NCBI GenBank assembly: GCA_014905635.1
Contig: CM026548.1
Coordinates: forward strand, 496,001-560,000
Origin: Scenedesmus sp. PABB004
Taxonomy: Eukaryota
Direction: 5' to 3'
DNA: 64,000 bases
The position numbers and the translations under genes are program-made. Positions 1 to 64,000 of this stretch are shown here, piece by piece. Under the pieces are notes generated by a model, which saw only the letters and a program-made list of their open reading frames with translations, was not told where the DNA came from and made no database searches. The stretch's first letter is position 1; every line of letters starts with the position of its first letter.

Positions 1-1652
1 ACGCTGGCCAACGTCACGGACGGCCCGCACGGCGCCCACGCGGTGGCGGCGGCGGAGCTCGCGGCGTCGGTGCCGGGCCTGCCCGCGGCGGGCGAGCTCT
101 CGGCGCTGCTCGCGGGCGAGCGCTGCCTGCGAGTCGACCAGCGCGGCGTGGTGTCGCTCGACGCCGCCGCGCTCGTCGCCGCGGCGCGCCGCGCCACGTC
201 CACCGGCACGCTGCTCGACGAGCTGCCGCCGCCGACGGGCCTCACGCTCGGGCGCCACCCCGTGTGCCCGGGGCAGCGCGCCTGCACCTACTTTGTGCGC
301 ACGGGGACCTGCGACTTCGGCCCCCGCTGCGTGTACACGCACCCCCGTAAGCCCCGGCGCGGCCGCGCGAGCGCGGCGGCAGCTGCGGCCCGGCCAAAAG
401 GGCGCCGTGGCGCTCTCCCTTTGCCCTTGCTGACCCACGTGCCGCCGCCGCGCCGCAGCCGAGCTGGCCAAGGGCCCGGGACCGCAGAGCCAGCCCCCAC
501 CCGACGGCGCGCCGCCCCGCCAGCGCGGCGACCAGCAGCACCAGCACCAGCACCAGCACCAGCAGGTGGTGTGGCGCCCAGTCAACCAGCAGGCGGCGCC
601 GGCACGCGCGCAGGAGGCGGGGCAGCAGCCGCCGACGTGGCAGCAGGTGATGCAGCAGCAGGAGCAGCAGCAGCAGCAGCAGGGGCAGTGGTGGAGCGAG
701 CCAGCGGCGGCGGCGGTGGCTCCGCCGCCGCCGCCGCCACCGCCGCCGCACCCATGCGGACGGCGCAGACGCCGCAGACCTGGCAGCAGCAGGAGCAGCA
801 GCATGCCAGGCCGCAGCAGCAGCAGAAGGCCAAGGCCAAGCCCGCCAGGGACAAGCCCACAAAGGCCGACGCCGCCGGCAAGTCGCTGCCGATGGCGGGC
901 TGCAACGGCGCGGGCATGCCGCTGCGCCCGGGCGCGGCCAACTGCTCGTTCTGGATGCACACCGGCGACTGCAAGTTCAAGCTGAACTGCAAGTTCAACC
1001 ACCCAGACGACCCGCCCCTGCCCGCGCGCTTCGTCGCGACGGGTCCGTCTCTGCCCGCGCGGCGCCCCGCGCGCCTGGCGCGGCCCGCCGCCGCCGCCGC
1101 CGCCGCGCTCACCCGCCCCGCCGCCGCGCCGCGCCGCGCCGCCAGGGCGCATGATGGGGCGGTGGCCGGCCGACAAGCCCATCCCCTACGCCCGCCTCGC
1201 GGCGCACCTGCACCGCCTCTGGGACGCGGGGCTGCCCGAGGGCTGGTCAAAGATCTACCTCGCGAGGCATCTGATTGCGGCGGCCAACCCGGGCGCCGCG
1301 ATGTGGGGCCCGACCGCGGCGCGCGCGGTCGTGGACGACGCCGCCGCCTACTCCACCGCGCTGTCGGAGGCCGGTGCGCGGCGCACGCGCGGCCCGCAGC
1401 GTCCGCGGCGGGCGCCGGTCTGCGCGCGGCGCCAGGCGCCGCCGCAGTCCCTCACGCCGTTTCCGCCGCGCGCCGCGCGCAGTGACGGTGCTGGCGACGA
1501 TCTGGCTCGAGCTGCCCGAGGCGGACGCGGGGCCGCTGCCCGACATGGACGACCTGCGCCGCCTGCTCGCCGCCGACCCCTACCTCCAGCTCACCCCGCA
1601 CGACGTCGTGCGCCTGAACCTCGAGCACGTGCGTGACGTGCTCAACTGGTGA
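1..1652 (+). CDS. CCCH-type zinc-finger protein (5' end outside window; multi-exon)
   Basis: Two C-x8-C-x5-C-x3-H fingers (CTYFVRTGTCDFGPRCVYTH; CSFWMHTGDCKFKLNCKFNH), each preceded by a P-x-(C/R)PG lead-in. Intron 347-458 plus two more GT-AG introns. Ends ...VRDVLNW TGA at 1650-1652. Probable 1-nt frameshift near 750. Confidence 0.8.
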
Positions 1653-1931
1653 GGCGCAGCTCGCGGCGCGGGCGCGGCAGACACGGCGGCGGCGGCGGCG
1701 AGAGGGTGCCGCGTGCTGAGTTGCGGCGAGATTTGACGTGCGCGCGCGCACGCGGCAGTTGGACGGGCGCGTAACGGTTCGCGGCACGCGGCCCACGACG
1801 TTGATTTGATGCCGTGCACCCCCAGTGCAGTCAGGGCAGCCGGGCGCCGCACACGCGACGGGCGCTGCCGCCGCACCAGCAGCAGCGCGCCGCGCCGCGC
1901 GCCCCGTGCGATCGCCGCCGCGGCGCCGTTC

Positions 1932-2912
1932 ATGAGCGCAGCCGCCGACGCGCTGGTCGACGCGCTGCTCGAGTTCCTGGAGGCGGGAGTGCATACGGCG
2001 CTCAAGGCGCGCGGCGTGTACGCGCCGGAGCTGTTCGACAACCGCCGCCTCTACGGCGTTCCCGTCAGCGCCTGCCGCCACCCCGACGTCTGCCTCTACA
2101 TCGGCAGCGTGCTGGGTGGCCTGCGGGTGAGCGCGGCCTCGCCGCGCCGGCGCCGCTGCTGCCGCTGCTGCTGCTGCACCCGCTGCTCTGCGCGCGGTGT
2201 CGCCCGTCGTCCTGCGCCGCCGCCTCGCCGGCGTGCTCTCACCCGCTCACGCACCGCATTTCACTCCCCGCCGCGCCCCGCGCCGCTGGCCCCGCAGCCG
2301 CTGCTGGCGCGGGACGCGCTGCAGGAGCTGGTCGTCGTCTTTTTCGAGCCGGGCGGCGGCCGCCCCGTCTCCAAACTCTCCTTCGTCCTGCAGGGCTTCA
2401 ACGCCGCCGCCGCGCCGCACCCGGACTGGGCGGCCCTCGAGCCGGCGCTGCGCTCGGCGCTGCTGCGGCTTCACTTTGCGGACAACCTGCTGCGCCCGCT
2501 GCCAGAGGGTGCGCGCCCGGCGCGGCCGCGGCGTGGCGGCGGGGCGCCGCGGCGCGTGCTGACTGGCGGCCGCGCCCCGCGCCCCGCAGGCAGCACCTGG
2601 GAGCTGCTCGCGGTCGCGACCAGCGCCGCCGGCGCGAGCCCGCAGGTCTTTGCCCAGGAGCCCAGCCCCGCCGCGCTGTGCTGCCTGCCGCAGCCGGCGG
2701 TGGGCGTGCCGGTGGGCGCCTGCAGCCTGCCGGGCGTGCTGAGCATGCAAGTGGTGCTGGAGGAGGGCCCAGCAGCGGACGCGGCAGCAGCGGGCCCGGC
2801 GGCGGCGACGAGCAGCCCCGCGGCGCTCGCGGCGGCGTCGCAGGCCGGCGGCACGGCGCGCTCGCGCTCGCGCTCGCGCTCGCCGGCGCGCCAGGCCAGC
2901 GAGCCCTCCTGA
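1932..2912 (+). CDS. REV7: REV7/MAD2L2 HORMA-domain protein (DNA polymerase zeta accessory subunit), 3 exons
   Basis: LLEFLEAGVHTALKARGVYAPELFDNRRLYGVPVSACRHPDVCLYI matches the REV7 N-terminus; LRSALLRL...LRPLPEGSTWELL further down. Two GT-AG introns. Confidence 0.85.
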   Translation: MSAAADALVDALLEFLEAGVHTALKARGVYAPELFDNRRLYGVPVSACRHPDVCLYIGSVLGGLRVSAASPRRRRCCRCCCCTRCSARGVARRPAPPPRRRALTRSRTAFHSPPRPAPLAPQPLLARDALQELVVVFFEPGGGRPVSKLSFVLQGFNAAAAPHPDWAALEPALRSALLRLHFADNLLRPLPEGARPARPRRGGGAPRRVLTGGRAPRPAGSTWELLAVATSAAGASPQVFAQEPSPAALCCLPQPAVGVPVGACSLPGVLSMQVVLEEGPAADAAAAGPAAATSSPAALAAASQAGGTARSRSRSRSPARQASEPS

Positions 2913-2949
2913 CGCGGCGGCGCCAGGGCTCCGGCGGCGCCGCTCGGCA

Positions 2950-4005
2950 ATGTCGGGCGGCGGCGGCCGTGGCATGAGCCCCGCCACGGCGCGCCGCCTG
3001 GCGGCGCTGATTGTGGCGGGGGCGGAGCAGCTGCAGGAGCGCGCCGAGGCGGACGGCGTGACCGCGTTTGTGGGGCGCGCGGTGCAGCGGGAGCGCCCCA
3101 ACGAGCGCTTCCTGCAGTCCACGCTGCGCAACCTGACGAGCGCCAACCGGCGCAAGGAGGAGGCCGCGATGTGGGCGGCGCGGCAGGCGCAGCGCGGCGA
3201 CCGCTCGCGCAGCAGGGGCCGCAGCAGGGGGCGCAGCAGGGGCCGCAGCAGGGACCGCAGCAGGAGCCGCAGCAGGAGCCGCAGCAGGAGCCGCAGCAGG
3301 AGCCGCAGCAGGGGCCGGCACAGACAGGGGCGCGGCAGCGCCAGCCCGGCAAGCAACGGCCCGCGCCGCGGACGCAGCCGGAGCCCGAGCCGCGCCCGGC
3401 GGCGCGCGCAGCACGACCGCCGCAGCGCCAGCAGGAGCGGCAGCTCCGCCGGCGCCACCAGCAGTGGCAGCAGCAGCACGAGCGACGGCGCGCCGGGCGG
3501 CTCGCACGGCGGGCGGGCTGCGCCGGGCGCGGCCGCCGGCGGCAGCGCCGACGGCGGCGGCGGCGGCGGCGGCAGCGGCAGCAGCGGCGGCGACGATGAG
3601 CTCATGCAGTGGCTGGGCAGCAGCAAGGTGCGCGGCCGCGGCAGCATTGGGCCCCGCGCCGGCGTGGCCGGCCCGTACCTGCCTGCTCCGGTCGACGGCG
3701 GCGCTGGCGCGGAGCAGCAGGCCGCGCCGCGCGGGCCGGCGCGGCCCGCCTGGCTGCCGCCGAGCGAGGCGGCGCAGCAGCGCGCCGCGCCGTCGGCGGG
3801 CTTCCTCCGCGGCTTGCTGGCGGCACAGGGCCTCGCGCCGCGGGGCGCGCGCAGCGGCGGCGACAGCAGCGACGGGGGGCGGCGGCGCAGGGAGGCGAAG
3901 AAGGAGGCCAAGGCACGGCGCAAGGAACACAAGAAGCACAAGAAAAAGCACAAGGAGCACAAGAAGCACAAGAAGGCGAAGCGGCGGCGCACCGACGATG
4001 ACTGA
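2950..4005 (+). CDS. Conserved uncharacterised RS-rich nuclear protein, single exon (start 2950 or 2974)
   Basis: Motifs RPNERFLQSTLRNLTSANR and DDELMQWLGSSKVRGRGSIG resemble a plant/fungal conserved family; RS repeat; Lys/His-rich tail; TGTAA at 4068. Confidence 0.75.
   Translation: MSGGGGRGMSPATARRLAALIVAGAEQLQERAEADGVTAFVGRAVQRERPNERFLQSTLRNLTSANRRKEEAAMWAARQAQRGDRSRSRGRSRGRSRGRSRDRSRSRSRSRSRSRSRSRSRGRHRQGRGSASPASNGPRRGRSRSPSRARRRAQHDRRSASRSGSSAGATSSGSSSTSDGAPGGSHGGRAAPGAAAGGSADGGGGGGGSGSSGGDDELMQWLGSSKVRGRGSIGPRAGVAGPYLPAPVDGGAGAEQQAAPRGPARPAWLPPSEAAQQRAAPSAGFLRGLLAAQGLAPRGARSGGDSSDGGRRRREAKKEAKARRKEHKKHKKKHKEHKKHKKAKRRRTDDD
3208..3314 (+). repeat. 12-bp coding tandem repeat CGCAGCAGG(A/G)GC encoding RSRS/RSRG
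   Basis: About 9 units directly visible. Confidence 0.9.
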
Positions 4006-4067
4006 ACCGCGCCGCGCGTTTCAGCTCTTTGCGTGCTGTTCAAGTCGCACTCGCCGCCGGCGGGTCG

Positions 4068-4072
4068 TGTAA
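4068..4072 (+). promoter_or_regulatory. Chlorophyte poly(A) signal TGTAA
   Basis: TGTAA about 60 nt after stop 4005. The same motif follows the COPE, TraB and 23969 ORF stops. Confidence 0.7.
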
Positions 4073-4177
4073 AGGCTCCCCGCGGCACGCAGAGCCTGTC
4101 TCACGCCGCAGCAGCTTCAGCGGAGCAGCTCCAGCGCGGCGGCGGCAGCGGCGGCGGCGAGCGCCGGCGGCCGCGCG

Positions 4178-6184
4178 ATGGCGGCCGGCCTGGCGCTGGA
4201 TCGTAATGACGAGCTGTATGCGGAGCAGGCCTGGCTGCTGGCGCAGCTGGGCGTGGAGCAGCCGCTGGGCGCCGAGCGGCCGCTGCACGACGCGGCGGCC
4301 GCTGCTCGCGTGCTGGTGCTGCGCGAGGTGCGGTCGCGGCCGGCCGGCAGCGGTCGCGGCGGGACCAGCAGCCCGCGGCACGTCCTGGGGCGCGGCCGCA
4401 GGCCGTTTGGTGCGACGTGCCGCCGCGCCGCCGCCGCGCCGCCCGCCGCGCGCCGCCCGGCCCCGCCGCGCGCCAGGGCGAGCTGTCGCAGCTGACGTGC
4501 GCCGCCGACCTGCGGCGGCCGCTCAACCCGCGCAACGAAGCGGCGGCGCTGTCGCTGCTCAGCGCGCACCGCGCCGCGCTGTGCGGGGGGTCGGCCGAGC
4601 GCGAGCGCGAGCTGGACGCGCTGCTTGCCGCCGCGCCGTTTGGCGGCGGCGACGCGGCCGCGGCTGAGACCGCCTGCGATGCCGGCTCGTGCGAGCAGCG
4701 GCTGTGCGACTGGGTGCTGGAGCAGGGCGGCGTGTCGCAGCTGCGGCCGGCGCTCTTCTGCGGCGCCGGCGGCGGCGGCGGCGCCGCGCTGCGCGGCCTC
4801 GCGGCGGCCGCCGACCTCGCGCCCGGCGCCGTCGCGCTGTCGCTGCCGGCGACGCTGCTCATAACGTACGAGACCGCGGCGTCGTCCGACTTTGGCCGCG
4901 CGCTGGCCGCGCTGGGGCTGGACGAGGAGACGCTGGCGGTGCTGTGGACCATGGTCGAGCGCTGGGACGCCGACTCGCCCGCGGCGCCGTTCTGGGCGGC
5001 GCTGCCGCCGCGCTTCCCCACCGGCCTCAGCGCGCCGGCGCCGCTCGCGGCGCTCGCCGCGGGGCTGCCGTGCGCGGGCGCGTTGGCGGCCGCGCGCGCG
5101 CACGTGCGCGCGCAGCACGCCGCGCTGGCCAAGGTCGTCGAGGCGCTGCTCACCGCGTACCCGCAGCACCTCCAGCCCGACTGGTTCAGCGAAGAGGCCT
5201 ACCTCTGGGCAGTGGACCTGTGGAATGCCTACGCGATACAGGCGCGCCACGCAGCAGCCGCCGCGCCGCGCCGCGCCGTGGCGTGCGACGTGCGACGCGC
5301 CGCCGGCGTCGCCGCCCCATCCCCCGCACGTTCGCCCGCCGCCCGCCGCCCGGCGCCGGCAGGTCCAGTTCCCCGACGGCGCCGTGCGCCCCGCGCTCGC
5401 GCCGCTGGTCAGCCTGGCAAACCACCGCCCTTGGCCGCACTGCGTGCGCTTCAGCCGCGTCGACGCGGGCGCGGGCGCGCTGCGCCTCGCGCCGTTCCGG
5501 CCGCTGCGCGCGGGGGACGAGTTTGCGCTGAGCTACGGCCCGCTGGCCAACGACAAGCTGCTGCTGTTCTACGGCTTTGCGCTGCGCGGCAACCCCTTTG
5601 ACACGGTGGAGCTCCAGCTGGACTGGGGCGAGCAGCAGGCGCAGCAGCAGCAGCAGCAGGAGCAGCAGGGCGAGCTGCGGGCAGCGGCGGAGGGCCTGCT
5701 GGCAGCGCTGGGCCTCGCGCGGGTCTTCACGCTGACCCCGCAGCAGCCGCTGCCGGCGGGGCTGCTGCCCTGCTGCCGCATCATGTGCGCGGGCCGCGCC
5801 GAGCTGGCGGCGATGCGGACTGCGCTGGCGCGCCACGAGCAGGCCACCCCCGGCGGCGGCGGCGGCGGCGGCAACGCGCTTCAGCGCGCGTGGGCGGCCG
5901 CCGCCGCGCGCGACGCGGTCGCGGGCGCGGCGCTGGGCGAGGCCGCTGAGGCCGCCGCGCGCGCACGGCTGGCGCGCGCACTGGCCGCAGCGCGCGCGCC
6001 GCACGAGGCCTGCCTGGCCAAGCTGTCGCGGCGGCGAGAGCTGCAGGCTGCGCTCGCCGCGCGGCTGCCTGCTGGCGCGGCGGCCGCGGCGGCGGAGGAG
6101 GAGGGATTCACGGCCTCCCTGGAGACGCTCTGCGACGGCGCGCTGGCACTCATCGCGGCGGCGGCCGAGGCAGCGGCGGTGTGA
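4178..6184 (+). CDS. SET-domain protein lysine methyltransferase (Rubisco LSMT/SETD3-like), 3 exons
   Basis: RGLAAAADLAPG...LSLP; ALAPLVSLANH; EFALSYGPLANDKLLLFYGFALRGNPFDTV. Intron 5242-5362 is GC-AG. Confidence 0.85.
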
Positions 6185-6314
6185 GCGCGCTGAGCCCTGC
6201 TGGAACGCCGCCCGTCGTCCCGCTGCTTCCACGGCCCGTTCCCCGCCCAGACCTGCTCCAGGGCAGCCCGTTGCGGCGCCCCCGGCCACGCGCACGCAGC
6301 CGAGCACGCACGCG

Positions 6315-8636
6315 ATGGCGGCGCTAGCAGCTTGTGGACAGTGGCGCGCCGCGAGCGTGGCGCCGCTGCCACGCTCGCGTGCGAGCCGCGTCGTGCGCGT
6401 GCGCGCGAGCGCTGCTCACGCGACGGTGGAGCAGGTGGAGCTGGGGCGCTCAGGTGCGGCGGCGCGAGGGCGGCGCAGCGGCGTCGGAGGGCGCTGCTCC
6501 ACGCCCGGCGCGCTCCGCGCCGCGCGCTGCGCCGCGAACGGTCATTTGGGAGTCGGGGAGCGGTGGGCGAGCCGCCGCAGCTGCTCCGACCGCCGCTGCT
6601 CCGCCGCTGCTCCCGCCGGCAGGCGTCAAGGTGCCGCTCCTCGGCATCGGCGCGTGGTCCTGGGGCGACCGCAGCGGTTACTGGGGCTACGGCAAAGGCG
6701 CGCGCCCGCCCGCCCTCACGCCGCGCCCGCGCGCTGCCCTCGCTGAGCACGTGCGCCGCCGCCCGCCGCGCGCGCAGAGTACGGGCAGGACGCGTCGCGC
6801 GAGGCGTACGACGCGCTCACGGCGGCGGGGCTCAACTTCATCGACACGGCAGAGGCGCGGCGGCAGCGGCGGCGCGGCGGCGCGCGGCGGCGCGCGGCCC
6901 GGGACGGGCCGGGGCGCAGCGCGGCGGCGGGGCGTGAGCGCGCGCGCGAGCGAGGGCCGCGCCGTCCCGCGCGCCGCAGGTGTACGGCTTTGGCAAGAGC
7001 GAGGAGTTCATCGGCGAGTTTGCGGCCGCGAGCGCCGCGGCCGGCGCGCCGCCGCCGGTCGTCGCGACCAAGTTTGCGCCGCTGCCCTGGCGTTTGACGT
7101 CTGGCGCCGTCCCCGCCGCGTGCCGGGAGAGCCTCGGGCGCCTGGGCATGAAGCAGATCGCACTGTACATCCAGCACTGGTGCGGCGGCCCTGGGCTGCG
7201 GCGGGGTTAAGGCTATAATGGCCCACGGCCGGGGCCTTGGGCAGGCTGCGGCGGGCGGGCGGCGAGGGCATCACGCACCGCCCCTGTCACCCCCGCTGCC
7301 GCCGCCGGGGCTCTCGCGCAGGCCGGGCTTTGCGTTCAACGCCTTCAGCAATGACGCCTACCTGGACGGCCTGGCGGACTGCGTCGAGCAGGGGCTCACG
7401 CAGGCGCGGCGGCGGCCACCTGATGGCGGGGCTCGGCGTGCTGCGCTGTGCGCGCCGCCGCCGCCCGCCCGCCCGCGGCCAGCGCGCCGAGGCCGCGCCG
7501 CGCCGCGCCGCGCAGGCGGTCGGCGTGTCCAACTTCAACGCCCAGCGCGTCAAGGGCGCGGCGGCCGCGCTCGCGCGCCGCGGGACGTGCCTCAGCAGCA
7601 ACCAGGCGCGCGCCCGCGGCGGCGCGCCGGGCATGTGGCTCTGCGCGCTGACCATGGCCCTCCCCCCTGCCCCTCCCACGCGCGCTCACGCGGCCGCGCC
7701 CGCCCTCCCACACGCGCTCACCCCGCCTGCCCGCCTGCCCGCTGCCGCCGCAGGTCCAGTACAGCCTGCTCTACCGCACCCCGAGCGCAACGGCGTTCTG
7801 GAGGAGTGCCGCGCGGCGGGCGTCACGCTGGTCGCCTATTCGCCGCTGTGCCAGGGCCTGCTGACCGGTGCGGCGGGCGCGGCGGCGGCGGCGGGGCCGC
7901 GCCGCGTGCTCGCGCTGATGTGGGCGCCTCACCGCGCAGCGCTGACCGCCGCCGCCGGCCGCTGCAGGCAAGTACACGCCAGATGGCCCGCGCCCGACCG
8001 GCCCGCGCGGCAACATCTACAGCCAGAAGGCGCGGCAGCGCCGCGCGCCCAGGCGCCCGCGCGCACCCCAGCCTCCGCCCTTGCCCGCGCCGCGCGCAGC
8101 GAACGTGCAGCTGACCCTCGCGCCGCGCGCGCCCCGCTGCCGCTACGTCGGCGCGCAGATCCGTGAGATCCAGCCGCTCATCTCTGCCATGCGGGCGGTC
8201 GGCGAGCCGCGCGGCAAGACGCCCGCGCAGGCGCGGCGCCCGCGCGCGCGCGCGCCCGCGCGCGGCGGCGGCGCGCGGGCACGCGCGCGCTGGCCGCGCG
8301 GCCCTTGAGCCCACGCCCGTGGCCGCCCGCCGCGGCGTGCGCAGGTCGCGCTCAACTGGGTCATCTGCAAGGGCGCCGTGCCGATCCCGGGCGCCAAGAA
8401 CGCGCGGCAGGTCGAGGAGATTGCGGGTGCGCCGGCGCGCGCGGCGTGCGGCACACCCGCCGCCGGCGCAGCGCGCAGCGCGCAGTGCGCAGCGCGCAGC
8501 GCGCAGCGTTGACGCTTGATGATGACCGCGCGCAGGTGCGGTCGGCTGGCGGCTGGACGACGGCGAGGTCGCGGAGCTGGAGGCGGCGGCGGCCAAGGTC
8601 GCCACGCCGCTGGGCGCGCCGTTCGAGGCGTGGTGA
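6315..8636 (+). CDS. Plastid-targeted aldo/keto reductase (pyridoxal-reductase-like), 11 exons
   Basis: [79 protein letters not shown] after splicing. One probable 1-nt frameshift at about 7780. Confidence 0.92.
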
Positions 8637-8822
8637 TGACGCGGCGGCAGCGAGCGCGGCGCCGCGCCCGGGGCAGCGTCACGGCTGGGCTGCTGCTGCT
8701 GCGAGGAGGAGGGCGCGCCGCGAGGCGCCCTGGAGCACGAGCGGTAACAGGTCCGCCGCAGCCGCGGCGCTCGCGAGAAAACGCGCCGCCCGCCGCGCGC
8801 GCTCCGCTCATCGCCCTCGCCC

Positions 8823-11785
8823 TCACGCGCCCCGCTCCGCGCCGGCCTCCGGCACGGCGTCGAGCACTGCGTCCAGCTCGTTGTTGAAGAGCACCTTGGA
8901 GCGGTTGCTCCGCCCCACCACATACACGTCGCCGCCCTGCTGCAGCGCCCACACCTGCGGCGCGGCACGGCGCGGCGCGTCGCCGCCGCGCGCCGCAGCG
9001 CCTGCCGCCCCCCGCGCGCGGCGCCTGCCGCCCGCCCCCCGCCGCCGCGGCCCCAGCGGGCCGCGCGCCGCCGCGCCTGGCTGTGGCTGACGTAGCTGAT
9101 GAGGGTCGTGATCATGAGGCCGCCAAAGCCAGCGTAGACCAGCGGCACCCCGGGGTCGCTCTTGATCTCCAGGCCGGTGCTGCCGACGATGCGCTCGAGG
9201 ACGAGCCCCACGCCCTCGACCTGGCGGCGGTTTAGGCCAGCGGCGCGGCGCGGGGTCGGGCGCCGCCGGCGCGTGCGGGGTCGGGGGCCAGCGAGGCACG
9301 GAGGCGCTGCCGCGGGCGCGGCGGCGCCGCGAGCCCCGGGGCGCGCCCCGCCGCCGCCGCAGCGCGCAGCAGCGCGCGACTGCGCGGCTGCGCCGCGCAC
9401 CTCGATGGGCTTGCCAGACCCCGCGCGCCGCACGCCCACAAACTGGCCCTTGCTGTCGTAAAAGGTGGCGGTCTCGAGGTCCCGCGCGAGCACTGCGGCG
9501 GCGGGCGCAGCGCCGGGCGGCTCGGCCGCCAGGCGGCGCGGCGCGGCGCGCGCCGCCGCGCAGCGAGGGAGGGCGCGCGCGCGCGCACGGCGCGCGGCGC
9601 GCGGCCGCGGCGCGCACTCGAGATGCCGCGCGGCGGGCGACCGTCGTCGCCCGGCGGCTCGAGCGGGAGAAACGTGGCGTAGAGCTTCGCGCCCTCCGCG
9701 ACGCCGCCCTTGCCCTCCAGGCTCGCGAGCGGCAGGTTGAACGCGCGCGCCGGCAGCCGCGGCCGCCCCGGCGCCCCGCCGCCGCCCGGCGCCGGCTGCG
9801 CGCCCTGCGCCGCGGCCTCGCCCTGCAGCTGCTCCAGCAGCGCGCTCGCCGCCGCCGCGCCGCCGGCGCCGCCGCTGCCGCCGCCAGCGCCGGCGGCCTC
9901 GGGCTCCACCAGGCGCAGCGTGAGCGCGGCGAGGGACCAGTCGGTCTGATACATGGTCACGCCGCCCCACCTGCGCGGCGGCGGCCGGCGGCGGCGGCGG
10001 GCGCGCTGGGCCAGCCGCGGCTGCACCGGCTGCCTCGCACACAGTGCACACGAAGGCGCCGCAGCGCACAAGAACAGACGCACGCGGCCGAGCAGGCGAG
10101 CCCAGAAGGGGGGCGGCCGCGGCCGCACCGCCTCTGCCCACCTGAAGGGGTCGTTGACGGAGATCGTCTTGCGCAGCAGCTGCTGCCCGCCGGCGTCGCG
10201 CAGCGTGAGGTCGGAGTAAAACTGCGCGACGCTGCCGTCGGGCCGCGTGTCGATGCTGAAGCGGTTGACCTGGCGATGCAGCCGGCGGCGGCGGCGGCGG
10301 CGGGAGTGGTGGAAAAAAAAAGCTGAGCGGGCCCGGCGCCGCGCCGCGCGGCGGCAGCCATGCACACCCGCACGGCGGCCGCACCTGCAGCACCGTGCGC
10401 GCGCCGCCGGGCGTCGTCGCGAGCGCGCTCGCGGGGCGCAGCGCGTCGCCGACGACAAACTCCTGGCCCTCGGGGACCATCGCAGTGCCCTTCCAGCCGC
10501 CAAAGCCGCTGTACGCGGTGCCGCCGAGCACGAGCAGCAGCGCGGCGTGCACGCCGATCGGCCCGAGCCGCCCCGCGAGGCCCTTGAAGGCGTACAGCCG
10601 CCCGCCCTGACTGAACACCTGGTACGACCGCGCCGCCAGCCCCGCCGCGAGGTCGCCCAGCGCCGCGCGCGGGAGCACCGCCGGCGTGCCGTGGCGCGAC
10701 AGCGCGCGCGGCGAGTCGGCGAAGCGCCAGCGCCGCGCGACCTGCGGCCCCCCGCGGCAGCGGCGGCGGCAGCGGCGGCGGCGGCGACAACGGGGTCGGC
10801 GTGGGCCGGCCGCCTCCCGCCGCTGGCTCCGCCGCCCCTCCCCCGCCGCCGCCCGCCGCTCCCCCTCCCCTCCGCGTCCCGCGCGCCGGGGGCCGCGCCT
10901 TTGCCGCCGGCCACTGTGTCGTCGCGGTGCACGCGGCGAGGCTCGCGCCGAGCAGCGCGATGGCGGCGTAAAAGTACCAGGCCGAGTAGATGTGGTCCAG
11001 CCCGAGGCCCAGCAGGGCGTGGTAGTCCAGGAAGCCCAGCACGCGCTCGCCGTCGTCCGGGTAGTTGGCCACATAGTAGGCGAGCGGCTGCGCGGCGCGG
11101 CGCGTGGCGTGGCGCGGCGGCGCGGCGGCGTGGCGCGGCGGCGTGGCGGCGCGGCGGCCGCAGTTGCGTGGCGCAGGCAGACGGGCGCAGCGGGCGCGGC
11201 GGCGCGGCGCGCGCGAGAGGGCGGCGCGGGAGGCGGGGCGCGCCTTGTTTTGTGGGATGACGGTGCCGAGCGCCGAGAGCGCGGTGATGGCCGCCATGAT
11301 GGCGATCGCGCGCGGCAGGCTCGACAGCTCCCGCACGAGCCGCCGCCACGCCAGGCGCACGAGGCCGGGCGGCGCCGCCGCGGCGGCGCCCGGGCCGGCC
11401 GGCGCGGCGCCCGGCTGCTCCGGCGGCCGCGCAGCCAGCGGCGGCGGCGCCGCCGGCTGCGGCGCCGGCGGCGGCGCGCTGCTGCTGCTCACGTCCGGCG
11501 CCGGCTGCACGCTCAGCGGCTGCCGCCGCTGCTTGCCTGCGCGCCGGCGGCGCGGGGTGGGTGCGGCGTGAGCGCTGCGGGCGGCGCAGCAGCGCGCGTG
11601 CTGGCGGCGCCGCCCCGGCCCGCGCGGCCGCCGGCGCCAGCTGCGGGGCGGACGGGGGTTGCGGAAGCTCCCCGCCCACCTGACGCGCCCACGACGATCG
11701 CCCGCCGCGCCGCGCAGGGCCGGGCCAGGGGCCTCGCGAGCGGGCCCGCCACGCGGCCGCCCCGCGGCGCCAGCGCGGCCCTCAT
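8823..11785 (-). CDS. CCS1: Cytochrome c biogenesis protein CCS1 (CcsB/ResB family), plastid, multi-exon
   Basis: [11 protein letters not shown]...[104 protein letters not shown]. Confidence 0.95.
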
Positions 11786-12152
11786 GGCGGTCGCCGCCCG
11801 AGCGCACTGCGTTGTACCAGCTGCCCTCCACGCCCCCACGTCGCCGGGCGGCTGCGATTGGCGCGGGCGCGAGGCGAGCTGGTGCAGCGGGCTGGCGCGA
11901 CCGCAGGCGCGCAATCCGGGGCCGCAGCGACCGCGCGGGGGCTGCTGGAGCAGGGACACAGCCGGCGTGTTGCCATGCGCGGCGGCGGGGCATTGGCGGC
12001 GCCCCGCGGCGGCCGGCGCGGCCGCCAAACCGCGGCGACGTACGACGTACACCACGCGCCGCCCGCGCAGCCCCGGCTGTGGTGCGTCACTCTCAGGAAC
12101 TCAGCGCTCGCGCCTGACCAGCTTGCAGCCCGCCGCGTCGCCGCACGGCGCG

Positions 12153-13407
12153 ATGCTGCAGCGGCGCCTGGCGGCGGAGCGGACCAGCAGCGGCAGCCGG
12201 AGCGCGCGGCGGCTGCCAGCAGCCGCTGGCAGCGGCGCCGCCGGCGGCGGTTGCACGGCCCTGGCCCTGCGGCGGCGCGCGGTGCGAGCCGCCATCGCCG
12301 CAGCAGCAGCAGCCAGCGGCGGCGGCGGCCCGCAGCAGCCGCCGCCGTCTGCCGGCGCGCCGCCGCCGCCGCCGTCGCCGCAGCAGCAGCAGACGGCCGG
12401 GCGGGCGCGCCGCGCGGCGGCCGACGCCGCGGCGGAGGGCTGGGTCGTGAACAAGGCGCCGATCGGCGCGGCGATGACCCCCGCTCTCTACGCCTACCTG
12501 CTGGCGCACACGCGGGAGCACCCGCTGCTCGCGCAGCTGCGCGCCGAGACGGCGGCGCGGCACGGCGGGCACATGCAGGTCGCGCCGGAGCAGGGGCAGC
12601 TGCTCGCGCTGCTCGCGGAGCTGCTGGGCGCGCGGCGCGTGATCGAGGTGCGCGGCGGCGCGCGGCGCCGGCTGGCACAGCCGCCTGTGCTCTGCTCCGC
12701 CGTGCTGTCTGTCCCCCCACCCACACACGAGCACACCCACACACACACCCACAACCCCACCCACCCACCCACCCACACGCACACGCACGCACCCTCACCC
12801 ACACCCAGGTGGGCGTCTTCACCGGCTACTCCTCCCTCGCCGTCGCGCTCGCGCTGCCGCCCGACGGCGAGCTCGTCGCGCTCGACCGCGACGCCGACAG
12901 CATGGCCGTCGCGCAGCGGTGCGGCGCGCGCCGCGGCGCGGCGCGGCGCGGCGGCGGGCCCCGCGCACCCCGCGCCCTGCCGCGCCCTGCGCCGCGCCCT
13001 GCGCCGCGCGCGCGGCTGACCGCGCCGCCGCGCCGCCGCGCCGCCGCGCCAGGTACTGGGACGCCGCGGGCGTGGGCGGCGTCGTGCGGCCGGTGCTCGG
13101 CCCCGCGGCCGCGTCGCTCGACGCGCTGCTGGCGTCGGGGGGCGCGGGGCGCTACGACCTGGCGTTCATCGATGCCGACAAGCGCAGCTACGCGGCCTAC
13201 TTTGAGCAGTGCCTCGCGCTCGTGCGCGCCGGCGGGCTGATCGCGGTCGACAACGTGCTCTTTTACGGCAAGGTCGCCGACCCCGGCGCGGCCGACAAGG
13301 CGACCGTCGCGCTGCGGGCCTTCAACGACGCGCTCGCGGCCGACGCCCGCGTGTCTGTCGCGGTCGTGCCGGTCGGCGACGGCATGGCGCTCTGCCGCAA
13401 GCGCTGA
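12153..13407 (+). CDS. Class I SAM-dependent O-methyltransferase (CCoAOMT/COMT-like, Methyltransf_3), 3 exons
   Basis: MQVAPEQGQLL, RVIEVGVFTGYSSL, YDLAFIDADKRSY, GGLIAVDNVLFYG, VPVGDGMALCRK. Confidence 0.93.
12714..12806 (+). repeat. Intronic CA/CCCA-rich microsatellite
   Basis: Directly visible, in intron 1 of the O-methyltransferase. Confidence 0.8.
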
Positions 13408-13630
13408 CCGGCGGCGCGCGGTGGGCGCGGCGCGCGGGCGCGGCATGCGGCGCGCGGGCGCGCGGGCGGGGCCGCGGCTCTGAGACACGAGCCGGCCGGT
13501 CGCGCGGGATGTCACTCTAGTCTGAGGCAAGCCTCTCCTTCGCTAGGCGCGGCCACGGGACCGCACGCTCGACTCTCGCAGGCTCTCGCTCCTGCACTGC
13601 CTCGCTCGCCCCCCCCCCTCTCGCGCATGC

Positions 13631-14849
13631 TCACGCGCGCGTGCAATCGCCCCAGACGTTGTCCCATGATCCGTTTTCCATGCAGTTCGCGAACACGCCC
13701 CCGCCCTTGAACCCCGCGGCGCACCCGGCGGCGGTGCACATCTCGCCCACGCGCCAGCCGGTGCAGTCGGGCCACGCCGCCGCGCCCTCGACCGGCGGCG
13801 GCGAGCCCTTGCAGAGCACCTCGGAGCACGCGCCCGCGGGGCGCGCCCACGCGCCGTCGGCGCCGCAGGTCGCCACGACGCTCCCCCGCACGCCGAAGCC
13901 GACGCAGGAGCCGACGCAGCTGCCGCCAGCGGCCGTCGCGGCGCAGCTCGGAGCCCACGCCACGCCCGCGAGCGGGGGCGGCGGCCCGCACGCCTGCCGC
14001 CGCGGCGGCGGCGCCGCCGCGCCGCCCGCGGCCGCCGCCGGCTCCGGGGCGCACACGTCCACAGGGGCGCTCCACGCGCCCGCCTTGGTGCACAGCGCGA
14101 AGGCCTTGCCCGCGAAGCCCGGCCGGCACGGCGCCGAGCAAAAGCCACCGGCCGCGCGGCCGCGGCAGCCCGCCGGCCACGGTGCCGCGCGCGCCAGCGC
14201 CGTGGGCACGCCCGCGCAGGCCGCCGCGGGCGCCGCGGGCGCCGTGGGCGCCGGCCTGCAGAGGTTGGCCGCCGGGTTGACCACCCAGCGGCCGCTCGCC
14301 TCGCACCGCGCGAGCGCGCCGCCGCCGGCGTAGCCCGGCAAGCAACGCCCCCAGCACTTCGCGCCCGCCGCGACCTCTCCGGCGCAGGCCGCGCCCCACC
14401 CGACGCCCGGCACGGGCGGCGGCGGCTCGGCGCACGCTGCGGCCGGGCGGCGGCGGCGTCAGAGCGCGGCCCGCCGCGACGCAAGCGGCGGCCGGCGCCG
14501 GGCTGCCGCTCGTGTCGGCCGCGCAGCAGCACTCACTGGCTCCGGGCACGCACTCGACCACGTACGAGAGGCACGTCACTGGGCAGCGCGCACAGTCAAA
14601 AGCGTCACCCTCCTGCTGGCACCGGCACGGGCAGTGCCCGTACACCCCCACGGCGATCCCGGCCGCGCGGGCGTCGCAGGCCCTCGCCTGGCCCGCCGCC
14701 GCGGCGGCCCGGCTGGCCGCTGCCGCGAGCAGCAGCAGCGGCAGCGCCGCCGCGGCGCCGCGGGCGCGGCGCGGCTGCATGCCGGCCGCTGCCGCGAGCA
14801 GCAGCAGCGGCAGCGCCGCCGCGGCGCCGCGGGCGCGGCGCGGCTGCAT
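13631..14849 (-). CDS. Secreted cysteine-rich protein with four sushi/CCP-like repeats, 2 exons
   Basis: Signal peptide ALPLLLLAAAA. Intron 14437-14536 (GTGAGT...CTGAC...CAG) joins the frames. Repeats of type W-x2-C...G-x2-C-x3-C-x2-G(F/Y)-x-G...C-x3-G-x-W...C. Confidence 0.7.
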
Positions 14850-14852
14850 GCC
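14715..14852. repeat. Perfect 69-bp tandem duplication containing start codon and signal peptide
   Basis: 14715-14783 and 14784-14852 are identical by eye; each encodes MQPRRARGAAAALPLLLLAAAA. Confidence 0.9.
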
Positions 14853-15196
14853 GCCCGCGCGGCCGGCCCAGATGCTCAGGAGACTGATAGCTCCCACCAC
14901 GGCCACTGCCGCGCCGCGGGGGCGGGCCTGCACGCGCGTGGGAGCTGCTCGCAGGTCTGGTGACGCCGCTGCCGACGAGACGCGGACACCGTCTGGCTCC
15001 CGTGCGCCTGCCCCGCGGCCTCCGCGGGAGCGAGTTCAGCGGTCGGAAGAGCGGCCAGAGCGCGGCGTCCTCGTCGGCCGCCTACCGGGGGTTCAGGCCG
15101 CCGCGCACCGGCGGCGGCCCACGGGTGAGCGCATCACCCTCCGCGGCAGAGGCCAGACACGGCCAGCGCGCCGCAACGGCCTCATCTGTGCCACGG

Positions 15197-15201
15197 TTAC
15201 A
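15197..15201 (-). promoter_or_regulatory. Poly(A) signal TGTAA of COPE
   Basis: TTACA on the + strand about 18 nt beyond the COPE stop. Confidence 0.65.
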
Positions 15202-15218
15202 CGCGCCGCGCGCTCCGA

Positions 15219-16858
15219 TCAGGCCATGGCCGCGGCGGCGCGGTCGAACAGCTCCTCGCCCGCCGCGGCGCGCAGCGCGGCGGGGTGGTTGGGCGCCACG
15301 ATCTTGAGCTGACTCGCGTAGCGCGCCGTGTTCTTGCCCAGGTGCAGCCCCACCTGGCGGCGGCGGCGGCGGCGCGGCTCGCGCGCGCGCCGCGGGGCGG
15401 CGCGTGCAGCGCGCCGCCGCCGCCGGCGCCGCCGCCGCCGGCGCCGCCGCCGCCGCACCGTGACGAGGTTGGCGAGCGTGTCGGGCTCCTTGGCGTCGCG
15501 GCCGAGCGCCTCGAGCAGGTCCCGCTCCGCGTCCTCCCACTCGCCCATCTTCATGTGGCACGTCGCGAGGCCGTTGTGCAGCGGCGCCTGCGCCGCGTGC
15601 CGCGCAGCGCGCGGCGCGGGGTCGGCCGGCAGCACGCGGCGCAGGGTCGGCCGGCGCCGCGCGCGGGCCGGCCGGCCCCACGGCCGCCGCGCGCTGCAGC
15701 CGGCCCCCGCCGCGCCGCGTGCTGCGCCCGGCCCCCGCCGCCGCTGCACGCACCGTCCAGGTGAACTTGTCGCCGAGCTCCTGGTAGATGTAGCTCGCCT
15801 CCTGCACCTTGGCGCCGCCGAGCGCGACACCCACCCATGCGGTCGCGAGCTGCGTCACCGTCGCGTCGTCGTCGATAGCGGACATCGCCTGCGGTGGTGG
15901 TGGTCGCGGCGGTCGCGGCGGCGGCGGCATCGGCGGCCGCGGTCACGGCGGCACCACCACGCGGCGCCGCCGCGCCGCGCAGCCGGCAGACGCCGCCCGC
16001 CGCGCACCTTGGCCTGCGCCTCTGCCTTGTCTGGCCGGTCCATGGCGAGGTACACCTGCACGCACAGCGCCAGCCTGCGGGGCAGCAGGCGGGGGCACGC
16101 GCGCGCGCGTCGGCGCCGCCCGCCGCTGGCCATGGCCGCGGCCGCGCTGCCCTGCTTGGCCGGCGCGTCGCCCGTGCCTCGCCCGCGCGCCGCCCGCGCG
16201 CCGCACATCTCCAGGCTCTGCCCGCCGTGGCAGGCCTTGAGCGCCTCGACGTGGTTGCCCTCGCTCGCAAAGATCAGGCCCGCGACCAGCAGCACGTGGG
16301 GGTTGGTGTTGCAGATCGGGTCGGCCACCCACGCCGACACCTGCTCCAGCGCCGCCTCCTGCCGGCCCCGCGCACGCGGCGGCGCGGGCGTCGGCGCGTG
16401 CGGGCGCCGGTGCGCTGCGCTGCGCTGCGCGCGGGCTGCCGCAGCGACGCCGGCGGTCGGGGGGCAACAGCGCCGCACCTTTGCTATCCGGCCGCCCATG
16501 TACTGCGCCAGCAGCTTCACCGCCTGCAGCGCCATGGGCGCGGAGTCCTTGATTTCGCTGAGCACCAGCTGCGGCGGCGGCGGCGGCGCGGGGCGGGGCG
16601 GCTCGGCGCGCGCCGCAACAGCTGCAGCAGCAGCAGCAGCGGCGCAACCGCCCGCGCTTGCGCGGCCCGCGCGGCGCCCCGACCGCGTCGCACGTCGGTG
16701 CTGCCGAGCGCGATGTAGGAGCGGTACACGAAGACGTCGCGCTCGGTCTGCTCCGCCTCCGAGAGGCCCTCCATGTCGCTGGCCTCGTTGATGGCGTTGT
16801 TGTACGCGCCGATGTAGAAGTTGTTCTTCACCGCGAACAGGATGTCGCGCTCCGCCAT
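15219..16858 (-). CDS. COPE: Coatomer subunit epsilon, 7 exons
   Basis: [69 protein letters not shown]. Confidence 0.96.
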
Positions 16859-17192
16859 GGCGCCGAGCCGCTGGGACCGGCCCGCCGCGCGGCGAGGGCG
16901 CCCGGGCGCGCGGGAGGAGGCGTGCCGGAGCGCCCGAGCGCGCAGGCAGACGCAGCTGCGTGGGTGCCCGGCTGCCGGGGGCCGCAGGGGAGTGCCGGGA
17001 GTGCCGGGAATGGACGGCACGCCGTGCGGACCGCTTGGGGCGACAGCAGGCGACCGAGCAGCGGCGCGCCGTCGCGACACCCGGGCCCCGCGGGGTGTCA
17101 TGCGCTCCACCCCTGCTGCCGCTCCTCACTCCGGTCTCCCCGATCCGGCCATCCGTTCTGCGCTGCCGCACCGCCGATCAGCGCCAGCCGCC

Positions 17193-19182
17193 ATGGCGCA
17201 CGCCGGCGGTCGGCTGCGCCTGGAGCTGGGCGACGAACTGTGCAGCCCCGAGCTCACCGCGGCGGGGCTGCGGCGCTCCTGGTGAGGGCGCTCATGCAGA
17301 CGGCGTGGCGCGGCAGGGTGCGGCGGCGCGGCGCTCACGGCCGCCGTCGGCCGGCGCTGCTGCTGCCGCCGCTGCCGCCGCTGCCGCAGGTACCTGCTGC
17401 CGCCCGACTGCGCCAGCGTCGCCGACGTGGTCGCGAGGGTGAGGGGACGGGCCGGGCTGCGCGCGGCGCCGGCGCGCGGTGCGCGGTGCGGGCAGCGCCG
17501 CCCGCCGCCGTGCGCGGCGACCGCCGGAGCCGCGCCGCCGCGCAGGTCGCGGCCGACCTGGGCCTGCCTGCGTCAGAGCCGCTCACGCTGAGCGTGGACG
17601 GGTTCGTGATGCCGCCAGACGGCCCCGCCGACCTGCTGCGCGACGGCGACCACGTCACGCTGCGCGCGCGCGGCCGCGAGGTGCGGCGGCGGCCGCCGCC
17701 TGGGGGCGCGCGCGCGGCGCGGAGTGCGCCGGGGGCCGTGCACTGAGCCCCCCCCCCCCTGTCGCCGCGCGCTGCAGGCGTCCACGCGCTCGCACAGCAC
17801 GCCCGCGCGCGGGGCGGCGGCGGCGGCGGGCTCGCTGCCGGCCGCCGCGGGCGGCGCGTCCAGCAGCAAGAAGCGGCGCGGCGCGGGCGGGGAGGGCGGC
17901 GGCGGCGGCGGCGGCGGCGGCGCGGCAGCAAAGAGGGCGCGGCCTGGTGGCGGCGCGGCGCCGGAGGCGACGGCCGCGCCCCCCGCCGGCGGCGGCGCGG
18001 CGCCGGCATCGACGGCTGCGCTCGCGCCTGCGGGCGCCGGTGCGGCCAACGGCGCGGCCAACCGCAGCCGCAGCGCGCGCCGCAAGGCAACCAAGCGCCG
18101 GCTGCGCCGCGAGGGCGTGCTGCCCAAGCTGCCGCCCGGCAGGAAGCACGGCGCCGGCGGCGCCGGCGCGGGCAAGCAGCCGTCGTCGCAGCAGGCGCGG
18201 CAGCCGCGCGCGGAGCAGCAGCAGCAGGGCGGCGCCACTGACGCGGGCGCGGTGCCTGCGCACTTTTCGTGGGCGACCCTAAGCTGGGACCAGATGGACG
18301 CGGCGCAGCAGGCCGAGTGCTGGGCGTTCTGGCAGCAGCAGCCGCAGGCGCAGCAGCGGCAGCAGGCGGCTGCGAGCGCGCTCGAGGCGGCGGCCGCTGC
18401 CCACCCGCTCAACCCCAACAAGCAGCTGGCCGCGACGCCCGCGGCGGCGCAGGAGGGGGAGCGCAACGGCAAGGCGGCCAGCAGCAGCCACGAGGCCGGC
18501 AGCAGCAGCAGCGAGGAGAGCAGCAGCGACAGTGAGGAGAGCAGCGACAGTGAGGAGAGCAGCAGCAGCGAGGACAGCAGCAGCAGCGAGGAGGGCAGCA
18601 GCAGCATCAGCAGCGAAGAAGAGAGCAGCAGCAGCGACGCGGCTGGCAACGAGGGCCCGCAGCAGCAGGCGCCGGCCCTGCCGCCGGTGGTCCACGTCCC
18701 CTCCCACCTGCAGCGCGGCGCGCCGGGCGGGCAGCGCGGCGCGCGGCGGCCGCCGGCCGCTGCGCCCCGGCCCGCCGACGCCGACGCCGACGCGGCGGCG
18801 TGCCCCGCGCTGCTGCGCGCGCCCGTCCTCGGCGACGTCCTGGCGTACCAGCTGCTGGAGATCGGGCCGGGCATGGCGCCGCAGGTGCGGCGCGGGCGCG
18901 CGCGCGGGGCGCGAGCGGCTGCGGGCGCCGCGGTGCGCGCCTGCCGGCGGGAGCGCGCCTGGGCGGCGGCCCACGGGCCGCCGCGCGGCGCTCGCCGCTG
19001 GTGCGCAGGTGTCGGAGCCGCGGCGGGGCGTCGTGCTGGAGCACGACCCGGCCAGCGGCGTGCTGCGCCTCGCGCCCTGGCCCGACGCCGGCGCGCACCC
19101 GCTGGCGGCGCGGCTCGCGGCGGCGCGGCTCGCCGCGGCAACGGCGGCGGCGGGCGCGGGCGAGGGCGAGGCGGACGGCAGC

Positions 19183-19220
<38 letters not shown>

Positions 19221-19761
19221 CGACGAGGTGCTCGCGCTCTCAGCTTACGACGAGGCCGGCGTGCTGTCCGCCGGCGTGGCGGACTTCGTGAGCCTGCGGC
19301 TTGTGGCGGCCGCGGATCACGCGCCGCCCAACGCGGCGCCGGCGCCCGCGGCGGCGCCGGCGCGCCGGCACGACGACGACCTGGGCGGTGAGCCTGCAGG
19401 CGCGGCGCAGCCCGCGGCACGCAGCCGCGCGCCCGCAGGGCGGGCTGAGCCGGCCCCGCCGCACGCCTCGCGCCCCGCAGACGGCACGCCGCGCAACGTG
19501 CGCCCGGGGCTGGGCCCGCCGCGGCCCGCGGCGCGGCCGTCGCCCGGCGCCGCCGCCCCGCGGTCACGCCTGGGCGCGGCGCCGGTGGCCGCCGGCACGC
19601 CGCCCGGCCGGCGGCCGGGCGCGCCGCCGGCGGCGGCCGGCGGCACCGGTGGCGGCCCGCGGCCGCGCGGCGGCGCGCGCTCCACGGCGGTGGGGCCGCT
19701 GCTGCGCGCGCTGCGCACGCAGGCGGAGGCGGAGGCCGGCGGCGGCGGGGCGCCGTCGTGA
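17193..19761 (+). CDS. COIL: Coilin-like Cajal-body protein, multi-exon
   Basis: N-terminal RLRLEL...SWYLLP...LTLSVDGFVMPP...LLRDGDHV (Coilin_N-like); SRSARRKATKRRLRR; Ser/Glu-rich linker; C-terminal P-x-x-GDVLAYQLLEI...PQVS...G-V-x3-D Tudor-like region. Confidence 0.8.
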
Positions 19762-19982
19762 CGGCGCAGCGTGCAACCGCGCGCCCCGCAGCACCCCCTG
19801 CGCCCGGCCGCCCTGTGGCTCGCACATCTCAGCTCTAGCCCACCGCGAGTAGACACACTCCCGTAGTAGCTGGCGGCGGCGCCGCCGTAGTAGAGCAGTG
19901 GCGGCGGCTGCACCACGCCCCTGCCTCCCCCCGCCCGCGCATGTGGCTGGCTGACCGAGCCGCCTAGCCACGCCGCCGTGGC

Positions 19983-22037
19983 ATGGCGCCGGGCGGGCAG
20001 GGGCCGGCGCAGCGCGACGGCGCCGCTGCGCCGCCGCCGCCCACGCCCGCGGCCCCGGCCAGCCACCCCAGTGGCACGGTGATGATGCTCGACCACCCCG
20101 GCGGCGCGCGCGTGGCGTTGCTGGGCACAGCCCACGTCTCCGCTTCGCACGGCGCCGCGGCGGCCGCGGCGGTGCGGCAGCTGCAGCCGGCGGCGGTCGT
20201 GCTGGAGGTTGACTTGGAGCGCTTCGGCCAGCTCGCGCTCCGCCACGACCACGCGGCGCGCGGCGACACCGCCGCGCTGCTGGCAGCGAGCGCGGGCGGC
20301 GACGCGCGCGACAGCTGGCTGCCCGACGCGGTCCTCTGGCGGCAGGCGCACGCGCAGTTTCGCCTCATGCGTGACGAGGGTGCGGCGCGTCGGCGCGCGG
20401 CCCCCCGCGCGCGCCGCACGCACCGCGCGCGGCGCGCGCTCACTGCCGCCCGCCCGCCTGGCCGCCGCCCGGCCGCCGCCCACCGCGCGCCCGGCCGCGG
20501 CGCAGGCGTGCCGCTGCTGCTGGGCTCCGTGTACGGGTCGGACATGCTCCACGCCGCGCTCGCGGCGGCGGAGCCCGGCGGCGCGGGCGGCGCGGGGGAG
20601 CAGCGCTGCCGCGTCGTGCTCGCTGACAGGCAGCAGGAGCACACGCTCGCGCGCTTCAGGGCGCTCGCGGACAGCCTCGCACAGCTGCGGCAGCTGGCGG
20701 CAGCGGCCGCGGCGGCGGGCGTGGCGCATGCAGAGGTGCGCCGCGGGGCGCGCGCGGGGCGGGGGGCGCGGGCGCGGGGCGCGGGCGCGCGGCTGTGACG
20801 CGCGGGCCCTGCCGCGCGACCGCGCCGAACACGCCCCGCCCCGCTGGCTGCCGCGCGCGCGCAGGCCGTCGAGCCTGCCAGCGGGAGCGAGCTCGGCGGC
20901 TGCTGCAGCGCCGACAGCAGCGGCGGCAGTAGGGCAGCGCCGGAGCTGCAGCCCGTGCTCGCGGCCGCGACGCGCCTCGCGGCGAGCCGGCTGGTGCACC
21001 ACTGCGTCAAGTGGTGGGGCATGGCTCTCGCCAGCCAAGCGGAGTGGTATGGCGCCCACGTGCACCCCGCGTTTTTGCTGGCGGTGGACGGCCCCGCCGG
21101 CGGCGAACTGCAGCAGCAGCTGCACGCGCGCGGCGTGCACGGCGTGGCCGAGGCGGCCGCCGCGGCCGCGCGCCTGCTGAGCTGCGCCGCCAGCGGCGGG
21201 CGCCGCGGCGCGTGGCTGAGCGGCGAGGGCGCGCCGCTGCCCGCGGCCGCCGACGTCGAGGCGGTGCGGCGCTTCGCGTGCAGCCTGGAGCAGCAGGCCT
21301 GGGGCCAGGCGCCCGCGCGCGGCGACGGCGGCGCGGCGAGCGACGAGCTGCCCCTGTTTGTGCGCCCGTGGTGGGCGCGGCTGGCCGCTGGGCTCGCGGG
21401 CGCGGGCGCCGAGCCGCGGGGCGGCCAGGGCGCCGCCAACCCCGCGGCCGCGCGCGCGTACGAGCAAGCGGTCATGGCGGAGCGCAACGCCGTCATGGCG
21501 GACGCGCTGTGGGCGCAGGCAGCTGCCGCGGGCGCCGGCGGCGCCGGCGGCACCGGCGCCGGTGCCAGCGGCGCCGGCGGCCCGCTGGTGCTGGGCGTCG
21601 TGGGGTGCAACCACGTCGAGGGCATCGCGCGCGAGTGGCGGCTGCGCGTGCAGCGCGCGAGCGGCAGCGGCCCCGCGGCGCCGGGCGGCGCCGCCGCCAC
21701 GGCGGCGCCAGCGCGCGGCGCGCTGGCGCTCGCGGCCGCCGACCTGCTCGCGGACGCGATGGAGCTGTGCGTCGCCGGCGCGGCGGGGCTGGGCTACCTG
21801 GGCGCCGTGAACCGGCTCGCGCGGCGCGGCTCGCCCGGCGGCGTCGGCGTCGGCGGCTGGCGCGGCGCGCTGCGCTCGCCGCTCGCGCGGCGTGTGGGGC
21901 TGCTGGTGCTGCCGGTGGCCGTGGCCCTCGCGCCGCTCCAGCACGACGCGGCGCGCATGCGCGAGGCGTCGCAGCTGCTGCACGGCGCCGCGCTCGTCAG
22001 CGACGGCATGCTGGCGGCGGCGGCGTGGGGGGCGTGA
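19983..22037 (+). CDS. TraB/PrgY/GumN-domain protein
   Basis: VALLGTAHVS...LQPAAVVLEVD...R, VVLADR, VMAERNAVMA, VLGVVGCNHVEGI; TGTAA at 22215-22219. Confidence 0.75.
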
Positions 22038-22422
22038 GCGAGCTGGACGGCAGTGGCGGCGATTTTTGCTTCGCAGGCGGGCGCGCATGCGCCGAGCGAG
22101 CGGGTGAGCGAGAGCAGAACCGGTGAGTGGGTGGGGCCTGCTCGTGGCGCGTGGTCACGCGTGGAGCGACATCTGTTGTGCCTTGCCATTGGTTTTTCGG
22201 CAAGTCGACGCCGGTGTAACGTGTCTTGCTGCGCCGCGTCACGCCGTATCCCCAAGCCTGCGCCGCCCGCGCCCACGCGCCCCACAGCCTCTCCCTCCCA
22301 CGACGCGCCCGCGCGAGCCTGCCCGCCGCCGGGGCGCGGCGCGGCGCCGCCAAACGCTCCCGCTCAACAACGCCCGCCGCAGCGCCGCGTGCACGCCCGA
22401 TCAGGCATCGCGCGCCGGCCAA

Positions 22423-23144
22423 ATGACGAGCCCGTATGTGAAGCTGGTGGTCGAGCTGCGCCGGGACGTCGCCGGCGCCCGCAGCCGCCGCATGGCGATG
22501 CGGGTGCGCAAAGGCGACACGGAGGCGTCCGTCCACGATATCGTGGCGACAGCCCTGGGCCTCGCCAGCCCCGTCATCCTGTTTGCCGTGCCGGACGACG
22601 ACCTCAGGGCCATTGCGTTCGAAGGGGTCGTCGACGCGGCGCTCAGCCGCCTGAAGCAGGCGCCAGACGCGCCGGGCGGGGAGCTGGGGGTCATCTCGGT
22701 CTTCGCAGACGGGGAGGCCGTGCCGGCGTCGCCCGACACGACGCTGAGCGGCGGCGCCACGTCGTCCGCCTGCACCAGCAGCGGCAGCCACCGGGCTCCC
22801 CACAGCCTGCGCACCAGCACGGGCAGCACCGACAGGCAGCGCCAGGCGTGGCGCTGGGTCGGCGGGGAGGCCGGCCGCCGCAAGCACATGCTGCGCAAGC
22901 CGGACCTCCCCTTCTCCTACATGCACATGGAGGAGAAGGGCAAGCGGGCGCTGGCCGACGCCGGGCCGGCAGGTGCGTGTGCCAGCCGCGGCGGCTGGGC
23001 GCGCGCCGCCACCATCATCACTGCTAGCTGGCCGTGCGCTGACGCGCACGCCGCGGCCGCACGCCGCCGCGCGCACGCCGCGCAGCCGTCGGGCCCGACT
23101 TGAACGCGCGCAGCGCCGCCAAGCGGCAAAGGCGGCGCCGCTGA
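22423..23144 (+). CDS. Hypothetical protein, 2 exons
   Basis: AAATG start, globular-looking sequence MTSPYVKLVVELRR..., GT-AG intron about 22973-23085 with CTGAC branch point, basic tail KRQRRRR*. No family recognised. Confidence 0.5.
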
Positions 23145-23968
23145 AGACGCCCATCGACCGCGGCCACAAGACCGCGGTGTTGGTCAAGCATGGACGCGCG
23201 CGTCGGCGCGAGCGCGGGCGTGGGCGTGTGGCGGCGCTGATGCGCCGACGGGCGCAGGGCGCAACCGCAACCGCCGGTTCGTTCGTCAGCGACGAGGACG
23301 AGGCGGAGGCGAGAACAACACTGGCAACGAGTGCATTGCACAATTGGTGGCGCAATTGGTTCGTGTTGCACAGTTGTTTGCTGGGCGCGGTGGAGTTAGT
23401 GTCGGTGTTGCACATGCGTGAGAGTAACAGGCAAGGTTGAGTTGAGACCCCCCTGGCGCCCGAGCCCGTCCCCGCCTTGACCTTGACCCCGCCCCTTGCA
23501 CGGCACCCGCACTGTGTGGCGGCACCCCGCGCGCACACGCTGCTCTTGTCAGCGAGCGGGGACAACACGGCGGTCGCTTTTGGTTACGCGCGCGCTTGGG
23601 ACAGGGCAAGGGCGGACGCCCTGTTGCTGCGGTGTTGCTTGCGAGAGGCTCGATTGAGGGCGGCGTTGTGCTTCGTCACACGCTCAGCGTGTGACAAGTA
23701 CAATGCCACCGTTGATCGAGCCTCGCAAGATGCATCGCGACACAGCTGCGCCCTTCGTGTCAAAGACAAAAGACAAAGACAGTTACACCACAGTGTTCGT
23801 GTCTCGCTAAAGTCGAGAAAACCAACCGATACCGGCGCGCCCCTCTGTCCGCTCTTGTGCGCATCACGCAACAAGCCACCACCGTCGCGAAATGAAATGA
23901 TGTGAAACACGCGTCTCAATTACAATCATCATTTCACCCCCCCCCCCCTCCACTGCCGCTCCCCGTCG

Positions 23969-25066
23969 TCAGAGCCAGTCCATGCCGGCCGCCGCCCAGG
24001 GGCACATCAGCACGCTCGCGCAGTCGGCGCACGCGTCCAGTGCCGCCGCTGCCGCCGCGCTCGTCGGGGCCGCGACCGTTGCAGCCACGTGGTCGGCGAC
24101 CGCCGGCTCGTCACGCCCGTCGACGAGCGGGCTCATGCCGTCACGCAGGCCGTCCAGCGGCGACGCGCAGAAGGCATCGCAACACGACTCGCCGCTGGCG
24201 CCACCGTCGGCCCCGGGCCCGGCCCATGCGATGCCCTCCTCGGCGCCCGACAGGCCGTCACTCGAGCAACATGCCATCACGGGCACGAGCGCGCCGCCCA
24301 TCGGCGCCGCGAACGACGTCGTCGACGCGCTCCGGCCGGCGGGCGCGATGTCGTTGTTGTTGAACGCTGGCGTCCTCTGCCTGTCGACGCTCGCCGCACG
24401 CGCCACGCCCAGGATCGGCGGCTCCACGGGCGTCTGCGGCCTCGGCCCGCTCGCCACACCCGCGAACGACGCGGCCCGCCCGCCAACGGCGTTGTTCATG
24501 TCCAGCGACCCCACGCGGGCGAGGGGCGTCGTCGTCGCGGCAAACGTCATCGCACCGCGTGGGGCGCTGTCGCCGCCGCCCCTGACGTCGCGGCCGCACG
24601 GCTGGGCGTGCGTCATCGTCGTCGTCATCACCGCGTGTTGCACTCGCGCCGCGACCGGCCCGTGCGAGTGGAGCAGCCCGACCGCCTCCTGCTCCGCGAC
24701 TCCCAGGACGTCGGCCGTCGCGTTGCCGTCGGCGAGGGCGCCCGGGCCGGCGCCGCGTGCGGCGCGCGCGGCGATCGCGCCGCCGCGGCCGCGCTCCTTG
24801 CTGCCGCCGACGCGGCCCGGCGCGCCGCCGGCGGCGCGGCCCGGCGCGCCGCCGCCGTCGGGGCCGTCGCTGTCGGGGCCGCGGCGCGAGACGTTGGCGG
24901 CGTGCTCGGCGAGCGCCGCGAGGATGTACTTGGGCGGCCGGCGCGCCTTGGCGGGCTTTGGCTTGGATGCGGCGTTGGTGATCCACAGCGTGCTCCCGAG
25001 CTGGCCCCGGCCGGGCGCGCCCGAGCCGCCGCCGCGCCCGCCCGACCTGCCGCCGCCGCGGGCCAT
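23969..25066 (-). CDS. Hypothetical single-exon protein, 365 aa
   Basis: ATG-started ORF followed by TGTAA on the minus strand (TTACA at 23920-23924). No recognisable domain. Confidence 0.4.
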   Translation of the reverse strand: MARGGGRSGGRGGGSGAPGRGQLGSTLWITNAASKPKPAKARRPPKYILAALAEHAANVSRRGPDSDGPDGGGAPGRAAGGAPGRVGGSKERGRGGAIAARAARGAGPGALADGNATADVLGVAEQEAVGLLHSHGPVAARVQHAVMTTTMTHAQPCGRDVRGGGDSAPRGAMTFAATTTPLARVGSLDMNNAVGGRAASFAGVASGPRPQTPVEPPILGVARAASVDRQRTPAFNNNDIAPAGRSASTTSFAAPMGGALVPVMACCSSDGLSGAEEGIAWAGPGADGGASGESCCDAFCASPLDGLRDGMSPLVDGRDEPAVADHVAATVAAPTSAAAAAALDACADCASVLMCPWAAAGMDWL

Positions 25067-25501
25067 CTCACAGCATCAGGCGCGCGCTCCGACCGGCCCC
25101 TGCGCGAGAGATGGCTGTCAGCAGCGGCGCGCGGCGACGGGGCGGCGCGATGAAGCAGAGGTGCGCGCACTTTTTCAAGGCAACGCGCACCCGCGCCGGG
25201 CGCGCGCCGGCCGCCACGCCGGCGGCACAGAGGTCGCGCTGGTCCAACTGTGAGCTCAATCTGCGGCAGCGGGCGCCGCAGCGCCGGGCGCGAGCTGCGG
25301 GCGGAGCTGCGGGCGCGATTGGTCCTGCCGGCGAGAGAGAGTGCTGGCTGCCCGGATGGAAGCACGCGGCGACGCGAGGGGGCGGAGGACAATCTGCGCT
25401 GGCTGGGCGAGCGCGCGGGGCCCGGTTTGAGCGAGCTTAGACCCTTTGCAAAGACGCCGCCGCAAAAGTTCAAAGGCCGCCTGCTGTGGACGTCGACGCG
25501 C

Positions 25502-27923
25502 TCACCCGCTGCAGGCCGCCGCGCCGCCGCAGCGCCGCAGCAGCAGGCGCACGGCCGCGCCGCCGACGGGGTCGTCGGCGAGCGCGCGCCCCCGCGCCGC
25601 CTCCTCGTCGGCGACCGCGGCGGCCAGGGCTTCGCCGCCGCACGCCGCCAGCACGTCTGCCGCGTCCAGCGCCGCCCGCATCACGGCGCTGCGCTGCAGC
25701 TCCGCCTCGGCGGCGTCGCCGCCGCCGTCGCCCGCGGCGCCGCGCGCCAGCCAGCACCGCTCCTCCGCGCGCCGCGCGAGCGCGAGCAGGTGCCGCCACA
25801 GCACGCCCGCGTGCGCCGGCATGCGCGGCCAGGCCACGGCCGTGAGACGCGCGAGCGCGAGCAGCGCGACCTGCGCGCTGCGCTCGTCGTGCGCGTGCGC
25901 CCACTCGAGCAGCAGCGGCATCGCCGCACCGAGGTGCCGCGCGGCGTGCAGGCCCAGCCGCGGCGCGAGCAGGGCCAGGCAGGCCATGAACACGAGGCGC
26001 TGCGCCGGCTTGTGCGCGCTGCGCTCCGCCTCGCTGACCAGCTCGGCCAGCAGGCCGTGGTAGGCGTCGCTGCGGCAGTCCCGGCCCTCCAGCGCCTGCG
26101 CGCGGGCGGCGGCAGCGGCACGTACGCGCGCGCGCGCGCGCGCGCGAGCACGCAGCGTCGGCCGCGCCGGCGGCGGGCGCGCCGCAGGGCGGGGCACGCG
26201 CGCACGCGCGCCAGCGGCGGCCGGGTGGGCACGCGCGGCGCCGCGGCGCCGGCCGCACCATCACAAGGGCTGTGGCTGCCGGCATGGCCGTCGCCCAGCA
26301 GCTCTCCTCGCACCCCACCACCAGCCGCCGCGCGACGGACAGCAGCAGCGCGCGCTGCCAGGCGAGCGCGCCGGCGGGCCCCCGCCGCAGATCGCCAGCC
26401 AGCACAGCGCGGCGTGGCCGCAGCGCTGCACCGCGGGCGAGGGGTCGTCGGTGGCCGCGAGCACCAGCGGCAGCAGCAGCCCCAGCACGTGCCGGTCCGC
26501 CGCGGCGGCGGGTGGCAGCTGCTGCGCCAGCCACGCCAGCTGGCGCGCCGCGAGGCAGCGCTGGAACGTGTCGGGCCCCGTGTAGGCCCCTGCACGGCGG
26601 CGGCGGCGGTGGCGGCGGCGCGACAGGCGTAACGGGCAAGCACGCCGCGCACACGCGCGCGGCCGCCGGCCCGGCAGCCGCCCCGGCGCGCCGCGCGCAC
26701 CCATGTCGCCCGCGTCCTGCGCCCGGCGGTGGCGGTGCTGCGCCAGCAGCGTGTCGCGCAGCCGGTCCAGCAGCTCCGGCAGCAGCGGCGCCAGCAGCGC
26801 CCGCCAGCTGCCAGCAGTGCCGCCCGGCTGCTGCTGCTCCCCCGCCGCGACGGGCGCGCCGCCGCCCGCAAGCGCCACGCGGTCGCCGAGGCGCGACAGC
26901 AGCAGCGCGCACTGCTCCCGCGCCGCCGCGCCGCTCCAGGGCGACGCCACGCGCAGGCCGCCCCGCAGCACGTCGGCGACGTGCGCGTCCAGCTCGGTGC
27001 CGCCGCCGCCCGCCCACGGCGGCGGCGCCGCCGCCGCCGCGATCGCGGCGCCGTCGAGGCCCCGCCCTGCGTGCAGCGCCGCGGCGAGCAGCGCGTCGAC
27101 TGCCGCGCCGCGCGCCGCCGCGCGGGCGCGCTCCTCCGCCGTGGGCGCCGCGCTGGCGCCGTCCAGCTCAACAATCTCCACGATGCCCACCACGGCGCGC
27201 GGCGGCCTGCGCGCGCGTGGCGGCCGGGCGGCGCGGCCGCGGCGACGCGGCGGGCGGCGTCCGGGGCCTGCGGCGCGGCACCCGGGCCGCGGGGCCGGCA
27301 GGGCCGGCGGCGCGGCGCGCATGGCGCGCGCGCGGGGGGCGCCGCGCCCAGCGCACCGCTTGCGCTGCCGCCCGTCGTCCGGCAGGGGCTGCGGCGGCGT
27401 CTCGTCGCCGCCCTCGGCCGCAGGCGCCAGAACCAGCGGCCCCATCACCGCCAGCAGCGTGCGCAGCAGCGCCAGCTGCGCCGCCACGCGCTCGTGGTGC
27501 GCCGCGGCTGCGGCGGTGCGGGCGGGCGCGCGGCGTGGGCGCGTGTGCGTGCGCGGGTTGCCGCCGCCGCCACCATGTTCGCGCGGCGCAGCGCGCGGCT
27601 CGCCGCCGCGCACCGACGGCGGCCAGCTCGTGCGGGGCCTCGCAGGGCGCGCCGCCAAAACCGGCGAAGAGCGCGGCGCTCGGGCGCTGCAGCGCCGCCG
27701 TGACCAGGCGCGCGCACGCCGCCGCTTCCTCTGCCGCCTGGTCGGGGACGCCACTGCTGCCGCCACCGCCGCCGCCGTCGGCCAGCGCCGCCGCGGCCTC
27801 GCGCAGCTGCTCGAGCTCGCGCGGCGCCGGCGCCGCGGCGGCGCCCTCTGCCTGCGCGGCATGCGCAGCCTGGAGGCTCTCGTGCAGTGCCTCCAGCAGG
27901 GCGCGCGTCTTTGCTTCTGCCAT
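25502..27923 (-). CDS. TTI2: TELO2-interacting protein 2 (TTI2)-like HEAT/ARM protein, multi-exon
   Basis: LLPLVLAATDDPSPAVQRCG; LGLHAARHLGAAMPLLLEW...ALLALARLTAVAWPRMPAH resemble the Tti2 C-terminal region. Confidence 0.65.
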
Positions 27924-28711
27924 CCCGCAGGCGCCAGGCGGGGGCGCTGCACGGCGGAGCTGCGGGCTGCCGCCGCTGATGGCCGCTGCCCGGCACGCTC
28001 CGAGCGCGCGCGCGGCCGCGCAGCGTCGGACCAGCGGCTCTCCCCAGCGCGCGTGGGGCAGCGCAGCCGCGAGACCAGCGCGAGTCCGGCCGCGGCGGCG
28101 CGCGCGCTGCTGCTGCTGCTGCTGCTGCTGCCGCGCTCTGCTGCTGCTCGTTCAGCTGCCCCAAGGGGGTGTGTTGCTGTTAAGCCGGTGTTGCAGTAGT
28201 AATAAGCAGTCATGCCGTCAACGATAAACGCCGCCGCCGAACCCCGCCGCGCAAAGACCTCGCAGACATCAGAGCCTCCGGCGCCACAGCGGTTGGCTCC
28301 GGCCGACGTTGCGCGCACACCCCTCCCCCTTCTCAGGCTTCCCCCCCCCCCCCGCGAGGCTTGCCACCGCTGTTCATGGTTGGACGCGCCGCCGAGTTTA
28401 TCGAGCACGCGCCAAGAGTCAAGTGTGGTGCCTGCTCCTCCCCCGCGCACGGCGTTGGCTCGTACCGGAGCCGCAGGTCCAGCTCAGATTGGGCGCCGAC
28501 CCCACCCAGATGTGCAACGCAGCCTGAACGCAGCCCGGCGTGCTGGTGCGATGACCTTGACCTTGGTGCGGGAACACTGGGCCGCCCGGGCGCTGCAGTG
28601 CTGCGGTGCAGCCATCAAACGTGCAGGCTGTGCGCGCTCGCGGCCTGCCTGGCAAGCCTGTGCAAGCAACCTACACCGTCATGGTGCGACGGTTGTGACA
28701 ATGACGGCGGC

Positions 28712-28774
28712 GATCATCACCATCATCATCATTATCACCATCACCACCACCACCACCACCGCCACCACCATCAA
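28712..28774 (+). repeat. (CAT/CAC)n trinucleotide microsatellite
   Basis: Directly visible. Confidence 0.9.
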
Positions 28775-29012
28775 CCCCCTACATTCAACCCCCCCGTTTG
28801 TCCCATCCCGAGCCCGAGATCATCAACCGAGATCATCAACCCCCCCCCCCCCCCCCCGCCCCCTCCCAGCACACACACACGCGCGCGCAAAGAGCATGCA
28901 CACTCTCTCTCCCAGCGTCAGCACGGGCGCGCGCAGCGCCCAACGGGGCGCGCCGTGACAGGCGGGCCGAGGCCGGCCGTTGCACGTGCTGCCGCCGCCG
29001 GGTGAGCTGCAG

Positions 29013-29093
29013 CCCTTATCTATCGGAACAGCCTCAGGCTTGGAAAACCCCAGCGCGGAAAGGCGACCCTGTTGGGCTTGATTCTAGTCCGAC
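29013..29093 (+). pseudogene. Degenerate fragment of cytosolic LSU (25S/28S) rRNA
   Basis: GGCTTGGAAAACCCCAGCGCGGAAAGGCGACCCTGTTGGGCTTGATTCTAGTCCGAC versus recalled consensus GGCTTGG...CAGCGGGGAAAGAAGACCCTGTTGAGCTTGACTCTAGTCCGAC. No flanking rDNA. Confidence 0.75.
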
Positions 29094-29354
29094 GGGGGCG
29101 CCCCCTGTGAACGTGCGGGAGTGTCGGGGGCGGCTGCGGCCCCATGTGGCAGGCGAGACGCAGTGACGATCACAAAAGATCTCCCACCACCAGGCAACCC
29201 ACCCCCTTGAGGGCGCACGGGTCGCGTGCGGCCGGCCCAGAAGCTGTGCAGCTACTACAACACAACACTGTGCAGCCACAGCCCCGAGCAACGAGGAAAC
29301 CCGGCGATAGCAGTGCGCCGCCGCAGCGTTTGGGGGAAGGAAAAACAAAACAGC

Positions 29355-30655
29355 TCATGGCAGGCACGTTCGCGTCGCCGCCACGCACTTGCCCGCGTAG
29401 GGGCCCGAGGTGCAGCGCCGCTTGCCGGTGGCGCAGCCGCGCGGGGTTGGCGCGACGCACTTTCTCGTCTCGGCGGAGCACCGCTCCCCCGCGGCGCAGT
29501 CGGCGCGGTTGCAGCAGCCGCCCGGGCCCACGCAGCCCCCGTTGCACCAGCGCTGGCCCGGCGGGCAGCTGCAGATGCCGCCGTCGCCGGGGCAGAACAG
29601 GGGCGCCTTGCAGTTGACCCACTGGTCGGGGCCCGCCGTGCAGCACCTGGCGCGCGGGCGCAGGGCGGGCCGGCGCCTGGTCAGGCGAGGGCCAGACCGC
29701 GCCGCGCCCGCGCCGCGCCGCGCCCACGCCCGCGCCGCGCCCCCGCTCCCGCGAGCCGCAGCGGCTCACCGCTCGGTCCCGATGCAGCGCTCGTTGCAGA
29801 GCTTGGACCCTGGCGGGCACGTGCACGCCTGGCCGTTGCCGGGGCACACGAGGTTGGCCGGGCAGCGGCCGTTGGTGTCGGCCGTGCAGCACGTGTTGCC
29901 TGGGATGCACGCGTTGCCACACGCCTCCATGCCGGCCGGGCAGTCGGTGGCGGAGCCGGGCTGCAGCGTGCACTTGCCGCCTGTCTGGGGGCAGGTCTGG
30001 CTGCCGGGGCAGTCGTCCGGGCTCGCGCAGCAGAGCGACGACGGCAGGCACTTGCCCTCGCACAGCCGCGCGTCCGGCCCGCAGCCGCGGTCGGGGCCGC
30101 GGTAGCTCGCGACCAGCGGCGCGAGCTCGGCGATGCGCCGCGCACAGTGCGCCGTCGCTGCGCTGCCCAGCGGCGCCTCGGGCACGCCGTCGCCGTCGGC
30201 GTCCCAGAGGTAGTTGGGGTCTGAGTAGCTCGACACGCGCGGCACGGCGTAGCCGGCGCCGTAGGGCGTCGCGCAGATCTGGTAGCTCCTGCGCGCGCGC
30301 GTGGGAGGTCGGGCGGGCGCGCGGGAGGTCAGGTGGGCGGGCGGCGGCCCGGCGGGCGGGCGGCGGGCTCGGCGGGTGGGCGGCGGGCTCGGCGGGCGGG
30401 CGGCGGGCTCGGCGGGCGGGCGGCGGGCTCGGCCGCGGCAGCCGGCGGCCGCGGCAGCGGGCGCGGCGCGCGCGCGCGCGGCTGCAGCGCACATGAGCGT
30501 CGCAAAGCCGACTGCTGGGTCGCAGCGCGCAAACCCAAAGGCATACGACGGCAAATCGATGCCAGCCCGCGGTGAGGGCGCGCCCTCGGTCTCATAGTTG
30601 TGCATGCACCCCCAGTTGTGGCCGAGCTGCACGACGGCGGTAGGCGGTGGGCGGC

Positions 30656-30703
<48 letters not shown>

Positions 30704-32490
30704 CCGGCGGTGAGCGGCCGGCGGCCGGCGGGGCTGCGGGCCGCGGCGCGCGCACCTCGTGGCTGAGCGTCTGCAGGCTGATCCAGCAGCGGTTGACCAC
30801 GGCGGTGAGGCTGTACTGGTCGGCGAGCGCGCTGAACTGGTCGGTCAGCACAAAGCCCACGCCGCAGAACGGCGCGCCCGGGACGGAGGCAAAGAGCGAC
30901 ACCAGGTCGGCGCCGAGCTCCTCGCGCGCCTCGAGCGCGCCGGGGACCTTGCCCGAGCGCAGGTCGTACAGCAGCGTGGTCGACAGCTTGGACATGTCGC
31001 CGCCGGCAGCGGCCGGCTCGGCGTAGCTGCCGTTGACCTGCGCGCGGCGGCGGCGGGGCGGCGGGGGCGCGCGCGGTGGGCGCGGGCGGTCGGCGCGAGC
31101 GCTCGACCAGGCGCGTGCGGCGAGCAGGCGCGCGCGGGTGCAGAGCCGCACCGGCCGCGCGGCGAGCAGGTTGACGCTCAGCGGCACGGCAGTGTTGGCA
31201 AGCGCCGCGTTGGTCATCGCGACTGCGGCGGCGACCTCCGCCTCGATGCGCTCCACGCCGCTCTCGGCCGCCGCGGCGGCGGTGTACAGCACGAGGAGGT
31301 CGTGCACGTACGGCGCGCGCGGCTGCGGGGAGGGCTGCGGGGAGGGCTGCGGGAAGGGCTGCGGGGAGGGCCGCGAGTCGTCCGCGTCGCCGTCGCCGTC
31401 CTCCGCCGGGCGCCCGGCTGGCGACACGGCGGCGGCGGCGGCGCCGCGCGGCGGCGCGTCGGGCAGCGCCGCGACGTGCTCGCCGTCGGGCGGCGCGTGC
31501 TCCAGCGCCCAGTGCAGGCGCGGCTGCGGCACGCCGCCGGACGCGGCCGCGTCGCGCCCCGCCGCGGCCGCGGCGGCGGCGGGGCCGATCTGCGGCGCGG
31601 CGGCGGCCCGGGCGGGCGGCGTCGGGCAGGGGTCAGGGCTCGGCGCGGCGCTGCGCTGCGCGCGTGCGTGCGTGCGCGTGCGCGCCGCGGCCGCGCGCCG
31701 GGCGCGCCGGGGCCCTCGCTCGCGCTCCTCACCAGGAAGCCGCGCAGCGCGCCGACGGAGCCGGCGGACCCGGCGGTGCGGTCAACGTACTGCACGTTGC
31801 CGTAGAGGCCGCCCGACGGCGACAGGACCAGCGTGACGACGCTCAGCGGCCCGTGCGCGCCCGCGACGCCGCCGACCCAGACGCCCGGCGGGGCGCGCAC
31901 GTCGGGGCGGCGAACCACGAGCACGCGCGACACGGGCGGCGGCAGGTCGAGCAGCAGCTCGTCGGGCAGGCCGCCCGGCCGCAGCAGGGACGCGTCCGGC
32001 CGCGCCAGCAGCAGCGGCCAGCCCGCAGCGCCTGCGCGCGGGGCGTGGGCGGGCGGGCGGGGACGGGGTCGGCCGGGGCGGCACGCGGCGCGGCAGCGCG
32101 CGCGCGCACGGCGCAGCCCGCACCAGGCGCGGCGGCGGGCTTGGTGCCGCCGGCGGCGGCCTGCGCGCCGCGGCGCTGCAGCTCCGGCGGCGGCAAGAGG
32201 CCAGGGGGCAGGGCGAGGCTCTCGGCGTCGGCGGCCGCCGCGACGCGCGCCGCGGGCTCGAGCGGGGCGAGCAGCCGCGGCACGTCGCCGCCCTCGGCCG
32301 CCGCCGCCGCGGCCGCGGCGACCGCGTCCAGCGCCGGCGGCGCCGCGCGCAGCGAGCGCCGCAGCCGCTGCTGCTGCTGCTGCTGCTGCTGCGGACGCGC
32401 CGCGCCGGCGGCTGCGGCCCGGGGCGCCGCCGCCGCCGCCGCCAGCGCGAGGGCCACGAAGACCCCCAGGTGCACCGCCCGTCGCGACAT
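29355..32490 (-). CDS. Secreted reprolysin-like (M12B-type metzincin) zinc metalloprotease with Cys-rich C-terminal repeats, multi-exon
   Basis: Signal peptide; DLLVLYT, GADLVSL, spliced SHE|LGHNWGCMH (HExxHxxGxxH), Met-turn TLMSY, YSDP; CxGxC-x5-CC repeats to stop at 29355. Confidence 0.85.
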
Positions 32491-32786
32491 GCTTGGTCGC
32501 CGCTGCGGGCGGACGGCGGCGGCTACAGCTTGTACGAACGTGCACGTGGGATGCGAACACCGAGTTCGCGCCGCGACCCCCGCGCGGAGCAGCCGCGGAT
32601 GGCGCGCGGCGCGCGCCGACCGAGCGCAGCTGATGATGCCGACCGCGCGGCTCGCAGCGCGGGAGGGGCGCCAGGGGCAGGCTGCGGCGCAAAGTCCGCC
32701 ATCGACCAGCGCCCGCTGCCCCATCGCGCCGCGCAACCCCCCGGCCCGGCCGCGCGGCCCAGCGCACCTCGGACGTGAAGCGGACG
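32255..32786. repeat. Copy A of ~530-bp duplication (protease upstream region + start of exon 1)
   Basis: Near-identical to 34718-35248; differs by a few substitutions and small indels. Confidence 0.95.
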
Positions 32787-33198
32787 AGACGCGCCGCACC
32801 CAGGAGCGGCGCGCTCACTGGGCGCGAGGTTCGGCGCTGGCCCGGCGCGCCGGCTGCGCGCCCGGCCTTGGGCGCGGCTCCGGCAGGGCGGGCGGCATGC
32901 AGGAACGCTGCTGGCGGTGCGTGCGGAGGCAGACTGAGGCGGCACTTCCCAGGCTCTGCTGTTGTGTCTGGGGCGAGCGTTCACGCTCCTGCAAAAGGGT
33001 CGCTCCAACCGGAGAAGCAGCGTGGGCAGGCCTCAGAGACGGGCAGACGGCGGCGGAGGGTGGGAGCTCGTGAGGCGAAAAACATCATTTTTGATGACAA
33101 AAAACCATGATCTTTGCCCGTGCCGCCGCAATCGGCCTCCGCTGGCGCCAGTTCAATGCTCCTCGTTCCACCTTTTCGAGTCCTGGAGGGCGCACGCC

Positions 33199-34351
33199 TC
33201 ATATCCGGCTCGCGCGCGCGCCGCCGGTGGCGCCGTCGCCGCTGCGGCGCCAGACGCCCAGCCACTCGCGGCCGGCGCGGCCCCTGTGGCTGAGCTCGGC
33301 CGGGACGCGCTCCAGCCGCACGCGCTCGAAGCCTGCGGGGAGCAGCAGCTGGGAGTAGAGCTCGGGAGAGACCTGCCAGGGCGGGTCGGCGGGCGCGCCC
33401 GCGGGGCCGGGGCCGCAGGGGAAGACGACCGTCACCAGCTCCCCGCCCGGCCGCAGCAGCCGCGCCCACGCCGCCGCCCAGTCGGTGCGCATGCCCGGGT
33501 GCAGCGCGCTGCGGCGGGCGCGGCGCGGCGCGGCGCGGCGCGGGGGTGGGCGACGGCGCTCGGGCGCGCGCCGACGCGCAGCAGGCGGCGCGGCGGCGCC
33601 ACTCTCACCAGAGGAAGGTATAGTCGAAGCCCAGGTCGAACGGCTGCCCCGAGGGGTGCGAGTACTCAAAGAAGCTGCCGGCGGCGAGCTCGGCGCGGCC
33701 CGCCGCGCCGTCGGGCCGCGCGCCGAGCGTTGCGGCGCGCGCGGCGGCGGCGGCCGCGACCGCGTGCTCGCTGAGGTCTAGCCCGACCGCGGGCGCCGCG
33801 CCGGCGGCAGCGAGCGCAAACACGTCCCAGCCCCGCCTGCGCGGGCGGCGGGGCGGCGCGGTGAGCAGCAGGCGCGCGCAGCCCAGCGCACGGCCGCCCG
33901 CGCGCGCGGCCGCGGCGGAGCCGCACCCGCAGCCGGGCACGAGCGCGCGGCGGCCCGCCGCCGCCAGCTCGCCGCGCTCGAGCAGGGCCGCCAGGCAGGG
34001 CGAGGCGGCGCCGAGGTCCCAACGCTGCGTGCGTGCACGGGGGCGGGAGGGTCGCCAGCCCAGCCTCGGCGCCGGCGCGGCCGGCTCGAGCGGCCGTGCG
34101 CCCGCAGGCCGACGCGCGCCGCTCACCTCGCCAGGCGCCACGCCCTCTTTCCAGTGTTCGTGCCACTGGTCGTCGTAAGCGCCCGCCATGTCGCCCGCCG
34201 CTCGTGGAGCCGCAGCAGGCCCTGCTGGCGCCGCCGCTGCTGGCGCCGCCGCGGCCTCGCCGGCGCCCGAGCAGCTGGTCGCCTGGGCCCGGAAGGTCAC
34301 GGGGAGGGGACGGCGGGAGGCTGCAGATGCCCGGGCAGCTCGGCGCAGCAT
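33199..34351 (-). CDS. Thiol/halide methyltransferase (HOL/TPMT family), 4 exons, with N-terminal transit-like peptide
   Basis: RWDLGAASP, RALVPGCGRGWD, GLDLS, FDLGFDYTFLCALHPGMR..WA..LLRPGGELVTVVFP, PPWQVS, R.GRE.LGVWRR. Confidence 0.9.
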
Positions 34352-34381
34352 GCACGCGCTGCTGCTGCAGCGGCGAGGCGA

Positions 34382-34685
34382 CTGCAGCCGCGGTGCTGGG
34401 GGCGGGCTGCTTTTGGCCCGACTCACGCTCGCGGGGCTTGTGGGCGCTTGTGGCCCGACGGGCAGGTCACACAGGCGCCGCCGGTCGTCGTGGCTCGAAC
34501 CCCGAGACCGCGCCCAGCACGCGCGACCCCTGCACTCCGCTCCCCAGCGCCGCCGCCGCACCCAGGCCTCCCACTCATGATCACTTGATCGGGGCCGCCA
34601 GCCCGCCGCGCGCCCCTCGGCCCGCTGCAGAAGTAGCGCTCGCCCGCGGCCTCGTCGACCCGCGAGGCCCGCTGGTGATGGTGTG
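34382..34685 (-). pseudogene. Diverged partial copy of nuclease last exons + 3' UTR, lacking the last intron
   Basis: Aligns by eye to 35250-35674 (e.g. CTGCAGAAGTAGCGCTCGCCCGCGGCCTCGTCGA; CCCGCTGGTGATGGTGTG) without intron 35552-35644. Confidence 0.8.
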
Positions 34686-34717
34686 CCCGCGGCCGCGGGC
34701 GACGGCGCGGCGGCGGC

Positions 34718-35248
34718 GGCTCGAGGAGCGGGGCGAGCAGCCGCGGCACGTCGCCGCCCTCGGCCGCCGCCGCCGCGGCCGCGGCGACCGCGTCCAGCGC
34801 CGGCGGCGCCGCGCGCAGCGAGCGCCGCAGCCGCTGCTGCTGCTGCTGCTGCTGCGGACGCGCCGCGCCGGCGGCTGCGGCCCGGGGCGCCGTCGCCGCC
34901 GCCGCCAGGGCGAGGGCCACGAAGACCCCCAGGTGCACCGCCCGTCGCGACATGCTTGGTCGCCGCTGCGGGCGGACGGCGGCGGCTACAGCTTGTACGA
35001 ACGTGCACGTGGATGCGAACACCGAGTTCGCGCCGCGACCCCCGCGCGGAGCAGCCGCGGACGGCGCGCGGCGCGCGCCGACCGAGCGCAGCTGATGATG
35101 CCGACCGCGCGGCTCGCAGCGCGGGAGGGGCGCCAGGGGCAGGCTGCGGCGCAAAGTCCGCCATCGACCAGCGCCCGCTGCCCCATCGCGCCGCGCAACC
35201 CCCCGGCCCGGCCGCGCGGCCCAGCGCACCTCGGACGTGAAGCGGACG
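34718..35248. repeat. Copy A' of ~530-bp duplication
   Basis: Near-identical to 32255-32786, same orientation. Confidence 0.95.
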
Positions 35249-35464
35249 GCTGCCGCCGCGGTGCTGGGGGCGGGCTGTTCTTTTCACGCGCGTCTGGGCG
35301 GCGACCGGGAGCTTGTGGGCCGACGGCGGCAGAAGGCAGGTCACAGGCGCCGCCGGTCGTCATCACTCGGCCCCGGGACCGCGACCAGCGCGCGTGACGC
35401 CTGCAGCCAGCCCGCTCCACAGCGCTGCCGCCGCACCCCAGGCCTCCCCCGGCCTCCCCCGCCC

Positions 35465-37102
35465 TCACTTGATCGCGGGCCGCCAGCCCGCCGCGCGCGC
35501 CTCGGCCTCGCTGCAGAAGTAGCGCTCGCCCGCGGCCTCGTCGATCTGCACCTGTGCACCGCAAGCGGGCGACGGCTGTCGGCGCGAACGGGCATGGGGG
35601 GGAGGAGCGGGCCGGCGCGGCGCCGGCGCTGCAGCTCGCCGCACCGCGAGGTACTGCCCGCTGGTGATGGTGTGGTAGATCTTATCACCTTTGGAGTTGA
35701 TGTTGCCCTTGACGACCGGCCCCGCGCACGCCGTCGCAAAGTTGGCGCGCGGCGGCGCGGCCGGCGCGCCCGCGGCGGCGGCGGCCGCGTACGAGCGGCC
35801 GGCCGCGGCGCCGGGCGGCGGCGGCGCCGCGGCGCGGCGCGGCGCGGGCGCGGACGCGGGCGCGCCGCCGCCGTCGACGCTGCTGAGGCTGTCCAGGCCG
35901 CCCGGCGGCGGCGCGCCGCTGAGCACCTGCGCGGCCTTCTGCTGCCGCCGCCAGGCCGCCGGCTCGGTGAAGCGGCCCTGCCAGATGCCCTTGCGCGTCG
36001 CGTGGGCCTTGTCCTCCAGCACCACGTACTCCTTGCCAAACTGCCTGCGCGGCGGCGGCGGCGGCGGCACGGCGGCGGTGGCGGCGGCGGCTGGGCGGCG
36101 CTCGCGCAGCGGCGCGGCGCGCGAGGGCCTGCATCGGCGGGCCCCGCCGCCGAGCGCCCCCCCCCCCCCGGCAGTGCGCGGCGGTGGCCGCGCCGCTCAC
36201 TTGTACGCGACAGCGTGGCCCTGCGAGACGAGCCAGGCGCCCATGTCCTCGCTGCCGCGGCCGCCGTCGAGGATGGCGCAGGCCGCGACGTTGCGGCCGT
36301 ACTGATCCTTGCTCTTCACCTCGCAGCGCACGGCGCGGCTGCCCACGCGCTCCTTGAGCGCCTGCAGCGCGACCTGTGGGCGCCCGCGGCGGCGCGCGGC
36401 GGCGGGGCGCGCGTGCAGGGTGTGTGTGTGGGGGGGGGGGGGGGGGGGGGGTGGGGGAGGGGGCGCTGTGGGCGCGCCAACCCCGCGCGCGCAGCAGCTG
36501 CGTGCGCCGCCGCGGCGCGTCGCCCGCCTGGCCGCAGGCGTACGCCTCGCCCTGCGCATTGGCGCAGGACTGTGCCTTCTCCGGCGCGTCGACAGCATAC
36601 AGCCGGATCTTCTCGCCCTGCACGTACAGCGTGTCGCCGTCCACGATGCGCGCGGGGCCTGCGGCGCAGCGGCCGCCGCGACGGCGGCGGCAAGGTCGGC
36701 GGCCGGGCCAGCCCGCGCGGCGCGGCGCGGCGACGGCGGCGGCGGCGGCGGGTCGGCGCCGCGAGCCAGCCCGCGCGGCGGCGGCGGCGGCGGCGGTGCC
36801 CCACCCTCGAGTACGCCCAGGCTGGCGGTGGCGGGGCCCGTCCCTGACGAGAGCATCAGCAGCCCCGCCAGCAGCACCGCGCCGGCCTGGCCGGCCGCGT
36901 CGGGCCTGCGCGGGGTCGGCAGCAGCGGCGCGCGGGTGTCGGCGGCAGCGGCGGGCCCGCGCGGCCCGTGCGCCGCGCCGCCTCGCCTGGCAGCTGCGAC
37001 CGCGGGGCCGACGCGTCGTCCCGAGCGGGCAGGGCAGCGCGGTGGCAGGCCCTGCGGCGGCGCCAGCCCGCCGCGCGCGACAGCGGCGGCGCGCAGGCGC
37101 AT
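35465..37102 (-). CDS. Bacterial-type thermonuclease (SNase family) with C-terminal ExoI-like domain, 5 exons
   Basis: GPARIVDGDTL...IRLYAVDAPEKAQ.C, KDQYGRNVAAC, WLVSQGHAVAY, A...RKGIWQGRF..P..WRR, C..VKGNINSKGDKIYH...Y....IDEAAGERYFCSEAEARAAGWR. Confidence 0.88.
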
Positions 37103-37411
37103 GCCTGTCCCACGAGCGCTCTGGTGGCCAGGGGGGTGCCGCGGCGCTGCCAGCGGATCCCGACGTGTGCGAAGCAGTGGCGGGCGCGGCGAGGGGGGCC
37201 CGCGGCAGGCGGGCGGCGGCGTCGCGACTGTGCCCTCGCGCCCACGGCGCGTGGAGCAGCGCCCGACCCGCGCGCCTGCATTGCTCCATCCCCACCAGCG
37301 ACGTCGCGCGCGCATGGGCGCATGGGCGCTTGATCAACAGGCGCACCGCGCGTCGGCACTCGCGCCGGCAGCAGCGCACTGCGCTTCGGCAGCGGCAGCA
37401 CGGCGGCGCCG

Positions 37412-38578
37412 ATGGCGTCGCTGGTCCGTCCGGCGCGCACGCCGCACGGTGCTGCGCCGGCCCCGCGGGCTGCGGGAGCGGTGCGCCCGGCGGCGGCGGC
37501 CCCGCGGCGCCCGCTGCGCGGAGCAGCGGCCGCGGCGGGCGAGCCGCAGCCGCAGCGAGGCGACGGCCAGCCGCAGCAGCAGCAGGCCCAGCAAGAGCAG
37601 CTGCAGGCGCTTCAGCAGCAGGAGCAGCAGCAGGGGCAGCAGGGGCAGCAGCAGCTGCAGGCGCTTCAGCAGCAGGGCGGGCAGCCCGCCGAGCGGCCGC
37701 TGCCGCCCGGATACGACCCGGCCGCCGCCGCGGGCTTTGCGCCGGCGCCCGGCGAGCAGCCGATGTGGTGGGTGTCCAAGTTTGAAGCGCGCCGCCGGCA
37801 GCTGGCTGAAGAGGCAGCGGCGGCCGCTGCCGCCGCCGGTGCGCCCGGCGAGCGGGATGCGGCCGCCCGCGCGCCGCCGGCGCCGCCCGGCCTGGCGGCC
37901 GTGGGGCGCGCCGCGCTGCAGGCGGCGCAGCTGGCCGCGGCGGTCGCCGCGCTCATCCTGTGGCCCGCCGCCCTCGTGCCCGGCGGCCTGGGCGTGGGGC
38001 GCGTGTGGGCGCTCTTCGCGACCTACTTGCTTTTCTTCTCTGGCAGCGTGCGGCGCGTGGTCAAGCACGGCCCGCTTGCGCCGCGCGCGCGCGACGCGCA
38101 GGGCAGGCGCCCCGCCGACCGCGCGGCGTGGGCGCTGTTCGTCGCGGCCGTGCCGGTCATCCACTGGCCGCCGCTGCGCGCGTTCCTGCAGGCGCGCGCG
38201 GGCGGCGGGTGCGCCGGGCCGCCGACGCTGTACGACGCGGTCGGCGCCGCGCTGCTGGTGGGGGCGCTCGCGCTCAACTGGGCCGCCGCGCGCGCGCTTG
38301 GCGCGGCGTACGACCGCGTCGTCGCGCCGGAGGCGCTCGTGACGGCCGGCCCGTACGCGTGGGTGCAGCACCCCGTGTACGTGAGCTACGCGCTGCTCTT
38401 CACCGGCTACGCCATGACCCTGCACGCCGCACTGACCGCGCTGTTCGCGCTGGCCGCGTGCGCGGCATACTACGGGCGCCGCGCGGCGCTCGAGGCGGAG
38501 GTGCTCGCCGAGCGCTTCGGCGCCGAGTATGCGGCCTACGCCGCGCGCACGAAGCGCTGGGTGCCGGGCATCATCTGA
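37412..38578 (+). CDS. Isoprenylcysteine carboxyl methyltransferase (ICMT/PEMT)-like membrane protein, single exon
   Basis: LVTAGPYAWVQHPVYVS...EAEVLAERFGAEYAAYAARTKRWVPGI, with hydrophobic helices. Confidence 0.85.
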   Translation: MASLVRPARTPHGAAPAPRAAGAVRPAAAAPRRPLRGAAAAAGEPQPQRGDGQPQQQQAQQEQLQALQQQEQQQGQQGQQQLQALQQQGGQPAERPLPPGYDPAAAAGFAPAPGEQPMWWVSKFEARRRQLAEEAAAAAAAAGAPGERDAAARAPPAPPGLAAVGRAALQAAQLAAAVAALILWPAALVPGGLGVGRVWALFATYLLFFSGSVRRVVKHGPLAPRARDAQGRRPADRAAWALFVAAVPVIHWPPLRAFLQARAGGGCAGPPTLYDAVGAALLVGALALNWAAARALGAAYDRVVAPEALVTAGPYAWVQHPVYVSYALLFTGYAMTLHAALTALFALAACAAYYGRRAALEAEVLAERFGAEYAAYAARTKRWVPGII

Positions 38579-38821
38579 GGCGCGGGTGGCGCGGCGCGGC
38601 GCGGGTAAAAGCACCGGTACCGACTCTCCGCAGCGGCGCGCGCCCGTGCCTCTCGCGCTTGTCTCTCGATCGCGTGACGCAGAGAAGAAGCCGCGACCTG
38701 CCGGAGGCGGCGGGGCCGCTGCGAGCAGTATTTGACCGCGCTCGTTCGGGCCAGCCCGCGCCCAGCTGCGGCCGACGCCGCGCCCTGATGCAGCCGCCAC
38801 GATGAGCTAGGCGCGTCCGGG

Positions 38822-41800
38822 ATGGCGTCGGCCGCTGCCGCGCCGGGGCTGCGCGCGCTGCTCGAGGCGGCGCTGGGGCCCGCGGTGCCGCGGCCCGAGC
38901 CCGGCAGCCCCGACCTCGAGCCCGGTGAGCTGCGTCACAACGGAGAGGAGCACCAGGCAGCGGCAGCGGATGAGGCGGCTGGCGGCGGCGACGCTGCAGC
39001 ACTCGCGGCGAAGCTGCGCGACATCAAGCAGCGGGTGCGGGGCGCGGCGCCGCGGCCGGCGGCGGCTTGACCTGCCTGCTGGCACGCCTGCCACCAGCAG
39101 CTTGCTCACACGCTGTGCCGCCGATCCGCCGGCAGTTCGACGCTGACGCGGCGGCGGCGGCCGACGCGCGCGTGCGCCTGGCTGCCGACCAGGCCGGCGC
39201 ACAGCGCCGCGAGGCTGAGGCGCTGGCCGCCGCAGATGCAGCCTTCACCCCCGCCTGGCGCGCCGCGGGGCTGCCCGCCAAGCCGCCGCCGCTGCGCGAC
39301 GCCGAGCCGGTCGGGCCGCCCGCACCGGGGCTGGTCGACGCGCGCGCGCTGCTTGCGGCGGCGGCGGAGCGGCAGGCGCGCGAGGTGCTGCGGCCGCCGG
39401 CAGCCGCCGCGCGTGCCGCGGGGGCCGGGCCCCACCACCTGGCGAGCACGAGCAGCCTGCAGGTGCGCTCGCTCCGCCTGATCTGAGCTGCGGCGCCCGC
39501 AGCACACTGACCAGCCCGCCGTCGTGACCGCCGCCGCCGCAGGTGCGGCGGGCGATTGCGGCCGAGCGCATCGCTGTGCTCAGGGCCGCCAAGCAGTCGC
39601 CGGCAGGCGCCGTCGACCTCGGGCGCACCTCGCCGGCGCGGCGCAGCGTGCCCTGGCGGTCGCTGCCGCCCGACGAGGCCGCCGCGCGCGCGGCGGCCGC
39701 GGCGGCACGGCGCCAAGCGACGGCGGCCAGAATGTCCGCGGAGCAGCGCGAGGCCGAGGAGCGGTGAGGCGCGCGGCCGGCCGTGGGAGGGCGCGCGCGC
39801 GTCGCGTCCCTAAAACCTGTGCCGCCGCCCGCAGCATCATCCAGGCCCTGTTGAACCGCCTGTCCTTCCTGTGCAACCCGGCACGCGGCGCCCCGCGCGG
39901 CGCGCGCGGCGCCCGGCGCCAGCGCGGCGCGGCGCGAGCGGCGAGCCGCGGCGGCGGCGGCGCCGGCGCGCCCGGCAGCCCCCGCGGCGCGGGCTTCCAG
40001 CTGCTGCCGGCGTGCGGCGCGGTCTTCAGCACCTATGAGCCGGGCGACGTGTGCACGACGACGGTCGCGCTGCAGAACGTCGGGTCCGTCATGCGCGGGC
40101 TGCGGCTGCTGCCGCCGGCGTCGCGCTTCTTCGAGGTATCGCTGCTGCGGTGAGCCCCGCGCGGGCAGGCACCGCGAGACGCGGCCGGCCAGCCGCGCGG
40201 CGCGCACCCGCCGCGCGCTCTGCGGCGGGCGCGCGCGCCGGCCGGCCAGCCGCGGCGAGCCGGCGCCGCAACGCGGCGCGCCGTGCCGCAGGTTCCCCTT
40301 GCCCGCGAACGAGCTCGCGCCTGGCATGGCCGCCGAGGTGCTCGTGAACTTCACGCCCGACACGCGCGGCGAGTACGCCGACACGTTTGCCGTGGAGACG
40401 CCGGCCGGCGCCTTCACCGTGCCGCTGCGCGCGGCGCGGCCGCGCCCGGCGCTGTCGCTGCCGGCCGCGCTGCAGGTGCGCGCGGCCGCGCGGCGGCGGC
40501 GCCGCGCGCGCGCCGGCGCCGCGCTGCGGCGACGCGGCGCCCTGGCACACCGCGCCCGCAGGCTGGCGAGGTGCTCCTGGGCAACCGCCGCACGCGCACC
40601 GTGCGGCTGGTCAACGCCGGCGGCGCGGGCCGCTTCCTGGTGCTGTCAGCTGAGGCCTGGGCGGCGGTCGAGGCAGCTGACCGGGCGGCGCCGGCGGGCA
40701 GTGACGACAACGACAGCGCGGGCCCGCCTCGCGCGATCGCCGCGGTCGCCGCGGCTGCCGCGGAGGGCGCGGGCTCTGGCGCGGGCGCGGGCGCGGCGGT
40801 GTCCGGCGCCTTCAGCATCACCCCGGCGCTGCTCGACCTGCCGGCCGGGCGTGGCGCGTCGTTCGAGCTCACCTTTGCGCCCGAGGCAGCCGGCCCGGCG
40901 TGCGGCGACTTTGTGCTGGTCTGCGACAACTGCACGCGCACGCGCCTGGCCGTGGAGGGCGCCGGCGCGAGCGTGGACGTGGCGGCGGCGGCGCTCGACG
41001 GCCGGCCGGCGACGGCGGCCGACTGGCGCGCGCCGCTGTGGTTCGGGCAGGTGCGCGGTGGGCGCGGCCGCCGGCGCCCGCGCGCGCCCGTCGCGCAACG
41101 CCGTGCGCCGCCCCCGCCCGACGCGCGCCGCGCGCAGGTCCACCCCGGCTGCAGCTGGCGCCGCACGGTGACGGTGCGCAACGCGACGCGGCTGCCCTTC
41201 CCTTTCGTGTGGCAGCTCGAGGCCGCTGCTGGCGCGCAGCAGCAGCAGCCCGGCGCGCCAGGCAGCCGGGACGCGTTTGCCGTGCGCCCCGCCGCCGGCG
41301 TGCTGCAGCCCGGCTCGGAGCTGGAGTTTGCGCTGAAGTTTGCGCCGCCGCGCGTTGCGGAGCACGCGGCGCGCGCGCTGCTGCTGGTTGAGCGCTCGGG
41401 CGACGCGGCGCCGTCCGTCATTGACACGGCCGAGCCCGGCGGCGGCGGCGGCGGCGGCGGCGGCCTCAGCTGCGGCAGCCCTGGAGCCGAGCAGCCGCCG
41501 ACGGTGCCCGGCGGCGAGCGCGGCTGGGAGCGGGTGCTGGAGCTGGGGCTGGAGGGCGCCGGCGTGGCCATCGGCCTGCGCCTGGAGCCGTCGGGCCGCC
41601 TGGCGCCGCAGGCGCTGACCGTGGGCGAGGCGGCGCAGCAGTTCGTGGCGCTGCACAACGACTCGCCCGCGCCAGCGCACTTTGCGATTTCTGAGCTGCG
41701 TTGCGGCGGCGGCGACGGCGGCCAGGCGGCGATGCTGGAGGCCGCGCCGTCGCGCGGCACCGTGCCGCCGCACGGCGCGCTGCAGCTGGCGGTCACGTGC

Positions 41801-44800
41801 ACGGCGCTGGCGGCGGGCAGCGCGGACGCCTGCCTGGCGGTGCGCGTCGCGCACGGGCCGAGCCTCGGGCTCTGCGCGCACGCCGAGGTTGCAGAGCCGG
41901 CGGTGGTGCCCGATGTGCCACTGCTGGACTGCGGCAGCGTCTGCCTAGGCTCCTCCAGCGCCTCTGCGTCCCTGCACCTGACCAACGTGGCGTCCGGCTG
42001 CAGCGCGGACTGGCGCGTGCAGCAGCTCGGCAACCAGCCCGCCTGCCCGCTTGCGCTCGCGCCGCGCGCCGGCCGGCTGTGCCCGGGCGGCGTCGCAGAG
42101 GTGCGCGTCTCCGTTGTGGGCGCGTGCGAGGGCAGCCACCGGCTGCTGCTGAGCGTCGCCAGCCGCAGCGCCAGCGGCGCTGCGCGCGCGGGGCTGGCGC
42201 AGCAGGTGCGCTACGTGCAGGTGTGTGTCACGGTGGTGGCACCGCGCGTGCTGATGAGCGCATACAAGTGAGTGCCAGGCTCAGGGAGCCAGGCTGCCGC
42301 CCGGGGCGCGGCGTGCGCGCTGCACCCGCCACACGAGCATGCCGGGGCGCGCTGCCTGTGTCCCCGCCGTCCTGCCGCAGGCTGCACCTGGACGGGGCGT
42401 GCGCTCCCTTTGTGGGCGTGCCGCAGCGCCAGGAGCTGACCGTCACGAACGCTTCGCGGCTGCCGCTGGACTTTAGCTGGAGCGTGTCGCCGCACGCGCC
42501 GCCCGGCGGCGGCGAGCAGGCGGGCGTGCTCGTGCTGCGCATCGTCCCGGCGGCGGGCCGCCTCGCGCCGTCGGAGAGCTGCAGGCTGGAGCTGCTGCTC
42601 GAGCCGCGCGCGCCGGGGCCGGCCGCGCTGCTGGCGCGCTGCCACGTGGCGGGCATGCACTCGCCGGCGGGCTTCCTGGTCAGCGGCGTGGTCGAGGGCC
42701 TGCGCGTGCGCTGCACCATCCAGCGCCCGCCCCAGCAGCTGCTCGCGCTGCCTGCGACCGGCCAAGAGCCTGGCTGCAGCGCGGCCGGCGCCAGTGGCGG
42801 CGCTCCGGCGGTGGTGGGCCGGCGGCCCGCGCCGCTGGTCGCCGACTTTGGCACCGTCGCCCTGCACGAGCCCGCCGAGCTGCTGCTGCGCGTGAGCAAC
42901 GAGACCAGCATCGCCTCGCACGTGCGCGCCTGGCTCGGCCGGCTCAGCGCGGCGGAGGCGGGGCCGGCCGGCGCAACCGGCGGCCGGAGTGGCGGCGGCG
43001 GCCTGCCGGCCGGCACGCTGCCGGCGACGCCGGCACCGGCCGCGCCGCGCGGCGGCTGCAGCAGCCCGCAGCAGCGTGTCGCGTCCCCGCAGCGCGCCAG
43101 CAGCCGGCGACCGGGCCGGGCGAGCTCGGGACTGGCGGCGCGGCTGGCGCTGGCGCTGACTTGCAGCGGCGACGGCCGCGACGGCGGCGGCGGTGCAGCT
43201 TCCTGGGCCGGCAGCTGCAGCAGCCTCGGCGAGAGCCTTGGCGGGGGCCCGCCGGTCGAGCAGCCGTCAGGGGCTGGCGGTGCCGCGGGCCCCTTCCACG
43301 CAGCAGCCGGCAACGCGATGCTGGCGGCGCGGCAGGTGGCGGCGGACGCGGCGGCCGCGCTGGGCGGCGGGCGGCGCGGCGCGGCGGTGGACGTGCGGCC
43401 GCGCTCGGCGGCGCTGCCGGGCTGGGGCGGCGCGGAGCTGCGGCTGGTCGCTTTCAACGACCTGCCGGGCACCTACGTTGACACCCTGCACGTCCAGGTG
43501 AGTGGGTGCCTGCTCCGCGCGCGAGATGCCACGACGCCGCGCCGCACGCTGTGTGCTCACGCAGTGCCGCCACCGCCGCCCCGCAGGCCGGCGACCTGCC
43601 AGTGCAGGCCATCCCGCTGCGCCTGGCGGTGGCGGGCTCGCCGCTGGCGCTCAGCCGCGAGCGCGCGGCGCTGCCGGGCCTCGCGGCGCTCGCGGCGGCG
43701 CAGGGCCGCGCCGGCGGCGGCGGCTGGGCGGGCGCCGCAGAGCAGTGCACGCTGGACCTCGGCACGCTGCCGGCGGGCACGCCGCACGAGCGGAGCTTCT
43801 ACGTCCACAACCGCGGCGCGCTGCCGGTGCTGCTGGCCTGGGAGTGCTGCGCGGCGCCGGCGCCGCCGGCGGTCGCCGCGCCGCCAGCGGCAGCTGGCGC
43901 TGCGGCCGGCGGCGACGTCAGCCTGCTGGCAGGTGCGGAGCGGGCGGGGCCAGCGGGAGAGCCGCCGCCGCCACTGCTGCCATCGGACGCCAGCGGCGCC
44001 GCGGGCCAGGGTAGCAGCTGCGGAGGTGGGGCGCCGCCGCCGGTCGAGCTTGCCGGCGCGCCCGCGGCGCCGGCGCTTGCGCCCGCCGGCGGCAAGGCGG
44101 CGAGCAGCAAGCCGGCGCCCGCCGCGGAGCTCCTCGAGGCCGGCGGGAAGCGGGCTGCCAGCACGGCTGGCCAGTCGGCCAAGCGGCCGCCGAGGCAGAG
44201 CCCTGGCACAGCGAGCAGCTCGGGCGCGGCGCCTGCAGCCCAGCAGGCCCAGCAGCAGCCAGCGCAGACGCTGGAGCAGCAGCCAGCGCAGACACAGGAG
44301 CAGCAGGGGGAGCGGGAGCAGCAGCAGGGGGGCGGCGCTGACACAGCTGGCGGAGCTCGACCTGACAGCCAGCAGAGCGGCGCGCCGGACTGCGCGCAGC
44401 TGCCGCCCGGCGGGCCCAGCAGCCTGGCGTCGACGCTGCAGGCCATGGCCGCTCAGCGCGCAGCGCGGCATGCCGCCGGCGACGCCGGCGGGCGCGGCAG
44501 CCCTGCCAGCAGCGGTGGGAGCTCACAGCTCGAGCAGGCCAGCGGAGCCGCCGGCGGCGGCGCGTTTGTCGTCGAGCCGCTGCAGTGCGTGGTGGCGCCG
44601 GGGGCGCAGCAGCGCGTCAGGGTGCGCTTCTGCAGCTGGGACTGCCGCCGCCACGAGGCGCAGCTGGTGGGCCGCCAGGCGCTGGCGCCCGACCCCGCAG
44701 ACGGCGGCGGCGGGGGTGCCGGCGGCCCGCTGCGGCTGGCGCTGTGGCCGAGGGCGGGCGCCGACGGCCCGCTCGAGGCCGTCCTGTGGGGCGGCTTCCA

Positions 44801-45856
44801 CGCAGGCGCGGCGCCGCCGCCGGCGCCGCTGCCTGCGCTGCGCGTGCGCCTGCGCGCGAGCGCGGCACCCGCGGCGCTGGCGCTTGGCGACCCTGACAGC
44901 CTGCGCTGGGTCGTGTGCTCCACGCACGACCCCAGCAGCCACGCCAGCTACCGCCGCACCGCGACGCTGACCAACGGGGCCGGCTGCCCCCTCGCGTTCA
45001 GCCTGGCGGTCCGGGGCCCCTTCACGCTCCTCGCGGCGACGCCGTCGGTCGCGCAGGACGCCGAGGCCTTCCGGTGCGCACGCTGGGCGCGCGCGCGCGC
45101 GCGTCATGGGCCGGGCCCGGTTCGCCAGCCGCCGCTCGCCCGCCGCTCGCCCGCCCACCGCCGCGCGCTCGCAGGGGCCTGCCGGGCGCGGCGCAGCTGG
45201 GGAGCAGCCTGGCCGGCAGTGCCGGCGGAGCCCAGCCCGCGGACGCACTGCTGCTCCCCGCCGGCGCGTCCGTCGACGTGGCGCTGCGCTTTGCGCCGCC
45301 CCCGGAAGTGCGAGCGGAGGTGCTGGCGCCGGCCGCCAGCGCGGAGGCGTGCGGCGGCGAGGGGCGCCAGCACAGCGTGGAGCTGGCCGGCGAGCTGCTG
45401 GTGTGCGCGGCCACGGGGCAGCAGCAGGCGCTGCCGTTGACCGCGGCGGTGCTGCGCCCTGCGCTGGTGCCGGGCGCGGCGGAGCTGAGCTTCGACGACG
45501 TGCCGCGGTCGCTCAACCTGGCGCTGACCAATCCGACGACCGTCGACGCGGTCTGGGTCGCGACGCTGGTGCCGCTGCCGCCGGCTGCAGGCGCCGGCGA
45601 GGCCGACGCGGCTGACGCGGCGCGCGCGGCGGCGGCAGAGTTCAGCGTCGCCCCCGCTCGCGGCGTCGTGCCGGGGCGCGGCGTTGGCATGCCACGCACC
45701 GCGCGGCTGACGGTGGTCACGCCGCGCAGCAGCCGCGCGGCCGCCGCGGTGCTGCGCGTGGCCGTGGCGGGCGGGCAGGGCTTCGAGCTGCGCGTGGGCA
45801 GGCAGGGGACGCACGACGAGGCGGTGGAGCACCAGGCGGCGCTCAGCGCGCTGTGA
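38822..45856 (+). CDS. DLEC1: DLEC1/CFAP81-like ciliary protein with tandem ASH/Ig-like domains, multi-exon
   Basis: LNRLSFLCNP, FSTYEPG...LQNV...LRLLPP.SRFF, LAPGM...VNFTPD...YADTFAVET, FVLVCDNC, repeated 'V.N....F.W' and 'P..G.L.P' motifs, FNDLPGTYVDTL. Confidence 0.75.
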
Positions 45857-45956
45857 CGACCCGCGGGGTGCGCGGGCGGCGCAGGGCTGCCCTGAAACGC
45901 GGCGCCACGCACGTGCGCGGGCCCCGGTCACACCGCGCCACACGCGCGCGCGCCGC

Positions 45957-48900
45957 CTAGCCCGCCGCCTCGCCCGCCAGCGCCGCGGCGAGCGCCACGA
46001 GCGCGCCGCCCGACAGGCCGGGCAGCCGCGCCGCGAGCCGCGGCACCCACGCGAGCGGCTGCTCCGCCGCGCCGCCGCCGCCCGCCGCGCACTCGGCGGC
46101 CGCGCCGGCGAGCGCGCGCTGCACGTCGGCCGCGCACGGCACGCCCAGCAGCGACAGCGCGCTGCCCAGCGCCGCCTCGGCCGCCGCCCGGTCGGCGCCG
46201 GCGCCGGGCAGGGTGGCGGCCGCATCCCGGACGCTGCCGGTCGTGACAAAGGCCCGCAGCGCGCTCGCGCCTCGCCGCGTGCCGCCGGCCGCCGGCCCTC
46301 CGGGCAGGCCCTCCGGCAGCACGCCCGCGGCGCGCCAGCGCTGCTGCAGAAGCTTGCCCAGGCCGTCGCAGAAGCCTGGCTGCAGCAGCGGCGCCCAGCC
46401 GAGCGCCTCGACCTGCCACGGCGGGGCCGCCGCCGCGGCGGGCGCGGTGGCCGCCGCCGCCTGCCCCGCGCGGTCGGCCGCCGCGACCGCGGCGCGCCGG
46501 CAGAGCTCCGCCGCCGCCGCGGTGCTGCTGCCATAGTGCACGAGCGCGAGCGCGAGGTCGGCCAGCGCGACCGCCGCGCCCGGCGCCGGCGCCGCGCCCC
46601 AGCAGCAGGCGCCGCCGCCGCCGCCGCCGCCGGGCGCCGCCGCCAGCCAGCCCGAGCCGCCGCCGCTCGCGGCGCCGCCGCCCGCGGCGCCGCCGCCGTC
46701 TGCGCCGCGCAGGCCCGCCGCCGCCGCGGCGCTGCGGTGCGCCAGAGAGTAGAGCTGGAGGTACCACGGCAGCGCGGCGGTCTTCTCCTGCACGATGCAC
46801 TCATACAGCGCGCCGTGCGCAAAGCCCAGGAACGCGGCCGCGCCGCCGTCGGCCGCCGCGCCGTCGGCCGCCGCGGCGAGCGCCGCCGCGCCGCGCAGCG
46901 CGTGCGCAAACGCCTGGACGTGTGGGTCGGCCGAGAAGGTGGAGCAGAGCTGCACGATGTCGGCCGCCGCGCCGCCGCCGCCGGCGCTGCCCGCGGCGCC
47001 GCCGCCGGCAAAGGCCTTGAACAGCAGGCTCTTCACGCCCGACGGGTCATCAGTGTAGGCGAGGCTGCTGGCCTTCTTCTTGACGCAGATGCGCTGCTGC
47101 AGGTACAGCTGGCTCCAGCCGGCGCCGCCGGCGTCGCCAGCATCGCTGCGCCCCGACCCCTGGCCCCCGTCGCCGGCGACGACCTGGAGCGGCCAGTAGC
47201 GCGGCCCGCACACCGCGAGCGACGCGAGGTGCGCCCGCTCCGGCAGCAGGCAGGGCGCCTGGCGGCGGAAGCTGACGAGCTCGCCGCAGTCGGGCCCCGC
47301 CGCCGCCGCCGCGGGCGCGCCGCCGTCCGCCGCCCGCTCCTCGCCGCCGCCGGCGGCCGCTGCAGCTGCAGCCGCCGCCGAGGCGGCGCCGCCGCCGGAG
47401 AACGCGGGCGGTGGCAGGCGCGCGCCGCCGCCGCGCCGCGCCGCCGGGCCGGCGGCGCGCGGCGACCAGGCCATCGCCTCTGGCCCGCCGCGTGCGTCAC
47501 TGCCGGCCGCCGCCGCCGCCGCGCCGCGGTAGGGCGGCGTGGGCCCGCACTGCGTGGCCTTGCGCGCCGCGATCTGCAGCGGCACCACGACCTGCCGGCG
47601 GCTGTGCACGTCGAGCGCCTGCAGGCAGCGCGGCTCGACCGCGAGCACGTAGAGGTGCCGAAACGCCTGGCGGCGGCGGGGTAATTGTCGGCAGGCGGCG
47701 GCAGCGGAGCACGTCAGCGGCAGCGGCGGCGGCCCGCAGCAGGGGCGCGCAGCGCGGCGCCGCGCCCCGCCGCGGCGGCGCGCGCGCGCGCGCCTGCAGG
47801 TGCGCAAGCTGGTCGGTCGGGCTGCGCGGCCAGGCCGGGTAAAGGGCGATCAGCAGCGCGGCGACGGCCTCGTTGCTCGTGCTCAGGCTGGCGCGGCCGC
47901 CGCTGAGGAAGAGCAGCCCCGCCGCGAGGCTGACCGCGAGGTGGTGGCCGTAGGAGATGCTGCCGCTGCCGGCGCCCGGGCCGCCGAGCAGCGCGGCGAC
48001 GCCGCCCGGCGGCGGCGCGCCGTCGGGCCCCGCCGCGCGCAGCGGGCCGCACGCGCGCCGGCTGAGCGCCTGGACCAGCCGGAAGGTGGGCAGGTGCCCG
48101 CTGCCCGCCATGACGAGGGACAGCGCGAGCACCACGACCACCAGCGCGTCCTCCAGCGCGCCGCGGTCGAGCTGACCGACGCAGGCGCCGCCCGGCGCGG
48201 CCGCGATGCCGACGCCCGACGCGCTGCCCGCCGCCGCGGCCGCGGCGGCCGCCGCGACGGGCGCGAGGCTCGCGTCGTTGGGCCCGCCCGGCGCGCGGCG
48301 CTTGGCGGCGAGCAGCTGCAGCGCGTGGCCGCGCAGCAGCGCCTCGGCGTGCGCGTTGCAGGTCCCCGCGAAGCGCAGCCCGAGCGCGAGGCACGCGCCC
48401 GACAGCGCGTGCACGTGCGCGAGCCCGAGCGCGCCCCAGTCGGGCGCGGCGGGCGCGCCGCCGCCGGCGCCGCCGCGCAGCGCGCGCGGCAGCGGCTTGC
48501 CGGCGCCCGGGTCGCCGCCGCCGCCGCCGCCTGGACCGGGCGCGGCCAGCATGCTGTCCAGGATGCGCGGCAGCGGCTGGTCCAGCAGCGGCCCCAGCTG
48601 CGCGCCCACCCACTCCTGCGGCAGCGCGCGGCGGGCGGTCGGCGGCACGCGGCGGCGCGGCGGGCGGTCGGCGTGCGCGCCGCGACGGGCGGGCGGCCGG
48701 GCCCGCCCGGGGGCCGCAGACAGGGTGTCGCGCGTGCGTGCGCGTGCGCGCGCCTGGCTGGCGGCGATGCCGTCCCACATGACGAGCGCGCGGCCCAGCA
48801 CGCTCAGCGTGACCATGTCTGGCCGGAGCTGGTCCAGGGCGTAGAGCGTGTCGGGCACCTGCGGCGCGCCGCGGCGGCGCGCCGAGCGGCGGGGCGGGGC

Positions 48901-51900
48901 CAGGGTCGCGCGGCGGGCGCGGCTAGCGCCGGCTGCGCCCGCGCGCGCGGCGAGCGGAGGGCGCGGGCGCGGAGACGGACGGCGGGCGCGGGCGCAGCGG
49001 CTGCGGCGCGCGCAGGCATGGCGGCGGCAAGCGCGGGCGCGCCTTGAACGTCGCCGCGACGTCTGCGTCGCCCGTCTTGAGGTGGATGAGCATCAGGGCC
49101 ATCGCCGCGGCGGGGCCCGCGACGACGCTGTGCACGCCGGGGCCCTTGAGCACGGTCTGGCGGCGCGCGCGCGCGCGCGCGTGCGCGGCCGCACGTGGGC
49201 GGGCGCGCGCGCGCGCGCGCGGGCGGGCCGGCGGGCGGGCAAGGGGCGCTGGCGGACGGGCCCGCGGCGTGGGCGGGGGCGGGGCGGGCGCGCACCTGGG
49301 AGATGCCATACTGCTGCATCGCCTCCGCGTCCAGCTTCACGCCGCCGCCGTCGCCGCGGCCGCCCGCGGCGTCGTCGCTGAGCAGCGGGTCGCGCGGCAC
49401 CACGCCCGCGCCGAGCACCGAGTCGAGCAGGCTGCCGGGCCGCGCACCGGGCAGCGCCGGCGCGCCGCCGTCGCCGCCCGGCCGCGCGCCCGGCGGCGGC
49501 GCCTTGCGCACAAACGCGTGCGGCTGGGTCACGCCGCCCATGAGCGACCTGGCGGCGTCAGGCGGCGGCGGGCGGCGGGCGGCGGGCGGCGCGGTGGCAC
49601 AGCGGAGGTCACTGGCGAGCCCGCCCAGCTCCGGGCGCCGCGCGCGCTCGCGGCCGGCGAGCGCGGCGCTGCGCGCGGGGGGTGCCGCGGCGTCGGCGGG
49701 CGCGCTGCGCTGCGCTGCGCTGCGCTGCGCTGCGCTGCGCTGCGCTGCGCTGCGCTGCGCTGCGCTGCGCTGCGCTGCGCTGCGCGGGGCGGGGCGCCTC
49801 ACCGCAGGCGGTCCTCGAGGTGGAGGTCGGCCAGCCCCGGCGCGCTGCGGCCCTGGGCGAGGCAGGTCAGGCCGAGGCCGAGCCCCGCCGCGAGCGCGTA
49901 GCCCTCGCGGTCGTGGCTCACACCCATCGCCGCGGCGAGGCCGCCGCCGCCGGCGGGGCCGCCGCCGCGGCGGGGCCGGCGCCGCCGCCGGCGGGGCCTG
50001 GCCGTGGCCTGCGCCGGCGCCGGCGCCGCCGGGCGTGCGCGCGAGCTCCTCCAGCAGCGTCTCGGTCATGAGGCGGTGGCACGTGCCCTGGTACAGCAGA
50101 CCCAGCCCCAGCAGCGACGCGGCCTGCGCGCGTGCACGGCCGTGGGTGGGCATGGGTGTGTGGTGTGTGGGTGTGTGGGTGTGTGGGTGTGTGGGTGTGT
50201 GGGTGTGTGGGTATGTGTGTGTGGGGGGGGGGAGCCTTGGCCGCGACGACGCGGGGCGGCTGCTGCGGCGCGGGGCGGCGCGCCGCGCGCGCCGCGCCTG
50301 CACGTGGGGCGAGAGCTCAATCTCTGGGAACGAGCTGGGGTGGCGCGCGGGGAGGTGCAGGAAGAGCATGCGCGCGACCGTCGCGTCGGCGGCGCCGCGC
50401 GACGCCGCGGCCATGCCGAGCAGCACCGCGATCGTCGTCGCGTCGTGCTGGTCGGACAGGTACCTGCCGGGCGGGCGGGCGAGCGGGCGGGCGCGCGGGC
50501 GGGCGGGGTGCATCATAGCGCGCGGGGCTTGGGGGCTGCAGGGCTCAGCCGCGCGGCCGCGCCGCGGCGGGGGCGAGGGGAGCACGGCGCGCGCGCGAGC
50601 TGGGCCGTCTGACCCGAGCCCCGAGCCCCCCGGGGCCCTTTGGGGTGTGCTCACCGATAGAGGTCGGTCCAGCTGAGCCGGTCCAGGTGGCCCGTCAGGC
50701 CCAGCGCGAGCAGCAGCCCCGCGTGCGCGTAGTTGGGCACGGCCGGCCGGTTGTGCGGCCGCCACGCGTCCGCCAGCGACTCCCCGCCGCCGCCGTCGCC
50801 GCCGCCGCCGCCGCCGCCGCGCGGGCTGCTCCCCCGGCGGCGCGCCCTTGGACTGGTGGCGGTGCGGCGCGCGGCGGCGCGCGCGCGGCGCGATGCGGAC
50901 GCCGGCCGCGACGCCGTTGTGGAACTCACACCACGCCGTCACGTCCGCCGCCGCGCCGCCGCCTGTCCGGGGGCGGGCGGTGGCGGGGGCGCGTGCGCGC
51001 GTGAGCGTGCGGTTCGCGAGCCCACCGCGCGCTGCGCCGCGCGCCGCGCCCGCCGGCGCGCCGGGCGCCCACCTGGCGCGGGCTGGGCGTGCGTGAGGTC
51101 AAGGTTGATCACCACGCGCCCGCCCGCGGCGCCGTCCTCGCCGCCGGGGCCCGCAACGACGCCGGAGAGGCAGAGCAGCGGCACCGCGAGCCGCTCGCCC
51201 GGCAGCGGGTCGCACAGCCCCAGCGTGAGCGCGCCGCGGCCGAGCGGCAGCGCCAGCGTGCGCATCGCGCTCGACAGCAGCGCCGCCTGCTGCTTGGCCT
51301 GCAGCTCGGGGTCGTTGTCCGAGGCGGCCACCTGCGCGCGCGGCGGCGCGCGGTCGGCGCGCGGTCGGTGCAGCACGCGGCGCGGGTCGCACACACGCGC
51401 GGCAGCCGCGGCGTGGCGTCGTCCCACCAGCACCGCACACGCGCACACGCGCGCGCGTATAGCGCCAACGCGCGCGCACCGCGAGCACCACGGGCACATT
51501 TGTGCCGAGCAGCGCCTTGACCTCCGCCAGCCGCGTGTCGCGGCCAAAGCGCAGCTCCGACATGCCGCCCGTGAGCCCCTCCATGCCGTCGATCGGCAAC
51601 CCCAGCTCGCCCACCACGCCGCCGCCGGCGGTCGCCGGCGCCGCCGCCGCGGCGCCGCCCGCGCCCGCGCCGCCGCGCAGGCCGCGGCCCCAGGGCCGCC
51701 CCCCGCGGCGCGGGCCGCCGCCGACGGGCCCGCCGGCGCTGGGCTTGAGCCCCGGCTGCGTGGCGCCACTGAGGGGCCGGAACGACTGCTGCCCCTGGCC
51801 CCTGAGCAGCGCCGCGTTGGGCAGCTGCAGCCGCTGCTCGCACGGCAGCAGCAGGTGCTGCGGGCGCTGCTCCGCCGAGACAGCCCCGCCCTCGCACACA

Positions 51901-53466
51901 CCGCCGGCCGTGCCCCCGCCGCCTCCCGCGTGCGCGCCGCCGCTGCCGGGGCTGCTGCCGCTGCGCCGCGCGGGGCCGGCCGCCGCGCTGGCGGCGGCCG
52001 CCGCCCCGCCGTTGCTGGCGAGGGTGGCTGCCACGTCCTCGCGGCCGATCAGAGCGTACGCCATCGCCGGCCAGCCTGCGTGGGCGCGGCGGCGGCGGCG
52101 GCGGCGGGGCTTAGCTCTCACGCCAAGGACGAGGCGGCGCGCCAGGCCCGGCCCCGTGCGGCTGCCCCCCCCCCCCCCCCCGGGCGGCGCACCTGGCGGC
52201 GGGTTGGTGCGGCAGCGCAGCAGCGCCTCGCGCAGCGGCAGCGCCACGCCCAGCGCGAGGTCGTCCAGTGCCAGCACGTCCCAGCCCTGCCGCACCAGCA
52301 GCAGCACCAGGCGCTGGCTGGAGCGCAGCAGCAGGTGCTCGAGCTCGGCCGCGAGCGCGCCCGGCGCGCCGGAGCCGCCGGGGCCGCACAGCAGCGCCAG
52401 CACAGCAGCGTCGCCGCCGCCGCCCGGCGCCGCAGCCGTGCGCGCCGCCGCGGCCACCGCCGCAGCACACGCGGCGGCGCAGCCGGACAGCTCCCGGTAC
52501 GCTTCCAGCAGCTGGCAGGAGCGGCGCACGGCGGCGCTGCCGTGCGCCGCAAGCCACGGCACGTGCGCCGTGTGCTCGCCCGACGCCGTCAGCAGCGCCG
52601 CGAGCGCGCGCACGATGCTGCCCGGCGGCGGCGGCGCCGCGCCGCCCAGCAGCGGCGCCGCGGCCGCGGCGCCCGCCGGCGGCGCGCGCTCCGCGAGCGC
52701 CGCGGCCGCACCGCACAGCTGTGCGCTCGCTGCTGCCAGGCCCGTGGGCGGCGCGTCGCGCTCGTAGTGCTCCCGGTGCGGCCCCGCGCCCAGCCAGCCC
52801 GCGAGCGTCCAGCAAAGCGGGCCCAGCAGCGCGAGCGCGTGCTGCGTCAGGCGGCTGAGCTTGCAGTCCTCATACACAGAGTGCAGCGCGCGCAGCGCCG
52901 CCGCGACCTCGCGCGCGTGCGCCTCGCCCGCCTCGCCCGCCCGCACCGGCGGCGCGGCCGGTGCCTGCAAAGGCACGGGCGCGGGCGCCGGCGCCGCCCC
53001 GCGCTGCCGCAGGCATGGCAGCGACCGCAGCAGCTGCTCGCTGCGCTGGCTCGCGAGCAGCGCCTCCCACGCGGCCTCGCCCGGCAGCCGCTGCTCGCGC
53101 TCCTGCGCGCCCCCGGCGGCCGGGAAGTACGCGGCAGCGTCTCCGCCGTCGCGGGACAGCTGCTGCAGCCGGCTCGCCAGGCGCGCCGTGGCGACGGACG
53201 CCGGCGTTCCCGCCGCGCCCCCGGCGCCGCGCGGCCCGGTCGCGCCTGTGTCGAGTGACATGGCCACTGAGCCGCCGGATGCAGCCGAGCCCGGCGGCGG
53301 CGCGGCGCCGCCGGGCGCGGCCGCGCGGCGCGCTGCTGCCGCCGGGTCGGGCGTTGCCATCTCCATGTCGTCGGCGTCGCTGCTGCCGCCGTCGCTGCCG
53401 GCTGGCGCGCTGCCGCCCACCGCCGGGCTGCGCAGCGCCGCCGGCCCAGCCGGCGAGCGCGGCAGC

Positions 53467-53503
<37 letters not shown>

Positions 53504-53996
53504 GCAGGCGCGCAATGCAGGCGGGGTCGAGCGCCCACGCCAGCACCACAGTGGCAATCGACCGCCACTCGGCGCCGAGGTGGCCGCTGCACGCGCCTGC
53601 GTGGACGGCGGCGCGCGCGCGGTAGCGTGGGCGGCGCACGGACCTCCCAACTGTTGGCATCCCTCGCCCCGTCATCGCCACTCACCTGGCTGCACCAAGC
53701 AGGCCGCCAGCAGCTGCACGAACCGCTCCGCCGGCAGCGCCTCCTGCAGCGCCTGCAGCACCTGCACCGGCATCGGCAGCCACGCCAGGCGCAGCCGCGC
53801 GCGCACGCCCAGCGACGACGGCGCCCGGCCGGCGCTGCTGGCCGTCGGCCCAGCGGCGGCGAGCTGCACGCTGAAGCGGTCGCCGGCCGGGCTGCTGAGG
53901 CCCACAACGTGCAACAGCGCCGCAGCCGCCGGAGCGCCCGGTGTCAGCTGCGCCGCATCCTGCTGCACCCAGGGCGCGCCGCCGACAGTGGAGGCT

Positions 53997-54027
<31 letters not shown>

Positions 54028-54903
54028 CGGGGCTGGCTGCCGGGCCGGAGTGCAGCGCAGCCGCGGCACCAGAGCGCAGCATGCGCGCGCCGGCCAACCT
54101 GGAGACATGGGCACGTCATCATCCGAACCCTCTCCCTGCTCGTCCGGCGCTGAGCGGCACGCCAGGCTCGACCGCGAGACCGGCCGCCACGCGCCGCCCA
54201 CCTCGAGCGCCCGCAGGCAGGCCGCCGGCAGCTGCACGCGCACACGCACGAGCGGCCACGCGCCGCGGTGCAGCAGCAGCTGCCCGCCCGGCTGCAGGAC
54301 CAGCAGGTCCAGCAGCCGCCCGCCGCCGCTGGGCGACGGGAAGCCTGTAGCCACCGGCACCGCCGCGAGCGCAGCGATGCTGAACGCCGGCTGCACGGCG
54401 ACGCCCTGCCCCGCGGCCGCGCCCCTGTGGTGCGAGCGGCGGCCCGCAGGCGCGAGGCGCGCGTGAGCAGCAGGCGTGCGCGGGCCCTGAGCGCGGCCGC
54501 AGCGCGTCGAGCCAGCCGCCGCTCACGGCGACACGCGGAACGCCAGCAGCTGCCCGCCGCCGCCGCCGCCGGAGCAGAGCACGCAGAGCAGCGGGCAGCC
54601 GTCGGCGTCGGTGGCGAGGCGCGCCTCGCGCGGAGCGAGCCCCCCAGCGAGCTGCTCCTGGCACGCAAGCTGAAACAGGAGGCTGGGGTCGGGCCCCGGC
54701 AGCAGCAGCGCCTGCTGCGCCTGCGTCGTGTTGCTGAAGCACGGCCGCAGCACGCCCAGCGCGCCGAGGCCGCCCGCCCAGGGCGTCTGCGTGCCGCCCT
54801 GGGGCGTGGGGTTGAAGATGCCCGCGGGCAGGCAGCCCGCGGGAGTGCGCAGGCTGGAGCGCCGCGCCGTGCTCGCGCCGCCGCCCGACATCGCCGTGCC
54901 GTA

Positions 54904-54939
<36 letters not shown>

Positions 54940-56618
54940 CGTGCGCGGCGCGCTGCCGCCGACAAGCGGCCCGAGCAGGTTGTTGCTGTACGCCGCGGGG
55001 CTGTAGCCGCCGCCGTATGCGCCCGCGCCGCCCGCGCTGCCGAGCCCCGCGTTGGCGGGCGTGCGCGGCTGCAGCAGGCCGAGCGGGCTGACGGCGGGCA
55101 GGTCGGCGGCGCTGCCGACGCCCGCCGCGCCAGGCGGCATCGCACGCATGCTCCACACCGCGAGCCGGCCGCGGCCCTGCGCGCGCGCGGGCGGGCGCGG
55201 CGCGGCGGCGGGCCCTCGGTGCCCGCCGCTGCCCGCTGGGCGCGCGCCGCCGCGGCGGGCCGGCTGCACACCTCATGGTACGTCGCCACGACAGGCATCT
55301 CCCGGCTGCTCCACACCACGCACTCCTGCGACCACCCGCCGATCGCGGCGGCCGCGGCGCGGCCGCCCGCGGCGCCGAGGGAGCAGTCGGCCAGCACGGG
55401 CACCGGCTCCTCCAGCGGGTGGCTCAGCACCGCGGCGGACGAGTCGGCGGGCCCTGCCGGCGGCGAGCGGCGGGGCGGCGGGGTGGCGGCGCGGCGGGAC
55501 GGCGGGGCGGCGGGGCGGCGGGGCGGCGGGGCGGCGGCTCAGCACGTGCGCGCGCTGCCGCCGCCGCAGCAGCTGCCGCTTCGCCAGGCGCACGGGGCAG
55601 GCGCGCTGCGCGCACCATCATCAGCACGCCCGTCGGCAGCGGCCACAGCGCGGCGCAGGGCTGCAGCAGCGGCGCCTCGAGCACCTCCCCCGTGGGATAG
55701 ACGCAGGTGACGCTGCTGCGCTGCAGCAGGCAGAGCGCGAGCCCACGCACGTTGTCGCGGCCGGGGCCAGGCCCCGCCGTCGCTGCATCGCTGGCGCCGC
55801 CGACGCCACCGCCGCCGACGCCGCCCGCGGCGGCGGACGCCGGCGTGCCCGCTGCTGCGCCTCCGCCCAGCGGCGTAAAGGACGGGCCCGGCGTCGCGCC
55901 CAGCGGGCTCGCCTCCCTGCCGGCCGGCCACCCCACCAGCTGCTTGCGCGCGGCGCCTGCGGCCGCTGCGCCCCGCGCGCCCGCCGCCGGGCCCGCGCCG
56001 AGGCCGCTGCCCGTCCCCTCCGCGCCCGCCTGGCTCGCAAAGCGGACCCAGCAGACCTGCGGCACGCGCGGCGGGCACCGGGCGGGCCGGCGGTGGGCGG
56101 ACGCCTCGGCCGGGCGCGGCCGCGCGCGCGCTGGCAGGCGGCCGCCGGCCGCCGCTGGCCGTCGCCTGCCGGTTTCGGGCCGGCGCCAGCGCAGGGCGCA
56201 CCTGTAGGATGTCGCTCTCCACGGTGAAGCGCTTGCGCACCGCGCGGCCCGACGTCCACACCGCCCTGCGCGCGGGCGCGGCGGTTGCGGCGGTTGGCGG
56301 CCGCGCGCGCGCACGCCCAGCGCCCTGCGCGGCGCGGCCGCGCGCCGCGCTCACTGGCTGCCGCACACGACCACGCACTCCTCCGAGCCGGGCCCGGCGT
56401 CGCCGTCGTCGCTGCTGCCGCGCGCGTGCAGCACGCGCGCCTTGCCCGGCTCCCAGGGCGCCTGCGGCGACGGCCCGCGTGGGCGGCCCGCGGCGTCCCA
56501 GTGCGCCGGCACGGCGCGGCCCGCCGCCGCGCGCGCGCCGCACCCGCGCCGCAGCCGCCTCGCGCCGCAGCAGCGCGACGCCGAATGGCTCGCCATCGTC
56601 CAGCGCCGTCGCCTGCAT
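45957..56618 (-). CDS. APC1: Anaphase-promoting complex subunit 1, multi-exon
   Basis: RTLALPLGRGALTL, WCEFHNGVAAG, HAGLLLALGLTGHL, HDATTIAVLLG, REGYALAAGLGLG, LRPDMVTL, ALGLRFAGT, MAGSGHL, YGHHLAVSLAAGLLFL, HLQAFRHLYVLA. Probable frameshift near 49990. Confidence 0.95.
49702..49785. repeat. (GCGCT)n pentanucleotide microsatellite in an APC1 intron
   Basis: About 16 units directly visible. Confidence 0.9.
50154..50223. repeat. (GGGTGTGT)n intronic microsatellite
   Basis: Directly visible. Confidence 0.85.
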
Positions 56619-57097
56619 GCCTGCCCGCCTCCCTCACGCCTCCCTCAAGCCCGGCCCGCCATGAAGGGCGCGATCTGAGCCTGCGGGGCGCCCCCGCCAG
56701 GCCGTGGCGGCGCGCCGGCCTTTGAGCGTCGGCCCGCGCAGCGCCGGCCCCAAGAGCAGCTCCCGCGGCCGCGCGCGTCAGGCGGGGGCGGAGTTGGAGC
56801 GCTCGGAGCTGGCGGGGGAGCACGCGCACGAGCAGCCAGCAGAGGAGCTCAACCGGTGCTGCAGGTGTTCTTTTTTCGTACTCGCCGCGCTGCCCGCGGA
56901 CGGTTCAGACAGTTCGGCGTGCGCGAACACGCAGGAATCGGCACGCAGCGAGGGGCGGCCGCGCGCACAGCCCACCATCTCTTGCCGGCCCGCTCGGTTC
57001 GGCGCCCTGCCCGCACGCATACCGCCCATGAACGAGCTGGCATAGCATCCCAAGCGCAGCGGGCGCCAGCGGGCGTGCAGGGGGCCCCGGGGGCGCG

Positions 57098-60000
57098 ATG
57101 CTGCGCCCCGCCCTCCCCCTCCGAGCGCCCCAGGCAGCCAGGTGCGCGGCCCCGGCGTCCATGCGCGCCCGGCGGACCATCGCGGCCGCGCACGGCCCTC
57201 GCCAGGCGCACGCCGACGCGGCCCGCCGCTCGCCGCTGCGCTCGCCGCTGCGCTGCCGCAGGGCGCCGCCGCCGCCCGCTGGGGGTGCATGGGGAGGCGG
57301 CCCGCCGCGTGCGCCGCTGGCCCAGCGCCGCAGCGCAGCGACGCGCTGCCGCTGCTCCGCGGCGGCGGGCGGCGGCGCGAGCGCCGCAGCGGCGGCAGCA
57401 GCAGCGAGCGCAGTGAGCGAGCCGCGCGGGCCGCCGGCGCCGCAGCTTCACGACCACCGCCAGCACCACCACCAGCAGCACGCGCAGGCGCCCGCGGCGC
57501 TGCAATGGCCAGCGCAGCGCCGCGCCAGCGCGCACGCGGCGGCGGCGCTCGCGGCGCGCGACGGGCAGCGGCTGCAGGCGCAGCAGCAGCACCAGCGGCA
57601 CGCGCAGCAGCAGCAGCAGAGCCACGGTGGCGCCCAGCTGTCGGCCGAGCTCGCCGCTGCGCGCGGCGCGGCGGCCCTGCTGCGCCTCGCCGGGGAGGTC
57701 GCCGCGCGGGGCAGCGAGCTGCACGCGGCGCAGCTGGCCGCGCACGCGTCGGCCGCGCTGGCGGCGGCCCCGGCGGGCGACGGCGCGGCGGCGCAGCGCG
57801 AGGCGCTCGCGGCCGCGGCGGCGCGCGCGCTGACGCAGCGCGGCGCCGCGCTGGACCGCGCGCCGCTGCTGCTGCTCGCCGGGCCGGGCCTGCGGGAGGC
57901 GCTGTGCGCGCTCGACGCGCTCGCGCGCGACGTGGCGCCGGGGGAGCGCGCGGCGCTGCGGCGCAGCGTCGCCGCGCTCGCGCCCGCCATGCCGGCGCCG
58001 AGCCTGCTGTCGGCGCTGCACGCGTGCGGCGACGCGCGGGCGCTGGCGTCGGTCGTGCGCTGCGCGGCGGACGGCATGGCGCCGGTGCACGTCAAGGCAG
58101 CGTTTGTGCAGCTCGGGCGCCTGCAGCGCGGCGGGGCTGAGCCGGGCGGCGTCGGCAGCGCAGACGCAGGCGACGCGGCGGCCTTGGCAGCGCAGCTGGT
58201 GCGGCTGCTCGCGCGCTGCGAGGCGGCGCAGCGGCCGCTGCTGCCCCACCACGCGGCCGCGGTGCTGTGGAGCCTGGGCCAGCTGCGGCCGCTGGTGCTG
58301 CAGCACGACGCGGCGGGCCTGGAGCAGCGGCTGCTCGCGGCGGCGCTGGAGGGCGCGCCGCGGCTCAACCACCGCGTGGGCGCCATGCTGCTGCACGGCG
58401 CCGCGGCGCTGGGCCTGCGCCTGCCGGCCGGCGGCGGCACGCAGCGCTTGCTGGAGCACACGCAGCAGCAGCTGCCGCTGTGCGACCCCCAGGCGCTCGC
58501 CGGCCTGCTGTGGGGCCTCGCGGCGACGCATGCGGCGCCGGGGGCGGCGTGGCTGCAGGCGTTCTTCGCCGCCAGCGCACCCATGCTGCGCGCCCAGCAC
58601 GGCGGCGGCGGCCTGCTCGGCCGGCGCACGGCGCAGGACGCGCTCAACGGCCGCGAGCTGGCGGCCGTGCTGTCGGGCCTCACGAAGCTGCAGGTGCAGC
58701 CGCCCGCTGCCTGGCTCGACGCGGCGGCGGGCAGCGTCGCCGCGCAGCTGCCGCGTTGCGGGCGGCAGGAGCTGGTGCTGGCGATGTGGGCGCTCGCCAG
58801 GCTCGGCCACGCGCCGGCGCCGTCGCTGCTCGCCGGGGCGGCACAGCGCGCGCGGCAGCTGGGCGCGGGCTTGGCGCCCCGCGATGCTGTGCTGCTCGCA
58901 CACGCCGCGACGCGGCTGCAGCAGCAGCCCCCGCGCGGCGCGGGCGAGCTGGCGGCCGCGGCGGAGCAGCTCTGCTGCCTCGCGACCGAGGGCGGGCTGG
59001 AGCAGCACGGCGCACAGGACCTCGCGCTGCTGGCGTGGACGCTCGGCGTGCGCGCGCGGCAGCGCCGGCAGGCGCCGGCCTCGCCGCCTGCGGCGCTGGA
59101 GCCGCCCGGCCCCAGCCCCGAGTGGCTGCTTCGCTTCATGGCTGCCGCGGCGCCGCAGCTGGAGCGCGGCGCCTTCAGCAGCAGCGGCCTCAGCACGATG
59201 GTGTGGGGCCTGGGCGCGCTCCTGCAGGAGGCGGGGCGGGCGGACGGGCCCGACCTCGGCGGCCGCCTGGCGGCGCCACCGCCGGCGCCCGGCGGCGCCG
59301 CCGGCGGCGCGCCGGCGGCGTTGCAGGCGTTCTGGGGCGCGCTGCAGGCGGCGTGCGCGGCGGCGCTGCCGGGGTTCAGCGGCCACGAGCTCGCCAACCT
59401 GCTGTGGGGCGCCGGCGCCTGCGCGCGCGCGCTGCGCCTGCGCGCCAGCCGCGAGTGGGTCGACCTGCTGGCCTGCCAGAGCCTGGACCTCTTTGAGCTG
59501 CTCACCGGCCACCAGCTCGTGTCGGCGCTGCAGGGCCTGGTGTGGTTGCGCCACCCGCGCGGGCTGGACCTGCTCCAGGCCGCGCTCGCGGAGCGCTGCG
59601 CGGGGCGGCTGTCGGGCGCGGCGCCGCTGGAGCTGCTGGTGCTGCTGCGCGCCGCCGTGCTGTACCGGCACGCCCTCGCGCCGGCCGCGCGCGCGGGCCT
59701 CGTCGCGGCGGCGCGGCGGCAGCTGCCCGGCATGGTTGCGCCGCAGGCGGCCCAGCTCATCTACCTGCTGGGCAAGCTGCAGCAGCAGCACGCCAAGCGC
59801 GCCCGCCGGCAGGCGCTGCAGGCGTGCGAGAAAGGGAGGGCGCGCCGGGCGCGGCCGGCGCCGCACGCGTCGCTCGATGGCGGCGGCGGCGGGCCGGAGC
59901 CGCCACAGCAGCAGGGCAAGCAGGAGCTGCAGCAGGCGCAGCGGGAGGCCCTGGCCCCGTCAGACGCTGCGCTCGTGCCGCCCGGCGTGCTGTGCGAGCT

Positions 60001-60688
60001 CGTGCAGGGCGTTGGGGGTGGGGTGCGTGGCTGCACCGAGAGCCAGGCGGCCCTCATGTTCTGGGGACTGGCACAGCTCACGAGCGCTGGGCTGCTGGAC
60101 CAGCAGCAGCAGCAGCAGCAGCGGGCGGCCACCACGGCAGACGCAGTCGGCGGCCGGGGCAGGCCGCTGGGCGGCCGGGGCGGCCGGCCTGGCGGCCGCC
60201 GCAGCACGCAGGCGCAGCCCGTGCCCTTCGGGGACTGCCCCGCCGGCGCGCAGCTGCTGGAGGAGCTCTACTCCTCCAGCCTCGAGCGGCTTGCGCGCTT
60301 CCACCCGTGCGAGCTGGCGGTGCTGCTGCACGCCGTGCACAAGTTGGGCGCCGCGCCGCCGCGTGCCTGGCTCGACGCCGTGGTGGGGCAGCTCGGCGGC
60401 GAGCTCGGGCGCATGGGCGGCCAGGCACTGGCCGCCACCGCCGTCGCGCTCGCGGGGCTGAACTGCACCCCCTCGCGCGCCTGGCTGGCCGCGTTTGTCG
60501 AGGCGGCCGCGGCGGCCGAGGCGGGCGGCGGGCTGGCCACGGAGTGGCAGCGCGCGTGCGTGGCCAACGGGCTGGCCGCGCTGGACCCGCTGGCGGGGCA
60601 GCGCTGGCTGCAGCGCGGCGGCGCGCGCGGCCGCGCACTGCCGCAGCGTCGTGCCGCGCCGGCGGCCGTCGCCGTCGCGCAGCTGTGA
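57098..60688 (+). CDS. Octotricopeptide-repeat (OPR)-like organellar RNA-binding protein, single exon, 1196 aa
   Basis: Recurrent degenerate repeats F/L-x2-(Q/H/R)-EL-x2-LLW-L-x2-L...P(P/S)xxWL (PGAAWL, PPAAWL, PSPEWL, PPRAWL, PSRAWL); Arg/Ala-rich transit-like N-terminus. Confidence 0.75.
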   Translation: MLRPALPLRAPQAARCAAPASMRARRTIAAAHGPRQAHADAARRSPLRSPLRCRRAPPPPAGGAWGGGPPRAPLAQRRSAATRCRCSAAAGGGASAAAAAAAASAVSEPRGPPAPQLHDHRQHHHQQHAQAPAALQWPAQRRASAHAAAALAARDGQRLQAQQQHQRHAQQQQQSHGGAQLSAELAAARGAAALLRLAGEVAARGSELHAAQLAAHASAALAAAPAGDGAAAQREALAAAAARALTQRGAALDRAPLLLLAGPGLREALCALDALARDVAPGERAALRRSVAALAPAMPAPSLLSALHACGDARALASVVRCAADGMAPVHVKAAFVQLGRLQRGGAEPGGVGSADAGDAAALAAQLVRLLARCEAAQRPLLPHHAAAVLWSLGQLRPLVLQHDAAGLEQRLLAAALEGAPRLNHRVGAMLLHGAAALGLRLPAGGGTQRLLEHTQQQLPLCDPQALAGLLWGLAATHAAPGAAWLQAFFAASAPMLRAQHGGGGLLGRRTAQDALNGRELAAVLSGLTKLQVQPPAAWLDAAAGSVAAQLPRCGRQELVLAMWALARLGHAPAPSLLAGAAQRARQLGAGLAPRDAVLLAHAATRLQQQPPRGAGELAAAAEQLCCLATEGGLEQHGAQDLALLAWTLGVRARQRRQAPASPPAALEPPGPSPEWLLRFMAAAAPQLERGAFSSSGLSTMVWGLGALLQEAGRADGPDLGGRLAAPPPAPGGAAGGAPAALQAFWGALQAACAAALPGFSGHELANLLWGAGACARALRLRASREWVDLLACQSLDLFELLTGHQLVSALQGLVWLRHPRGLDLLQAALAERCAGRLSGAAPLELLVLLRAAVLYRHALAPAARAGLVAAARRQLPGMVAPQAAQLIYLLGKLQQQHAKRARRQALQACEKGRARRARPAPHASLDGGGGGPEPPQQQGKQELQQAQREALAPSDAALVPPGVLCELVQGVGGGVRGCTESQAALMFWGLAQLTSAGLLDQQQQQQQRAATTADAVGGRGRPLGGRGGRPGGRRSTQAQPVPFGDCPAGAQLLEELYSSSLERLARFHPCELAVLLHAVHKLGAAPPRAWLDAVVGQLGGELGRMGGQALAATAVALAGLNCTPSRAWLAAFVEAAAAAEAGGGLATEWQRACVANGLAALDPLAGQRWLQRGGARGRALPQRRAAPAAVAVAQL

Positions 60689-61615
60689 GTGCGTCTGAGG
60701 CAACGGCGCAACCGATCGATCGGGGCGGTCAGGGGATGGGCGCTCACGGTCACATAGCACGTGCGGAGCTCGCCCGCAGTCCACCAACGCCCACGGACTC
60801 AACGCCGCACTCCCGCAAGTGAGAGCTCGAGAGGAAGCTGTGAGTTTTCGTGGGTGAGCATGTGAAGTGGCGACAGACCCCGGAGAAGCGGCAGATCTCA
60901 CCCAAAACCGCTCACGCGGCCGCCGGAGCGGCCGCCAGCGCCAAGTGTTGCTGTCGGAGCAGGCGGCCCGCCGACGCTAGGAACACAGCTGGCGAGCCCC
61001 AGCGGCGAGTCGAGGCGCGTGGAGGGGGCGCCTTGGGTGTGGGCTGCGGGCCGAGACGGGAATCGGCCGCGCTCATGCAGCAGCGGTTTTGGCAGCTGCT
61101 CCAAGCCGCCCTCCACGCACACCGTGCAGCCCCTGGGCCGCCACCCGCGCGCTCCCGGCGCTGATCTACCCGTCCCCGCCAGCTCCAGGGCCGCCGGCGC
61201 CCCGCGGACGCCGCGCCCGCGCCCTCCAGAGCGGCGAGGTGCGCCCCCCGCCGCCGCCGGGCCCTGCCGCGGTGCCTTGACCGCCCGGCTGCCGCGGCCG
61301 CGCGCGCGCCGACCCCGGGACGCGGCGCCGCGGCGCGCGGGACCTCGGCGCGCCGCGGCGCCCACCGCGCCGCGTCGGCGACCAGTCGCTCGCTTTGCGG
61401 GGGTCACTTGAGATGATTGCTGGCTCGCCGCGCCCCGCGGGCCGCCCGACCGGGGCCATGGGACCGTTGGCTGCGCGCTGGGCCGTGGTGCGCGGCCATC
61501 TCCGGCCGCACGGCGCCGGGAGGGGCCGGGGCGCGCGGGCCCATCTGCGCTCACTCCCGCCGCCCCGCGCCCCGCGGCCCCGACGCGATGCGGCGCCGGC
61601 AGGGTCTCTGGAGAG

Positions 61616-64000
61616 ATGGAGCGGCAGCTGCAGCGCGACCGCGCCGCGAAGCGCGCTGCCGGCCGCGGCCAAGAAGACGATGGTGGACACCATCCTGCAC
61701 ATGCAGGCGGAGGTGGAGGCGCACGGGGCACCCAGGCCCGCGCTGAACCTCCAGGACCTCCTGAAGCAGCGCGGCGGTGCCAAGCGCCTGAAGCACGTGT
61801 CGGTGGGTCGCCGCGCCGCGCTATGCGCGCTGCGCCCCGCGCCGCCGCCGCCACGGCCGGCGGCGGAGCCCGGCGGCGGCGGCCTGCGCCGTGCGCGCGC
61901 GGGGCTCAACCGCAGGGGGCAGGGGGGCGGGATCCAGCACTCGCCATGGCGTGCGTGCCGCCGCCGCCGCCGCCCCGTCGCGGATGCCCGCCGCCGCCGC
62001 CGGAGCATACGGGGTAAATGACCTCGACCGGCGCCGCGGCCGCTCACGGCCGCCCCTGCCCCCGCTCGCCGCGCGCAGGCGCAGCAGGCGGCGCCCGGCC
62101 CGCGCCGCCCGCGCCGGCGCGGCCGCCGGGGCCGCGCCCATGGAGGTGGAGCGCAACGACGGCCAGGTGCGGCGCGGGTCGCGCGCGGGGCGAGGGGGGG
62201 GGGGGGGGCGGCTGCCGCGCCCATGCCCTTCCCCGCGCCGCGCGTCACCGCCCGCCCGCCCGCCCGCCCGCCCGCCCGCCCGCCCGCCCGCCCGCCCGCC
62301 CGCCCGCCCGCCCGCCCGCCCGCCCGCCCGCCCGCCCGCCGCCCGCCCGCCGGCCCGCCGCCCGCCCGGCCGCCGCCCGCCCGCCCGCCCGCCCGCCCGC
62401 CCGCCGCCCGCCCGCCGGCCCGCCCGCCCGCCCGCCCGCCCGCCGGCCCGCCCGCCCGCCCGCCCCGCCCGCCCGCCCGCCCGCCCTCGCCCCCGCCCCC
62501 GCCGCCGCCGGGCCTGCGGCGCAGGCGCGCGCCCCGCCCGCGCCCCTGCGCGCGCGGATCCCTGTGCACGACGAGGACGACGACGACGACTTCCTTCCGG
62601 TGGGCCGCCGCGCCGCGCGAGCGGCCCCGATCGCCGCGCCGCCGGGTCCAGCCCTGACGCATTCGCGGTTGCCCGCCTCCGACGCCCTGCCCGCTCGCCG
62701 CAGGCGGCGCCCGAGCCCGCGCCTGGTGCAGGGGGCGCGGCCGAGTCCGGCTCGCTGTACCTCGCGACGCTGGAAGCCCGCTAAAAGCAGTTCGGCTGCG
62801 CCGCGTCCGACGACGAGGAGGAGCCAGCGTCCGACGACGACAACGCCGCGTCCGACGACGACGACGAGGAGCCCGCGGTGCGCCGCGCGCACGCGCTCGC
62901 TCGATGGGCCGCGGCAGCCCCCGCGCCGCGCAGCGCCGCCCTCCGTGCCCCGCCGCGCCGCGCCGCGCCTTGCTCGCGCCCCGCGCGCGCCGGCGGCCCC
63001 ACCGCGCAACCCGCCGCCTCCCGTCCGCCCGCCCGCCCGCCCGCCCGCCCGCCCGCCCGCCCGCCCGCACGCCCGCCCGCCCGCCCGCCCGCAGTCGCCC
63101 ATGGACACCTCACACAGCGACGGCAAGGTGTGACGCGACGCGTGTCGTGCGGAGCGCGGTGCCAGGCGGGAGGTGCGACGCGACCACTGCGCGTCGCGAC
63201 CGCCGCTGCTGCCCGCCGCCGCTGCCCTCAGGAGGACGACGGCGCCGACGAGGAGGGCCAGGGCGGCAAGCGGCGCGAGGCCTGCCGCGAGGAGGGCTGC
63301 TGCGCCGCTGCCGTGTTCGGGCCCCCCAACGGCGCCCCGGAGCGTTGCTCGCCGCACAAGGTGCGCGCCAGGGCGCCGCGCGCCGCGCGCGGCCCTCGCC
63401 GGCACGCCGCGCCTGAGCGTGCCTGGCCACGCGCCCGCGCGCGCGGCCTCTGCGCGACGCCGCGCGGTCGGCCGCCGCCACGCACCCTCTCGCGCGCGCC
63501 GCGCTGCCGGCAGGCGCCCGGCATGCGGCGGCGCAGCCGAGCATGCGGGCTGCCGGACTGCAAGAGCGACAAGATGGCCGAGCACTGCGTCGCCGACAGC
63601 GCCGGCGCGCCGCGCAAGGGCCCTGAGCACCTGCGCTGCCCCGACTGCGCCACGTCAGCGCAGGAGCGCGGCGAGGTGGTCGTGCCAGTCGCGCGCCAGG
63701 GCCAGTCGCGCGCGCCGGGCCAGTCGCGCGCGCCGCGCAAGGCGCGCGCGCCGGGCCAGTCGGGCGCGCTGCGCTCAAGCACCCTCGGCAACGACGAGCG
63801 CAGCATGGCTGAGCTCTGCTGTGGCCTGAAGTGCGGCCTGGACCTGCCGATGGACAGCGAGGTGACGTGCTGGCAGGCGGCCGCCGCGCGCGGGGCGAGC
63901 CGCGGGTCAACTGACTGCTCATGCCGCTGCTGCTGCCGCTGCCTCCTCAGGCAGACGACGAGGGCGACGTCAGCAGGGCGGAGGACGACACGGGCAGCAC
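61616..64000 (+). CDS. Multi-exon protein with acidic tracts and an EsV-1-7-like Cys/His motif (3' end outside window; exon model uncertain)
   Basis: Spliced exons from 63232-63360 and 63514 onward give CREEGCCAAAVFGPPNGAPERCSPHK|APGM, then further CxxxxC and CxxC pairs. Confidence 0.5.
62248..62484. repeat. (CCCG)n tetranucleotide tract, probably intronic; shorter copy at ~63025-63090
   Basis: Directly visible. Confidence 0.9.

Follow-up and report, generated by a model that had tools for sequence, protein, structure and literature searches.

Analysis of a 64,000-nucleotide stretch of the Scenedesmus sp. PABB004 genome (hereafter the window) confirms, at the level of genomic sequence, that introns with GC-AG ends are present and frequent in this GC-rich green alga. 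Of 28 exon junctions resolved by a neutral comparison with homologous proteins, 13 carry GC-AG introns and 15 carry GT-AG introns, and every one of the 13 GC donors follows an exon that terminates with AG. The best explanation, to which we assign a probability of roughly three in four, is that GC-biased pressure acts on genuine U2-type introns, and that the exonic AG would compensate for the base pair lost at donor position +2.

The assignment to Scenedesmus sp. PABB004 agrees with the 100% identity between proteins encoded in the window and annotated proteins of this organism, as judged by sequence match. The window is about 80% G+C overall, with values of 77-84% in most 2-kb bins and 70-84% over all bins, and the genome as a whole is 78.5% G+C (PMC12571836, Table 1). 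Only 7,092 genes appear in its public annotation (PMC12571836). Genes in the window were mapped by applying Pfam to 384 stop-free open reading frames of at least 100 amino acids, a procedure that detects short exons poorly.

GC-AG and GT-AG junctions in four genes

Splice junctions were evaluated by scoring all donor/acceptor pairs within ±30 nucleotides against homologous proteins, with the splice-site dinucleotides left free. This enumeration covered 30 junctions in four genes, encoding an aldo/keto reductase (AKR), CCS1, APC1 and coatomer epsilon. The features of the AKR gene are given below in window coordinates, where a slash marks an exon-intron boundary or the joined exon ends.

6315..8636, + strand: AKR gene (ATG at 6315, stop at 8636), 11 exons and 10 introns (6 GC-AG, 4 GT-AG); from homologues, tblastn and junction enumeration
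6698..6777, + strand: GC-AG intron AKR2 (aag/GCGCGC), joins GYGK/EYG; score 135.0, top; best GT-AG 70.0
6855..6979, + strand: GC-AG intron AKR3 (gag/GCGCGG), joins DTAE/VYG; score 104.3, top; no GT-AG alternative exists
7404..7515, + strand: GC-AG intron AKR5 (cag/GCGCGG); score 112.0, top; best GT-AG 69.0
7606..7753, + strand: GC-AG intron AKR6 (cag/GCGCGC), joins SNQ/VQYS; score 103.7, top; best GT-AG 65.7
8030..8158, + strand: GC-AG intron AKR8 (aag/GCGCGG), joins SQK/IREIQ; score 102.7, top; no GT-AG alternative exists
8231..8344, + strand: GC-AG intron AKR9 (cag/GCGCGG), joins PAQ/VALNW; score 111.3, top; no GT-AG alternative exists
6454-6622, 7180-7321, 7868-7967 and 8427-8535, + strand: four GT-AG introns, from the same enumeration
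7779..7783, + strand: apparent 1-nt frameshift in the seventh exon, where four C nucleotides stand in a row; LLYRT and PERNGV lie in different frames

With P0002, P0003 and P0007, all from chlorophycean algae, as the homologues, six AKR junctions place GC..AG in the top tie set, from which GT..AG is absent. Removal of all ten introns yields a 364-amino-acid product that is 80% identical to P0002 over 329 amino acids, with one gap block. A scan of metagenomes with the AKR alignment kept 80 loci, all of which are intronless (cDNA-like or bacterial). The other three genes enumerated are as follows.

8826..11785, − strand: CCS1/ResB gene (cytochrome c biogenesis) with three GC-AG introns among its eight; protein P0034 is 100% identical; from exact mapping and enumeration
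8955..9076, − strand: GC-AG intron CCS1_8 (cag/GCGCGG), joins SHSQ/VWALQ; score 102.5, top; best GT-AG 62.5
10742..10898, − strand: GC-AG intron CCS1_3 (aag/GCGCGG), joins PAAK/VARRW; score 98.2, top; no GT-AG alternative exists
11088..11243, − strand: GC-AG intron CCS1_2 (aag/GCGCGC), joins QNK/PLAYY; score 90.0; best GT-AG 44.0; a non-canonical pair is top with 92.0
45960..54399, − strand: gene for APC1 (anaphase-promoting complex subunit 1); the span is that of homologue matches and does not imply a full model; Pfam APC1_C and Apc1_MidN, tblastn
47667..47793, − strand: GC-AG intron APC1_G (cag/GCGCGC), joins AHLQ/AFRHLY; score 79.4, top; no GT-AG alternative exists
48616..48753, − strand: GC-AG intron APC1_F (cag/GCGCGC), joins IAASQ/EWVGAQ; score 80.5, top; best GT-AG 32.5
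48859..49042, − strand: probable GC-AG intron APC1_E (aag/GCGCGC), joins ATFK./.PDTLY; score 47.0; best GT-AG 28.7; a non-canonical pair is top with 47.7
50124..50297, − strand: GC-AG intron APC1_B (cag/GCGCGG), joins SPHVQ/AASLLG; score 78.5, top; best GT-AG 59.5
15222..16858, − strand: coatomer epsilon gene (control), all six introns GT-AG, this pair ranking first at each junction

Over the 30 junctions, GC..AG is in the top-scoring set at 11 and no more than 2 points below the best score at two others (CCS1_2 and APC1_E), where it falls just under a non-canonical pair. The tally of 28 leaves out APC1 junction H (around 50889/50779) and CCS1 junction 1, which lies in the transit-peptide region, as homology resolved neither. 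GC-AG introns thereby number 6 of 10 in AKR, 3 of 8 in CCS1, 4 of 6 enumerated (4 of 5 resolved) in APC1 and 0 of 6 in coatomer epsilon. All 28 resolved introns end with AG and span 80-191 nucleotides, and the 23 AKR, CCS1 and coatomer introns counted have a G+C content of 85-89%. The public CCS1 protein model, which is 100% identical to the window, requires all three GC-AG junctions upon exact mapping. For the predicted removal of these introns from transcripts at the boundaries drawn, support is indirect and comes from the homologues and from the public model of CCS1.

Two additional GC donors, outside the enumeration, are plausible by eye.

5242..5362, + strand: putative GC-AG intron (cag/GCGCGC) in a SET-domain gene, marked by a frame switch; the downstream exon weakly resembles SETD6/SETD3 chains (E=0.002)
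36374..36527, − strand: putative GC-AG intron (cag/GCGGGC) in an SNase-type nuclease gene; the downstream exon corresponds to Pfam SNase positions 26-78, starting from exon residue 2

In PDB sequence searches with the exons of both genes, the downstream SET exon was the sole one to match, and Pfam run on single exons matched the downstream nuclease exon alone. The upstream exon of the SET gene gave no match in the PDB search, and that of the nuclease gene gave none in PDB or Pfam, so homologues anchor neither junction.

An earlier sequence-only reading of this DNA had claimed at least 15 GC donors, of which 13 are now verified and the remaining two are those just listed. All six of its GC-AG introns in AKR were recovered exactly as drawn, including the one it considered least certain (8030-8158), and its coordinates for three of the four GT-AG introns in that gene were off by 1-2 nucleotides. 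The GC donors it had proposed in CCS1 (9076, 10898 and 11243) and APC1 (47793, 48753, 49042 and 50297) likewise hold, with those at 11243 and 49042 being the two that score just below the top. Because coatomer epsilon was not among its picks and gave GT-AG at six of six junctions, the enumeration is free of bias toward GC. However, three of the four sampled genes are its picks and were chosen because they hold GC donors, and the two genes added to them show no GC donor, coatomer epsilon at 0 of 6 junctions and an O-methyltransferase, inspected by eye, at 0 of 2. The genome-wide share of GC-AG introns may therefore be well below the 46% observed in this sample.

The spliced AKR coding sequence is 1094 nucleotides long, one nucleotide too few for a whole number of codons, and the apparent frameshift in exon 7 could be evidence of a young pseudogene or of an assembly error. 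Both possibilities have counterparts that would account for the GC donors themselves. Under the first, GC-biased mutation would have carried the GT donors of decaying genes over to GC, as might be suspected from the fact that AKR holds the most GC donors (6 of 10) and carries the frameshift, and that no annotated protein 100% identical to AKR is found among the matches to an AKR exon query. Yet CCS1, an intact and annotated gene with an essential function, has three GC donors and APC1 has four, while AKR is otherwise undamaged, as evident by its retained exon ends, acceptors and identity to its homologue. Decay also would not select for AG ahead of every GC, and we consider this explanation highly improbable.

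Assembly artefact, in which consensus or base-calling errors made GT into GC, would be compatible with the occurrence of at least one apparent 1-nt indel in a conserved AKR exon. Long-read consensus errors are mainly indels, whereas this scenario demands T-to-C errors at the +2 position of 13 of 28 donors, and these errors must also have spared all nine donors that lack a preceding AG. Across approximately 330 aligned codons of AKR, identity to the homologue still stands at 80% with a single gap block, and AGGTGCG donors survive unchanged. An artefact of this kind is thus scarcely to be expected. Its most specific form, a systematic base-calling error that turns AGGTGCG into AGGCGCG, was rejected on the basis of AG/GTGCGG donors that occur in AKR1, CCS1_4 and COPE2.

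An exonic AG before every verified GC donor

The 13 verified GC donors all read AG/GCGCG, with G invariant at positions +1, +3 and +5. The exon terminates with AG at 13 of 13 GC donors, compared with 6 of 15 GT donors (Fisher p=0.0008). Stated by exon end, 13 of the 19 donors that follow AG are GC, and none of the nine that follow other ends is. The intron side, by comparison, is alike in the two donor types and can be summarized as G[C/T]GCG[G/C], where bracketed letters are alternatives. Positions +3 to +5 are GCG in 13 of 13 GC donors and 13 of 15 GT donors (GTGCG), and of the 28 donors pooled, 26 have C at +4 and 26 have G or C at +6.

These data bear out the donor rule put forward in the sequence-only reading, wherein an exonic AG precedes every GC donor (including both putative sites), GT donors are mostly GTGCG after varied exon ends, and GC donors lack a strong GCAAGT-like match. 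Its two GC donor forms need one qualification, in that GCGCG accounts for all verified sites and GCGGG occurs solely in the putative nuclease donor. Separately, across both strands of the window, the motif AGGCGCG occurs 67 times and AGGTGCG 36 times. Since GC dinucleotides outnumber GT sixfold in the window, these counts carry no weight here.

Other intron classes and boundary placements were also considered. U12-type introns are characterized by the donor consensus /[AG]TATCCTT and, close to the 3′ end, by a branch site resembling TCCTTAAC. This class was rejected because 13 of 13 donors read GCGCG[G/C] and the branch motif is absent from the intron tails. Moreover, Chlorophyta are reported to be without introns of the minor class and without the corresponding snRNAs (PMC11347168). 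Moving the boundaries to AG..GC or GG..CA would give an identical mRNA, but such placements were rejected because no known intron class fits these ends. The introns do exhibit two hallmarks of U2-type GC-AG introns, namely GC..AG ends that restore both frame and protein, and probable compensation at other donor positions in the form of the exonic AG.

We favor a mechanism in which GC-biased substitution, through mutation bias or biased gene conversion, would convert the +2 T of donors into C, and in which this C would persist only if the remaining donor positions can still retain the spliceosome. For Scenedesmus sp. PABB004, the requirement would be an upstream exon ending in AG, which may pair at both of its bases with the U1 snRNA 5′ end and add U5 contacts, and so offset the pair lost at +2. 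Under such a scheme the intron side of GC donors could remain the same as that of GT donors (GCG at +3 to +5), and donors after exons with other ends would remain GT. Published work fits with this proposal, since GC 5′ splice sites are reported to have a stronger consensus elsewhere that compensates for the +2 mismatch (PMC3167603), and splice-site G+C is reported to correlate with genome G+C (PMC7072748). We infer that the spliceosome at work is probably an ordinary one.

It could be argued instead that the splicing machinery has been altered, with a U1 5′ end that accepts both C and U at +2, or that pairs with the C at +4, along with co-adapted U6/U5, such that a GC donor would not count as a weak site in this alga. 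The frequency of GC donors (13 of 28) would be understandable on such grounds, as would the unusual intron side common to both donor types, which is a poor match to the canonical U1 sequence. Candidate branch sites in the intron tails also appear GC-shifted, reading C[C/G/T]GA[C/G] rather than CTRAY. However, the strict need for AG (13 of 13 versus 6 of 15) indicates that C at +2 is still costly, as an unchanged U1 predicts, and the ordinary spliceosome is reported to handle GC-AG introns in other eukaryotes (PMC3167603). Furthermore, GC donors retain 5-6 possible base pairs with the U1 5′ end, and GT donors 5-8, when counted against the canonical sequence, which may differ from that of this alga. 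A search of the 64-kb window with Rfam at gathering thresholds returned 0 matches, and thus no snRNA gene. Altered machinery is in our judgment unlikely. The sequence-only reading had linked these donors to extreme G+C content acting, for example, through a variant U1 or greater reliance on exon-side pairing; the link to G+C and the exon-side pairing are supported, and a variant U1 is not needed.

Implications and relation to known GC-AG-rich genomes

Gene finders that expect GT-AG introns will break or fuse genes in a genome of this type. This concern is illustrated by AKR, for which the identical annotated protein noted above was missing among the exon-query matches, and by coatomer epsilon, whose public model is a 644-amino-acid chimera with a neighboring gene. 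In addition, the restriction of GC to donors that follow AG (13 of 19 versus 0 of 9) offers a quantitative read-out of the donor strength that is needed as GC pressure erodes the +2 T.

A more ambitious reading, which we regard as unlikely, is that close to half of all introns in this alga are GC-AG, which would make it the first such case in the green lineage and the eukaryote of highest G+C so far to show this, and that its donor, branch-site and snRNA signals have co-evolved with base composition. These signals would be the donor G[C/T]GCG, the branch site C[C/G]GA[C/G], and a matching U1 5′ end and U2 branch-binding region. If true, pairing this alga with its close relatives at ~57% G+C (Tetradesmus obliquus and Scenedesmus sp. 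NREL 46B-D3) would amount to a natural experiment on the response of 5′ splice-site and branch-site recognition to the composition of the genome.

The sequence-only reading had set its observations against a background of about 1% GC-AG introns in most eukaryotes, which is incomplete in that GC-AG-rich genomes and the compensation rule have already been published. The phenomenon is known from the haptophyte Emiliania huxleyi and would here extend to Viridiplantae; our literature search found no published description of abundant GC-AG introns in a green alga. In E. huxleyi, according to Feldmesser et al. 2014 (PMC4028052), GC donors amount to 56-64%, a share that the authors ascribe to GC content. 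GC-AG introns there make up 56% of 241 curated junctions and 61% of Cufflinks junctions, nine were confirmed by RT-PCR, and ab initio gene models mispredict junctions. The two algae have in common a high-GC nuclear genome (for Scenedesmus sp. PABB004, 70-84% per 2-kb bin in the window and 78.5% genome-wide), a large share of GC-AG introns (for Scenedesmus sp. PABB004, among the 28 junctions sampled) and canonical AG acceptors. They differ in that E. huxleyi belongs to another supergroup and has a genome of 65% G+C, and in that its share is backed by transcripts, whereas the ~46% reported here is homology-based and derives from a small, partly selected sample.

Pelagophytes provide another comparison. 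For Aureococcus anophagefferens and Pelagomonas calceolata, a preprint (bioRxiv 10.1101/2024.10.30.620910) gives predicted GC-AG shares of 14-17% of introns and attributes them to high genome G+C, with 0.32% in the lower-GC relative Aureoumbra. These shares are lower than ours, come from gene predictions and concern a stramenopile lineage. The extension from E. huxleyi to Viridiplantae suggests that the shift toward GC donors is a general consequence of extreme G+C content rather than a peculiarity of a single lineage.

GC-AG introns ordinarily make up ~1% of animal and plant introns (PMC3167603) and 1.2% across 121 plant genomes (PMC6310983). The introns described here resemble those ordinary examples in being U2-type, in carrying a +2 C that is mismatched to U1, and in showing compensation at other donor positions. 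They differ in their sampled frequency, which is some 30-40 times higher, and in the location of the compensation, which is confined to the exon side (AG at −2/−1) while the GCGCG[G/C] intron side is no better than that of local GT donors.

Gene content and composition of the window

G+C content is 70-84% across every 2-kb bin of the 64-kb window and is ~80% in most bins. Because nearly all six frames are open, with 118,298 of ~128,000 possible residues residing inside ORFs of at least 60 amino acids, ORFs alone are uninformative in this window. Genes were placed by Pfam scans of 384 stop-free ORFs.

Genes placed in the window by Pfam scan
1-1482, +, CCCH zinc-finger gene
6315-8636, +, aldo/keto reductase (AKR) gene
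8826-11785, -, CCS1/ResB cytochrome c biogenesis (CCS1) gene
~12.4-13.4 kb, +, O-methyltransferase gene
15222-16858, -, coatomer epsilon gene
~33.6-35.4 kb, -, TPMT-like gene
~37.3-38.6 kb, +, PEMT/ICMT-like gene
~39.9-45.4 kb, +, CFAP65/DLEC1-like gene
from 45960 upward, -, anaphase-promoting complex subunit 1 (APC1) gene

Exon translations match chlorophycean relatives (Tetradesmus, Scenedesmus, Volvox and Chlamydomonas), and two exons share 100% identity with annotated Scenedesmus sp. PABB004 proteins ('CCS1' and 'coatomer subunit epsilon-1'). The genome of this alga comprises 39.8 Mb at 78.5% GC with 7,092 genes (PMC12571836, Table 1), and the words intron and splice are absent from the main text of that comparative paper. 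Genes are tightly packed (8636-8826, 11785-12400), with the AKR (8636, +) and CCS1 (8826, -) stop codons lying tail to tail and 190 nt apart. In Tetradesmus obliquus, a single contig carries homologues of AKR, CCS1 and coatomer epsilon (locus tags 012580, 012602 and 012596), suggesting that their linkage is conserved.

Enumeration of exon junctions

For each junction, we enumerated all intron start/end pairs lying no more than 30 nt either side of the estimated exon ends, without assuming splice sites, and retained only those pairs that kept the frame without a stop. The joined peptide of ~24 residues was scored against homologous proteins (BLOSUM62), and terminal dinucleotides were inspected only afterwards. 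The sample consisted of 30 junctions in four genes, three of which (AKR, CCS1 and APC1) had been picked by the sequence-only reading. The control gene, coatomer epsilon, which that reading did not use, yielded GT-AG at the top score in 6/6 junctions, demonstrating that a GC-rich sequence does not bias the enumeration towards GC donors. The public model for 'coatomer subunit epsilon-1' (P0154, 13634-16858, -) is a chimera of 644 amino acids, as compared with 290 in relatives. It carries five correct introns and skips the last coatomer exon (15222-15353); a 531-nt 'intron' (15458-14928) then fuses it to a cysteine-rich, Sushi-like gene lying downstream.

AKR junctions were scored against three chlorophycean homologues (P0002, P0003 and P0007). 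At six of them, the top-scoring tie set includes a GC..AG pair without any GT..AG pair.

Introns of the AKR gene as placed by enumeration
6698-6777, +, GC-AG: top score 135; best GT-AG 70
6855-6979, +, GC-AG: top score 104.3; best GT-AG none
7404-7515, +, GC-AG: top score 112; best GT-AG 69
7606-7753, +, GC-AG: top score 103.7; best GT-AG 65.7
8030-8158, +, GC-AG: top score 102.7; best GT-AG none
8231-8344, +, GC-AG: top score 111.3; best GT-AG none
6454-6622, 7180-7321, 7868-7967, 8427-8535, +, four GT-AG introns

Once its ten introns are excised, AKR yields a product of 364 aa that ends in FEAW-stop and aligns with P0002 across 329 residues at 80% identity, with a single gap block. The spliced coding sequence is 1094 nt; in exon 7, an apparent 1-nt deletion at a four-C run (7779-7783, +) puts LLYRT and PERNGV into different frames. 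Either a homopolymer error, as in long-read assemblies, or a frameshift of very recent origin would account for it, and it may be the reason why the search found no annotated AKR protein with 100% identity. Within intron 10, a repeated GCGCAGC heptamer (8455-8505, +) places five decoy AGs ahead of the genuine acceptor.

For CCS1, scored against P0035, P0046, P0047 and P0036, GC-AG is top-scoring at introns 10898-10742 and 9076-8955 (-). At intron 11243-11088 (-), a non-canonical pair holds the top score of 92, with GC-AG at 90 and the best GT at 44. Four CCS1 junctions are GT-AG, and the first, which lies in the unconserved transit peptide, was left out of the tally. Mapped exactly onto the window, the annotated protein P0034 requires these eight introns, three of which are GC-AG.

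Six APC1 junctions were scored against segments of representative homologues. GC-AG is top-scoring at introns 50297-50124, 48753-48616 and 47793-47667 (-), and at 49042-48859 (-) it scores 47.0 versus a top score of 47.7 and a best GT of 28.7. Intron 50654-50464 (-) is GT-AG, and one further junction was left out of the tally. Decay of a pseudogene, to which the apparent AKR deletion might point, could account for GC donors in AKR at most; CCS1 and APC1 carry the same donors.

The donor rule and its proposed cause

The enumeration resolved 28/30 junctions, of which 13 are GC-AG and 15 are GT-AG, confirming the claim of the sequence-only reading that GC-AG introns are numerous and that their donors follow exonic AG. 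This dinucleotide precedes 13/13 GC donors versus 6/15 GT donors (Fisher exact p=0.0008); equivalently, a GC donor follows 13/19 AG-ended exons versus 0/9 other exon ends. All GC donors read AG/GCGCG (slash, exon end) and then G or C (13/13), and GT donors read GTGCG (13/15), GTGGG (once) or GTGAG (once). Acceptors are all AG, mostly with C before and G after. Resolved introns are 80-191 nt long, and GC content is 85-89% in 23 introns of AKR, CCS1 and coatomer epsilon. Two further GC donors named by the sequence-only reading also fit the AG rule by eye, in putative introns of the SET gene (5242-5362, cag/GCGCGC) and the SNase-type nuclease gene (36527-36374, cag/GCGGGC). The O-methyltransferase gene has two GT-AG introns (12648-12808 and 12919-13052), placed by eye and Pfam profile coordinates. 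Given a small sample in which three of four genes were reader-picked, an honest estimate puts the GC-AG share of this window at between one third and one half.

Assembly error is an unlikely source of these donors, because AG/GTGCGG donors persist, because errors would be needed at 13/28 donors yet at 0/9 donors lacking AG, and because the coding sequence is otherwise well preserved. No U12-type motif was found in the GC donors, and Chlorophyta are reported to be without a minor spliceosome (PMC11347168). Therefore, these are most likely U2-type GC-AG introns.

A C at position +2 is a mismatch with U1 snRNA, for which the remainder of the donor, stronger on average, is reported to compensate (PMC3167603). 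Since the intron side is alike in GC and GT donors, the compensation here is wholly exonic (A at -2, G at -1), and the greater exon-side reliance proposed by the earlier reading is thus supported. Against the canonical U1 5′ end, GC donors can form 5-6 pairs and GT donors 5-8. In the simplest model, strong GC-biased substitution pressure would act on the +2 T, and a threshold on total donor strength would tolerate GC only at AG-ended exons. A changed U1, the other cause that had been put forward, is not needed under this model.

The introns, e.g. 9493-9617 (-) and 48859-49042 (-), are also poor in A (2-17 in the last 60 nt of 27/28 resolved introns), leaving few branch-point candidates. A candidate motif, C[C/G/T]GA[C/G], lies 22-55 nt before the AG in most of them. 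For two introns, the motif holds the sole A in the examined stretch (GCCGAGC at -30, CGCGACC at -48). A GC shift may thus extend to the branch signal, with the T of CTRAY replaced by C or G. Short tandem repeats occur inside several introns, including CCCACACA-type repeats in an APC1 intron (50124-50297, -) and O-methyltransferase intron 1 (12700-12808, +). One frame of a repeat at 49700-49800 (-, the APC1 strand) reads repeated AAQRS.

Comparison with other genomes

GC-AG introns average 1.2% over 121 plant and algal genomes (PMC6310983), and genome GC is reported to correlate with splice-site GC (PMC7072748). A full-text literature search with incomplete subscription coverage turned up no paper that describes GC-AG introns as abundant in any green alga or in PABB004, making this the first green-lineage case we could find. 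The public annotation already uses GC-AG introns, and the finding is therefore implicit in the deposited data. Relatives at 57% GC make Scenedesmus sp. PABB004 a clean system. In pelagophytes, GC-AG introns are predicted at 14-17% (bioRxiv 10.1101/2024.10.30.620910). In Emiliania huxleyi, where GT-centred gene finders mispredict junctions, GC donors are the majority (56% of 241 curated junctions and 61% of Cufflinks junctions, with Sanger-verified cases), which the authors ascribe to a genome GC of 65% (PMC4028052).
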